Notes under the pieces: model-generated
What the model saw: the letters and a program-made list of their open reading frames with translations, nothing else
The model's database searches: none
Told to the model about the DNA's origin: nothing
Position numbers and translations under genes: made by a program
Shown here: positions 1-64,000 of the stretch, in pieces
Numbering within the stretch: position 1 is the first letter of the stretch
How the letters are laid out: the number at the start of each line of letters is the position of its first letter
Assembly: GCA_051362555.1 (NCBI GenBank)
Contig: CM120640.1
Coordinates: 53,732,788 to 53,796,787, forward strand
DNA: 64,000 nt
Direction: 5' to 3'
Origin: Lingula anatina
Taxonomy: Eukaryota; Animalia; Brachiopoda

Positions 1-890
1 CAGTGAGATCTCCAATAGCATTTGAAAGGGATTTTCCCAAAACCAGTCGGGTTTGAATTGCTTGGACACATTAAGCTATGCATGGGTATGGCCGAATATC
101 CATATGTCTTCAGAATTCTATCTCGGGTTCTCTTTGCAGATCTTTGCAGATCATTTCTAAGCATTAGAGATGTGAATGCTTTTCCGCTTGACTTGGGTCC
201 CCAGCCGAATCTGCAGCCTATAGGGAACTTAACTCGTATCGGGGACTGCTGTCCTTCTGGATAGCGAATCGTTACATATTTCACTTCACTAAATGAAATT
301 TTCTGAGATACACCAATTGTTCCAGATATAACAAGCTTCACTGTTACCTCTGCATTTTGTGAATCACAATTGCCACTGCCTGCACGTAACCGTTTGATTG
401 GTTTTTGTTTACAAAATGTACATAGTGTGCCTTTGAGCGTAGAAGGAGGAAGAAAACCACATTTCTCAGCAAGTTGATAAAATACAGGTGGTATATGTCC
501 TTGTATATCTTTCAGGACAATCTGGAAAGATATTTGCATATTAGACGGACGAGAGGGTTAAGGTAACTTAATATGGCTAATAGGCCCTAAATGCTCATCT
601 ACTGTTGGCAGGAAATTTACTTTACACCTCTTTCTCAACCAAAGTTTTATATCATATCATCCGATTAATCAAATAACTAAGTGGGTTTAAATTTCAAACT
701 AAAAACGTTCTACCTCAACTCGGGTATTTTTCGTGAATACTCCAACGAGCGAAATATTTTCAAAGTCTCTGAAATAACCGCCATTTCCTTCCTTGACAGT
801 GTGTGGTTTGCAAGTAGCCGTATTTGAGCTGCTTATTGGACGGATGACAACGGAAAACAGCAACGTGAAGGTCAAAGGAAAACCCAACAT
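1..890 (-). CDS. Uncharacterised secreted Cys-containing protein, 5' part (exons 890-714 and 521-<1; runs off the window)
   Basis: ATG at 890 gives MLGFPLTFTLLFSVVIRPISSS (signal-peptide-like). Phase-0 donor GAG|gtagaa at 713 and acceptor tctttccag|ATT at 521. The frame stays open for all 521 nt to the window edge (IVLKDIQGHIPPVFYQLAEKCGFLPPSTLKGTLCTFCK...GCRFGWGPK...KCYWRSH). No family recognised. Confidence 0.65.
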
Positions 891-928
891 GTCCTTTTTT
901 TTCAATTTTGTGGATACAGCAGAATCTC

Positions 929-957
929 GTTGCCATGGGCACCAAGCCCTGACGTCA
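929..957. promoter_or_regulatory. RFX X-box-like motif (GTTGCCATGGGCAC, 929-942) plus perfect CRE (TGACGTCA, 950-957)
   Basis: Both motifs lie 40-70 bp upstream of the ATG at 890 in a CpG-rich stretch; function is inferred. Confidence 0.4.
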
Positions 958-2523
958 CTTTTGTAAACAGCGTTATTTACGTTATCATGGTGCTGCGTTG
1001 GACTCAAACATTACATCACAATTAGCATAGCGCGCGTGCGTGTAATACACTCTTTTATTTAGAATTCCGTCTGTGGATATCCGTAGACTAGATCTAAACT
1101 CGCCCTTCAACAAGAAATCGACACCTTCTAAAAATCAACGAAAGCCGAAAGTACGTGATTTTTTTTTCATTTTTCGCTATTTTCCCGCCATACTTTGCGT
1201 TGTCACGTAAGTTGTAGCGTCTGATACAAAGTATCAAACGCAACAATTGAACTTTTGTATACGACCGGGGATCGAGATGTTGTATAGAAGAAGTTAACTG
1301 AACAGAAATAATGTTTACTTACTTACTTTTCTGTACTTAATGTTCTTGTCGACGTCCTACCGTACTTGGCGCATACTTTCGATCGTATGGGTACCTCAAA
1401 TTTCATTTCTAATTATTGTCACCGGTGTTAAGTTGCAAGTTCAAATGAACCTAAAAATGTCAAATACATCTGCTTTTATGTTCTAAATCTTTAAAATTCC
1501 AACAGGTGCCGTGTCCTTTGCAAGAAGCTTTCCTGGCTGATTGATGTTTTTTTTCACATGCATATAATTCTCTACTCTGGATGTTTATCACCTGCGTAGC
1601 ATCGACGTAGTAGGGACCTATCCCTACAGGTACAATGCACATGGCTTTTGAACGAGTGGTTTCAAACTTAGTGATAATGACAAACTTTGAAAATAGCCAT
1701 ATTAAATGTCCCCGATGGCTTTCCTCTGATTTTCTCTACAATTCATCCCTCACCTGACTGAAAAGAAAGTCGTCCTTATCACTTGAAATTATGATTGTTT
1801 CTTTGTGTTGATTCAATAAAACTTGTGGCAACATACTGGTACTTGCACAGCAGTAGTAGTTTAGGGAGCTGACGCTAGAGACCGTTACAATAGTATTTTT
1901 ACAAGACAGGTTAGGTAACTGATTTTAGAGTTGAATTAGAAACATGCTTAAAATATCCAACTGAAGCAAAGGATGCGATTTTTTTAAATAAAAGCTCAAG
2001 TCACCTGTGTTAACATTTTTAAGCACTATTAATTAGATACTAAGTACTAGATCATATGAGAAGAACGATAATAATGGGTCGCTTGCCAGCTATCTTTGCT
2101 GTTGATATAATTCAATATAGGGACGTGGACTTATGGAGGACAAACGCAGGTTTGTTTTACACCTACAGATGCATTTTGAATCCGTGGTGCGAACAAAATC
2201 AGCGCTTAAAATGTATAAGTGATAAAAATAGTTAGGGCGTAATTACTTCTTCAAACTTGTAACCTTTTTGCATTTGTTGCCGGAGTCTGTTTCTCCCATT
2301 TTTAACAACAAGTAGTATAATACCATTACCCGGCACATTATGAAACATGTAGCACTGTTCTGTTCTCATCTTGCGTCTATAAGAGGCGTGCAAATCGATT
2401 AAGTTCCAATCGTAAGAGTTACAAGTACAGAAATATAATTACGGAGCCTTTCGATTACGAATAACCCTTGTCAAATGGTAGAATTACCGTCATGGTGCAT
2501 CATTACATGAAAAAGGATAAGTA

Positions 2524-2750
2524 TGGGAGACCGGGGCTAGTTGGACCCCGGGGTAAGTTGGCCCCCATCAAGTCTCTTTGATAAAGTTACTTTAAGATGC
2601 TAAATCATTTCATTTGGACTCACTTTCTTAGCACGGTCACTTTACAAAATGATGTGATCAATTCTTTTACCCCATAGTTACTTTGTCATAAATTGATGGG
2701 GGGCCAACTTAGGCCTACCCCGGGGTCCAACTAGCCCCGATGGTCTCCCC
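2524..2750. mobile_element. MITE with ~50-bp terminal inverted repeats, flanked by TA (Tc1/mariner/pogo-like, non-autonomous)
   Basis: Left arm gggagaccggggctagttggaccccggggtaagttggcccccatcaa matches the reverse complement of the right arm at 2693-2750; TA lies on both sides. Confidence 0.75.
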
Positions 2751-4202
2751 TATTTAAATTGATACATAACAAATATAGGCCTATTAATGAGTGTCTGCAC
2801 TTTTCATGAACTTATGAATTAATTTTAAGAAATAACTTAACATATTCTCGTTTTCGTTCGGAAGATAAAGTGAGTAGGCCTACGTTTATTGATTTACCGG
2901 CTCTATAATATTATTTTACACAAATGTAACTGCAGATGGGTAATATAGTGCTGAGCACTATAAAATTTCAACAAACACACACGTTCCTTGAGCAACATAT
3001 TGCAACATGAAGCGAAGCAGTAATTCTTTTTTGTATCTCTTCGTCCTTAGGCCTACAGTATGACATAAACATATCTGATGTGCTAAACAAAAGACGAAAT
3101 ATTCAGTTTCATGCAAAAAGACACAGCGTGTTTACAAACGAAGCCAAGAGTTTTGTTATGGCTAAGATGTACATGTAAGACTCACTCACAACAGATAAAT
3201 CTCCGAAATGTGTGTGGACATCAAAGATGATTTTATTGCACGCTTCGATTTATCCTGCGTATGCTGCAAGGCTCTAACCCAGGTACATATATATATATGT
3301 TTGAAGCATATGACTTTGTTTACACGACTGCAATCTTGATATACTATAGTATACATGAGCAAAGCAAGTTCAAACAAAATAGCGTTCCGCTGATCATAAT
3401 TATTATATTGAAAACGCTCTTGTACAGTTTGTCCTTCACAGAAACATTCCACTTTATCGCGGTCTTCCTGAACACTGTCACCACACAAAAGCGTGCATCA
3501 ACTTTACAATAAGTGTAAATTTACAGTTTATGATCGTTTCTTAAATGAATGAACCATTATATATGTATCCCTAGTTTTATAGGTATGTACATTTTTGTAA
3601 CTAACAATTTTTTACATGATTTTTACATAATCGAAGATAATTAATATTCTAACCGCCCCTCTGTAACTTCCAAGGGCTATATACACATGTATATGGAATA
3701 TAATTCTAATCCTCATCCAGTTATACCACATCAAGCAGCATCCTACGCATGCAGAGTTATGAGGACCGAAAATTAACAATACTAAACAACAAATATATAG
3801 CAGATTAACAAAAATTAAAAATAAATAAATAAACACAATCTATACAGCCTTTTTAATAGTCCATTCAAACTCTCGTCCATCGAAGCAAACCCTTGAATAT
3901 CGTTTTGTAAGTAAATTACAATACTTTGCGCGAATGTAAAATATCAAAATAATTTACGTATTCACATTTTATAATCAAATCATGAAGACCTCTGCCGCAA
4001 AAGTTTTTTAATTAACATGTTTGCTTGATGTTCATTTTTGTGGTCAGCTGTGAGAGTATTTAATACTGTGCGTGCGTTCGTGTGTCTGTATGTTTCTGTT
4101 TAAAAGTAATTAAGAGATAAAAACAAAGGGGTCGCTTGTACCAGGATATATATATATATATATTATGTTGCAGACGTTCGGCAGAACTTCTAAGCCATGA
4201 TA

Positions 4203-7200
4203 TTACATTAATCCAGTACGACGCAAGTTGATATCTACCAGAATCTGCAACACATTTTCAATGATTGTTTTCATCAAATCAACATTTATCGCACACGAAA
4301 CGTGCGTATAGAGGCTTTTTCCAGGTGGGGCACGTCTGTAAAATTCGTCCTTAATAAACCCCAGCGCGTCATCCGGCGTGTTGTGGCCTGCAATGATAGA
4401 ACCAAATGATTTCTACAAATGCCTTGTTTCCAGACTACAAAGATGAATTGAAGGTAAAAATAGATTACGTGCAATAGAAACAATCCGAGATAAGCTAAAA
4501 CGAGACTCAGCACTGCGTGAGAAGGCATACGAAAATAATGAATGCGCCAGAATCAGCATGAGGTGGGGTTAATATTGGAATTATAGAAAAAAATCACCCA
4601 GAAAATTATCCAACTTTTATTCGTTGCTTATTTCTGGCCCTATTCTCCTCAAAATCCCACGGACTCTCGCTTCTTCTTTTATCTCGGGTTATTCTTTTTA
4701 ATCGGATAATTCAATATCAAAATAGGAACCTAGACGAGCAGTGTTATGGCTGATGCGAGAATTCACATTGTTTTGTGCTTTCCAAGTGTCAGAAACATCA
4801 AATGAACTATGAATTTCTATTATTAGCTGTGTCTCATACCTCTGAACTCCGGAAATGTTTCTGCCAAACGAAATCTCTTCATTTTCTCCATGAACAAATC
4901 GTGCTTGTTGAGAAATAACATAACATCTGTTTTCGTCAAGTACTGATTGTGTGTCATTTCCTGAAACGTCTGCAAACTGTCTCGAAGATTGTTCTGAAAA
5001 AAAATGAATATTTTTTTCCGCAAAGAAGAAAAGAACTTAAATGCTAGTATTAAAATGGTGTAGATTCACTTTTTAAATGTTAAAATAAGGAAAAACTGTG
5101 ATGTATGTTTCAGGACAAACAAAAGGGAAGCATTTATTATGCCAACGTTTTTCTTAATTAAGCCTCCGTCACACTTATTCGGTATTTTAAAAGGATTCAA
5201 GCAATTATGCCTAAAATGTCACTTACATTAATAGAATAGTACAAAATACTTTTTAGAGCGGAGCACATGCATACACATTTAAAAAAACATTAGATACGAA
5301 GTTAACAAAGTTAATTATTTTTGTCAAAGTTATCGTGATGATACATAGACGTCAATGTTTAGTGCCTTTTTATCTGTTTAACTTCGGCTTGTTGCCTTGG
5401 TCGATGATTTTATGAAAAATAACGTTCTTTACACGGGCGTGAAAATAGACTGCGTGACGTGTATGTTAACGTGATACTAACGCGGCAAGACAATGTTGCC
5501 AGCGCTGTCGACAGTTGGTTAGATAAAATGAATGCCGCGATGTACTTTGTAACCAAACAAAATAATGATTAACACAGAGTAAACCAGAAATTGTTAGAAT
5601 AAACGCAATTCAAACTTTCGCACAGTCTCAACAACCACAATGTTTGCCAAACGAGATTACATTAAGGAAACCACATCATTAACTTTTCATATTCTGCCAT
5701 TAATTATCCTACCATAAAGTTACATGTATAAAACATTATTTATTTACCATAGTGCTGTCCTCTTCTAACATTTCATTGAAACCACTGAGCGACACGAAAA
5801 AGATGACAGCCGTGACGCCCTCGAAAAAATGGATCCATTTATTCCTTTGACTCTTCTGGCCAGCTACATCTATCACCCTGAAATGAGAGGCACAGATCAC
5901 AGAATCAAACAGCTTCCTGTAGGTCACAGGACAATTTCACAATTCTCAGCAATGTACCAACGTATAAGCAAAAACAAGTACCGATTTTTTATTTATCGTG
6001 AATAAATTTAAAACTCTCAGTTATGTTAATCATTTTCTGCAGGACCCATTGCTCTATTCCCAGATCTGTGTTCCTCATTTTTCTAAATTAAACACGAACC
6101 TTTTCCGAAGAAACGGTAATTAATAAGATGCCAAACGGTTTGAAGGTGTTGGAGGAGTTTTTATATATTTATTTATTATATTTTGTAGCAACGGCATAAG
6201 GAAACGAATTATTTATAATACTGATGGTTCAGTCTAATATTTAATGTCCATTGGAGTAGAAATCATATTTTGGGGTGATGAGTGATTAATCAATTGCAAT
6301 AATCAGAAAGGGTTAATGGCATGTGTGAGTGTCTCTGGTAAAACAACTATAGCCACTTAACATACGAAAATATCAAGGAAACCAGACAATACATCACAAC
6401 TTGGCTGTTGAAATTATCCTCAAGGAATCTCCACATATCACGTCTTAGTATAAATTTGATTACTGGCTACTGAGAAAGATATAGCTTTGCATTTCCTCTC
6501 CGAGTGAAAGTGTTTTGTTTTGATAGATAAAAAGCTGCGTGGTCTCTGGTGAACCAATACTCGGTGATTCTCCGTCACGGTTTGTCCGCACTGTGGGAAA
6601 ACTAGCAGTGATTAGGGCCGGTTGAAAAATCGATAATGTTTTCTCGTGTTTGGAGATTACGTTTCCCTGGTTTCCTGTTAAGCATCTTTGTTTTTATTTG
6701 TATGAAAAGGGTATAAGTGAGACACCCGTTGTTTATTCTAGATCGTATCTAGATCAGCTGTTTGTAGGCAGCAACAGCAATGAGACAAGAAACCGATACA
6801 TATTGAATACATAAGCTTGTTCATTATTAAAAAAAAAACATTTCCCATAAATACGATCGTTTGGTGATAACATTAGGAACGAATTAATAAACCACTTTCC
6901 AAAATATAAGAAGTGATAGAAGTTAGAACAGTTTCGTCCAAAAAGATTTCCAGTAGTCTCCGTTGAGTAAATCGACGTTATCTTTCTAAGACCCACCAAA
7001 CAAACTTGTTTATTGGTTCCTAGCTTAATTGCAGTGGTACAGTGTACAAAAATGCACCATGTTTTAATATCAGGCTTCATTTTCTGAACAGAATAGAAAG
7101 GTACAATGGCTTACTACACGAATTTTGCCTAGCCAAACGTAACACGATAAACCACATCCCCGCTGTTTAATTTTTTTTCTTTTCAACTGGTTTTAGATTA

Positions 7201-10200
7201 CTGGGGCTGCAATGCTTCATAGGGGATATAAAGGAAGGGAAAGTATTGATTAAGTACCCATCTTGACGTGGTGTACGAAGTTGGTGCAATTCCAAACGAA
7301 TTCCTACTGGGGACTAAAAAGACCTACCTGTAGTTAAGGCTGTTGATTGTCAAACACATCTCTTGCACGCCGACAGTTGGCTTCCTCAGGAACAGGATAT
7401 CTTTGATTGTAGGCAGGTATGAGGGCGCGCAGATACGCTCAAAGTCGTTAAGGAAACTGAAAGAACGCAAGATGAACTGGGTCAGATTAAAAACACATTG
7501 TTCACAAACAGGTGCTAATCTTAATTGGTCGTTGCTTTATTTGAATGATAGTTGGCAGCGTCTGAAATTCAGTTTTTAAATATTGAAAAATATATCCGAA
7601 ATATTTATACGTATTCACATTTTCATATTTGTCAAAACGAAAAAAGTATTCTGACTCCAAACCTAGAATAGATTTATTCAGTGAAGCTGCTAAGATCCTT
7701 TTGTAATGTTCCTGTTCACAAAGACACACGAACCAACGCATTTTAAATCCCTTTACTGACAACTTTTAGTATGTATTTTTTGGTAAGTATGATGTATAAA
7801 TCTGTTTTGTCTGCTATAGCTCCGCGAGACAGAAAAAAATCTGCACGATCTTAACTTTTGTCTGCGGCAATAACATTCAGGTTAACAACGTAAAATATTT
7901 CCCGGGTTTCTAAACTTGCATATCAAATTTAAACGCATCCCAGCATATTAAACATTAGTATATATTTACATTAATAATACCTGTGATAGCATTGTAAAAT
8001 ACAAACTTTGCAATTGTTTCTTTAAAATAAAATGGACGTGTAATGTAAACTAACGTCAGTTGTAAGTAATTGATTCTCATTCCAGTGGTTTTTAAGACTC
8101 AGTGACGCAAAGAAACCTTTAAAACTGCGGCCAGTACCACATTTAATTCATTGCTCCCTTGTAACACTTTAACTGGGAATGAGGGCGTTGATTTACCTAC
8201 AAGCAATTTGCAGAAATCATCTGACATATTGGGTTTTTATGTTAATCCCTTGGAAAAACAACCTGGTTTCAACAGAGAACTCTTTGCAAATTCCTTTAAA
8301 TGAGATCCAGGGTCTTCATTCTTTTTCTCCAAAAACAAAATTTTCTTGTCGTTGACATTCAGCGATAGCGAAGGTAATACTCTCCTATCTTTATATAAAG
8401 GTCTAAAGTTGAAGTAAACATGTAATATCTTATAAACAAGTACAGGTATACGTTTAACACGAATACCTAATTGTCTAAAGAGGAAGATTACTTACTACTC
8501 TTCTGCCTCTGACAGCCGCAGAGGGTATCTGTTCCTTGTAGCGTAGCTCGCTTTCACTCCAGGGTCTTTCTGTAGCTTAATTACCTCTGACGGAAGATCT
8601 AGTAACAACTGGTCTCTGTTCTTTTTTGGGCTGGCATGGATTCCGTTTTCAAGGGCTAGGAGACGCTGGTAGCACATCTTTGGATAGAGTCTATTTAGTT
8701 CCTGTGCACTCGCCTAAACACATATCGTAATAAATTATAAATCTCAAAACAATTTCAAAGCAATCAAACACTATCCAGGATGTTCATACCTGATTACTGA
8801 GGAGAGTCATATCTTGTTCGTTTCACATTTTAACTAATAGACAGCTTTTTTACTGCCGAGTGCAACGGCAATTTGTGTTCTAACCCCCAAAACAACAGCG
8901 AAAAGGCCTACGCCATGGGTATACCCTTACTTTGCCTTCGTCTGATTTGATTTCTTCGCCAAGAACTTCCATGTTACTAATTATTCTGTGGAAAGCATCG
9001 ACAACATTTTGGAATACATGAGGCCTCCATAGCCGCCTTTCTTCATCAGGAAATTTGTCTCCATAATGCAGCCGCAATTGCTTCATGAAAGTGGTCTTTC
9101 CAGAGCCACCGCCACCTAAAAAGAGAAGGGTATTGATATCTTAAAGATTTAAAACAAAGTACTCTAGTTTTCAGAAATATAGTACGAAAATATTTTGGTG
9201 CTTTTTGACCCACCAAAAATACCCATTCTTAAACTTGTTACTGTTATTGAAAGGTGTCTTAGCTAGTGGTTATTGAATAGGAAGGAATTTCTTAGTAAAA
9301 GGCAAACGTATCATCAACTAAATTAGCTTACTAAAATTGGCCTTAAGCTGAAAAATGTGACATTTGTTTGGACAAAAGATTCAACAGTCCAGAGGGAAGG
9401 TCATCATTCAAGTAACTGCACGAAGCACGGTATGGCCGCACTGCGTTTTTTAAATGTGAACTTTAGCATATTAAAGAGACATTACGGAAACTAAACTTTT
9501 CTGTGTGTCAAATGAAAAGACTATTACAAAAAGCAAAATTTGTGAAATATACTCTTAGTTATATCGAACTGAGATTTTTGTGTATTTGTTTCTTTGCTTT
9601 TATTATTTTAGATATAGTGTCGGTATACTTAACAGTCAGAGAAAATACCATGTAGCAGCATTTTGTTAAATTTTACAGAATCAAACGAATACATTTCTTT
9701 TTGAGAAATAGGCATCTGTATCTGTACATAACACGCCACAGGTCTGTGGGACATGCGGACAGGAACTATGGTGGAGAAATATGCTAGTGCCTTTCACTGG
9801 GTCCACATATATGTATCTCGAGCTCGTCATGCAACCGCGTTGCGTGTGACAGCAATTATCTAAAAAAACACGTGGTACCAACTAGATAAGCAGAACATTC
9901 TAGCAGAGCATGTGCAACACGGATTATATTGCTTGCAAATGGAGTTGACTCAATAAAGTCGCAACCCTGTATACTGGCTGTATAAATTAAGGACCACAGT
10001 ATTGCACCCGAGCGCCTAATCTGATGATTCAAAGGAAGGCACTAATTAACATGCAGGATTATGTTGCACAAGACATGGTTCAATGAAATAGAAATAGATA
10101 AATATGTTTGACGGGTGTAATCTCTGAACAACTCTTATTGCTATGACAATTACGCGGCTTAAGTGGTGGATTGTTATACAATATTGACATTTTTCATAGA

Positions 10201-11654
10201 AGCGAAAGTGAAAAACACACAAAGTGATCATAATTGCTTGCATCAAACCAGCATCATTATGTGCTAAATAGCAAAACAGAGGTTTTGGATTTTGATGGAC
10301 TTGTCGACGCTTTTCATTATATGCTGGATGTTAACTAGAGCTGCACAAGTGATTTTAATTCCGCGAATCCCCATTATCATCAATATATCCAAAGCAACCT
10401 CGTGTCACATTAAAACAATTGCTCAATATTTCCATTGTACCCCTCCACTTTCATTATCGATTGATTGCATCAACATTCAGACATTCCGAGACGAGTTCCA
10501 TTAATCCTCAAATAGCCAAAATTAGAGAATCGATACCCAGGCTCTTTGCGAACACATTAAACAGCACGGCATATCTTCAACCGTTGGGTGTCAAAATTTG
10601 TGATTTATTTCACTTTTTCGAAGCAAGTTATTCACACATTTGACGATAGCAAACACACCGGAGTTCAATAATACTCCCAGTATACTATGTCTCTTGGCAC
10701 TATTTTCATTTACTATTCTCCTCTTGTTTTCGCCTCACAGACATCAATAGCTCTGCATGCTTACTTACATTTGAAGTAAATATATCGTGTAACTGGCGGA
10801 TCAATTGATATATAGTAAAGAAAAGTGGACGTAAAAATGATACAAAGAGAAAAAAATGAAAGTGGCTGAACTTATCAGACCTGCACGCTTAAATAACCTC
10901 TTGAAAACACGCGCGCGCGAGCGCTCTTGTTAAGAATGATGGAATATTTCGGTTATTAGACATATATAATGATTATTTCAAAGTTCACAGTGATAATTGT
11001 CACAAAACTTTCGATAAAGCTGGCTGTAGCAATGACCTACAAACAATTTTCTAATTACGACAGTTGGAAAAAATATCATCGATCAATGACAAAAGTTGGC
11101 TAGAGTTTGGTACATTGTATATTGCAGAATGGCAGACCACGTGTACACTTACGACCCAATCACTGGTGGTCGCGGTTTGAGGCCAATTTTGTTCCACACA
11201 TTTGAAAAGAGCATTGCCTCGTCTTAAAACCGGAGGGAGAGCTTGGTTATTTTGTGGATGCAGTGTTCTGGGCACAAACAAAAAGACATTGCTGTTCGCA
11301 TTGGAATCAATCAAGGAATTGTTTGTAAGACCATCCACCTTGTATCGTACAAAGCAACAATAATGTCATATTAACATTATGAAATAAGCTAACGGTATGA
11401 AAATATTTCGGCTTGTGTATAATAATTTTCATTTATGAAAAATAGCAGGTTGTACATGTAGGGTAATGCCTGACCTGGTACTTTCGCTTACTTCATTTCC
11501 TGCAGGTGTAAAATCATTATAACATACTGTACAAACCTAATATGAGCAACTGGATTTCCTTCTCTCGCTTTTCTCTTTCTTCATTTAGCTGGTGGTCTAT
11601 ACTCCTGCTGCGCGCTATGGCGCCTTTTCGACTCATCTGAGTTACGTCGTCGCT
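4203..11654 (-). CDS. Divergent heterotrimeric G-protein alpha subunit; exons 11654-11537, 9115-8931, 8713-8496, 7456-7328, 5877-5748, 4993-4840, 4387-4203 (372 aa without the unresolved N-terminal exon(s))
   Basis: All introns are GT-AG and phase-compatible. Motifs: [20 protein letters not shown] (G1), [11 protein letters not shown] (switch I), [30 protein letters not shown] (G3/switch II), LFLNKHDLF (G4), HVSCAIN (G5), C-terminus [10 protein letters not shown]. Exon sizes 185/129/130/154 match conserved Galpha exon sizes. Confidence 0.95.
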
Positions 11655-12198
11655 CTGGAAGATATGAAAAGACCTTAGAAAATATCGCAGCCAAAAGTGC
11701 ATGAACCTACCAATCGATCAATGATACCCAAATGCTACCTTGCCAAAAAGATTGTCCACTATCATCACCCTCCGTTTCAAATTGTTGACGATGGCGAAAA
11801 TGAAGATGACGAAGATGAGAAGATGGGAGGCACCGTCAGTAGTATGACAGTCAGGATGATAAACACGAGTGTTGTATTTAAAAGTAGCCATTTTAGTGGA
11901 AAGCAGGAGAAATAGCAGTGAACAGGAATATCGCAGTTGTAACTGGCATCTAGTTTTAAACATTGCATCATTAGTCCTATTTGCCCTTCTACACCGCAAT
12001 GAAAATTACAATCTCAAGTTGTTTATGGGACTTAAAAGTAGATTGGGGTGAGGTGAATGTGACATCCTTAAGGATATTGTCACCCTTCGCCCAAATCTCC
12101 TTATTTAGTATCTTACATACATTCTTTTGTGTAATAAATAAATCTTCAGTGTTCAATGACTAAATTAATCAACATTTACACATATGTCATCTTACGGG

Positions 12199-12206
12199 TG
12201 ACGTCA
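12199..12206. promoter_or_regulatory. Perfect CRE palindrome TGACGTCA upstream of the Galpha core exon 1
   Basis: Exact 8-mer about 0.55 kb upstream of the exon starting at 11654. Confidence 0.3.
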
Positions 12207-15200
12207 TGATTGTGATGTTGGGGTAAAAACTGAAAAATCGGTTTCTCAAATTTCTCTTTTATCTGTGCACCCAGGATCACCGTTCTAATGACACCATTTA
12301 GTACTCCAAACACTGGCAGCAATTTTTTTAAAGTCTTTGTGCTGATTTTATCGTTGATAAAGCAAAATAATGCCTATGTTTACTGAAAATATGTGATAAG
12401 GGACTCATAACTCCATAACAAAAATATGTTAACCAAAATGAGGCAGGGGATTGTAGCCTATACTCTCCTGGTCAACTCTGCCAATTTTCGTGCATGTGTG
12501 CGTGTGTGTGTGTGTGTGTGTGCACTGGCTAGACAATTTTGTTGGAGCTCAGAAAGTGCACCACCAAGGTTTGTGGACTTAGGAAGAAGGAGAATTTTGA
12601 TTTTCTATTGTACTTTATACTTATGATACATCAAATGCGAATTTTGTGGACGTTAAATCTCCAGTTGGTTAGATGAAATACATTTTGTCTGCATTTGATG
12701 TTTGGCAGTACATGTACGTGGACTGGAGCTATATGCTTAACCCCATCATGCTAATGGCCCATCATACAACATGTGATAGTGACTTACTGCCACAGTGCTC
12801 TGTCTGCAGATGTTTTTCTCTAATTAAAATACGCTATCAGCTAATTCACTGTTTGCGTGTTACTCCGAAGGGAAACGTAATACAGAAAGAACTACCAATT
12901 GGAAATATCTATTCAGAAACTCTGATGGAATTGAAAAGACAATACTAAGAATAAAGCATTGTCCGGTGTCTATAGTAATGTCGCCTGGAAATGAAAAAAA
13001 AAAATTGTGGGAAATGACCTCAGGATAATTTCATGAAAAAAGTCGATGATTATTACAACATACAGTATATCGACAAATTAATGAAAATTAAACACCATGC
13101 AAGAAAGGTTCGATTAGAAATACTTAAAAAAATGTCGATAATGTGAATAATGGAAAACTGAATGAAGAGATCGCTGCTTGTGTCATTTGAATAAAACCCT
13201 CGTAAAAAAACCTTAATATCCATTAAGTTATAATAACAAACAAGCAGATGCCAAATATATATAAAATTCTGCCACTTGGAATTGGAAAAAGTCCAACATT
13301 ATTCCATATGCGCGCTATAACATGATCATTTTCAATTGGTGATTGGTATCCGTCAATTAATTTATTTATGACGCCATCGATAAAAATCAGTTGTCAGTGT
13401 CCGTATGTCGTCTTTTAATTGCTAACAATAATAAACGCACGGGAGATTACTTTACAAATTGTCGCACTGATTCACAAAAGAACCAAAGCGGACGATATAT
13501 CGGTCTCCCATTTAGCTGCTCAGAGGTTTGGTTTTCAAATCTACAAGTTCAGTTCACTTTTTACTGGGTTCAAATGTTTCTGTTATTTCCTGGCAATAGT
13601 GCACTGAAACTTAAACGCTGTGATTGTCTTTTGTTTCCTAAATATTTATTTTGTATGGAAATAATACAAAGCTTAGTCAATCAAAATCTCATTAGCTATA
13701 GCACTTTGCATTGATCCGGAGTACGACGTAATATGACTCTGAGCCAAGCGCCTTTTCAATATTAGTTGAGAGTATATATTTATTTAAATATACCGAGTAT
13801 TTGTCAACATTTAAATACATAGGTGTTAATTTTAATCACATGGTGACAAAAGTCATATAATAATATATAGTCATATAATGTGTTTAAGTAGTGCAAAACA
13901 GTTGCTTCACGACATTTACCAATGAAATTGCTCACAAAGCAAGCACTTGTGAACTATAGTACAATTGATCTAACGAATATCATTGTGTCACTCTTAACAA
14001 ATAACCCTCAACCCTAAAATCTCCACCACTCATAAGGCTTGTCTGTCAGCACATGGTCATTTGACAGTAATTCTAGAGCCTCCCTCAATTTCCTACCCAC
14101 AGCCCCGGCCAGTCAATGGGGGATTTTACATGTTTTCAAACCCTCACAAAATCCAATGTGTTGCTTGATTAATTTTTCAGGCACCCACAAAGTAAACAAT
14201 ACATACTGGTCTGGATGATACTTTGGAGAAGTCGTCACTTAGTACCAGTTCACGCGATTTGATGAGATTATACCCAAAGTTCAAAAATAAATACAGTGTT
14301 TTCTCAAAACTTCAGGTCTTTTTTTCACAATATAAACAATAAACATGAACCTTATGAAAACCAATATGCTTCATCCCAGATCTACATGCATTACCAGTCT
14401 ACAAAAAAATTTTGAAACAAAAATCTTAAAATGTGGCCTCTAGCTCAGAACAAAAAATATGAGCACAAACAAGCAAAAATAAATAAAATTTAAAAAATAA
14501 TATATTTGCATTTTTTCGCAAGTAAAAATTTGCTTCCACTTGATAGAGCATGCTGGATACCAACTCTGATATAGCTCTGATAAAACTCTGATAACTGGTA
14601 TCACGGGCTGTCCTGAAGGTCTTCTGTGTTCCATTTCTGGTACAGATGCATTATCGCGTCTTTTATTATCCGTGATAACTAAGTCTAGAATAAACCAAGA
14701 TGCGCAGAGTACGGTGATACGCGTGTCATGAAATACAAGGTACTATTTTTACAACAAATTATGTAAGTAGAGGGATACATTGAGTAGATATTTGATGCTC
14801 ATTTTGTGGTTAAAATCGATAATGGTACAAAATAAACGAAGTTATGACTGTGGTATTGTTTCGCAGATAACGTTATTTGCAACGTTAAGGGAAATCCTTG
14901 TTTTGATTTGTCACTTATGCATTGCTATACGGTTTCTTGCATGGAAACTAGTCAACATAATGTTAAATAATTCAAATAAGTTGATAAAACTGAGCATCAA
15001 ATGGCATGAGTTATTTTTAATTAAAAAGAAAACGCACATCGGCATTCTAATTAACAAAAACTCGAGATTTATTTCATGCCTTTTCCAGTTAGAGTCGTTG
15101 TTTTGCTGTTTTCCAGCCTCAACCCGATTAACGGAAAGTCATAACGGATGTAGACCTATTGGATGTACATGTACTGGATGTATTGGAGCACCATGCTCTC

Positions 15201-17949
15201 GTTAGGCTAAAAAATAGAAACGCGTAATAATATATAAATACGGTATAGGCAATTTTGTTTATCATCAGTGATAATTTTAAAGCCTCCTCGTGCCCTAATA
15301 TCGAGCAATATTTCTCTGACAATCAATTTGTAGAATCATTTTAAGAAGAGATGTCTGTAAAGAAAGGTCAATGTACGTGATGGTTTTATCTAATCAGCAG
15401 GAGTACCGCCAAACTAAATGTTATTAGTATATGGGAATGAGTAGTAAAGTTTCGGGAAATTTTATTCTTGCAACATTTTCCTTGCATTCTTGCTTAAATT
15501 ACAGCTTACATTCAATTAAACAATATTTAAAATGTTTATTGAATCCCCACATCTTATTGCAAACAACCTGTTTCACAGAAAGGCTTTATGCTTGAAGTAA
15601 TTTATTTTATAAATTAGATTTTATTGTTTTGTATACACATGTTTATTTATCACTACATATATTACTTTATGTGGTAGAATCTGTAAAATTTGGTTTGTAA
15701 AATTAATTTCCCGATTAATTAAGCTTAGTGTGTATAATACAAAGAGTTTATACAGATACGTATATCTCACATTTCCTGAGAATAATTAGTATGGCATTGT
15801 CATAGTCAAAATGCTTTCAGCAGCAGATATATCCATGCAATCTTTTTCTCTACTGAATAACGCTCATGTTTTATTTGGGAGTGCTTTGTATGTGATATGT
15901 TTGTGTAATATGTTAATGTGTTATATAGTTAGCTATATGAGTATATAAATCCCGTTTGAAAGAGAAACATCTACTTTGTGGCAGTTATATTCATGGCGGC
16001 TCTTCTGTACAGATACACCTACAAATTTCATAGTTATTTTCCCATGAAACTATTCAAATTGACTTGATGACAAGATAACTTAGGTTACGCGGCTATATTC
16101 CACTTTAAAAAATTAAAAACTGGAAACGTGTCCATTTTTCTTTGTTATCATTATAGGACATTTACAAAAAAAACTTTGCTGACACAAAAATATTTTCTTT
16201 AATTCCTAATATTTTCTTCGTCGTAACTGATGTTGTTTTGCACTGCAAAATGGACACAAACAATTACACATAGCAATACTGTAGACATACTTCACCTAAG
16301 AAACTGCTTTTCGCCCAGAAACAAATAAATCAATCATTTTTGTGCGACGCCATGCGTGGAAAAACATTAATCAATATATCAAGTTACCTCTTGATAGTAG
16401 TTAACAAATCCGTGGAGAAATTTCAGCAAGACTACACATGGCACATGGATCATCAATTTATCATCGTTATGCCCCGTGTTTTATAAACCGAGTATTGTCA
16501 CATCATACTTCACACACAGATTTTCTCAGTCGTTAACATTTTGAACTTATCTATTTCATTAACTGATGGGTGCGTGGCACACTAGTTTATGTTCCCACCT
16601 CAAAGCAAGCACGCCGCAACGACCTCTTGCATTCATGAAATATATGGCTCTTTAAAGATAATATTCACAGTAATGAATAACTGTCGGCCTAATGGTTCAC
16701 GCAGAAATTATTGCATGGAAACAGGGCGACTCTAGTTATAGCATATTTACCTTCTTATCTTCTCGTTGGGTACAAATAGAAAAGGCCATCGCCAAAGGAA
16801 TATTATCCCCTCTGTTATGCCTGTGAAGTAACTCATAAACTAGACTTTTTTGCCGTCTCTGTTTCACGTATCATTCCATTTCAGCAAGTTTTGGAAATAA
16901 TGAGAACGGAATCCAAATATATTACGGAAATATCTCGTCCGGCAACAGAGTGGGTATCGAATAAACTTCAAACTTATAATCGTAGGGGACTGTTTAGTAA
17001 TCCGCTGGGAACGATAGCCCGCTTCTTATTACTTTGTGCAGGTGACACTTGTACCTTATGGCGACTCGATACTCCTGACTTATCATATGGGGCCCCGTAT
17101 CGTACTTCAATTCCTAGGGCTACCATCCCTGGCAACGGTTTGACGTAAGGGCTTATGTTTGTTCATACGAGCAACGACATGGTGGAGTTTCAACGCTTAT
17201 TCGCCGTACTCTTTCTTACAAGAAAAAACATTAGGACTTACAGTTAAATGTTGTTTTCTTTTGTTCTTACATCAAGTTCACCTCTTCTAATCAAATGATC
17301 TCTTTCAGCATCCATACTTGCCTTTTAAAACTTGATATTTGAAGATATATTTTCTATTACGTCACCTTTTTATTTCGCAAAATCCAGCTTGCAGCTGTTA
17401 TCAGCATTATGGAAAATTAGTTTTGTTTGTGAATTCAACCAATCAAAGATAACCTCATGTGCGCACTGTACAATATTCAATTTTCACATTATTTGACTCT
17501 TGAAAAAACGTTAGTTGCGCTTGATTATATTCTAGCTTTTAATTAGTCATCCTATATTCAACCTGTTACTTTGCGATTAACAAAAAGGGAAGCCATTGTA
17601 TTAAACTAAGTATACTATTCCTTTCGACAGGATTCGTACCTAAATTTAAAAACTATTCAACCTAGTTTAAGGTACAAAGGTGATGATAAATCAACCGTTC
17701 AGTTTAACAACTGAGGATATTGAGATGAATATATCTGTTAAGGGGCAATTTGAATACCCTCTGCAAGCGACATAAAATTGCAACTTTTAAACTACAACAC
17801 CACCAACAACAAAAAGGCACCGTTTGTCTAAATCTTCTGTTTCAAATCACATAATGTACAAAAAACATCGTTCCTCGTGTCTCGACAAACATTTTGAATT
17901 GATGACTCATATTGGATTTTTCATTAAGAATAAACTGATAAAGCCAAAT

Positions 17950-18450
17950 CATGATACGTACAGATAAAACAGTTGTTACTTCTTTTAAGACAATATATTC
18001 TTGACCTCAGTCTGTTCATACAAAAATATTTTTAAAAAAATACCAAACTTACAACATTCGATGTTTACTTTTTGATTTCTCAAGAGATGTCCACTGTAAC
18101 TATACAAAACTAAATTGATACTTCTTCAATGCATTGCTTCCGTCACAAATTTTAAAACCGGTTTGATTCAACAACTTTCATCACATCCACGCAGTGCATC
18201 ATATGTAAAGGATAGTCCAAAAATGAATAACATATTTTGTGACTCCCTGGATGATGGCAAGTTATCCTATGTTCGCAGCTCCTATCCTCTATGAGGAAGC
18301 AACTACCAATACCATTAAGGTCACCGAGGTACATGTCTCAATCTATAATTTGTAAACCACTGGATCACTTCATTGGAACCTGACTAGTCGAAAAATTGTG
18401 TAGTCAGATTGCCACGGAATGCAAGTAAAAGGGCAATTCTTCAGAAAGCT
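17950..18450 (-). mobile_element. Highly degenerate LINE reverse-transcriptase remnant
   Basis: Frame-shifted minus-strand fragments VIQWFTNY...LNG and QGVTKYVI...LYI resemble the RT motifs 'L.WF.SYL..R.Q.V..NG' and 'GVPQGSVLGP.LF.IYIND'; many stops. Confidence 0.3.
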
Positions 18451-20949
18451 GGGAAGATATATCCTTGAGAAGGTCATGACATGTATCATAATATGTAGAG
18501 ACTGAAAGCAGTGTACAAGTGTGCAGTGTGTGTGTGTGATTAATCACCTTTTCTCATATATTGCGTGCTAAAATCCAAAACATTGCAATTCAGGCATTGC
18601 TCTTGAATCAAAGCCTTGACGTGCTGGAGGCAATAGTATGAAGTGTCATTAAATGAAATTTTACAGAATTATAGTGAATATAATAAGAGGTTTAATATAT
18701 GGTGTTTTTTTTGTCCATTTGAAGAATATGCCATTTCATTCTCTCTCTCTCAAAAAAAAAAAAAAAGTGAAAACAATCAAGCAAAGTGTCGGTTGTGATT
18801 GATATAATGTAGCACATCGGAGCTAAATCACCCCAGATGATAAAAGTCTTAATGTAGCTTGACAAAAAAGTAAGACTATTCCAACTGAACAGACTAAAGA
18901 CGTTTCTGGACAATATGCCATAGTTTTATGACTTATCGTGATTTCTCCCTGAAGACAGCACACTAAATCACGAAGATGTGAGACTAAACCGAGATATGAT
19001 TTCCCAGGTTGTATTTGTTGCTAATTCGGATACACAAAACTGTCACCTACTGAAACAGGGTTAAAGAGATTAAAATGGAAAAAATAATCCACGACCTAAT
19101 GAGAGCGAAAACATTTTAAGACACTACACATGTAGTAGTTTTAAACCTTAGTTTTCTACCTTAGTAATATAAAATTAATTATCCAGCTTTCAAAATTACA
19201 GGTAGATCGCCATCTTGCGATGGCAAGGATTGATGCGTCCGCCATTCCTGATGCATGTAAATATATTTCATTATTTACTCTCAGTAAGAAAAGCAATTGA
19301 TCGGACAGGGCAACTACCTCCAGATTATATCTAAATGTCTATTTAATTACTTGCAAATCCTCTTATACGATCCAATTAGTTCGCCATATTTAGATTTTCT
19401 CAAACAGTTTTCATAGACGACAAATTGTACTTACCATTCTTTGAGGTGTTCTTTTCAATACTGCAAGAACAATTCTAAACAAGTCTCCAGAGTTACTTTC
19501 TAAGGTATGCCTGTGAATGCGAGTTCGTTGTTCAGAAAAGATCACCTAGATCACCCATGCTATCTTCAGTTAGGCATATATTTTTCGCAAAGCCTTGTTA
19601 GTAGCGAGTCGGATATATTACTTATAATGTATGTAGAGGAAGAGTCCAGACCGTAATTTCCCCAGCAGCGTAAATGATTATGAAACGAGGTCGAATGCAC
19701 TTAAATATTTTGTCAGTGAAGCTGCATGCAAATGCAGGACAGCAGCAAGAGCAATCAATATTACTACTGAACAGCTTTCCCTTTCCAGAAGGAGCTTATA
19801 AACCTCGGCATACGCTCTGACGGCGAAGAAAAGAGACATCAAGGTGACCGTTATTGTCTATCAATATTGATACATATTAAGCGCTCTGCCACATATTAAC
19901 GGTAGTCGGCCTACTTAATGCGACCAGGTTCAAAACACCTTATAAATTTTCATAGTATGCTAAGCTGATATTTAAATTTCTGTCTGAAATGGCATCCAGA
20001 AAATACAACCAATTGAAAATGTATCATCGGATAAAACGACAGGAAAACAAACTTTTGCTAAGTACAATTCTTAAAGGTAATGGTATCATAAAACCCGCAT
20101 CTGTGGACAGTTCACATGAAGTGTTTGAAGGCAAATCAAGCGATCCTAATACAGTAAAAATATGGTTAGTGTTAAGCCAAAGCTTCTCAAGACTGCTCAA
20201 ATCCTCAAGATGAGATGACAGAGGTTGTCTGAGATTGACACTTGAATGACCTTTGAACTACTTGGTTGCCAACGGTACCGATATATGTGATCATATCTGT
20301 ATTGAAACTGGTGACACCTGCATTCACATCGATGTTATTTATGGCCGTGTGTGAACAAAACACGTACATATCTTGATATTTTATACTTTCTGTCTTACTT
20401 TGTGGTTTCATTATGGTTAAAGCATGCACAGTTTCAAACACATATTCGTAATATTGATGACTGATTTCTCCAGTACGTTAATAAAAACAACATATCGGCG
20501 CCGATCGGTATATGTGTAACGGACTTATCATTCGAGCACAATTACCCAAGTATATAAACGTTGGACAGTCAGCTGAAGATGGTGGCTTTTAGTTTCACTT
20601 CTGTCTTGAAATCATACTTGCTGCACAATCCATTTAATTTTTTCGGTAAATGTATAAAAATAAAGTGAAAATTAAACGTCATCAGGATTATATCACCATT
20701 TCATGGCACCATCCTGCAATCATACATAGTTAAGAGCCGCATGTTGCAAAACCCAATATTCAGCTAATTTTGAGCGGTTATGATCAGACTTACTTCTCCG
20801 GCAATAGCAACATGCGCTGCAGAACAAACAACCTGCAATATATGGCCGTGTCAGCTTTGACCTTTTGATAATGAACCCTGTGTTATACTCGAATCGATCC
20901 TTCATACAGTATAACATTACCTTGAAATATTATTCACATAAAGCAAGGA

Positions 20950-22100
20950 AAAACGTTTAAGAAGCCACCGTGGTCAAAATGTTAAAATAAGGTAATTCAT
21001 GATTGGTTTGTCTGTTGTTCTATTGATTTTGCAAGTTGGCTTGTGGAAGTGGATGAAATCTAATACATCCTTGTCTGATTGAAATAACACTAATGGCGAT
21101 TGGACATAATATGACCTGTGGAAGAAAACGAACTTACCGGTTTTAGTTTGTCACCGTGGGATTTCTTCATTTTGCCTTTAACAGTTATTCACAAATATCC
21201 CAATAAACCACAACGTTACACAGTTTATATCTTATATCTGCAAGCTAGTGCATCGACACAAGCAAACGCTCCGAAAAATGAGTTAATCCACTTCCCGTTG
21301 CCTTACATTAAATGGACACGAGAAACAAAAAATATTTTCAGATACACTCCATAGTTCTTCATCACACGCAGCCGTCGGACTAGAAATTTAACTCTTGAAT
21401 TTGAACATCTGCCCAGTCTGCTTTAACCCAGAAAACGCTTGCATTAGAGTTAAGCTTCACGACCAGCTTATATTTTCAGTGAAGTGAACCCGTGGTGTTT
21501 ATATCTTCAATAATTCTTGTCACGAAGAGCTAATATCATTCTACACGGCTTGGTGGTCTTTTCCTGTATGCCCTCACACCAGACCCTGGATATGATGAAA
21601 GGTACTTCACAGGAAAAGCAGAATTGTATCTAATTTAAAGGTAGAACATCGTTTCAGCGTGCAGTGCCCGCATATACTGAACCCAGGCTTCACTTCTCTT
21701 TCAACTGCATGAATCCGTTCCTCCAGACAGTTAGCGCATTTAACAATATAATCATCAACCCCCATCGGAGGTTTAGAGCGATAAACCAATCAAATGCATG
21801 TTGCATACGTCTCCGCGTTGTCGTTATTTATTCCATCGGAGCTTTTCCTGCCTTCATCTATATGACTTTTGTCTTTATACGTGGATGAATGATTTATTGA
21901 ACCACCTGATTGTAATGAATAAATTATTCCATTATGACTCTTACAGAATGTTTTAATGGTGTGAAGCTCATATTAGAATTCGATCCATATGAGTATCTAT
22001 ACAGATTTGTTACTCGTTACGTTACCAAAAAAAGTCAGTTTTCAAAGAATGCTGGCTACAGCGGCAAACACTATGGATTAATACATCAGACCACGTTTAA
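20950..22100 (-). mobile_element. Degenerate LINE ORF2 (APE endonuclease) remnant
   Basis: Minus-strand translation TCI*LVYRSKPP...GFSICG...TFKLDTILLF*STFHHI and later TDKPIMN resemble the 'VYRPP', 'I.GDFN', 'L.Q.V.FPT...TLD.I' and 'DKPW' motifs of L2/CR1-group ORF2; interrupted by stops. Confidence 0.35.
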
Positions 22101-25100
22101 GTTCATAAATGGGGATGGACAGATGGGCCAAGTGTTTTAAGTGCGGGTGCTTCATATAGATTCTGATATAGATACGGCTTTTTAAACATTGACTGAATAA
22201 AGATAATGAAGTAGATAAATGAATGCAATGTATATGAAATATAAGCACCAGTTTCTTACAAAACATAAAATTTCATAAGTTAAACAATAATTGGTATTCA
22301 TTTCTCGAGCAGCAGAGAATAACCTGCCCCTTTATGGTCGTAAATTTGAATTTTATGTACTTATTATCGGCCCAGTCCGTAAAACACGGATAAAATGCAC
22401 AAATATCTGTACCAATATAAATTTCAGGAGATAATGTAACGAAACTGTGGCAACCACTGGTGGCATTTGGTCGGGTTCAGCAGCAGTTATTTGACATAAA
22501 TATTCGCTTATTATGCATCTTTAACTGGTTAAACTGAGGTCTTACCAGGTCCGAAATTTACGATGTTGTCTTGCACCTTTCATGGGGCTGCCTGTAGAGA
22601 TTCTCTCCATATATTCTCGTGTTACCAATGTGAACCGTATGCAATAAGGAAGTTCCACAGACCGCAGGAATATCTACCACATAAGTACAAAGAATCTTTA
22701 GAGTATCTAAAGAATTGTTAATATGTATAGTTGTTCTATGTATCACGAGCTGAATAGAATGATGGGAAATTTGGAGAGAGAGAGAGAGGGGGGTTGTGTG
22801 TGCAATATAGATTAGAGCGATTGCACAATGATAAACGATTTAGTACCGTACCTAATTAGTTTGGCTTTTCAGCCTCAGTATATTCATCATGATAATAATT
22901 CTTTCCACGGCATAAGCGTTTAACGGAGATGTAGGCCTATTACCATCAAATGTCTACTTTTATTAAGTGCACTTTCTCAGAAACATTTAAGACGTGTTTG
23001 ACCTGACTGGCCCTGCCAAACTCATCTACAGAGTACAACAGATATAAGACTTCTCCTCTCCGTTTGCAAAAGTTCTGAAATGAGCCAATATATCACTCTT
23101 TTAATCATAGTGAATCGATACCATTAGATGAAGTATGTTTTAACACTGCTACCAGTATATAGAGTGCCATGAATCTAAATTAGTTTTTTCACTCGATGCA
23201 AAGGGGTTTGCTAAGATATTCGAAACACCGATAACCAGTGTGGATGGCATAAACTTACAATAACTTATCAACCAAATGTATAATGTTAAATTTTACAACC
23301 TTGGCACATAACCATATACTTAATTGTCCCTGCAGCTTAATCTACTTAATTCGCCTTTTGCCAAACCCATCCATTCTTCCTTGATCCGGTGTTGCTACCC
23401 AATTATTTACAAGGCTCCCGTTGCTATGCCAGCCAATCTCTCAAATTGCTCAGTCCGCGTTGTTGGCAATCTATTGCATTCCTCTACTTATCCGACCATT
23501 CTTAAGCCTCATGGTTTCTTGCAATTGGCTTTGACATTTGCTTTGTTTCTATAGTCCAATACCCATTCGTCTTTCACCTCCCCACCAAAACCACCTAACT
23601 GCATTTCCAATTGGTACCTTGTAGACCTTGTTACCGTCCCGCCTATGCCCTATATTTCTTTGTGATTTACCCACTCACGCCTTATTCTTGATTCATCTTG
23701 TCCACCTATGATAAAGTATTTCTGTAATATATGTTACCCACTTGACATAGGCTTTGGTCCCTTATTCATCCTTCAAAAGGATTGGTTCCCTAGACAACAA
23801 TGACTGGCACCCTTCCAACCTATGCTGTGATGCCTAGTGTCCAATCATCCTACTGTAAATTTATTTCTGTTTTCATTTAGTACTCTTATCCCTAAATAAA
23901 AGTGTGCAAGCTAACGATATCTATAGGTATTGAATGACCATTGCTACTTGAACATGAATATGATATACGTCTGCTTTCTTCCTATGCCGGGTGCAATCTG
24001 CATGAATAGTGCCAAGTACAGATGATTGTGGTTCTATTTCCGACAAAAACCTATTATTTCAGACTAATATAAGAGTTTCAGAATTGACAACACGGTGTTA
24101 TTGTTAAATAATTGCGTTGTGACACCAGTTAAAAGGTGTGCCGTTGTAATTTCATGACATCATTATTCTGCTGTATATACTAAAATGGCTATAAGACCGC
24201 AGGAAAAGCACTGATTTCTATGAAATTTTGAATTTAAATATGATGAATTATAATAAACACAGATGACCTCATACACAGCTTTTCAAGTCGTGTAATTTTA
24301 TGTATCATTGATAATATTATTAATTTTATTGAGTCTGCCATACAAAACAAAGTATATTGGTATGCCCTCAAAATACTCGTTAATCTATCAGAATCCATAT
24401 TAGTCACTGAAAATGGAGCTATACCCAATTGAAATAAGATACAATTATTTCCAAATTGTAGACGTGCAACCAAAATACGAAACCCCATCTTAACAACATT
24501 CCACCAGAAATTGTTAGCAACAACCCACCAGAAAATTCATCTCAGTCGGGGACGTTTGCGTGTGATACATGTTATGGAGAAGTATTTTCATTTGACTGGT
24601 CGGATTGATAATTTCTGTTTACTCTGCTTTCATATGGTAGGACGCCGTTTCTTAATAAAATCGTTTTGTGCATAGTAAGTACTTCAACGTGTTTATGGTT
24701 GTACACCAATGCTCCTTAATCCCTGTTGGATGGATATGAAATAAACATATTACTAAATCATCCCCTGCCGCAAGTCCCTGTGTAGTACGTACATATAATT
24801 ACAACGACAGAAATACATATTTAATGCACCTCATACAATATGTTTTCTATGCAGTTTTTAAGAATGGATGCACTTGGCCGGAGTGCAAGATTTACAGCGA
24901 ACGACAAGGTGTCAAAGTTAAAAGCTGTAACTCTTAACTACAACACCAATTAGCGAAATACTTTGGAGATTGAAGCAACTGACGATGTAAGGCATATTAT
25001 TCCCTTGCAACCCGGTCGAAGTCAAGAGAAAAAGGTTTATGAAATAGGCTCTAGAGATAGACACCGTCAAATACGAAGGGAAACTGCGCACACGCACCAG

Positions 25101-25435
25101 AGTTTAACAAAGGTTGATTTAGTTTATGCAAACGCCACCATAAGATACAAAGACTGCAAACTTCAATTTATGCTTTTACCAAGCAATGGAGCATCATTAA
25201 AGAAGAACGACCTGCAACACACAGCAGGGCTGCTGAATATTTCATATTCCCCTTGGGATACAACAACAAAATTAGCCGCAAGAAACTGGCAGGCACACGT
25301 ATCAATATCCCATTTAGAAAACCGTTTCGTGTCTCTAGAGCCCACTAGTATTAATTGCCCCTCTCTTACAATAACATGAGCAAACGTTTGGTATTTAGTA
25401 GCCTGCATATTCCTTTTTTCAGGCCAGAGTAATAT

Positions 25436-25453
25436 ACACACACACACACACAG

Positions 25454-25482
<29 letters not shown>
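25436..25482. repeat. (CA)n microsatellite
   Basis: About 23 CA units with one interruption. Confidence 0.95.
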
Positions 25483-25484
<2 letters not shown>

Positions 25485-25671
25485 GCCTTCGGACCCAACA
25501 ACCAAATTACATGCAGCACTACAAAATAGAATTTGGAAGTAATTTGATGGAATTTATTGCCAAAATACTTACTGTACAAAACAACAACAACTTATTTCAA
25601 ATCAAACGCTATATACTCCTTTTTGTTAAGACATAACACTTGTTATTAACGTCAGAATTAGATTTCTGCAT

Positions 25672-25835
25672 CAGGCCCGTAGCCAGGGGGGGTTCGGGGG
25701 GTTCGAAAGAACCGCCCCTTTTTGTCAGGAAAAGGTCCATTTTGGGTAAAATTTGATCTAGGTACACATAAGTTTCATTGCAAAAGGTCCACTTTTTCAG
25801 AAAAAGAACTTTTGAATTTGCTGGCCACGGGCCTG
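25672..25835. mobile_element. MITE copy 1, TIR CAGGCCCGTAGCCAG, 5-bp TSD TGCAT (hAT5-like)
   Basis: tgcat-CAGGCCCGTAGCCAG...CTGGCCACGGGCCTG-tgcat; homologous to the copy at 38084. Confidence 0.85.
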
Positions 25836-26744
25836 TGCATGATCATATCATTTACACTAATAGCCATTTAGCAATAAAGTATAACATACATACCATCATG
25901 ATAGTTTAAACGCCTAATGCTATACGCATACATATATTCAAAATTTACTTAACTTGCCCGTGTGGATATTATGCAGCTAGGGGAGGTAATGCTTTGATAC
26001 CTGGGATACACGTACGCTTGATTGATCATACTTTATTTCCTCGAACTGTGATTTGCAGTTTTTAATTTCCGCCTTGTGTGGTTACAGATTCAGTGAGGTC
26101 TGTTAAATTATTCCGTGTCTGATTGTTGATTTCGTCTACAATGTATCACCGATAATGAAAATTAATAAGAAGGCAAATGGAAGCTATTATATAATAGCAT
26201 CTTCACAAGATTCATTATAGAGAGAAAAAGATGGCGCACAAGTAGCTTTTCTGTCACCCTACCATCTGTGATAACAATTAAAAGTATTAATCATTCGCTT
26301 TACTCGTTTCAAATTGTGTGTTTGGTTAAAAAGAATTTAGAGCAGACATGCCAAATTACTTATTGTCGGTGCACTAAAACACTGAGTGCGGTATTGAATG
26401 TACATCTGTATTCTTTCACATATAAGAGCTGATTGTGGATCCATCCTCCAAATAATTAGGTTAAACGCCAAGAAAATGATAAACATCTTGACTCTAAGAT
26501 AATGTATTTACATAATCCCATATGCACTCAGCGATTAGAAATTTGTAAAAGTGCCATTCGGTTTAATGACGTCAATAAGAATACATTGCAATTTTAGAAA
26601 TGTGCCCACCTTAATACATCAATATTGTCTCCATTAAAACGTTAATCAGAACCATTTTTGGAATGATAACAGAAAACCAGCACATCACAGTTGGGAGAAG
26701 TCGACTTATTGCTGGGCTGACAACCGGATGTAATATTGGAGTAA

Positions 26745-26925
26745 GGGGCCGTTCAGAATGAGTTTTGTCGACCTATAGCTAATGTGCACTAACCCCACGG
26801 AGACTCTCGCTGAATGCAATCAGATAAACAGATTAAAATCGGTTTATCTTATTACATTCAGCGAGAATCCCCATAGAGTTAGTGCGCAGTAGATATTGTA
26901 ACCTAACTCATTCTGAAAAGGACCC
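26745..26925. mobile_element. Near-fully palindromic MITE (PIF/Harbinger-like ends)
   Basis: gggccgttcagaatgagtt...ctcgctgaatgcaatcagataaac pairs with gtttatcttattacattcagcgag...aactcattctgaaaaggaccc; TAA on the left flank. Confidence 0.6.
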
Positions 26926-27580
26926 AAGAAAGCATGAGCAGTGTAATAAAGCACTACGAAAGGGCAATTTGAAGAGATGTTGATGCAAAAGGTTTACGTG
27001 TGATCTTTGATGGATCATCCCGCATTCATCCGCTCCTGCATGTAGATGAGATTCATCTTCTATCTGGAAACTTAAATCCCACTTCATTTATTCATTCTTT
27101 GATCGAATTTTTTATCCTCTGAGAACCCGCACAATCCAATCAAACCTAATAAAATGGACTTATGATGTGGCAAAAAAATGTAATGCTGAAGAAGTTGTTC
27201 TCTCGATTTTTTTTTTTTTTTTTGCCTTATTTTGTGAAGTTGGATATATCTAATAATTTCCACTAAGTACATGAAAAGTAATGAGCAGACTTTGAAAATA
27301 ATAGAGTATAGTCAGGGCACGTCACCAGACAGAATATTGATAGTATAGAAGGTGCTTCAGCTCTGTAATAACAGGCATAATTGACTGAACTAATTGACGC
27401 AATATGTGTATAGACTTACCTAGTGTCAAAGACTGCGAATCAAATAACGTTTTATCGATAATCAGTAGTCCAGTCTTAAGCTCACATTACGCTAGACCTT
27501 TTGGTACTTCCGATCCTCACTGAAAAAGGCTGAATCAGGTGACATGTAACATTATCTTAATCCTCTCCCTCCAAAAAAAA

Positions 27581-27660
27581 AATAAATAAATAAATAAAAA
27601 TAATAATAAATAAAATAAATAAATAAAATAAAAAAATTAATAAATGAATAAATAAATAAA
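27581..27660. repeat. (TAAA)n-rich low-complexity repeat
   Basis: Imperfect aaat/aaaat tandem units. Confidence 0.85.
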
Positions 27661-30112
27661 AAAGGCTAATACCTTGTACCGTATGTTCCCCAGAAAAATT
27701 GTAGTTTCATCTTACCAAAGTAGTCGGTGCAATAGGAAACAGGGTTTTCAGTTGTTGACTGAAAATTTATATTGTGATTCCGTGATAATTTGGCATTTCT
27801 GATTGGATACAATGTTTATTTTATGCTTATTTTACTGTTGGTAGGGTGTATTTTCCTCGTTTTTAGGTATTCAATGACAGGCAAACTGAACAATTAACTG
27901 CTATATACAGAAGATTATCATAATTTTTAAAACGTTATACTCGTAGGAGATAAATCAAAGAACAAAGCCAGTGATGATTGAACTGTCAAAGTGAGTAAAA
28001 CGTTTCCACAGCTGGACATTTTGCATTTGTGCCAGTAACGTATATATATGTTCCTTTTTGGGGTTAGCCGATGAATTATTTTTTATTATTCATGTTCCCG
28101 GAGAGTGAAAATTTCATACAAACTTCTTCATGTGGGACCCTAAAATAACAAAACATATTTTGTAATCTGTGCACTAAATATTTCAAAGAGCATGTCTGTG
28201 ACCTTCTTTGCACCTCTATATTGGGTTTGGGTGTCAAGTCAATTATCCCACGGCCGACGTTCCGAACAATACGATAATTGCACTTGTTGTTGTAGTACTG
28301 TTAAAACATGAGTCGTCCACTGTACGTGTTGTACAAGAGTGTAATTATATCGAAGCGGATCCGAGATATAATTTGATCTTGTATGTCGCATACAATGAAC
28401 AGATACAGAGCCGAGAACCCATACAAAAAAGTCAAAAAGGCCACCTTGGGTGTCATTTGTTCAGCATAAAATTAGGGAAGCACTGTAAGAACTAAACAAC
28501 ACATTTTACACAGCCCACTGACAACTTAATAGTGAGTAAAATTTTCTTTCTCGGAACACGCCAATCTGTTCATGGAGGTATAACATCTAGACTACAATAT
28601 AATTCCCTGTTCTAATATACGTCAAGTATTTCTTATCTATTAAAAGAGTTTACGTTTGCATTGTCTGGTCTCTTTCCTCGGAGGCCTCACATGGACCACC
28701 TTGTCCATATATACAGTAGTTCTGTTATCCTGAGTTAAGCTGGTTATTCTTCATCTCTAAATATTATCTAATTGTTACTACCCAAGATTACAGCATTTAG
28801 AACACAGAAACAATATCCTGTGCACATATATAGGCCTATGTTTATCACCTTCATTAATTTAGATTTAAGTGGTTTGCACCTTCAAATAAAACGCCAATCT
28901 TAAAATGCTTTTCATTATCTGTATTGAAAACCTCATTGCTGGGAAACAAAAAATATCGACCTGCAACGAAGGAATCAAGTGAACATTTCACAAATAGCAG
29001 GCTTGTGCATCATTCTACTCAGTGCGATGTGTTTGTAAATTCTGTTATTTTGTTTTCCACCAAGCTAGCAAAGCATAAGTGAATCTCATTCGGATTCTAT
29101 CCCCATTTTACTATTGAAATAAACACACACATGCCCAAATACGTCTCATAAAACATTAAATCCAATAAACCGCTATCTAAGCAGCAGATATTAAATATGT
29201 CTTAATTTTCCGCTTTGCAAGATGTCAAGGGAGCCTTATGATTGTGATCAATTCTGACAGATACACAAAATAATTGGCAAAATATTGCCATGTTGTATTT
29301 CACCGTAAGAGTATTATTAAAGAGAATATTTGGTTTTGCGTCTTGTGCGCTCGTCTTGCTCACATTTCTTTGAAAAGGATTTAACGGATTGAAATTCAAT
29401 CGGATTAAGACACAACAATAACAAATTCCATCCATCAAATATCATAAGCCTATATATATACGACGTTTAAGGATGAGTGTCTGTAATGGCTCCTCGTCGT
29501 CTACTGATACCATTATCATGATTACTGTTGCTGACGATATCAATACATACAGTCGATGCATGGATTTGACAAATGTGACGTTAATGGCACACTATCTTCG
29601 GGACGATCAGGCACATATCGAGCAGTCATTTTCTTCCCAATTTGATTAACCAGAGCGGCGCGTAAAGACAATATATAAAAAAAGATAAAACAAATCTTCT
29701 TTACTTTTGCATTGATTAACCTCTTTTCACTGCGTATCAGTATTATGTTGCCTTTGCGATATAGTGACTAAAGGTTAGTGATAACAATGATTCGTTACCA
29801 ACAGAGAAGTTCGCCACCTACTACAACTCTTGTAGGAAAAAAGTCTCGGCCATTGTGTTAGTTGAGGGTCGGTACGCATTGTGAGATTTCACTCTCATTT
29901 TCTTGGGAAGATACAGACTTGACATTTAATATGGAATATTTCAGTTTCAAAGGTATGCCTAGGTAAAATGCGTTCTTTTTAAGAATTTAGATCTCATTTA
30001 AGATATATGAATAGAGAAGTGTGTGTAGTCAGGTATGTCGCTACCAATTAACTGATTACCATGTCTCTAGCCACCCTAATCCAATATAGAGGTACATTTC
30101 ACCTGCTGAATG

Positions 30113-30164
30113 TAAATAAATAAATAAATAAATAAATAAATAGATAAATAAATAAATAAATAAA
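30113..30164. repeat. (TAAA)n microsatellite
   Basis: About 13 TAAA units, one of them TAGA. Confidence 0.9.
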
Positions 30165-33100
30165 ATTGAATGAATTTTAAGTTATGTTCAATTTTTTAAA
30201 AACATATAGGCCTATGTATATAGAACAAAAATCCACGGCTATCTCAACACCAATGGTAGTCATCAATGAAAACCTGAACCAGATCAAATAAAGGAATAAT
30301 CTGGGAACCACTTGACTATCATTTGATAGAGGGCTACCTAGGAACAATTTTAGGTTGCACGATGAAAATGTCGGTTCACACAGAGCACTTTTAATCGCAG
30401 ATAACTTTCAGACCAAAGGAATGAGCAGCTACCTTGGGCATCAAGATCGCCATATTTGAGCCACATAGACAATCTGTGTGTAGGTTATCTGTGGGTAGGT
30501 AGGTAATAGCCTAGTAGGTAATAGCGTCCTACTGGTCCTACAACAAAACTGAGTCAGTCGAAGGTCGAAGGAGTGAATCCTCACCTGTAAGGCCTTCATG
30601 ATTTGAAATTTCATTCAACAAGTTTTAAATCTGTATATTGTAACATACTAGGTATAGATTTAACAAACCTTCAAGAGATAATAACTCTTCGTATGAGATC
30701 CGTATTTCACAATTAATACATTGTAAACAACTCATATAATTAAGATATAATTAATTTTATTTTACCACCAAAAACGCGGTTATCGCAAATATTCTGGAAT
30801 CTGTGCCTGCCATCAGACCACGTTACCTCTATAGATGGCTACCCTCTGTCATAATCTCTTGAGAGATTAAAAGAAAAAAGAAGGATATTTCACTCTTGGT
30901 GGACAATTTTTATATTAAAATATTTAGTTACAGTGGTTGTGAATTTCAGTTTAATAGGGATCTAGTTAGGGAATCAATGAGTCACCTGTTTCCAGATTTC
31001 TCTGCTAGGAACTAATTTGACAGCAATATATGTGTATGAGCAAATCAAACATCGTGTGATTCTATTAGCTCCGGCTTGACTGCAGTTCTATCACAAACAG
31101 AAAGGCAACAGTTTCTTTAGAGATTAAAAGAAATAAAATGACACCTTCCTCACGCGCCTCAATGCATCAGAAAGCGGCCTAATGTAAGTATTGATTTTCA
31201 TCCCTTTATTATCCCTTCTGAGAAACCCTTGCAGTGTCCCAGTCTGCTCACGCCATAACAATTGAGTGTGAGACATAAAATCCCCGGGCGTTAAATGTCA
31301 TGAAGGCGAATGGTTGAGAGGAAATGTTACATAAACAATTTTTTTCTGATTTTTTTATTTCTTTTTTATCCAACATTCAATATAAGTAATCAGGAAAGGT
31401 CTCCATTCATTTTAGTGTACGGAAGCACGCAGAGGCCACACCCACAACAAATCTACACAACAACAACAAAAATACTGTGGTACATTTAGTTGCAAGGATA
31501 TTTGTTGTGGTTGTGAGTTTTATTCATTTATTAATTTATTAATTTTGTTTTGAGAGATAGTAGTCCATGTACGCTTCAGTAGTCATATAAGACTGAGCAT
31601 AATAAAGTTATTTAATTTAGATCCTAAAAATTCGCCTACTTTACTTTTAACATTTATGCCAAAAGACAAGCCTGTCAAAAGAGATAAAGGACTCCTGTGT
31701 AAAGGTCAAGTCTCCCTCAGACCTTTCTGCAAGTTCGGTAGCCTTCAGATATACAGTCGCCATTTGATCTATAACACCAATTAACTGTTCTTAAACTCTA
31801 TAAAGATGAAAGATGTCCTTCCATATATGAATAACACATGCAGACGCAATGCAAACTGTCATTATTGATCGCAAACGAAATGCAAATAAATCATTCTGCG
31901 TGTGGTGCGGTCACTAAATTCAGCTGAATAAATGGTCTTATAAGCTTAAGACCATTTCCCAACCCAGGGCATTGACAAGTGAGCATCACTGTAGACTGCT
32001 GTCGTTGATCATAAAGGGAGGCGTAACTATTTATACATTTTTTACGACACAAAAACATTTTATTTAGAAACAAGAATGGGACCCCCCCCCCCAAAAAAAA
32101 AAAACAAAATCAAACCGCCACTTCTTTCTCTTACTCAGAAATCTGCATTTAGACGTGCGCGCGCGTGTGTGTATGTGAACCTTCCGAATACCACTCCAAG
32201 CAGGTACAGCACAGGGAAGTTAAGAGCTACACACCTCTCCGGCAATGTTCGAAAAAAATGCTGCACTCTAGTAAATTCTTCAGTAGTATAAGTATGCTTC
32301 AATGGACCCCTCATCTCTCCTCTTTACCATTCAATTCAGTTGATGCAGCGGTCGTCACTAATTCTAAGAATGTATGGATTATAATTCTAAGAAATGTTAA
32401 AAACAGGCTAACGTTTATCAACAAAAAGAAATTGCTAGTTAAAATACCTTGCCAAAGCACCATCTGCCAACCTTGGAGAGAGGATTTTAAAAGGCTAAGT
32501 TTATGCTTCACGTAGCGTCTCGCGCGTGCTTTAGTTCACCTGAGTGGATATGACATTCAAATAACGGTAGAGGGGTGTGAATTTCTTCTTTTTCTTTTTG
32601 TAATAAGAAGACTCTTCCATTATACTTCAAAAGCCCAACATTTCCCTCGTGACAATCTAATATGAAAACGCCATTATTGTTTAACACCTGGGGCATGGAA
32701 ACCTTTAAGGTCATAAGAAGACATACGGAAAGTAGTTGGCGTTTTACATGAATACGCCATTACAAAGTCGTCTTTCTAATTGACGCTATTACTTAGTGGT
32801 GAATTTTATGAGGTTATTGATGACATGAGAGGGCATTTTCATCAATTTGGTACTCGTGTGTCATTACCATCTAACATTATTCAGTGGGGAATTCATTATT
32901 GCTTATTTCATATATCTGTCTGTCATTACTTTCTTCTAGGAATAGGCCCATTTTTTGTCGATGAAGTAGCTTTGGCCATAAACTCTGCAACAGAGAGTCT
33001 GTTTGTAGGTTATTTCTAAATATGCAAAGATATATGAAGACCACCTAAGCAAAGAAGAAAAGGCAACCACTAACGCCCCTTTCATCTTACCAATGTAGCC

Positions 33101-33258
33101 AAGTTGATTTAAGTAGCACCGGTCCTCTGATATAGGCCTGCCTCTTTAGTCACAATAGAACTGATTAACAGTCAAACATTGAACTTTGAAGACGTACATG
33201 GTGTATTTTTTCTTACGGCCAAAACATGCCAAACAGGTACATTGTATTTCAAAATTTG

Positions 33259-33307
<49 letters not shown>
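33259..33307. repeat. 49-nt poly(A) tract
   Basis: Uninterrupted A run. Confidence 0.95.
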
Positions 33308-33310
<3 letters not shown>

Positions 33311-33415
33311 ACGAGCACGAATGAACCATCCTTGGATAATTTATCAATATTCACTGATAGATGTAATCTAAAAAACTGTACGTTTTGACAAGCTATTATT
33401 TATTCCCAACGAGTT

Positions 33416-33424
33416 TGTGTGTGA

Positions 33425-33467
<43 letters not shown>
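33416..33467. repeat. (GT)n-(GC)n microsatellite
   Basis: Alternating purine-pyrimidine run. Confidence 0.9.
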
Positions 33468-33468
<1 letters not shown>

Positions 33469-35367
33469 CTTTAAAATTAATTTGATATATTTATGAGAAC
33501 ATATGAGTTTGTCTAGAAAATAAAAACATCAAATTAAGAATGAGAATACAGTAAAATTCTATGTTGGACAATTCAAGGTTTGCACTATTATTTTATTCAT
33601 GTTTGATCCTGAACATTATTTACCCCTCATCTTTTTCATAATGAAAAACAAACAAAAGTTCTTGCGTGTCCTTTGTATGCATAACAAAACAAACAGAGAA
33701 ATACATGTATCCCCCAAGACCTGCAGTTTAAAAAACATTGTGTTAAGTTTGAACTATGCAAATTTTCCCCTATACGGGTAAATATATTGATGTGGCTTTT
33801 GTAAAATTGCTTACATTGCAGCTCTCTGAAAATCAATATGCCCTCAAGATTGGGGGCAAATAAGAATTCCGTTCGAAGTCAAAGCACTATATCGTAAAAG
33901 TATGTTAACTCGTTTTACTCATGATGTCGAAAACCTTTTTTCTCAAACAAGACAAACGACTTTGCAATTTATCAATATTGGTTATAATCATAGTATGTAT
34001 TTACCTTTTGCTTGCCAATTTTCTTCATGTTCTTCATACTATCTCCATAAACGTTCTAATCCTTTCACACAGACAAGTTTCTGCGCATTATCTGATAAAG
34101 GGAAGCCGTTGGAAGGTGCAAGTCCTATTACACTGCTGATTACCTAATTCTCTCCCAGAATTTACAGAAGTTCAAGAACTGAGGCATCGATAACGTGGTT
34201 AGCTGTCAGTAGATCAGGTCATTAAGAAACGGGTGAAATCAGCAACAACAAAATCTATCAACACTAACCGCTAAATCAACTGGCATGCCTTCTTTAAGTT
34301 GGTTTGAAAGCGTCCATGTATTTCTTGTCAGTAAGTTTATCCTTATCCCAGATGTCAATCTGCCGCTGTAAGAAACTTTCTATAATTGATCCGGGTTGAT
34401 TCGTACGGATAAATCTTTCAGAAATAAATCACCAGATTATGCCTTCATTACGTGCTGAGGGGTGTGATATAAAGGATGGGAAGCGTTTTAATGATAGAAA
34501 AACCAGCATAATTACGTTAATATCATTGGTCAGTGACGCACAAGAGCAAAATACATTAATGGGAATCACTCATATGTCACTACATGGTTTCAACGAATCT
34601 CAAAGGACTTGGTTAAAGCTGGGAGGTTTAATACGATCCGCAGCATTTGGCAGAAATTAGGCGGGTCAAACTTCGTATCTCGATATACAGCTTCTGTTTT
34701 CTCTGATCTACAGAGGTTTTTAAGATTAGCCTTCAGCCGCTTAAGTTGCCCTTCAGGACCCACGTCTGACTCAGATTAATGTGAGTGGGAATAGTGCGTT
34801 ATTACATCCATGTCAATAATGCACTTAAGAATTTGACAGACATAGAACTGGAATAGTGTCGTCTCCCTTCACTCGAGAACGATGTGAATATGCCTGCTTC
34901 TTAAAACCTTAGCCTACAACTGAGAAATAATATGAAAAGGTACTTCTCAGCGAAGAAAACGACAAGCAATTATTAAATAGCAGGCGTGCATGTATACTTG
35001 TACATTTTTTTCATTCGGTGATAAATTTGATTTCGTTGAAATGAAGAATCATTTCAAAAGATTTATAAAATTACTTGGGATTTATTTTATTTATTTTTTT
35101 TTTGGTCTACCACTTGAACCAGCCGGTTGTTTTGAAGAGTTCTACTCTGCAGTTAACATTTTTCGCACGGCGGGTATCCTAAAGTGAATAATCCTTCGAA
35201 ACTATTTCGGGGTTCATTTACTTTATCAGACCAAACAGTATTGGACGGGGATTTGGGAAGTCTTTCTGTTCAATGGCTATTTCCCCAGTGTTTGAAGGAT
35301 CACGGATTTTGGAAATGGAGGAGGAGGGCGAGGACCTTTAACAAAAGAAACGTTTTATTCGTCTACT

Positions 35368-35589
35368 CTTAGACCCCATTCCCAGAGATTAGATCGATCC
35401 AACTAGATCGACCTAACTTCCTGGGGGTTCACGCTAAATAGCTGTCAGCTGAGCGGACACGAAAGTTAATTACCCCCTTACAGCTTGTAGTAGGCGGGAC
35501 GGACATTTAAGCCGGATTATCTGACAGTAATCTAGTGAGACTCCCCACGGGGATAGATCGATCTAAAATCTATGGGAATGCGCCCTAAG
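35368..35589. mobile_element. Inverted-repeat element (probable MITE)
   Basis: cttagaccccattcccagagattagatcgatc pairs imperfectly with gatcgatctaaaatctatgggaatgcgccctaag. Confidence 0.55.
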
Positions 35590-37049
35590 TTCATTTGGAG
35601 TAACGGCAACAGAGGCTGGACTCCGGGGGACAAAGGCGTATTTGCGGTACATGCACGAAGTCGCACTGCGCAGTTCCTAGTAAAGTGCTGGAGACCCATG
35701 GGCATTCAAAGTCACACCTTAAAAATGTTAATTGGTGAAAAATGAAAAATTCACACAAACAAAATAATAATAAAAACTTCGACAAAAACAATCCATTCAG
35801 GCTGGTTATCGAACTCGAGCTGTTTTAACCCAATAAATACACTAAAATTGGTAAATAATAAGTAGCATCGTTTTCCTTTTATTGTACTTACTGTGGGAGT
35901 GCATTTTTGCTCAATTCTGATGTGATCACCGCCAGCTTGAATCGTAAACTACTGTTACTGTGGATATTCAGATAATGTAACTACTGTACATATATCAAAG
36001 GACTTTGAACACACGGAAATTCAGTCAAAAATGGAAATTGCCAATTTGTGAAAAAATGATAAATTCTCAAACAATCTCGGAACGGTGAATTAAGAAAAGA
36101 TTCGGCTGGTTCCAAACTCAAGCTATATCCGAGTCCTATGAATAATTTGAATTTGTGGACGAGTATCACCGTTAACAGTAACAACTGCAACAGACGAAGC
36201 TGATGGCTTTAAGTCCAAATAGTGAATGTCCTTAATATTTATAAAATAATACATAAAATAATAATAATAATAATGATGATGAAAATGTAAAAAATATAAT
36301 CAAAGAGATTTTTGTGAAATTTTGAGAAAATGGCTCATCCATTCAATTTCTATTTTCAGTTTCACTAGTTATTTTTTACATTTTATCCCTTCTATAAAAA
36401 TGGTAATAAATGAAATCATGCAAATTCTTAATATCTGAAAAAAGAACTTGTTCTAATGTCATCATTTCCATAGGGTTAAGGTGTATTACAACAAAAATTT
36501 TGAGCAATTTAAGAGTGCTAAGGCCTTTCTAATTTTAAAATCATACTTTTGCATCATAATGCATCCAACAGCAAAAATATACATACTGTTTTTCAATAAA
36601 TGAAAATATATAAATTTTGCGACCAATGGTTTATAAAGAAGAAGTTTACCACAACATTTTTTCAGAAGAATATATATTTATTTTTAAATAAAACCAAATA
36701 AAAGCAAAGAAATAGTTTGACTCACCAGCATTGATAAAAAGTAAGTGGTAAATTCGCTGTGGTAAATTAAGTGCAACTGCATCATTAAAATACTATAGGA
36801 AATAAAAATAGCATAAATCCTCAGCTTTATACTATAGCAGTAAGACCAGCTTTTTTAGAAAAAAAAGTTCATGATAAGAATGTTTTCATCATTATACAAA
36901 TCACATAAAACTCTAAATTCTGGCCAGCCAAAATAGCTTCAATATGTAAACACACATATTGCAAGAAGTCCACATTGCACCATTCTTCTTAAATCTTAGG
37001 CTTTGCCTCACCATGTCTCTCTCTCTCTCTCTCTGTCCACTGAATGCAA

Positions 37050-39445
37050 TCAAGATGCAGTGTTTTCTAAAACTTTCTTCTCAAGGGAAAAATCATACTG
37101 AAATGTAAAAATATCTCAAAAGTACTTTTGATGGACAATTATGTAAAGACAAATGATAACTGAATTACTCATTAGGATCCCCAAGTTTAAATTCCATCAA
37201 AAAAAATCTTTACAAATAGTTTTAACTTTCCCTTTAATTTGATTATGGAAAACAGATTGTCCTTTGCCAATGGTACAATGAATTGTCAACAATTTGGTTT
37301 GAGTAATTATACATGCTTGACCAGGATGATACTTTACCTTCATGTTTTCTAAGGAAAGTTTGCGATCTTCATAGTTCAATGGGAGTGTAATCTACAAGTG
37401 TTAACAAGATGATATTATATGATATTTTATGTATTAATAACATGTAATTATCAAATAACCTGTCCCCCATTCTCTATCTGCATTATAAGTTAAGCATGGC
37501 AAATGTTCTGACCATTTCAAGGATATTTTGATAAAAATATTTCTACCAGTAAAATGCCTCTTTATGACACTTCTCACCTTTTCAGTAATTATTCTGTATT
37601 TATCACTAAGCTGAAATTCTACTCCATCTAATTCATGATGGGCTGCTTTGCTGTTTGTTATTTGACCTGAAAGGAAGACATTACAAAGAAATGTAGCTAC
37701 ATGTATCTGAGTAGATAGAGTCTGAAACAATGGCTTCTGTGCTGTGTAATCTGCTGGGCATTTTAATGCTTCTACACAAAAGTAATGGGCTAATTTTTTA
37801 TATTTCTCACAAACCTGCTTGTATGAATTTGCTCTTTTAAGGCTCCTACTCTATGTGTTGGGAGTGCTGCTTCAACTCAGACTCATTTTTCTCCTATAAA
37901 TCAGAGAATGTTTGCCAAACTAAATTGTTTGTGGCAAATTTGCAGGAAACCTGCTGCAAACTTATCATTTTACTAAAGGATATAGCTAGGGCTTACTCTG
38001 CTCCATACTTAGCCTTTCACTATAGTAATCTATTCTAGTTACTAGAGTAGAGCTTAGGACACTATTTGGACAAGTAATAATACCAGGCCCGTAGCCAGGG
38101 GGGGTTCGGGGGGTTCGAAAGAACCACCCTTTTTGCTGGGAAAAGGTCCACTCTTGGTAAAATTTGATCTACAGGTATGTACATGAGAATTTTGTGGTAA
38201 AAGGTCCACTTTTTCAGAAAACGAACCACCCCTCTGAAATTGCTGGCTACGGGCCTGAATACTGTAATAAGCCTCCAGCCCTCTAGAGGAATTATTCAAC
38301 CATGTTGTTTTGTATAAGTCACCTGTAAGCACATCACAAGTCACCAGTCATTCACTAATGCATCTTCTCTACACCAATGTGAATTTGATTCCATTTTTTA
38401 AAACTTTCATAGGGCTTCAGGACCATGAGAGGTTTCTTAAAAAAATCACCATGTATGTTTGGCAAAGTAGACTATATACTAATATAGTTAACTATTTCAT
38501 AATTTGTTCAGAAAAACTCAACCTATTTTGATCGGGGTTTTGCATTATGGTAGAATAGTGTGGTATAGCAAATCCATGTCCAGAAATACACATGCCTCTT
38601 TTTTTTTATCAAATATTATTATTTATCATAATGTTTGTATGTATCAGTAGGGTCCATGGGTGATTGTACTGGGGTAGGTAGTGCTACCAGTAATTGTTAG
38701 TTTTTGCAAACCCCCATAAAGTGTCCCAGTGTCAGGTTTCTATATATATTTTGAATTGTATTCTGCATCTCAACTATTCCATCTTGTACAGAGACATGAC
38801 TAGGAACAGGTGGGAACTGATTCTGTAGGCAGTATTTTGATAATCTAGAAAAGGTTGAAAATGAAAAAGTTATAGTACAATCTTTAAAAATAAATATTTT
38901 AAAAAGTCAGTTGACAGCAGCAAGACAAAATATATGCAATGTAAAAGAACAAGGGCTTACTAGGAGTACAAGAGTTAATGCCAGATCCTGCCTAAACCAA
39001 AATTTTGACTGTGTGTTCATGCCCAGCTCAGACACTAACTGTGTGATAAACTTCAAGTGTCTAGGAAAGTATTTTGGGATTGAAAGTCAAGTTTTACACC
39101 TTTCATCTTTGGCTCATTCTTAAAAATGACGTCTGGGAACTTTGACAAAGTTAAGAGTGATGTAAAAGAACAACTTGAACGTCTTACTAGGAGTACGAGA
39201 AGCCTTTTAACTAACATGTCAGTATATGATAATTTGAGGAATTATATTCTTCTTCTTCTTATTATTATTTATTTTTATTTATTTATTTATTTATTTAATT
39301 ATTGTCAAAACACCTCTTTTGCTCTCCATCAGACTACTGGCCAAAAGTGCATAAGTGACGGTTGCGGGATTCACTTACTTTGTGGTGCATATCCATCTCC
39401 TTGGTGGCTAAAATTATCTGCGCTGTAATTTGACCTACGATACAT
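37050..39445 (-). CDS. 85-aa UMA-domain-only protein (UBAP1/UMAD1/MVB12-type ESCRT-I subunit); exons 39445-39379, 37666-37578, 37391-37338, 37097-37050
   Basis: Spliced product MYRRSNYSADNFSHQGDGYAPQSQITNSKAAHHELDGVEFQLSDKYRIITEK|ITLPLNYEDRKLSLENMK|YDFSLEKKVLENTAS*. Canonical splice sites (gtaagt, gtgaga, gtaaag; ttcag, tgtag, ttcag) with phases 1/0/0. LDGVxF...LP...YDFSLEKK is the UMA signature. Confidence 0.85.
38084..38257. mobile_element. MITE copy 2, TIR CAGGCCCGTAGCCAG, 5-bp TSD AATAC (hAT5-like), in intron 1 of the UMA-only gene
   Basis: aatac-CAGGCCCGTAGCCAG...CTGGCTACGGGCCTG-aatac; perfect 15-bp TIR. Confidence 0.9.
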
Positions 39446-39449
39446 CTTC

Positions 39450-39830
39450 AAAACGTAAAGGACAACTGTACATAAACTTTTTTTGGTTAAAAACAAACCA
39501 TTTGCGGATCTTTCAAATACGTCGTCAGCTCTCGTCCTAACCGGAAGTCAACACAGTATGAAAGTATCGAGTACACGAGAAAAATGGAGACATATCTTAA
39601 ATACATATGCGCTTTCTTTTTTTCTTTGGTGAATATTTTTGACAATCTTGAACTCATTTAGTGGTCGTGATATGAAGAATCCGAAGGATTTTTTATTGTA
39701 GGCCAATATTTTTCTGAATGACGTCAGATGCAGTTTCAACATGGCAGAATAATATTTTGGACCACAGGCCTATGAATCAGCACTGCTGTGTCATTTGTGT
39801 TTTCTGTCCTGGTATTAAAAAGGTAGTGGT
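39450..39830. promoter_or_regulatory. Bidirectional promoter between the UMA-only gene and UBAP1 (ETS/GABP CCGGAAGT 39541-39548; CRE TGACGTCA 39719-39726; YY1-like AACATGGC)
   Basis: Local CpG-retaining island between two divergent genes whose ATGs are 630 bp apart; contains motifs typical of housekeeping bidirectional promoters. Confidence 0.65.
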
Positions 39831-40074
39831 GCATTTTGATACACCGTGGACTTTCTTTATATAATTTTGATTGTTGTTGAGTTTACTGGTAATGTGTCTT
39901 ATTTATACTGATACCAAATATTCGAGGCAAAATTGCAATTATCTGTAGCTTAGTGACATCGACAGGCAAATGATGTTATCAGTATCAGTTTGATTGCATG
40001 ATTTACATCCATGTCATTTATTTGCTACATTTTTCAGAGTCACTAAGGTATTAAAATACGTAGCTGAAAGTATA

Positions 40075-43000
40075 ATGGAGTATATGCGGTCGAGCAGTGG
40101 TAAGTTCTGTTGTTGTTAGACATGGTAAGTTTGGGAATGTACATGTATACTTCTTTTCTGGTGACTGTTGTCGATCTTTTGCATCAACCGACCAAATTGT
40201 CATTTTTCTGTCACCTGTAGAAGAGTAGTTTGCACATTTGAGAACACTGTGTCATGTTTATGGTTCACTGTTCAAGTGTTGGTCAATATGGCAATTGGGC
40301 ATTGCATGGTATATTTCCTTGGTTAGTTCACGTCACTTTTGGACATTAGATTTCCAAGTGATTTCACTCATATGCCAGCATTGGTAAGTAAGCTTGTAGA
40401 CAAATCAAGCCCTTTATATTATTTTATGACTTATGCTTACTATCTGAATGAGCTAAGCATTTCATAGGCAGATGGTACTCTTTATATCCAAAGGTAGCTG
40501 AGTGGAACCCAACAAAAAAGGTGACAGTAAGCAGGAAACTGGGAACTTTATGTATATGAACCTTTGCTGCTATTAGTGAGTCCTACCTAATAAGACAATC
40601 AGCGGGAAAGGTTTATGCAAAGACACTTAGACCTATCGGTATTTCAAATATGATTTTTTTTATCAAAAAGTCAACAGTCATGGCCTACTCACTAATACCA
40701 GCTGATAAGGGTCTAAAAAATCAGCTTAGCCAACAGTTAGATTATTATTTTTTTTTTTCTTGTTAGTATAGCAAAAAAATAAGATCTTTAAATTTTTTGC
40801 TTTAAAACATGTATTTTTGCATTTATTGTACTTCTTTGTATTGTGACAGTAGTTGTCTTTGATTCTTAAGTATCATATCATATTGGCTGTGTGTTAGTTC
40901 AGTATAATACTATGACTGATCAGGAAAGAGGTGTCAGATGCTTGGTAGTAATTAGAACAATTTTGGAAGGGAATTTACTGTTTACAGTTTACCAGGTTCT
41001 ACAAAAATAATAAGGATATCATAAAGCAGACTTAAACATTTTTCAACTGCATGTAAATTTACTTTAAGAAATTTTTTCTTTAGTGTTAAAAATAATTTTA
41101 TTACAAAAAGTGAGAGAGAAATGAGTTGTAAATAAAAATCAATTGATGGTAAAGGTCTTTATGATCAACATTTCTTTTCACACAGTATCACACAGCAGCT
41201 CAAACCCCTATATGGATGGAGTGCCCTTTAAGATCTCAGAAGCCACCAAACCTCCGAGTAAGGTAAGTCATGTTAGCTAGACTTTGAGGGTCACTTCTAA
41301 AGACGGTCACTTCTAAAGTGTCACTTAAAGTGCATAAACCTTGTTTTTTTTAACTTATCTGAGGACAAATGGTACTTTTTGGTAATTTGAAAAACGGGTG
41401 CCATGAATTAATGTGGCCCAAAATAATCTGATTTATCACTTCGTGACCTCATCACCTGTCAATGATGTGATGGTAGAATTTGAAAAGAAAATGCTTTAAA
41501 AACTGTGGATTAAGGACTTTTTGATTTTCCCAAATTGTTACAAACATACTGTGAATGTCAGGAAAGAGGGTCAGAAGTTGGTTTGTTGAAGAAAAATGCC
41601 GTTTATCTGAGAATTTTTTTTTAATATGAGTTTGCAGGAAAATCTTACACTGGGCACCTTTAACTACAGGCAACACGTTGAAAATTTTAAAAAATTTAGA
41701 ACTATAATAATGGACGATAATACTGTGAAAAGTCTGGGTAACTTCCACAGAGGGATGTGACGAATAAAGGACATCATTCTGTTTTAGGTTTCACTTCCTC
41801 TGAGTTTCCAAATGCCAGATCCCAGGAACATTTTATCAGAAATGGTAAGTTTCTTAATTACATTATTGAATAGCAAGTTGACTGAAGAATGCCTCAAGGA
41901 TAGGCACAGGCAACTTATTGTCTTGAATTGTCTTGAATCTGATTTATTGTTAACATCAATTTTGCCATTGTAAACAAATTAACATCAGACTGTTTACCAG
42001 TACCACCTGAAATGTAAATAGTGGTGAAAGTATTTGTTTGAGGACTTGGTTAGTTGGTTTTATCAAATACTATTATAGGTCATGTTTCAATTGTATTTAT
42101 ATTAATAACAAGTACAGCATACAAAATAGTTGTGATGCATGACCTAATTTGACGTATTTGTTTGATTTCAGTATGATTTTGAAGTAGAACAAGCCGTTCT
42201 GAATTATGCAGAGGCACAGAGAGAAGCTGAAGAAGAATTGGAAATTTCTAGAGAGGAACAAATTAACCAACTGGAGAATAATGAGTATAATATGCATACA
42301 ACAGAAAGAGGAGAATGCCCAAACAGTTCTGACCATGTGGGACAGCCAGTAGAAAATGCTCACTTGAAACAAAATGGACATATTGGACACCCAGAGAAAG
42401 TCAATCCATTACTGGCCAACATAAGTAGTGATATTCTCACTCCTGTTCCCATTGCCAGGGACAGAGTGAACACAGATGAAAACAGAGATGCACAGAATGC
42501 TAGAATAAACCTAGCAGACTTTGAAAATGAACAGGACCCTTTTGATAACTTAACCCTGCAGACAATCAATGATAGAGAGGAGTTAAAGAATTTGTTTTCT
42601 GTGTCCTCTCAGGAAAACGACAACAGGCTAGTAGCCAATGGGATTGGTCATAATTGTGAAGAAAATACAAACAATTCAAATATTCACAGTCAAAACATGG
42701 GCAAGGAAATTAATGGTGGTGAGAATGTAGAAGTTGACTCTGTTGGAGTAACATTACAAACTTCCATAGATAGAGTTTCCTACAAACCGCATGTAACGCA
42801 AAAACCAAATATAAACACTGGTGTCCTAAGAAATGGGGGACCCGGAACTCATAAGGAAGTTTTAGTACAGAAAAGAAGAAGTTTGCCAGAAAGTAAAATT
42901 CCCAAGCTGCCTCCAATTGGTGCTATGCCAGCTTTGGTTAGTTCTCCACTCCCTCCTATTGGAGCGGGAAATAAAGTCTCAGACTGTGACTCTACACTCA

Positions 43001-45806
43001 CTAATTCAAACCTAAAATTTGGAGAACCTTCTGTGCTTTCTTCTTGGGATGGCAGTCGGTCAACTCAGACCTCGTATGGACGGTACAGCAGACATGACAG
43101 TGCAATTCATGAAAGCTTAAACCTGGAAAAATCAAACATAACTGCTAGCTTTAGTGCTAGCTCAGGACCATCATTTCAGGATTCCCGGAGGAGCTCACGC
43201 AGTACCCCAGACATATCCCAGGTAGAGAGGGCTCCATTAAGTCCTTATCTTACAACAAAGTCTCCCCCATCACGGGTGTCTTCTGGCCAGGTGAGCCAGG
43301 AAGGTGTGGTCTTGGTTGACAGTGTGTCATGCAGTGCTAGTGTTAGTATGCTTTCTTGCTTAACACCTTCAGTAAATAATGCTGGTGGGTGGGTGGGGGG
43401 GGGGGGGGTGGGTGGGTGGGGGGGGGGTGCTGGGTGATTATTTTAGGTCAGACAGAAGAATGAAGCATGCACAGTTATATAACAGGGCCCCCAGTTCACA
43501 CTACATTTGAACAAAACAAGATGGCTGTCTGGATAGTTAAACTGACTGAGAGAGTTAGGGTACTGAGACCCCATTCGGATATCTACACAACACTACTTGG
43601 GTTGGTCCAACTCTGAAGGCGATTCTTGTAATTTGCAATCAGTGGAATCGGCTTAAAAGCCTCAAGCAGCCAGGCAGTAATTTACCCGAGCGCACACAAA
43701 ATGTTCAACCTTCAATTTGGCCAGCCTTCAATTTGGAAGTAACTCGCTCGCGCTGCCAGTAATTACGCTGCGGGGTATTCAGGGCACAGACCGTGATCAC
43801 AAGATACCGCCAATAGATTTTTAGATTTTTAGAAAATAGATTTTTCATGTGAACGAACCCTTATTTGTACAGTCATCAGAAACGTGATGAGCAGAAACGT
43901 ATTTTAAAACAAATAGATTTTTTGGTCATTTGATTAAAATGATAATTTTGGTGGGTAAGCTAGACTTTTGTAGACTTCTTTGTCAATTAAAGCCCTTAAC
44001 AGATGCATGTTAATCCTAGTTTTAATAAGTTCATGAATGCTGGTTGAATACTGATGTATTAGGACTACCCTTGAGGTCAAAATCACATTTCAGTTTCAAC
44101 CTGTAAAAGTGTTTGTAGAAGATTTGTATTTAGTTGAATTTTTAACCCATCATGTTTTGATGTTTTAGAATGTCACGATCTTTCAAACTTTGACTTTCAC
44201 CCTCCACTTTTTGATGGAGGAAAACACTTTGCAAGTGTACCTTAGATTTGCCCTTTTGATTTTTTTCTTTGTATATGCTGTCATATAATCTATAAAAATA
44301 ACATCACAATTTGCACGACTTTATTAAAAATTATAACTGCCTTTATAACAAAGTGATGCATGCTGTTGCTGATAATACAATTTGTAGAATTTGGAGCGCA
44401 GCAACTTAGTACAAATTCTAGTTTTATGAAGTTCACAGTAACTTGAAACTTGGTGCACTGTACACATTAGTCTTGTCTCAAGTAGTGAAAAGTATAGAAA
44501 TATAGTTACAAAGATATCCCTTTCCATCCTGATTTTAGTTCTTATTCATGAGACATTCATGTGTCTAAATGATTTACAAATTACAAACCTGAAAATGACA
44601 ACATGCAAGTGAGGGCAAAACATACTAAGGGTGGATTTTTTCCTGGTTACACTCAAAGATAACTCTTGTGAACACCAAGAACGAAACACAATCACAAAAT
44701 TCAGTTCAATTAAATATGAAATCAGTGACAAGAAAAAGATGTTGAAATTTTTAATATGTTAACATGACATGAAACAATTTAAGGGAAAAAAATTAACCAT
44801 TCTTCCTTCTATTATGCCATACAGGCTTGGAACAGGTACTCTCCTCTTCCCAGTACTCCTCAGACGTCCAGTCCGCCACAGGCAGGTCCTGCCAGGGCCA
44901 CTCCACCTCCTAGACCAGCACCAAGAGAAAGAAATCCATATAGTAAACTGTCCAATGAATCCCAGAGGCTGGTTGACAGTGTTGTTAGTATGGGGTTTCC
45001 TCAAGCCAGGGTGGCAAGAGCTGTGGAAAAACTGGGAATGGATGATAAACAGGTGAGTTGTCAGGATGGTATGTTGACAGTCCTTCAGCTGAATTCTCAC
45101 TTACATGGGATAATGGTGACAATTTTTAATAACTTAGATGACAAAAACTGTAAAATATTTGAGTGCCTTTTTTTAAATTGATGGGGAATATTTGCATGTT
45201 TTAGGTGGTGGATCACTTGTGTCATCTTGGCAGTCTACTGGAGAAGGGATACACAGCTGCTGATGCAGAAGACGCATTATTCTCATTTCCAGAACAGGAT
45301 ACAAAGGTATGAACTGGATCAAAAAATAACACTTCTTTTCATAAATAGTTTAAGTAAAATATAATCTCATCTAAGTCTAATAATCAGACAGTGAAGAATA
45401 ATTCACTATTTGCAGTAGGTCAGTTTTTTCCTGTACTTCTTATAACACTGAGAACTCCCAGCATCTCACTTCATTTTATCTCAACATCTGTCTGAATCAA
45501 CCATGTAGTTTCTCTCTACTCAGAAAATCCTTTTGTCATTCATTAAGTAGGAGGTCCTGCAACATAGCATTCATTGTAAACATCCAAATAATTACCAATA
45601 GTTGTTCATTTAACAAATTAAAGCTGCTGAGGTTATTATGAAAAATCTTATGTATCTTTTTATTATTTGTATTTTAGGTTAAAGACTATCTTGAAATGTT
45701 AACCAACTTTAAACAGATGGGATTTCACCCTGCAAAAGTCAAGGAAGCTCTAGTAAAACATAATTGTGACAAGGATAAAGCTTTGGATCAACTAACACAG
45801 TTGTAG
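40075..45806 (+). CDS. UBAP1: Ubiquitin-associated protein 1 (ESCRT-I subunit), ~578 aa; exons 40075-40099, 41186-41262, 41788-41844, 42172-43290, 44825-45052, 45205-45306, 45678-45806
   Basis: N-terminal UMA domain PYMDGVPFKISE...VSLPLSF...YDFEVEQ; conserved central motif DFENEQDPFDNLTLQTINDREELKNL; C-terminal SOUBA (MGFPQARVARAVEKLG...EKGY...FKQMGFHPAKVKEALVKHNCDKDKALDQL). All introns are GT-AG and in phase. Confidence 0.93.
43384..43434 (+). repeat. G-rich tract (potential G-quadruplex) near the 5' end of UBAP1 intron 4
   Basis: ggtgggtgggtggggggggggggggtgggtgggtgggggggggg, ~95 nt after the donor at 43291. Confidence 0.7.
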
Positions 45807-47051
45807 TTGGACAGTATAGGAAATTTGTAAGCAGTCCCTAAAAGCAGAGATGCTTCTTTTTCAAAATTGCTACTGTAAAGGAATTTTGATACTTGCTTTT
45901 AGATGAAATTGAAATGGATACACAAAAAGTATGTATGTTCCCAAGGTTGAAGACAAGGTTTTTGTAGCAAAAATAATATTGACAGACTGATATTGATGAC
46001 CTTTTTATTTCATGTTAGTTGTGCATTACTGTACTTGAGAATTTCTATTTCTCTATTCATGGTTTTTTTTGTTACAACAGATCTTTTTCATGCCAATTAT
46101 TGGTTAACAACCCCTTAGATATACAATGACATAAAAATTTGGGTGATAGCTTTTTTCTTACATTTCATCAAGACCTGCAAACAGTTTTCTTATCATAGCT
46201 TCCCTGCTTACTTGTGCTCACATAGCTTGTCTTCGTATCATCCTCCTGTAGCCTGTCAAGCTGATAGTACCAAGTACTATTTACTGTACAAATTAATGTA
46301 TTGTTACTCTTTCTAATTTAGACTAAAAACTGATTCTGCTCACCTTGACAGCTTTTACTAGGTATATTAAATCTAGTGTACTTCTTCCATATTAAGTTTG
46401 TAGGTTTGTCCAGTTCTCTGCATTTTAATCAAGATGCCATGTGCATGTATGTTATTTTCTTCTTAAGAGTGATTTGTTTGTTCATATTGCATTGCATTGC
46501 ATTTTATTTTATTGTTGTAAACTGCAGGTTTTGAAGAAAAGGGATGGAAATTACAGTCACGTTAATGTCTTAAAAGGGGAGGTGACATATATATTATTTC
46601 AGATTTCCCTATTCTTGTTAAACATGCAGGATGTGCTATCTGTGATATATTTACAATACAGGGGTGCTTTTTGCAGATATACATCATGTATTGCCACTGT
46701 GACAATGTTTTAGGATAAATTACTAGTTTGTTGTTCCAGGCTACAAAGTGTGTAGTTTGTAGAAAATGGCGATCACCCGAACAAATTGATAACTTCACAG
46801 AGATTTGTCACCCTCATTTGTTATTTTAATGGTAGTCTTTAATAGATGTCTAACATGGTGCAAACAGGGTAAAAAAATTTTTGAATAGCAGAGATAAACA
46901 ATGAAGCACTTAAAATTTATAGTTTCCTGTGCACCAGCCTTCAATTGCTCATAATCCATGAAGGGTATATGCTTAGAAATCCTGGATATATTCCTTTTTT
47001 TTTTTTTTTTTTTTTGATAAATAGCATGTTTGGATTTGTGCAATCAAGCAG

Positions 47052-47120
47052 AATAAAGTCTGCATTTGAATAACATCAAGTGCAAATATACTGATATTGG
47101 TGTTGTATAGTGTGTTGTGT
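47052..47120 (+). terminator. Probable UBAP1 polyadenylation signal (AATAAA plus downstream GT-rich element)
   Basis: AATAAA at 47052-47057 followed by tggtgttgtatagtgtgttgtgtg about 40 nt later. Confidence 0.5.
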
Positions 47121-48529
47121 GACATTGCATGTTTAAATATCAGTTTTATTTATTTTAAAACTCCTGTCATTTTTCTGTATTTTATACAAGTTTTTCACAA
47201 CTAAATTTAATTTTGGCCAAGAAAAAGGAAATTTCCCAATTTTCTCTTCAGCCCATCGTACTGGACTTGGATGCTTCAGTGTACGATTCTATTTTAAAGA
47301 GAAGTGATTTTATTTAGATCAACACTCCCTCCTGACATTTTACATGGAAACAACATCAGGTTCTGCCATTTTAGGAGTTTATCATTTTTCAGGTCTTTGC
47401 AGGATATTTTAATATCTTAAAAGACAAAAATATGGCTTGGGGACATTTTAAATCACATTATATATATATATATATATTATACCCGTAAAAACGAGGACCT
47501 GATAATTTGTCCTCCTTTTTTTTTCATCCAACGATAACCCAGCTCTCTTCAACAATAATCTAACCAAAATGCATCTAAAGAGAAAGAAATCCATCACTTG
47601 TGCTGTTCATAGCCATAATCTCAAGAGCCATTTTTGGATAACATATTGGGCTTAAAAATGCCAGCTCCCTTGAGACTTTGTAGACATTTGTGTACCAGGA
47701 ATGAACCCCATGTGACACGCGGAAAATGTCCATGAAGAGATAATAAGCCATTTGCTGCGATTTCCTATGGACATTGATGTCTAGGTTTAATGACTAGATA
47801 CAGAATATATAAAACAACTATAAACCTGATATGAAGTGTATCCTGTTAGTGGCTAGACAAATAAACATCTACCTTACAAAATGTAGAATATGATAAATTA
47901 AGAAACTTGTCTTTAAAAACCTCTAACAAAGCAGGGTGCCATTACTCTTAGTTGTAGATGGCCCAGGAGCTCAAATATCTTTCTAGTGTTGTTAATATTG
48001 CAAACCTGCCCAGTGTCCACAATTTACTCAAGCAATCAGAGTTGTGGTACAATTGAACAGGAAATAAAATGACTCTTAGATTGTTTTATAATTTACAATT
48101 AAAGTGTCCCTTTAATATTTATTGCTGCAAAATATTTAACAATTATAAACTTCAGTATATGTTGACATATGCTTTTGAATAGACATCGTTAATTTTTAAT
48201 TTAACATAATTTGTTTCCAAAATACGCACATTTAAGAAAAAATTATTGGAAGCTTTGAATATTTTAGTTTCACAATTTAACAAGTTGTTATGTTCATAAA
48301 CTTCACTATACCAACTTCTTAATGGATGGTGTATAAATTAATATAGATGCTCAATCATCTACCCAAATAATTCCAGGCTTGCACTACTTAAGTGTACTTA
48401 TCCTACAAAAATCAATACCTGATTAATAAAGAAAACTGCTGTCTAATATCAGATTACAAGACATAGCACCTGAACTCACTATATTTTTCTTACTTTTGAC
48501 TTTTTAAAAAAATGTCACAAAAATGCTAT

Positions 48530-51500
48530 CTATGTGTGTCTCAACTTTGTCGTTTTTGCTTTCCCAGGTTTATCCAAGGCTTGTTGCTTCTTGGAAATGG
48601 TTTTGGAGGAATTGGCATATTTCTTCTTGTCATCCCTGTAAAAAAATAAAACTAATGAAAAGCCCAATTAGACAGAATAAGGAACAGCTGCTATAGATCT
48701 TAATACAGTTCCAATGTGACAGTTCTGCAATGTGATGATCCATCGCCAGACACACTGGCATTTTGGGAATACAATGTTATTAAGAATATAACTATGTCAC
48801 TGTAAATCATCAAATGACACATGATAGTCTTCCAAGTTGTATGCAGTATGCATGACAACACAATCACAACCTCACAGAACTGATTTTCTCTAAACAATGA
48901 ACTTTATATAATCCTTAATTGACTCACATCAAAACTCAAAAAGAAACCTGCCTGGCCCTACAATTAATCAGTCTTAAATATCCAAACAATGGCTGCAAGG
49001 ATTAATGAGAATTAATTAGTGGGCACTATATTACCTAACATACTTAACTGTCAGTGTCAGTCATCGTTGGCTCTGTGCCACATTTACTGTACAGTAACTA
49101 CCATCTTTAAACAAATTTTTCTCAGAGAGTTTTAATTTTTTCTGTAAGTTTTCAACTGTACAGTGGTTAGGAGTGCAAGAGAAATGACAAGCTCATTGGT
49201 GTAACTAATTTTGTTAACTGTTTTAACAAGATCCCTACCTGCTCATTGCAATCTTATCTCTGCATCCTTTCCCACCCTCCCAATGCTTGGTAGACACTTT
49301 CTTCAGGTGACTGTGACAGCTTATACAAGGACGCTCATTAGAATAGGGCTGGAACAGGACATCATCATTTTCAAAAAGACATTTTTCATGTTCAAATCTC
49401 AATGCTAGGGCATTTAAACACTTTAAATGCACAAGATATTTTAGAGAAATTAAAATTTTGAGCATGTGCTCCTATGTACGTCATTTGAGATTATATATAC
49501 TGGATGTTTACAGGCATTTAATAGAGCATTTCATCCATAATTGGTCTGAACTAAATTTAAATAAACAATAATTTAATGAACTAGTAGAGTAAGATTCTCA
49601 CTGATCAATTGATAAAATGGAAGCTGATATTTGAAAGCACATCACAACATTTACCTGTTCTTTGGCACAAAATCCACACACCATCCTATTGGCAAACTTC
49701 ATCTCGTGGTCCCCTTCCTTGTCATCATGGCAGACGTCACATGGATAGCACTTACCACAGCAAGGAAATCTGAAAAAGTTCAAAGTATAAAGTGAAGGTA
49801 TCCTTTTTTTAAATATTTTAATATATTAAGAAATCTTTCATTGTTGTGTTCATAAGAGGAAGTCGGGTTTAATGGGCTGTGTAAAAACTTACAAAAATAT
49901 ATAATTCCGGGAAAAGAGAGATTATCTTTTGGCTTTTGACTTGGTGAAAAATGGCACAGAATATAAAATATTGTCAAAAAATTGTACTCTCTATGGAGTA
50001 CTTGTCTTTTTTTCATACCAGATTCAATACAAAATATGAAACCAATTTCATGTGCAATGTATAAAATCCAGTAATATATTTCTACTGGCTTCTAACAAAA
50101 AGAGGCGTTAATAAACAAAGTGTGGCACGTCATTGTAAGTAAGGAATGAAGTACAAGCCCACTTTATTAGTATAGTTTGCACTTCTAGAAATATCCAAGT
50201 CCAAACTGTCATTTTGTACTGGTTTGTTAATCAAAGACACTTCTGTAGTGATTTGTCAATATTGAACTGCCCACTGACAATAAAAATCAACCGTAAATGT
50301 AGACAACAGAAGATATTCAACTGGTCTTACACCAGCCTCAGTCAAGATACTTCATCAGGAGACAAAATAAGCTAAAACATTGGAATATCTCTGTGCACTT
50401 AATTTCACATCATAATAAAATAACCTACTGCATCTGAGCTTAAATAAATAGTTTGGGCAGTTACTCTTTTAGACCCTGTTTTGGTTAAAATAATGGATTT
50501 CACTCAAAAAAAAATTGTTTTTAATTATGCAATCTGATCATCCTTGACCAAGTGCATTTCATGCTCCTCAAGATGCATAGCCGAGATGAAGCAAGTGTGG
50601 TTATGGATTTCATATCACCTTGTTGCTCCAATCTCAACTTAACTTACAGTTTACTTCATCAAAAAAGCAAGAGTGAAGTGATGCCAAAATGTAATGTTTT
50701 ATGTTGTAACACTCTCACCTAACAAAATGCCTGAAGTTGCTTGAAGGGCTAACAAGCCACTGTACAAACCAGGTTAAATATGCATCTCCATACACCTTAC
50801 TTCAATATGCTTCTATAACCATTAAGTAAATATGCACCACTACTTCTAAATAATTTGTTTGTACTCATCCTAGTTTTAACAAAAATAAGTAGCTAATCCA
50901 CTCCTGATAGATCAAAGATATATACATTTTGAGACTTTACAACATCATATTATCAAAATGAAACACCGACTGTATAACAATTGAAAATTCACTCTAGATT
51001 TCATCTTCAATCAAATCCTTGGGACATGTTTATTTATTTTGTATCATGTCCCTATCTGATAACCTTATTTTTATGGTAGAACTAATGAAAAGCAAACAAA
51101 GTATTCCCAGATAAAATAAAGTTTATTGAGCTACTGAACCCTAAAAAATGCAAAATGTACGTGACCAGCATATCTCAAGTGTAGTCTGCAAAGGAAGCAT
51201 TTTATCTGCTAGAAAAGCAACACATAAATGAAAAAGAATGTCCTGTCAAAACATTGCCCCATTAGCCCGCAGATTAACCAAGTTTCACAGTCTTCTTAAT
51301 GTTGAGAATGCAGTTACTTTCATCATTTTCGAGATGAGAAATACTGAACAGCTTTCAGCTAACAAAACTAATTACTATGTTAAGGAATTACTTATCTCTT
51401 GAGGGCCAGTCCATTTTGGTGGAACATTTCCAGAACAAATTCTAGCCAGTGTTCATGAGGTCTGAAACATACTGTTCTAGTGATCAGATACCTCAGTAAC

Positions 51501-54500
51501 GAATGGACAAATAGTTTCAATTTTCCTTTATAATTTCCTTCTTTGCCTGATGATGAAACACACTTAAAAAGAGGCAAAAGGTAAATCTGACCTCTTTATT
51601 GCATAGGACAGCAAAAATGAATACATGTTTAAGAATAAAAACAGAAGTTAAATATTTTCAAACTTCAAGCAACATAGTCCTTAAAATGTCCACATATCTA
51701 ACTGCCACATATCTACATAGCAGATAACATTCTTGTTCATGCCATATTTTATACTGGATTACAAAAAATGAATGCATCACCATTTAAACATCAACATATA
51801 GCCAGATGTACAGTTGAATAACTATAAAATATTTCTGAATGATTATGTTCCTTTCTTAAAGCTCAATATTCTACAGATCTAAAGAAAAGGAAACTTACTT
51901 TCAGTATAACTTATACATTACGACATAACATCCAATGAAATTTAATTAACTACGATTAAAAATTGGTCAAAGATACAATATCAATATTGAATGTACTGAA
52001 AAAAAAAGGAAAGAAAAGGGTTTTACTGATGCTTTCCAATGAGTATTCAATTCTCTGATTATGATATATATATATGTACACTGTATGTATATAATACTGC
52101 CAGACAATGGCTAATAGATAATGGCTAAACAAACATCTTATATTTGGAAATACCCACCAAACATAATAAAAAAGGATGATAGTAAGATAAGTATGATTGT
52201 AACATCAATCCATTAATCTGGTATCAGCTGTTACATGTAATAATAAGCACATATAACAAATACATATAAATATATATTAAAATCTAGACCCTATTGAGTT
52301 ATCATCACTTTGCTGCCCTTCAGGATAGGGGCCACTCTGCCCTTGGTGGCTCATAGAAAACTCAGCCTGAACCTTTATTTCACTGCCACAAGAAAATATA
52401 CTATGCAGGCGTGCATTAAAATTTGTGTTCAACAGGCAGTACAGCACAAAATTCATAGTATAATTCAAAATTTCTAGTATGTTTGCTACTAGTCTGAAAG
52501 CAAAGTATTCTAATTTAAAGAGAGAACACTCGCCAAATATGCCTTTGTATATGATAGTGTGAGCAAATGTTACTGGTATACTCCCAATAAGGAAGGCAAA
52601 TACTACTGCAATCAACATGGCTGCAAGACGAACTTGAGTGCGCTGTTTCCGCATCTGAACAGTCTGTTGGATGACCATGGATTTTCTCTTTTTCTCCATT
52701 TTGTATACATGCTTGATGAGATACATGTTCAGGACAGCCAACAAAATAATAGGAATAAATTTGGTCAAAGCTGCTCGAATCCATGAAAGTACAAAAAATC
52801 CAGTGTCTAAACTAATTAGGGTTGGAGTTTTCACATTGCTGCTGTTTATATAATTTTGAAAGAAATACATCACATTAGCTGCCATTGAACACAAAACTAA
52901 AAGTCCAACAACTTTCCAGACAACAGAAGACTTGCATATCTTTTTGGACTTGACAGGAAATTTGATCATTATACACCTCTCAACAGCCACAGCAACTGTT
53001 ATCCATGCACTACAAGTGCCAAAAATGTTACCAAACGGCAGATAAATATAGACTTCATAAAATGCCCGTGTATACATGTCCTCCCCAACACAGTTGGTGC
53101 ACCGTACAAAAGCAATTGGTGCCACTATAAGACAGGTTAGTCCATCAGCAACAGCTAGGGCCTTTAGGTAGGCATACGATGAGCCTTTCAATGGGCTGTG
53201 CTTTCCACATAGTACAAATAAATTGAGAACATTCAAAATTACTCCAAATAAACTGATGACTGGAATGATGTATACATATCCAACATGTTCCATAACATCT
53301 ATTATCTGTTGTGTTTCATTTTCTATCATTTGGCAGTTTGATCCATATGTTTCATTTTCCATGTTAGAAATTTTTTTAATATTCCTTAGCAACAGATTGA
53401 CTTCCACAATTTTTTTTCAATGTGGTAAATAGATTAAATTTGCCATCAAGCTCAATATCTCACCACTATTCACAAAAACTCCCAACAGAATAAGATTTTG
53501 CCTTCCTGAATTTTCATAAAAGTCTCATGGTACAACAACACACTTCAAAGGGGTCTATGGTTATATGTCTTACTGGCTCTTTCTTCAGCCAAATGTACAG
53601 TTCAATGAAGTTTTTCAGCTTCAGTCCACTACAGATCAATTTTCCTTCTCAACAGCAAAAATTTTGATAAAAGTTAACTAGAGATTCAAATCATCCTTCT
53701 GATGCAATCCTTTTATATTCCCTCCTCTGAGTAACAACATTCAATTTAACTTCAATACATTATGCATAAATTTCCTCGCGTTAGTTCATGTGTATTTGTC
53801 ACATTAATCAAGTCATTTTGCTGCTGGTCTTCATGCAAAATGTTCAGCTGTTACTTTAAAAACATCCATTCAGTCAATGAAATGTCTCTAGTGAAAAAAC
53901 ATAAACATCAGGCATCAATAAATTATCATTTCAGTAAATTTGCCTTTATTTTGGTATTCATACAATAACAAATCCTGTTTTTCAAAAATGTGCCTATTCA
54001 AGGAAGTGCCATGATTCCTTGGAAAAAAACAATTTCCTTTTGAACAGTCTGTTTTTTTTTTCTCACAGAGTTACAAAACTTCCACATCTAAGGAAGCCTC
54101 ACATTTCCTCGAAAACATACATTTCCTGTTATAAGCCATACATCCACCTATCACCTTCCTGTAAACAGAAAGTCAAGCTTGATTAGTTTTCAAACCTTCA
54201 GTATAGTAGGTATTTCAGCTCCTAGTTCACAACTAAAGTATGAACTACTGCAGCCAATGAGTGTTTTCCTACCAAAATCAGCAATAGTATGTGATCTCTC
54301 ACAGGTTAGCAATAAAAATGTAGCTTGTCTTTAGAATCCATATATTATAAACTGGAGCACAGAGGGCTGACTGACTTCAGTGCTTGTTGAAGTAAGTTTA
54401 GCTGAAATAGTCTCTCTACAAAGGAACCACTGGCTATACCCAGAGTCAGTGTATGATTGTACCAGCATCCACCAGCATATATGAACAGCGTGTCATTCAC

Positions 54501-57500
54501 TTATCTTAAGTACCACTGCATGCGTTACAACATTTATCTCCATGGAGTGGCCATTCTGACCTTAATACTAAACAAAGTCCTCCTCAACTACATGAGGTCC
54601 TATTGGGTGAGAACTACATGTAGTTTCATTTTTCCACCCACAGATACAGGCTGAGACAATCTTTTTGTACCAAAGTGTATGTGAACCACTTCCAGGTAAC
54701 AGTAATAAGATGACTCTGGTCCCTGCAAGCTAATTTGTCATTTAATCCAGTGACACTTTTCCATGTAATGAAAACTGAAGCAGTGGTACAACTAGGGCTG
54801 CAAACACCACATCAATAGCTGACTATGCACTGCCCAAGTCTCACTCAGTGCATACATAAATAGGACCAGGATTAGATCACAGCATGAGGAAGGATGTTGG
54901 TACATCCAGGAGCCAGCCACAAACATCTAACTTGGTAAAATGGACCAGACAAAAGCAAGAACCAAACAACTTCCTCCATTAGCCACACCTATAACCACAT
55001 GAATATACATAAATAAACGACACATTTAAAATAGCCTAGCATCACTGACTTCAAGATCCGAGTGATAAGTCAGGCCCAGTACCCAGTTTTAGCATAAATG
55101 TCCATATGGTTTCCCCTATAACCATTCGACTGCTGTATGAACATTGAAACATATCTGTGAAAATTGTGTTAGCTAAAAAATCCTCATCATTTCTATCTTT
55201 TTTTATCTTATTATCATTATATGATAACTTTTAGAAAATACATGACATTAGTCCCAGTAATTATCTTTATAATATTATAATATTATACATTATTAAGTTA
55301 TAAGCCCATTATTAAGCCCAGTCAATACCACTGCATTACCACATCTCTAGGGTATGAATCCCAACAAAATAACAGAATGAAGATGTCAATAAATGTTTCA
55401 TATTATAAATTTTACACTAAATCATTGCACACTTTGTTGGTGCTTTTATACTCATAATCATCATGCATAATCACCCTCAGTTGCAATAGTTTCTCCATTT
55501 TCCCCCTAAAATTTCTGGCTAGTTTAAAAAAGTTAAAGCTGCCAGTTTAAAAAAAAAATCCACTCAAAAACTCTCTGTCTTTCAAGGGATCAATTTACTA
55601 ATTGACTAGTTTTCTCAATTAAAAATACATATTCTGTATTAAGCACATGATCATTAAGTAAACACTAAAAGTCCAGTTGGGATTGCATTGCCCTTATCTG
55701 CCATACGAAATACAGAATTGTATTGTTTAAGTAAATATACACATACATATATATCACCAATTATCAGCCAACCAGGACCTTGCTATCCTTATCTGTTACA
55801 GAAACAATTGGTAATTATAGTCCCTTTCTGTAAACTGCTATGTTGAGATTGCAACATTAATGATTTCAACATCTTCATTTGGGAACAGTAATGGTGTAAC
55901 ATGGGTTGAGAGTGGATGCCTGCTCACAAAAAGGGGTGATGCCGAAGTATGCAGACATGTATCTGTTTTGATCTTTCTAGTGCATAAATAGTGAAACTTA
56001 TCAAGCACATGTTGAGAAATTAGCTGCCACCTGCTAAAGTCTATTGTATGTATACCATACATTCAAGTAATGGTTGAACTCCTCCAGCATTTGCTTTGTA
56101 TGGGTTCCACACCAGTAAGTTACTTGCTGTGTCACATTTCCAATGGTTAATTATTCATTTTGGGTTCATAAACCACATCTTAATTATTTTTTTAAATCTT
56201 GTTATGTTAAAGGTAAAAATACATGAATTTTACTCATATTTTCATGAATAAATAGACCACAAAACCATTTATCTTAAATAAAAACCTTATAAATCTTCTA
56301 TACCAATATGTCATATACCTGGACAACTTAATGTCTAAAATATACCTAATCAACACAGATTCCTGCCATTAAAATGACTCTGAACAAAAGAAATAAGTAA
56401 ACATAGATGCTTCAAATTATTTCTAAATTGAATCTTATTGAGGCATGGTAAAAAACACATGACTGACCGCAAAAATCAAATGCAGCATCACGCCTTCATC
56501 ATTCTAACCAACAGGTGAAATTGACAAGCTATTGTTGAGCACAAAAAATGTCATTTGTTATCATGCCTGCTTCAAACAATTTGCAAACTTAGCAGGGGGT
56601 GCAGTAAAAAGTTTATGTTGACATCAAAATGGGTCAAATGTGTGCCAAGTAATTTCAAACCACTTCACCTATCCAGGACAGAAATGTCTTTACAGCTTCC
56701 CCGAGCAAATATTAAGCTCACTGCTTGGCAACTGCCAGCTATAAAATCAAACTCTTATTCAATTGACTTTCAGAGTGACGTAATTATGAATTTGGCTGAT
56801 GATTACAAAACCTCCAAATGAATGAAAGAAGAAAATAAATATGCATATATTTATGTTTTTAGTTTGCTTTTATAATACAAGTGATTGACAAACAGCATTT
56901 ACAGTTTTTCAAAAATTTTACAAGCTTTAAAAAAAGAGAGAATATGAGAGATGCTCATGAAATAGAAAGGTACAGTAGCAGATGGTAACTGCCCAAATCC
57001 TGAAAGATCAAGTCACCACAATAAAGTTATGCTGTACAATGAACCAGTGGATTTCAAGCACTTATTACATGAGGAAGCAGTCAGCAGCTGGATGATCTAG
57101 GGCTTTCTGATTTGTAGGACGACTTCTAAGCAAAATGCAAAAAATCAAAATGATTTATATTTTACCAAAAGAAATGTTTCCATTAACAAAGAGTTACACC
57201 AACATCACAAAGCCCCTGACAAGCCACCATGGGAACATCGTTCCAAATCCAGAAATCGTGTGGTAAAATTATTATAGGATGTGATCAAGCGTATGGCAAT
57301 TATAAACCAATTATAGTGCATAGCACCATTTCCTAACTAACTGCTTTAATTGTATACCCATATCCCCTTTGTCATGCACTGCAGTGTTCTCTTTCATGTT
57401 ACTGATTAAGGTGGCATTGCAAATGAAATCAAAACTAAACTGCTGAATTTCTGGAATTTGTAAACTTAATTCAGACACAATTTTTCTTCTTTAGTATAGT

Positions 57501-60500
57501 CCAGTGTAAGTCTGGATTTGCAAAGGTTTATTTAATTTAACCCAAGTTAAAGTAAAAACAAAGACTAAAAACTGCATATGAAATCATCTTCAATGTTTGA
57601 AGACAATGGGTACAGTAGTCATGGCAGTAAGACAACAGATTTGGTTTTTATGGTCAAAATATTTATGACATAGATACTTAATATTGCATAGTGAGAAGTA
57701 AAGTTGTCATATTAAGCATAATTTGAATCTACAAGTCCTTTAAATGACCTGTTTATTGATACCACAAATTATAATAGTACAAAGTTCATCATAAAAATAA
57801 ACACTGCCTTACACTAAACTAGTGTTATATATGAGAAATTTAAGCACAACAGTTTCCTGATATTTGTAAAACCTTTCCTACCCAGCTGAGCACCTGTTCA
57901 GTGCAATTATAACCAAGCTCTATGCTTGACCACCTGGCTAGGGGTGACTTAACAACTGACTCAAAATAGCATCAGGTGTTTGTAAAGATGTAACCAGTAT
58001 TATTCTGCTCAGAAATAACACTGATCATGGTGTAGGTTTTCAGATACAGGGCAGTTAGTCTCTTAGGCGTTTGTGATATATTGTGATATATTAAAAATTA
58101 TTACAGATCTTATCCCTTTATTAGTCTATATTCTTTTCTAGGGCACCTATACAGTAGGCAAATTCAAGGAAAAAAGAAAAAAAAAATATATATATATATA
58201 AAGAAACTAGGGAAGAGATCAGATAGTGCAGGCCTCTGCAACTCAATTCTCATTGCTAATTAGTTTCTGACCTAACCTGAAAATTTAATCAAAATCCATA
58301 AATAACTTTTTGAGTTAGGTGGTTAACTAACAAACCAACAAAGGTAAACATGGCGGAGGTAAAAAAATGTTACATTAATATATGGTATATAAAGTGCTTA
58401 CCTTAGCCACCTGAAACTTTTCCTGTAGTGCTTACATGTCCCAGTCTCAGGAAGAGGCTTGCCCTCTTGGATAGCTGGGTCCTTAACTGCTCTTGGTGCC
58501 TTCTTCACTACTATTACATTAGCACCATGAGTGTCTGAAATTAAATTTTGAATCTGGTTATCTGGATTCACATCTCTTCTATCAATCCCACCTACATTTC
58601 TTCTTTGCTTATATGACCAAGTAGAAACAAAGCCACAATAATACAAAATTTACGTTCCACAAAAATAAAAAGCATCATAACCAAAAATTATAGTCACTTG
58701 CTTATAAATCAAAAATAGATTTTTGTGCATGGTCATTCTGTTAGGTACAGACAGGAAAAAATTTGCTAAAAATCACATCTATCACAATTTGAATCTTCAT
58801 TGCAAGAAAAAATTTGATTGAGTAAATCTCATCCATCACAATGTGAAATCATTTAGTTGTCAGTTATAGCACAAACGGATGGTAAACCCTACAGACCAAA
58901 TTCAAAAAGAACAAATGAGACTAAATTGTAGTGCTCTTCAATAGTGTTAATTTGAAGTGTTTTCATATTTTACCTGTAATATTTGCTGGATGCAGTTGCT
59001 GAAATTTAACTGCCTCCACAGCCACCTTAAGTTTGCTGTAACAACCAAGGCATCGTGTATCACTCATTTGACCAGGGGCAAGACCCTATAAATAATCAAA
59101 AGGTCATTCCATCATAAAAAGATACTATGTAAAATGTTTAAAATAACATTCTTTTCACTTTTGGATATTTAAACAAATCTCATTGTTAACAAAAATATCA
59201 GAAGGAGAAAAAAATAGTGGTGCCTCACTGAAAGGTAAATATTGCATTACCTCTAACTTCATTTCTTTGGAACAGTTCATACAACCAACACTGAAAACAC
59301 AGTCAGCCAGGACAAGGTCAAACGCAACACATCCCTGTAGGTCAAGGTAACCAATAACAGAAGACATCTGATGTGCAAGGCTTGGGCGAAATGTCACATA
59401 CTGGCATGAAGCACACTTGGGGCAAGGAACTGCATTAAATTGATTCTGTGGTGTTACTATTTCAGCCAGATTCTTACACCTGCTACATTGAATGATAATC
59501 TTGATTTTCGTTCCCAACAAAGTGGCAGCATCCTCCAAAAGCTGAAGTTTTAGCAGACGGATCTCTGTTCCCTTCTTTACAGGATCCAAGTTACCTGTGC
59601 AGTAAATAAAATTTTTGTATGAGTGTTAAAGCATAATAAGTTCAGATATATATGTCTTACAAAACAATATGATTTTCTGAATAAAGTATATGAAATTTTT
59701 ATACCTCATCACGTTAGTTCTTATATCAATCCAATTTTTAAAAAAAATAATTGTTTCGGACAGAGGATATACAACAACAGTTCCATTTATAAAAATTAAG
59801 TTAAAAAGGGCATTTAGTGGAACTGAAATATTAAACAGACTAGCGTCATAAAAACACAATTTAAACTGTGTAATCTACCTTTTTCACTTTCTGCACCAAT
59901 ATCTTTATTTTCTTTATCCACATTACCATCACCACTGTCAACTTCCTGCTCAGAGACCTCATGTTCAGGGGACATATGGCTTGGTTCCTCCTCTCCAGGT
60001 TCTGGTTCTCTTGAAGTATGAATGTCTTGACTTTGTGATCCTTGCAGTTGAAAGAATGGGATGAATTCTAATCCTGCAGCTTTTGCTGCAAGCTGTCTCT
60101 TCAACTGAAAATTAAAATAAAGTGAAAAAGGATTTAAAAATTTTTTTTCATCTGATGAATTGAATACTGGCAAACCATTTGCTGATTAAATTTCAAACTT
60201 ATCCAGCTTATCACCTTTGTTCATTTTTGGATAATAAATTGGCTTGATAAATTAACATACTACAAGAAAGAGTTAAAGCATTAAGAAAGACAAAAACAAG
60301 ACAAAATGTTTATTTCTGACTTAGTTAAATATACCTTTTTGACTTAAAACGAGTATTGTATAATTTCAAGCTACTATCATATGTGTACCTGTTTCAACCC
60401 TTCTGTGAAAAATTCTTCCATTTTCTTGTCTAACCATTTCAGAAAGCGTCTCAACAGAAGCTCTGCCTTGCCTGCCTGTTGCAGTTCTTTCCAGGTTTCC

Positions 60501-61949
60501 TCAATCCAACCTTTGACATTATAACTCACATAACTGCAGAGAAAAAACATTGCCAAACTTCATAATTTGCAAGATTTCTGCTACAACATCAAGTTCAAAA
60601 TTATACCCAACATGGTCCACTCATTTAAAAATAGCAAACAAAGTGAGTATTCCAGCAAACATTCAATGTTCAGCAGTACTACTTGGGTCATCGTGTAAGT
60701 CATAATTATAATTTTTTTTCATTGATATATAAATTTACGTAAAACATGATATCTGTCATAAGCTCTTAACACATTTTTAACATAAATTATCAAGAAGCAT
60801 TAAACCTTGGGTTGTATTGAGTTTTCTTTCTTCTTCAGCAATTATATATTTAAACAGCAATCTGACAATTTTTAATGAAATATGTGAAATACCTTCTCAC
60901 AGTGTCTGGTAATGTTTGATCCTCGGGAAATTTAATGTTAAAAGGCTGAAATACAAATGTAAGATTTTTTTCACAACAATTTAGAAAATGAATATTTTTT
61001 TTTTCAAATAGAAAATATATACATGTAGTATTCCTGATCTGTTTATTTACAGCAACTGGATTTAATGTACACAAAAACTTATGTCCATGCAGTTACTTAC
61101 CACTTGGGGATATTTCAAAGGAAATGACACAGTAAGCTCCAATGACTTCACATCAAATGGCTTCAAAAAACAAAAGCAATATTTTTAAATGGAGCGTCAA
61201 TTAAAAGAACAAAGCTATAATAGGATTAGCTTTGTTTTAAATCTTATTGTTTTATAAAAATGCTTTATACAATTTACACAGTCCTCATATTTGACAGACA
61301 TTCCTCTGATCTTACTTATGATTATTAAAATCATGCACTTTATTTCTATTTTGTTAATATTATGAGAATTCTGTGGTTTTTGTGTCCTTGACATAAATTT
61401 TTTTAATGTTCCAAAATCAATCAAAAGTAACATTTTTTTAAAAATAGAGACTCCAGTTAAATCATATATATTATATTAGTTTTAGAAAAATACACCTTTA
61501 AAGAGTCGAAATTCTATCTGTAATGCAAAACGAATACCATGCAATGCCCTATTAACACATCAGTGTATACATATCCTACCCAGTCTGGATCACTAGCTGT
61601 GAACTCTATCCTGTATTCATCCACAGTCTCCCCCTCAGTTAACTCAACCTGGCTTCTGGAAACCCTTGGAAATCTTTTCTTTAAGTACAGAATTTCTGAG
61701 TTCCTGAGCTCCTCAATCTTTTCCAGAGACAGCTCAGACATCAAGTATACAAGTTTAGGTCTAGAAGGTCTGTATGGGGGACGAAATGATTCCTTCCTTG
61801 GTGGATTTCGTGACTGGACATTAACACGTGCTTCCTCCTTGATATCTGAAAATGAAAATATGAACCCATTCATTAACAGCACATTAGAAATACCAACATC
61901 TTAAAATGGTAAAATAACTTGATACTTGTTAATGCAAAAAAGTTGCCAC

Positions 61950-61993
<44 letters not shown>

Positions 61994-62646
61994 TGAAAAT
62001 TGTTATGGAGGGTATTAAATTCTATTCTGGTCTTAGCAAACAGGTTGTAGAACTTAAGTGGTAGATATTACCTGCATCCGCACTCTCCACATTTTCCTTC
62101 ATGACACCTTTTCTTTCCTGTTCACCACTTGACCTTTCATGGAAAAAGTAGCATCTGGATCCAAATCTGCACCGGCCAGTTCGTGCAAAGAACTTGCAGA
62201 TTTTATGCCCCTCTGCATTTTCTTTAGTAACTTTGGGCTTCAATTTGTGGGGTTTCTCTGTCTCACTGAAGACCTCTACTACTTGGGCAGTTTCTAATTC
62301 ACTTTGGTCAGTTCCTTCTGTGGCGTTGTCTATAGCTACCTCTTTCAAAGACTGGGAATCAACTTTTGAATCACTGCATTTTGCTCCAGTTGGGTCCTCT
62401 TCATCAGAAAATGGCTGACTACCACGTGTATGCTGGAATTTGCAGCGTTTACCAAATTTACACCATCGTTTATTGGCATAAAACTGACAAATTGATATCG
62501 GAGAAGGATCAGAAGCTTGGGACATAACAGAAACAATGCCACTCTTTTCCTGTTTTTGCACTAATTCCTGACGTGTGCTCATAAAACTATCTGTGAAAGT
62601 GCTGGCGATACTGCTCAACTCCACCTGGGCAATACTTGTAAAAGAC
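48530..62646 (-). CDS. CCCH zinc-finger x2 / RWD-like / Cys-rich / CHY zinc-finger protein (~726 aa from the ATG at 62582; resembles the S. pombe C18H10.09-like family); exons 62646-62072, 61845-61580, 61160-61101, 60945-60893, 60533-60389, 60104-59879, 59594-59251, 59085-58974, 58534-58402, 49769-49655, 49348-49239, 48635-48530
   Basis: Two CCCH fingers (CQFYANKRWCKFGKRCKFQH; CKFFARTGRCRFGSRCYFFH), SDPDWPFDV...FPLKYP (RWD-like), several CxxC pairs, and a CHY finger GTCKHYRKSFRWLRFPCCGKCYPCDVCHD...CGFC...CISC followed by HWEGGKGCRDK. Twelve phase-compatible GT-AG exons; true start uncertain. Confidence 0.9.
52277..53362 (-). CDS. Intronless class A (rhodopsin-like) GPCR, FMRFamide/sex-peptide-receptor-like orphan, 361 aa, nested in an intron of the CHY gene
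   Basis: ATG at 53362 (MENETYGSNC, N-glycosylation sites). Seven hydrophobic segments: TM1 GVILNVLN, TM2 LAVAD, TM3 AVERC, TM5 FIP, TM6 FLIGSIP, TM7 NYTMNFVLYC. Confidence 0.93.
   Translation of the reverse strand: MENETYGSNCQMIENETQQIIDVMEHVGYVYIIPVISLFGVILNVLNLFVLCGKHSPLKGSSYAYLKALAVADGLTCLIVAPIAFVRCTNCVGEDMYTRAFYEVYIYLPFGNIFGTCSAWITVAVAVERCIMIKFPVKSKKICKSSVVWKVVGLLVLCSMAANVMYFFQNYINSSNVKTPTLISLDTGFFVLSWIRAALTKFIPIILLAVLNMYLIKHVYKMEKKRKSMVIQQTVQMRKQRTQVRLAAMLIAVVFAFLIGSIPVTFAHTIIYKGIFGECSLFKLEYFAFRLVANILEILNYTMNFVLYCLLNTNFNARLHSIFSCGSEIKVQAEFSMSHQGQSGPYPEGQQSDDNSIGSRF
61949..61993. repeat. (TA)n microsatellite followed by a T run
   Basis: Direct inspection. Confidence 0.85.
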
Positions 62647-64000
62647 CTAAAATACAAGTAAAATAAATAGTTGAAGCTTTCAAATATATGTCATGTGTCA
62701 AATTAAACGTGCATCATGACTTAAAACTTAATAAAAACATGTAAATTTACAATGAGATATGTGTACATATCTTCTTTGCTAAATCTTTTCACTGATTTTC
62801 ATTGAACAGACAAATTCTTATGCCACATTCCTCTCATATTGTGCCTTGATATCGTTTACCTATTCCTTTTTAATAACAGGCAAAGTAAAAGACAAATAAA
62901 TTGAAACAATCGTTGCCTTTGATTAAAGAGACTTTCGATTCTTCAAATGTCTGGTAAAGAACTAAGCCTAGTATGTACTGCTGTTGAAAGTTTTGTACTT
63001 CCACAAAAGTGGAGTGGGTATGGTTAATCAAAACTTACACCTTTATAGACAAGCGCACTGAGATTGCACAAACGCTGCTCAGCTTACTTACTGTGGTGCA
63101 ATCACTTCAAAACCGGATGTGCCGTGCAACTCAGATATTTATCTTGCGGATATAATTCCGCCGCATTAAGTCACGCTTGCATAGAGTGGACAGATTTTAA
63201 TGGAGTAAATAACTGGTTGCATGGACTGTATGAAACACAAATGATATAATAATAATAATTTGTTCATGGCATAAAGAGGTTAAGCATCTTTGAAGAAGAA
63301 AAATTATAAAGGTGAAGGTCATTCTCAGAATATACATGTATCACTCCCCCCATATGCACGTTTCTGTCTAAAGTCATGAGGTACGCACAGTTGCAGAAAC
63401 TCCTTGGTTATACACTGTCGAAATGCAGCCCCAGACTTCAGAGATACAACAGATTTACTGTAGTTCACTTCAGATGGTACAGTGATCAACCGGACGCAGC
63501 AAAACCTCACTTCAACATTGGTAAAAACATTAGTGCAGTAGATAACGTATTTTAAAGAAGCTTTAGATATACGCCTGTGCATCAGGGAAAAATCTGAAAA
63601 AATCAAACATAGTTTGCAATCTGAGCACTAAATATTTTTAAGAGCATGCCTGTAACATCAATATAAATATAGTTTATATAATTTTAGTGCTTTGGAAAGG
63701 AGCAGCCTTTATGACTCAAAAAGATCTTTACATATAAACCTTCCTTACAATTATGTACTGCTCTGATTAAAGGTGGAATTCATATACCATTACCAGATTT
63801 CTATCTACTAGGCATGCTATATTATATGAACATATGCACTTCTCAAGGCTACTGCTTCATTCTTGCTGTAAATATGACTTCCAAAGTTCTGTAGACAAAT
63901 ACACATTAATATAGTTAGTCATATAAACAATTATTGCAACTAGCATTGTGTGGATTAAAGATGGCATTGATAAATCATAACCAGACAAATCGGCAATATG

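What the first reader, a model, noticed from the sequence alone, without database searches (positions are those of the whole stretch)
4203..11654. Galpha subunit with Ras-like, non-canonical nucleotide-binding motifs that fits no standard class by eye
Seen: G1 is GGGGSGKTT (canonical GAGESGKST; the Glu that pairs with the switch-I Arg is lost), G3 is DVAGQ (canonical DVGGQ; Ras has DTAGQ), G5 is SCAI (TCAT/TCAV) and switch I is RKPTVG. The catalytic Arg and Gln are retained. Known: the equivalent engineered G202A change in Galpha-i1 speeds intrinsic GTP hydrolysis, and G5 changes tend to speed GDP release. The C-terminus NLRRTGLM has the Gi-like -3 Gly but no pertussis-toxin Cys. Inference: a lineage-specific, possibly fast-cycling or self-activating Galpha.
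Basis: partly seen in the sequence, partly recalled or inferred. Interest (0 to 1): 0.72.

Follow-up and report, generated by a model that had tools for sequence, protein, structure and literature searches.

The report
Brachiopod member of sixth Gα class
This is an intact, spliced lamp-shell gene for a G-protein switch of the little-studied sixth animal class (GαVI, the coral "Gc"), a class that keeps its GTP-cutting residues but lacks several residues that hold GDP in other classes, so it likely switches on more easily than textbook G proteins.

Summary
The gene is a Lingula anatina Gα (NCBI label "G(o)"), with seven core coding exons on the minus strand; RNA reads confirm all six introns. 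It is not lineage-specific. In trees with Gs, Gi/o, Gq, G12 and Gv it falls (100/100) in a separate clade with Acropora Gc, Nematostella, Lymnaea "Gα-a", amphioxus and hemichordate proteins; Gi/o membership is rejected (AU p 7e-41). A 2023 preprint named this clade GαVI. Beyond the papers I could read: hemichordate members; unicellular holozoan proteins as sister group (99/95); and a class-wide signature. E43 (0 of 54), R242 (0 of 56) and F336 (0 of 54) are lost and no member starts Met-Gly (0 of 51). DVAGQ is fixed in 45 of 45 bilaterian and 0 of 11 cnidarian members. Catalytic Arg (53 of 55) and Gln (56 of 56) are kept. Faster GDP release is a reasonable inference but untested, and coral Gc needed a light-activated opsin in vitro, which argues against self-activation. 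Verdict: new member of a named but almost uncharacterised class. The scan's notes held nothing on it.

The parts
34005..34037 (-). Alternative first coding exon (MKNMKKIGKQK; NCBI isoforms X2/X3), basic, no Gly2 or Cys
   Evidence: GT donor follows; outside the stretch on which reads were laid
21138..21170 (-). Alternative first coding exon (MKKSHGDKLKP; isoform X1), no Gly2 or Cys
   Evidence: RNA loose ends at 11655 in two runs (13 and 9 reads) match it
11537..11654 (-). Core exon 1 (118 nt): alphaN helix, beta1; holds an in-frame Met used by isoform X5
8931..9115 (-). Core exon 2 (185 nt): P-loop GGGGSGKTT, alpha1, alphaA; no internal intron
8496..8713 (-). Core exon 3 (218 nt): helical domain with an insertion of about 20 residues, low model confidence at residues 136-144
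7328..7456 (-). Core exon 4 (129 nt): alphaE-alphaF, switch I RKPTVG with catalytic Arg209
5748..5877 (-). Core exon 5 (130 nt): switch II DVAGQ with catalytic Gln235, switch III
4840..4993 (-). Core exon 6 (154 nt): alpha3 (Asn273 for Gi1 R242, Asp276 for E245), NKHD
4203..4387 (-). Core exon 7 (185 nt to stop): SCAI loop, alpha5 (Val358, Met361, Ile365 for Gi1 T329, V332, F336), C-terminus NLRRTGLM

Best explanation
The gene encodes the Lingula member of the GalphaVI class (coral Gc, snail Galpha-a), which likely works as a receptor-triggered GTP switch with a loosened GDP pocket, so it is predicted to release GDP faster than Gi while still hydrolysing GTP. Shown here: intact spliced gene, class membership, a two-domain Galpha fold in the predicted model, retention of R178, Q204, T181, G203, R208 and NKxD equivalents, class-wide loss of E43, R176, E207, R242 and F336, and no N-terminal Met-Gly. 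Shown by others for the coral orthologue only: light-activated acropsin 1 drives GTPgammaS loading in vitro. Inferred: weaker GDP retention from loss of the E43-R178 latch and the alpha5 Phe relay (plus T329 in spiralians); intrinsic turn-off kept, possibly tuned by the fixed bilaterian G202A with K180P; reduced RGS sensitivity (T182 kept in 3 of 55); membrane attachment through a basic N-terminus and Gbetagamma instead of lipid; an effector unlike those of the five standard classes.
For: Membership: careful IQ-TREE clade with A. palmata 'alpha c G protein' (P0294, named), Nematostella, Lymnaea 'G protein alpha-a', Branchiostoma and hemichordates, 100/99 (59 rows) and 100/100 with Gs and G12 added (51 rows); internal branching follows cnidarians, deuterostomes, spiralians. 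Identity 47% to Gc and Galpha-a against 36% to a mollusc Gi and 34% to a Gq. AU rejects query+Gi, p 7.2e-41. Residue counts in a 257-row alignment, family against 197 other Galpha: E43 0/54 against E or D 169/197; R242 0/56 against 177/197; F336 0/54 against 149/195; R176 0/55 against 119/197; T329 2/39 spiralian against 154/196; G202A 45/45 bilaterian, 0/11 cnidarian, 8/197 other. Only 2 of 197 other rows lack E/D43, R242 and F336 together. E43-R178 forms a 'seatbelt' that may hinder GDP release (PMC12711574). F336 mutation raises spontaneous GDP release in Gi1 (review PMC5207459). Light plus acropsin 1 stabilised Gc (PMC3515558). Model pLDDT 88, pTM 0.82, best matches Gi and Gq structures. 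Met-Gly start 0/51 against 117/183.
Against: No kinetic data exist for any member in the papers I could read. Effects of single mutations in mammalian Gi1 need not carry over: the class fixed other changes (V332M 54/54, E245D 56/56) that may compensate, and F336 is replaced by other hydrophobic residues. A P-loop mutant long assumed to be activating (G42R) had normal exchange and hydrolysis (PMC3285607), a direct warning against reading kinetics from motifs. Coral Gc, which also lacks E43, R242 and F336, gave no stable product in the dark. The 197 background rows hold no Gs or G12 and many protist and fungal proteins. One run shows a one-base insertion at 8621 in 4 of 16 reads, in a run of T; the other covering run shows 0 of 19.
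Confidence: 0.55

Rival explanations
1. GalphaVI member with ordinary kinetics: the substitutions compensate one another and the class differs only in receptor and effector choice.
For: Coral Gc behaved as a normal receptor-dependent Galpha in the trypsin-protection assay. All core nucleotide contacts (GK[ST]T, T181, D200, NKxD, A326) are kept. G42R precedent.
Against: Several residues tied to GDP retention are lost together in every member and in only 2 of 197 other rows. Spiralian members add loss of D150 (0/38) and T329 (2/39). The coral assay was a single 5-minute end point with 100 uM GDP against 10 uM GTPgammaS, so it does not measure rates.
Confidence: 0.25
2. In bilaterians the class became self-activating: GDP release outruns hydrolysis without a receptor, as in plant GPA1 (recalled), and turn-off or Gbetagamma binding is the regulated step.
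For: Bilaterian members carry extra changes absent in cnidarians: G202A 45/45, K180P 42/44, G42 kept in 2/45, D150 0/42. Two gastropod models have Cys or His for the catalytic Arg (Aplysia P0042, Pomacea P0014), which suggests relaxed need for hydrolysis there.
Against: Coral orthologue needs a receptor. The receptor-facing alpha5 helix is full length with a conserved N-L/hydrophobic tail. G202A is recalled to speed hydrolysis, which would oppose standing activation. Lingula keeps G42 and R178.
Confidence: 0.15
3. It is a divergent Go or Gi paralogue, as the NCBI label says, or a degenerating copy.
For: Best solved-structure sequence hits are Go and Gi (E 1e-69); automatic names say G(o).
Against: AU p 7.2e-41 against grouping with Gi/o/t/z. 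The Gi-type intron in the 185-nt exon is absent (Gi has eight and Gq seven coding exons, PMC5896119). 17 of 19 coding differences in RNA reads are synonymous. Orthologues are kept from corals to hemichordates.
Confidence: 0.03

Closest known systems
GalphaVI (bioRxiv 10.1101/2023.09.14.557824; passages read)
   Same: Same clade: the preprint defines it by the Nematostella gene, A. palmata Gc, 'multiple spiralian sequences' and Branchiostoma; this protein groups with all of these at 100/100.
   Different: The preprint found no other deuterostome and dates the class to the cnidarian-bilaterian ancestor; here Ptychodera and Glandiceps are members and unicellular holozoan proteins are the sister group. 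It says the Nematostella gene retains GXGESGKS; the Nematostella model retrieved here reads GSGNSGKST (a 316-aa model that may differ from theirs). It reports no motif degeneration. Its main text never mentions Lingula, Lymnaea or brachiopods; its Fig. S1 was not visible.
Acropora palmata Gc (AFZ78087.1; Mason et al. 2012, PMC3515558; parts 1-3 of 5 read)
   Same: 47% identical; no N-terminal Gly/Cys; lacks E43, R242, F336; has M332 and D245.
   Different: Gc keeps DVGGQ, TCAT, T329 and D150; Lingula has DVAGQ, SCAI, V and E at these places, a Pro at 180 and a longer helical domain.
Lymnaea stagnalis 'G protein alpha-a subunit' (database name; the 1995 paper by Knol et al. on a molluscan Galpha with atypical nucleotide-binding domains is recalled, not seen)
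   Same: 47% identical; DVAGQ, E43 loss, CAI loop, K180P, no lipidation motif.
   Different: P-loop GGPGAGKS (Pro at the G42 place) against GGGGSGKT; C-terminus KRSKNY against RRTGLM.
Mammalian Gi1/Go (PDB 6oik, 1gp2 and others)
   Same: Same fold (TM about 0.7) and catalytic Arg and Gln.
   Different: About 36% identity to Gi; separate clade; no myristoylation or palmitoylation motif, no pertussis-toxin Cys, GDP-latch residues lost.

Membership tests
Heterotrimeric Galpha (PF00503) | Ras-like domain with inserted helical domain and G1-G5 boxes | tested here: met
   Pfam 329.7 bits over 26-371; model and Foldseek
GalphaVI / Gc | Clade with Nematostella GalphaVI and A. palmata Gc, apart from the five standard classes | tested here: met
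   100/99, 100/100; anchors named
GalphaVI / Gc | No N-terminal myristoylation Gly or palmitoylation Cys (noted for Gc) | tested here: met
   All five isoforms; family Met-Gly 0/51, Cys in first 12 residues 3/51
GalphaVI / Gc | Activation by an opsin or other receptor (shown for Gc only) | not testable with these tools
   PMC3515558; nothing for Lingula
Gi/o (NCBI label) | Monophyly with Gi/o/t/z | tested here: not met
   AU p 7.2e-41
Gi/o (NCBI label) | Eight coding exons, Met-Gly-Cys start, Cys at -4 | tested here: not met
   Seven core exons with an unsplit 185-nt exon; no MGC, Thr at -4
Gq | Seven-exon structure and switch I Pro | tested here: met
   Seven core exons (Gq count, exact GNAQ exon sizes recalled); RKPT against Gq RVPT
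Gq | Monophyly with Gq | tested here: not met
   Gq is its own clade 100/98; Gq+G12+Gs 100/96 excludes the query. No AU test was run for this grouping.
G12, Gs, Gv | Monophyly with any of them | tested here: not met
   Each is a separate starred clade. Their rows are mostly unnamed sequences labelled by recalled motifs.
Self-activating Galpha (plant GPA1 type) | Spontaneous exchange faster than hydrolysis | not testable with these tools
   Needs purified protein; coral orthologue argues against

The most novel reading that the evidence does not exclude
GalphaVI is a sixth primordial Galpha class older than animals (sister proteins in Pigoraptor, Amoebidium, Syssomonas and a 'Clim_evm' record), lost in vertebrates and ecdysozoans. 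On the animal stem it shed its lipid anchors and GDP latches, and in bilaterians it fixed natural equivalents of the engineered G202A and K180P changes, giving a soluble, fast-exchanging and partly receptor-independent switch with its own unknown effector.
Probability: 0.15. Interest if true: 0.8.

Novelty: new member of a known kind. Interest (0 to 1): 0.47.

Why it matters
Textbooks list four or five animal Galpha classes. This gene belongs to a sixth, present in molluscs, annelids, brachiopods, nemerteans, corals, amphioxus and hemichordates, mislabelled Go, Gt, Gi, Gq or G12 in databases, with no known effector and no kinetics in the papers I could reach. The residue table turns a vague 'atypical' into specific tests: coral against bilaterian members is a natural experiment on the E43 latch, the alpha5 relay and G202A. 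Studies of opsin and neuropeptide signalling in spiralians may be missing a transducer that human-cell assays do not contain.

Tried and rejected
No whole genome was held, so paralogues and synteny in Lingula were not examined. No RNA holder was listed by index; runs came by species label. A first-pass search of the window for a Met-Gly/Cys first exon gave nine candidates, none matching the annotated isoforms. C. elegans GPA-5 fell near the clade in FastTree (support 0.74) but not in the careful tree: rejected as long-branch pull. The chytrid row (Entophlyctis) joins the holozoan sister group but on the longest branch (2.0); not claimed. The idea that the holozoan sisters are G12 was rejected for Pigoraptor plus Amoebidium (AU p 0.00024); Pigoraptor with Gv was only weakly rejected (p 0.041); Syssomonas and the 'Clim_evm' row were not AU-tested. 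The -3 Gly as a Gi-like sign was rejected (14/56). The ESM Atlas gave only generic Galpha clusters. Primary papers on Galpha-a (id recalled), G202A/K180P, F336 and the seatbelt were not held; the G202A effect and the T329A identity of PDB 3ffa are recalled. One search found nothing; 70 and 39 gave nothing useful. No complex was predicted, as no Gbeta or receptor partner was in hand. Earlier scan notes had nothing on this class.

Full report
Gene. The region is eukaryotic DNA of about 36% GC. Seven minus-strand exons of 118, 185, 218, 129, 130, 154 and 185 bases, all with AG acceptors and the six internal GT donors, give one open frame ending at 4203. One exon used as query retrieved a single protein of 23 candidates, 100% identical: Lingula anatina XP_013396545.1, named G(o) alpha, with five isoform sequences that differ only at the N-terminus. 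Their first coding exons lie at 21170 and 34037. Reads of four RNA runs were laid on 3000-14400: two runs show all six introns, one shows two and has all its first mates on the plus strand as expected for a minus-strand RNA, and one does not cover the gene. Of 19 differing coding letters 17 are synonymous and the other two share codon 148 in the helical insertion. The tissues are not known.

Family. The full protein found 69 relatives at E 1e-20 or better among 3219 candidates. The top block, 39-51% identical, comes from a nemertean, annelids, many molluscs (one named 'G protein alpha-a subunit', Lymnaea), the brachiopod Terebratalia, Branchiostoma, two hemichordates and stony corals. A profile of 46 of them separates full-length members (456-634 bits) from standard Galpha (370 or less; three truncated members score 321-417). 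Cluster look-up named the A. palmata 'alpha c G protein' and a Nematostella protein among them. Mason et al. 2012 (PMC3515558, parts 1-3 of 5 read) described Gc as a novel Galpha lacking the N-terminal Gly and Cys and stabilised by GTPgammaS only with light and acropsin 1. A 2023 preprint (10.1101/2023.09.14.557824, passages) named the clade GalphaVI, with anthozoan, spiralian and Branchiostoma members. A search for that name found only this preprint as relevant; searches found no kinetic study. The library lacks most subscription papers and the preprint's supplement was closed, so its tree may already hold Lingula or Lymnaea.

Trees. FastTree on 257 of 306 proteins (300-480 aa; four Lingula isoforms and near-duplicate coral cluster members left out) gave a 56-member clade at 0.999. 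IQ-TREE on 59 chosen rows gave 100/99. That set had no Gs or G12, so I fetched them from metagenome contigs by a motif pattern (114 loci) and used 5 Gs and 6 G12 frames, three of the G12 being C-terminal halves. With 51 rows the clade is 100/100 and each of Gi, Gq, G12, Gs and Gv is separate. Class labels of unnamed rows (all Gs and G12, Gv, Gz) rest on recalled motifs. Holding the query with Gi is rejected, p 7.2e-41. Four unicellular holozoan proteins (Pigoraptor, Amoebidium, Syssomonas, and a record named Clim_evm) plus one long chytrid branch form the sister group at 99/95; with three long rows removed it is 96 SH-aLRT in a quick tree. Placing two of them with G12 is rejected (p 0.00024), Pigoraptor with Gv weakly (p 0.041). 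These holozoan proteins keep R242 and E or D at 43, and partly share M332 and D245, as stem relatives would. They could also be a grade of old paralogues drawn together near the root; I put a pre-animal origin at about 0.55. Lokits et al. 2018 (PMC5896119, passages) place the five known classes in the holozoan ancestor and, in the passages seen, name no sixth.

Residues. Against Gi1 numbering (56 family rows, 197 others without Gs or G12; some rows are unnamed and grouped by the tree): E43 0/54, R176 0/55, E207 0/56, R242 0/56, F336 0/54; E245D 56/56, V332M 54/54; R178 53/55, Q204 56/56. Bilaterian only: G202A 45/45, K180P 42/44, D150 0/42, G42 2/45 (Lingula is one of the two that keep it). 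T329 is kept in 2/39 spiralian, 4/4 deuterostome and 11/11 cnidarian rows. No member starts Met-Gly (0/51 against 117/183). The model (46-row alignment, pLDDT 88) is a normal two-domain Galpha whose best matches are Gi and Gq structures.

Mechanism. The hydrolytic residues are intact, so it most likely cycles. E43-R178 is described as a seatbelt that may hinder GDP release (PMC12711574, two passages) and F336 mutation raises spontaneous release in Gi1 (review PMC5207459, passages); both are gone in the whole class, which points to looser GDP binding. Against over-reading: coral Gc shares these losses yet needed a receptor, though in a short end-point assay with excess GDP; and G42R, long assumed activating, cycles normally (PMC3285607, passages). 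That paper also notes that K180P uncouples hydrolysis from the conformational change, so the G202A effect (recalled, primary paper not held) cannot be read alone. My odds: receptor-gated with faster exchange 0.55, ordinary kinetics 0.25, self-activating 0.15. Membership in GalphaVI is about 0.97.

Verdict. PMC9884665, PMC9189025 and PMC4890853 were searched by term and added nothing.

Noticed in passing
P0042 (Aplysia californica) and P0014 (Pomacea canaliculata), switch I: These GalphaVI models carry Cys (YICWPT) and His (YVHWPT) at the catalytic Arg place, the same exchanges recalled as activating in human Gs (R201C/H). They may be naturally GTPase-slow, or model errors.
   Followed up: partly
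window 53416-52280 (-): Single-exon rhodopsin-family receptor frame of about 378 aa (Pfam 7TM_GPCR_Srw 1.5e-20, 7tm_1 1e-14), about 18 kb upstream of the farthest first exon and on the same strand. No evidence of a functional link.
   Followed up: no
window 42166-45178 (+): Long exon of 423 codons and a proline-rich exon with a weak UBA-like match (E 0.003); looks like a UBAP1-type gene (recalled resemblance).
   Followed up: no
window 62690-59158 (-): Exons of a gene with a CCCH zinc finger and cysteine-rich stretches.
   Followed up: no
window 12138-12201 and 12443-12530: RNA reads cover two short pieces between the first exons, with loose ends on their sides; in one run nearly all first mates point to a plus-strand RNA. 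No second copy in the window apart from a TG repeat. Either small exons of an antisense transcript or repeats transcribed elsewhere.
   Followed up: partly
P0141, P0143, P0147 (chytrid fungi), P0145: Proteins of 590-690 aa holding two Galpha units in tandem, with GSGDSGK P-loops and DVGGQQKYRKQW in three; could be real fusions or merged gene models. A single-unit relative (P0060) has DVAGQ and groups loosely with the GalphaVI sisters.
   Followed up: no
P0109, P0112 (Drosophila), P0106 (Scortum): Gq-like proteins that also carry DVAGQ, so G202A arose more than once.
   Followed up: partly
P0011 (Terebratalia transversa): Deposited as 'G protein subunit alpha 12a' but falls in GalphaVI, not G12.
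   Followed up: yes

Follow-up and report, generated by a model that had tools for sequence, protein, structure and literature searches.

A short, expressed UMA-domain gene transcribed divergently from UBAP1 in Lingula anatina

Structure of the divergent gene pair

The window, a 64,000-nucleotide stretch of the Lingula anatina genome, carries two genes that run away from each other on opposite strands. The plus-strand gene is L. anatina UBAP1, its first coding exons being identical to RefSeq P0001. It opens with a 5'-UTR exon at 39700..39822 (+), whose start lies somewhere in 39700-39794, followed by three exons for the N-terminus and UMA domain at 40038-40099 (ATG at 40075), 41186-41262 and 41788-41844 (+). 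A large exon at 42172..43341 (+), with donors at 43221 and 43341, encodes UMA-C, the following helix and the central region. The last three coding exons at 44825-45052, 45205-45306 and 45678-45806 (+), joined by junction reads, encode the C-terminal SOUBA (PF21267, 35 bits), which is found in the plus-strand gene only.

On the minus strand, a first-pass annotation made from the DNA letters had proposed four small exons. This gene model was borne out, giving 85 codons plus a stop with GT-AG ends throughout. Exon 1 occupies 39379..39547 (-), with its 5' end near 39547, where 12 RNA molecules in run X1 and 16 in run X2 terminate; its coding part (39445-39379, 67 nt, phase-1 donor) begins at an ATG at 39445, which lies, as had been stated, 630 bp from the UBAP1 ATG. 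Exon 2 (37578..37666, -, 89 nt, phase 0) holds the UMA-N docking motif, with VEF replacing VPF, a substitution that the first-pass annotation had left unflagged. Exon 3 (37338..37391, -, 54 nt) is in phase 0 at both ends, and the coding part of exon 4 (37050..37097, -, 48 nt including TGA) encodes UMA-C with its Y-x-F-x-x-E signature before the stop codon at 37052-37050, after residue 85. Read depth places the 3' UTR at 36660..37049 (-), with an approximate end and an AATAAA at 36682. Intron 1 contains, outside the mRNA, an unstranded MITE-like repeat with a terminal inverted repeat (38084..38257), and the reads there come from many other copies. A Pfam search with exon 2 alone and an Rfam search over 35000-48000 gave no match.

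The two genes are transcribed divergently, as had been proposed, with 5' ends 150-250 bp apart. The gap between the transcripts (39548..39699, unstranded) includes a zone of zero read depth at 39605-39699 and is likely a shared promoter; it is flanked by consensus matches that we take to be an ETS-like site (CCGGAA, 39541) and a CRE (39719).

Transcription and coding constraint

Transcription was assessed from raw RNA reads filed under the same species label, in eight of the nine listed runs (X3 left out). All three splice junctions of the short gene, which the first-pass annotation had named as a check, were covered in 8/8 runs, weakly in X6. The counts at the three junctions were 38/5/31/8, 18/6/36/14 and 28/13/32/8 in X1/X4/X7/X5, and 22/14/84/2, 13/15/31/2 and 19/15/34/2 in X8/X9/X2/X6. 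Across the five stranded runs these reads fell on the first-mate-plus side, and UBAP1 junction reads, in three of the five, fell on the opposite side. Genomic DNA and antisense noise from UBAP1 are ruled out because the reads are both spliced and strand-specific, and a chance open reading frame is ruled out by the spliced reads together with the shuffle test and profile score reported below. The short gene is a real, spliced and expressed gene with a predicted 85-residue product, and its presence beside UBAP1 is confirmed. It had been called hidden, and the protein databases searched returned no short protein from Lingula. The suggestion that the two genes are co-regulated fared less well: the ratio of short-gene to UBAP1 junction reads lay between 0.6 and 3.0 in the four runs compared, a roughly fivefold spread that does not support tight co-regulation.

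Frame disruption was checked in a diverged read set, which retains the 85-codon frame with a pN/pS of 0.18 (Fisher p 0.025, based on only seven coding differences). None of the seven falls within UMA residues 35-80; the same core (about 26 sites) also lacks synonymous differences, and its constancy is therefore in part not amino-acid specific.

UMA homology, introns and relatives in other phyla

The short protein carries a UBAP1-type UMA, in line with the earlier assignment: 21 of 59 residues are identical to Lingula UBAP1, a score reached by 0/1000 shuffles, and the short protein scores 29 bits against a profile built from the N-termini of three vertebrate-type UBAP1s. The homology spans both conserved segments, and the C-terminal Y-x-F-x-x-E is intact (Y71, F73, E76). 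The description of the product as essentially one UMA domain holds for the UMA itself, but some 33 N-terminal residues lie outside it. Nothing follows the UMA, so that both SOUBA and the central HD-PTP-binding region are absent, and the protein was rightly called SOUBA-less; it has no MABP domain, and only 37 residues precede the docking motif. PDB searches with two UMA alignments returned no matches and four chance-level matches, respectively, and the ESM Atlas gave no usable match for UBAP1 1-75 or P0065.

Introns 2 and 3 of the short gene fall at the same motif positions as in UBAP1, but the claim of identical positions does not extend to intron 1, which shares its phase only and lies 15 residues from the conserved Val, versus 12 in UBAP1, across an unalignable stretch. 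Similarly, the comparison with UBAP1's first three introns is accurate for the coding region, but a 5'-UTR intron (39823-40037, +) comes earlier. The 1, 0, 0 phase pattern also occurs in UBAP1 at the loci L006 and L009, and the junctions of the first two exons in L001; because the introns follow an old UBAP1 pattern of other animals, they neither date the duplication nor alone identify the parent. A different parentage, which we consider unlikely, would make the short family the UMAD1 lineage with a short N-terminus, or MVB12 minus its MABP domain, acting as a positive ESCRT-I subunit in ubiquitin-independent jobs such as abscission. The UMA introns of MVB12B are likewise in phases 1, 0, 0, as this parentage would have it, whereas human UMAD1 has its UMA within one exon. 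Exon 3 of the short gene starts with a TLPL motif, as does UBAP1 exon 3, and this feature, the adjacency to UBAP1 and the gastropod upstream stretch described below all point to UBAP1. The origin is old, as had been supposed, DNA similarity to UBAP1 being nowhere exon-scale. A recent duplication was rejected on the longest blastn match between the two genes, 33 nt at the last acceptor.

UMA-only look-alikes were found in the nemertean Lineus and in three gastropods, so the short gene is no one-genome oddity; by their sequences, these putative relatives in two other phyla are newly recognised here. Inspection by eye removed most other short matches, which looked like single-exon read-throughs or truncated UBAP1s. 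The possibility that P0065 and P0110 are gastropod UBAP1 fragments was rejected on a comparison with Aplysia UBAP1, from which they differ throughout the UMA. Three marks distinguish the short proteins: an acidic residue before L-D/N-G (5/5 short, 0/101 long UBAP1-type), a linker without proline (5/5, with at least one proline in 98 of the 101 long proteins) and N/Q near the end (5/5 and 6/101). A leave-one-out profile ranked the Lingula short protein 2 of 102.

Several of these properties also bear on a UMAD1 or MVB12 parentage. The absence of the UBAP1 linker prolines is compatible with it, as is the C-terminal UMA, the Lingula protein ending nine residues past the conserved Glu in a layout like that of human UMAD1 (PMC10445733). 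The UMAD1 (tcag7.903) group is, according to its description, conserved across Metazoa (PMC2881412), but it has a conserved extension of its own, and no N-terminal extension is common to the Lingula, Lineus and gastropod short proteins. The MVB12 profile PF10240 matches all four named look-alikes at 13-23 bits, one above the cut-off, and leaves Lingula UBAP1 unmatched; however, the matches are confined to the UMA end (positions 198-253, the last 50-56 of 253), and 8 of 28 long UBAP1-type proteins match at 9-19 bits, so the look-alike match is a generic UMA signal.

In both best trees, which comprised only long UBAP1-type proteins and the five short ones, all short proteins lie on one side of a branch, with weak support (SH-aLRT 76 in one tree, 64/44 in the other). 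Together with the look-alikes and the three marks, this weak grouping makes the short proteins look like an old lophotrochozoan UMA-only subfamily. UMA-only genes could instead have left UBAP1 more than once, in a brachiopod-nemertean line and in gastropods, their marks converging through loss of the rest and their function being as in our preferred account below; we regard this as quite improbable. AU tests do not reject the separate groupings (gastropod short proteins with heterobranch-type UBAP1, p 0.33; Lingula short protein with Lingula UBAP1, p 0.13). Gastropod short proteins and gastropod UBAP1 have YTF in common, and two of the former share a T-I/L-G-R-x-G stretch upstream of the UMA with Aplysia UBAP1. 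Sixteen further UBAP1 loci showed no head-to-head UMA gene; among them, L007/L013 and L009 alone extend more than 3.5 kb upstream. At L009, where UBAP1 resembles that of molluscs by motif, an MFS transporter and a Calx-beta gene lie upstream and there is no UMA partner. Against repeated origin stand the common branch side, the presence of all three marks in 5/5 short proteins, and the grouping of Lingula UBAP1 with mollusc-type UBAP1s (92/73) rather than with its neighbour.

A proposed place in ESCRT-I

The account that we prefer, with slightly better than an even chance of being right, is that the short gene encodes a lone UBAP1-type UMA protein, probably a non-ubiquitin-binding alternative to the known fourth ESCRT-I subunits, and is an old UBAP1 duplicate. 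The interpretation given in the first-pass annotation is thereby partly supported. Within ESCRT-I the protein may be a decoy, as had been suggested, or a functional subunit in its own right. That the short protein serves as an alternative fourth subunit binding neither ubiquitin nor HD-PTP is likely. The gene would go back to an ancient event, early in lophotrochozoans, in which part of UBAP1 was copied in inverted orientation. The human UBAP1 fragment 1-68 assembles a stable ESCRT-I and acts as a dominant negative (PMC3314968), a precedent that supports entry of a UMA-only piece into the complex. VPF docks by placing its Val and Phe in the pocket (bioRxiv 2020.01.31.927327), and those of VEF would occupy the TSG101-VPS37 pocket in the same way. 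The helix after the UMA limits pairing to VPS37A (PMC4007767), and its absence may make pairing with VPS37 subunits less selective. Fourth subunits being presumably mutually exclusive, the level of the short protein relative to UBAP1 would set the share of ESCRT-I that carries SOUBA and the HD-PTP-binding region; loss of UMAD1 leads to more UBAP1 in ESCRT-I (PMC10445733).

The VEF motif also raises the reading, to which we give little credence, that ESCRT-I binding has been lost through broken docking, leaving a remnant, or that the RNA stems from divergent promoter activity and its peptide does something else or nothing. The central Pro of VPF packs on TSG101 Tyr325 (bioRxiv 2020.01.31.927327), and the Glu in its place in the Lingula short protein counts against docking. 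Mutation of VPF to AAA abolishes MVB12A and UMAD1 binding (PMC10445733; bioRxiv 2020.01.31.927327). The small number of coding differences behind pN/pS fits this reading as well, as does a product that is so far a prediction from transcript and frame. However, the short protein retains Val, Phe, Tyr, Phe and Glu, and the central Glu is also present in Lineus and in four long proteins out of 101, among them the SOUBA-bearing P0124 (Pro in 77/101). Two gastropod members keep VPF, and the frame persists in three phyla.

More tentatively, our preferred account may extend to a phylum-spanning UMA-only microprotein family, split from UBAP1 when brachiopods, nemerteans and molluscs had yet to diverge and kept on the UBAP1 promoter, a competitor that sets the number of ubiquitin-reading ESCRT-I complexes and a natural, selected counterpart of the spastic paraplegia 80 (SPG80) UBAP1 truncations; we think this broader form possible but doubtful. 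To our knowledge, every fourth subunit described in animal ESCRT-I brings a module, be it MABP, SOUBA or a conserved extension. A near-bare docking subunit that is conserved would test the effect of mere seat occupancy in ESCRT-I and whether competition lets cells tune ubiquitin-dependent sorting. The short protein would be a naturally occurring, tolerated equivalent of the UBAP1 pieces without SOUBA that human disease reports describe as dominant-negative, from a small gene family missed or left nameless by annotation. The titles and abstract openings covered contained no account of a UMA-only family, nothing linking UBAP1 with Lingula and nothing linking a microprotein with ESCRT-I and UMA; the figures and supplement of the 2010 UMA paper may include solo UMA proteins.

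Among known systems, UBAP1 itself (UMA, helix, HD-PTP region and SOUBA; in ESCRT-I with VPS37A) is adjacent and divergent and has a similar UMA and the same coding-intron phases, whereas the short protein has 85 rather than 555-595 residues, carries VEF and lacks the post-UMA helix, central region, SOUBA and linker prolines. UMAD1 (in ESCRT-I with VPS37C/B, acting in abscission; PMC10445733), compared here by its description, is also small with a C-terminal UMA and no ubiquitin-binding domain, and it competes with UBAP1 in human cells (PMC10445733); unlike it, the short protein has 37 rather than 88 residues before the motif and no cross-phylum N-terminal extension. MVB12A/B (MABP plus UMA; PF10240) share the C-terminal UMA and a weak PF10240 match in four look-alikes, but the short protein has no MABP domain and true UBAP1s match PF10240 too. 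The human UBAP1 1-68 and 1-92 constructs and the SPG80 truncations likewise retain the UMA without SOUBA, and they reportedly enter ESCRT-I without binding ubiquitinated cargo (PMC3314968, PMC9344137, PMC8244911); whereas these are constructs or alleles of one gene, the short gene is separate, conserved and has its own transcript.

Structure and transcription of the short gene

The four-exon, minus-strand gene proposed in the first-pass annotation was confirmed, with GT-AG introns of phases 1, 0 and 0 joining the coding part of exon 1 (39445-39379), exon 2 (37666-37578), exon 3 (37391-37338) and the coding part of exon 4 (37097-37050), which ends the 85-codon frame with a stop. The 630 bp between its start codon and that of UBAP1 were likewise verified. 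UBAP1, on the plus strand, comprises seven coding exons; across the large exon it is identical to the Lingula anatina RefSeq UBAP1, and its C-terminal end matches UBAP1 UBA2. Donors 43221 and 43341 of the large exon are used at similar levels, yielding products of 555 or 595 residues, and RefSeq also holds 578-residue forms. Two near-identical RefSeq Lingula UBAP1 gene models, P0001 and P0066, differ at 5 of 555 residues and lie on one 1,501,220-base contig, possibly as an uncollapsed haplotype.

RNA reads were drawn from eight of nine raw runs, using 6-30% of each. Spliced reads crossed all three predicted junctions of the short gene in 8/8 runs, with just two reads per junction in run X6, and stranded runs placed the short and UBAP1 transcripts on opposite strands. 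In two runs, 5' ends of the short transcript accumulate at 39547, whereas reads of UBAP1 first appear in the bin 39700-39794, and depth is zero at 39605-39699; the transcript starts therefore lie 150-250 bp apart. The two genes likely have one promoter in common. Summed reads over the three junctions of the short gene and the first three coding junctions of UBAP1 were 84/28, 24/17, 99/41 and 30/52 (runs X1, X4, X7 and X5), so that the two mRNAs are of broadly similar abundance, with a ratio shifting approximately fivefold among the four runs. These ratios do not demonstrate tight co-regulation.

In X1 and X2, exon 1 (39379-39547) reaches a depth of 140-190, far above the middle-junction counts of 18-34, and reads across the last junction into exon 4 (37050-37097; 84 in X2) are likewise in large excess; this surplus may reflect library bias or an unseen isoform. 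Intron 1 contains a MITE-like element (38084-38257), bounded by terminal inverted repeats and flanked by a 5-bp duplication, where reads from many copies elsewhere pile up. A second repeat, within a UBAP1 intron (43732-43855), carries RNA reads with opposite-strand joints and loose ends. Elsewhere in the window, the minus strand holds a rhodopsin-type GPCR in one long ORF (52277-53416; Srw 74 bits, 7tm_1 55 bits) and a multi-exon gene encoding two CCCH zinc fingers followed by a Cys-rich segment (59155-62690).

Reads from the diverged runs X7-X9 carry near-fixed differences from the window: nine in the short gene's 5' UTR and seven listed in its coding sequence, four synonymous and three nonsynonymous (pN/pS = 0.18, Fisher p 0.025, from few differences in RNA reads). 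The frame is kept, with no indel among the listed differences. None of these falls within UMA residues 35-80, a core that also lacks synonymous differences.

UMA-only proteins in other animals

As anticipated for a gene easily missed by gene finders, the Lingula short protein was absent from an exon-2 word search (75-242 residues), a profile search (54 matches among 1693 candidates) and the best 150 of 168 matches of a full HMMER search. The same searches returned at least four whole-UMA short proteins that did not look like exon read-throughs on visual inspection, from Bradybaena similaris (88 aa), Elysia marginata (91 aa), Elysia crispata (141 aa) and Lineus longissimus (103 aa); UniRef labels both Elysia proteins simply as 'UMA domain-containing'. 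The Lineus and Lingula proteins have a His-rich lead-in and a Pro-to-Glu change in common.

We compared the five short proteins with 101 long UBAP1-type proteins of at least 250 residues (UBA-type domains in 24 of 28 scanned). An acidic residue before L-D/N-G occurs in 5/5 short and 0/101 long proteins, and N/Q near the end in 5/5 and 6/101; the linker lacks proline in all five, whereas 98/101 long proteins have it. A profile built on the four look-alikes ranked the Lingula protein 2 of 102. In trees of UBAP1-type and short proteins alone (62-63 columns), a weakly supported branch (76; 64/44) had all five on one side. Lingula UBAP1 grouped with UBAP1s of mollusc type (92/73), and AU tests did not reject separate origins of the short proteins (p 0.13, 0.33). 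Judged from these sequences, the short proteins probably form a new subfamily. The text of the UMA paper names the MVB12, UBAP1, LOC390595 and tcag7.903 groups, and no UMA-only UBAP1 paralogue (PMC2881412). A literature search at title and abstract level found no account of the short gene or of a UMA-only family.

Parentage, introns and age

The short product matches Lingula UBAP1 at 21/59 residues, and its match to three vertebrate-type UBAP1s is no weaker; 0/1000 shuffles reached any of these scores. On sequence grounds the split between the two genes is old, because no exon-scale DNA similarity is left. The intron positions, described earlier as identical, agree at the same motif positions for introns 2 and 3, and by phase alone for intron 1. 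UBAP1 genes from other animals (loci L006, L009 and, in part, L001) have this arrangement as well, and it is therefore ancestral. At five further loci (L007, L010, L011, L012 and L014) UBAP1 lacks the middle UMA intron, and several have the Pro or Phe of the VPF docking motif replaced.

Three features point to UBAP1 parentage: adjacency to UBAP1, an exon 3 that opens with TLPL, and an upstream stretch that Aplysia UBAP1 has in common with two of the gastropod short proteins. Descent from MVB12 or UMAD1 would fit the terminal UMA of the short proteins and the PF10240 match in 4/4 look-alikes, but 8/28 long UBAP1-type proteins match PF10240 too. MVB12B has the intron phases of the short gene; UMAD1 is not known to have them. 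An opposite-strand UMA exon above background was found at 0/16 other UBAP1 loci, and upstream reach was sufficient only in L007/L013 (4.7 kb) and L009 (9.5 kb), the last with other genes upstream of UBAP1. In locus L015, 1.8 kb downstream of the UMA exon of that locus's UBAP1, lies an isolated UMA-N-like piece (3072-3115, plus strand, 13.9 bits) that reads into a stop codon.

Probable docking and a possible role in ESCRT-I

In the structure of the human headpiece, the Val and Phe side of VPF occupies a TSG101-VPS37 pocket and Pro packs against Tyr325 (bioRxiv 2020.01.31.927327); changing VPF to AAA blocks entry (bioRxiv 2020.01.31.927327; PMC10445733). In the Lingula short product, Val38 and Phe40 are conserved and Glu39 takes the place of Pro. 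The central Pro is present in 77/101 long proteins and replaced by Glu in 4/101, including the SOUBA-bearing P0124. Docking into ESCRT-I is likely, because Val38 and Phe40 are kept and Pro is not invariant.

A human UBAP1 fragment spanning residues 1-68 assembles into a stable complex and acts in a dominant-negative manner (PMC3314968). UBAP1 is confined to pairing with VPS37A by the helix that follows its UMA, and it binds HD-PTP through its central region (PMC4007767); disease truncations of UBAP1 retain the UMA while losing ubiquitin binding (PMC9344137, PMC8244911). The proposed absence of SOUBA was borne out in the predicted product, which lacks the post-UMA helix and central region as well. 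Our best inference is that the short protein would act as an alternative fourth subunit, its level setting how much UBAP1 or MVB12 is displaced. Taken together, the short gene is a real hidden gene and the probable member of a new subfamily, with a testable mechanism. UMAD1, whose loss leads to more UBAP1 in ESCRT-I (PMC10445733), provides a precedent for a small subunit that has a UMA and does not bind ubiquitin.
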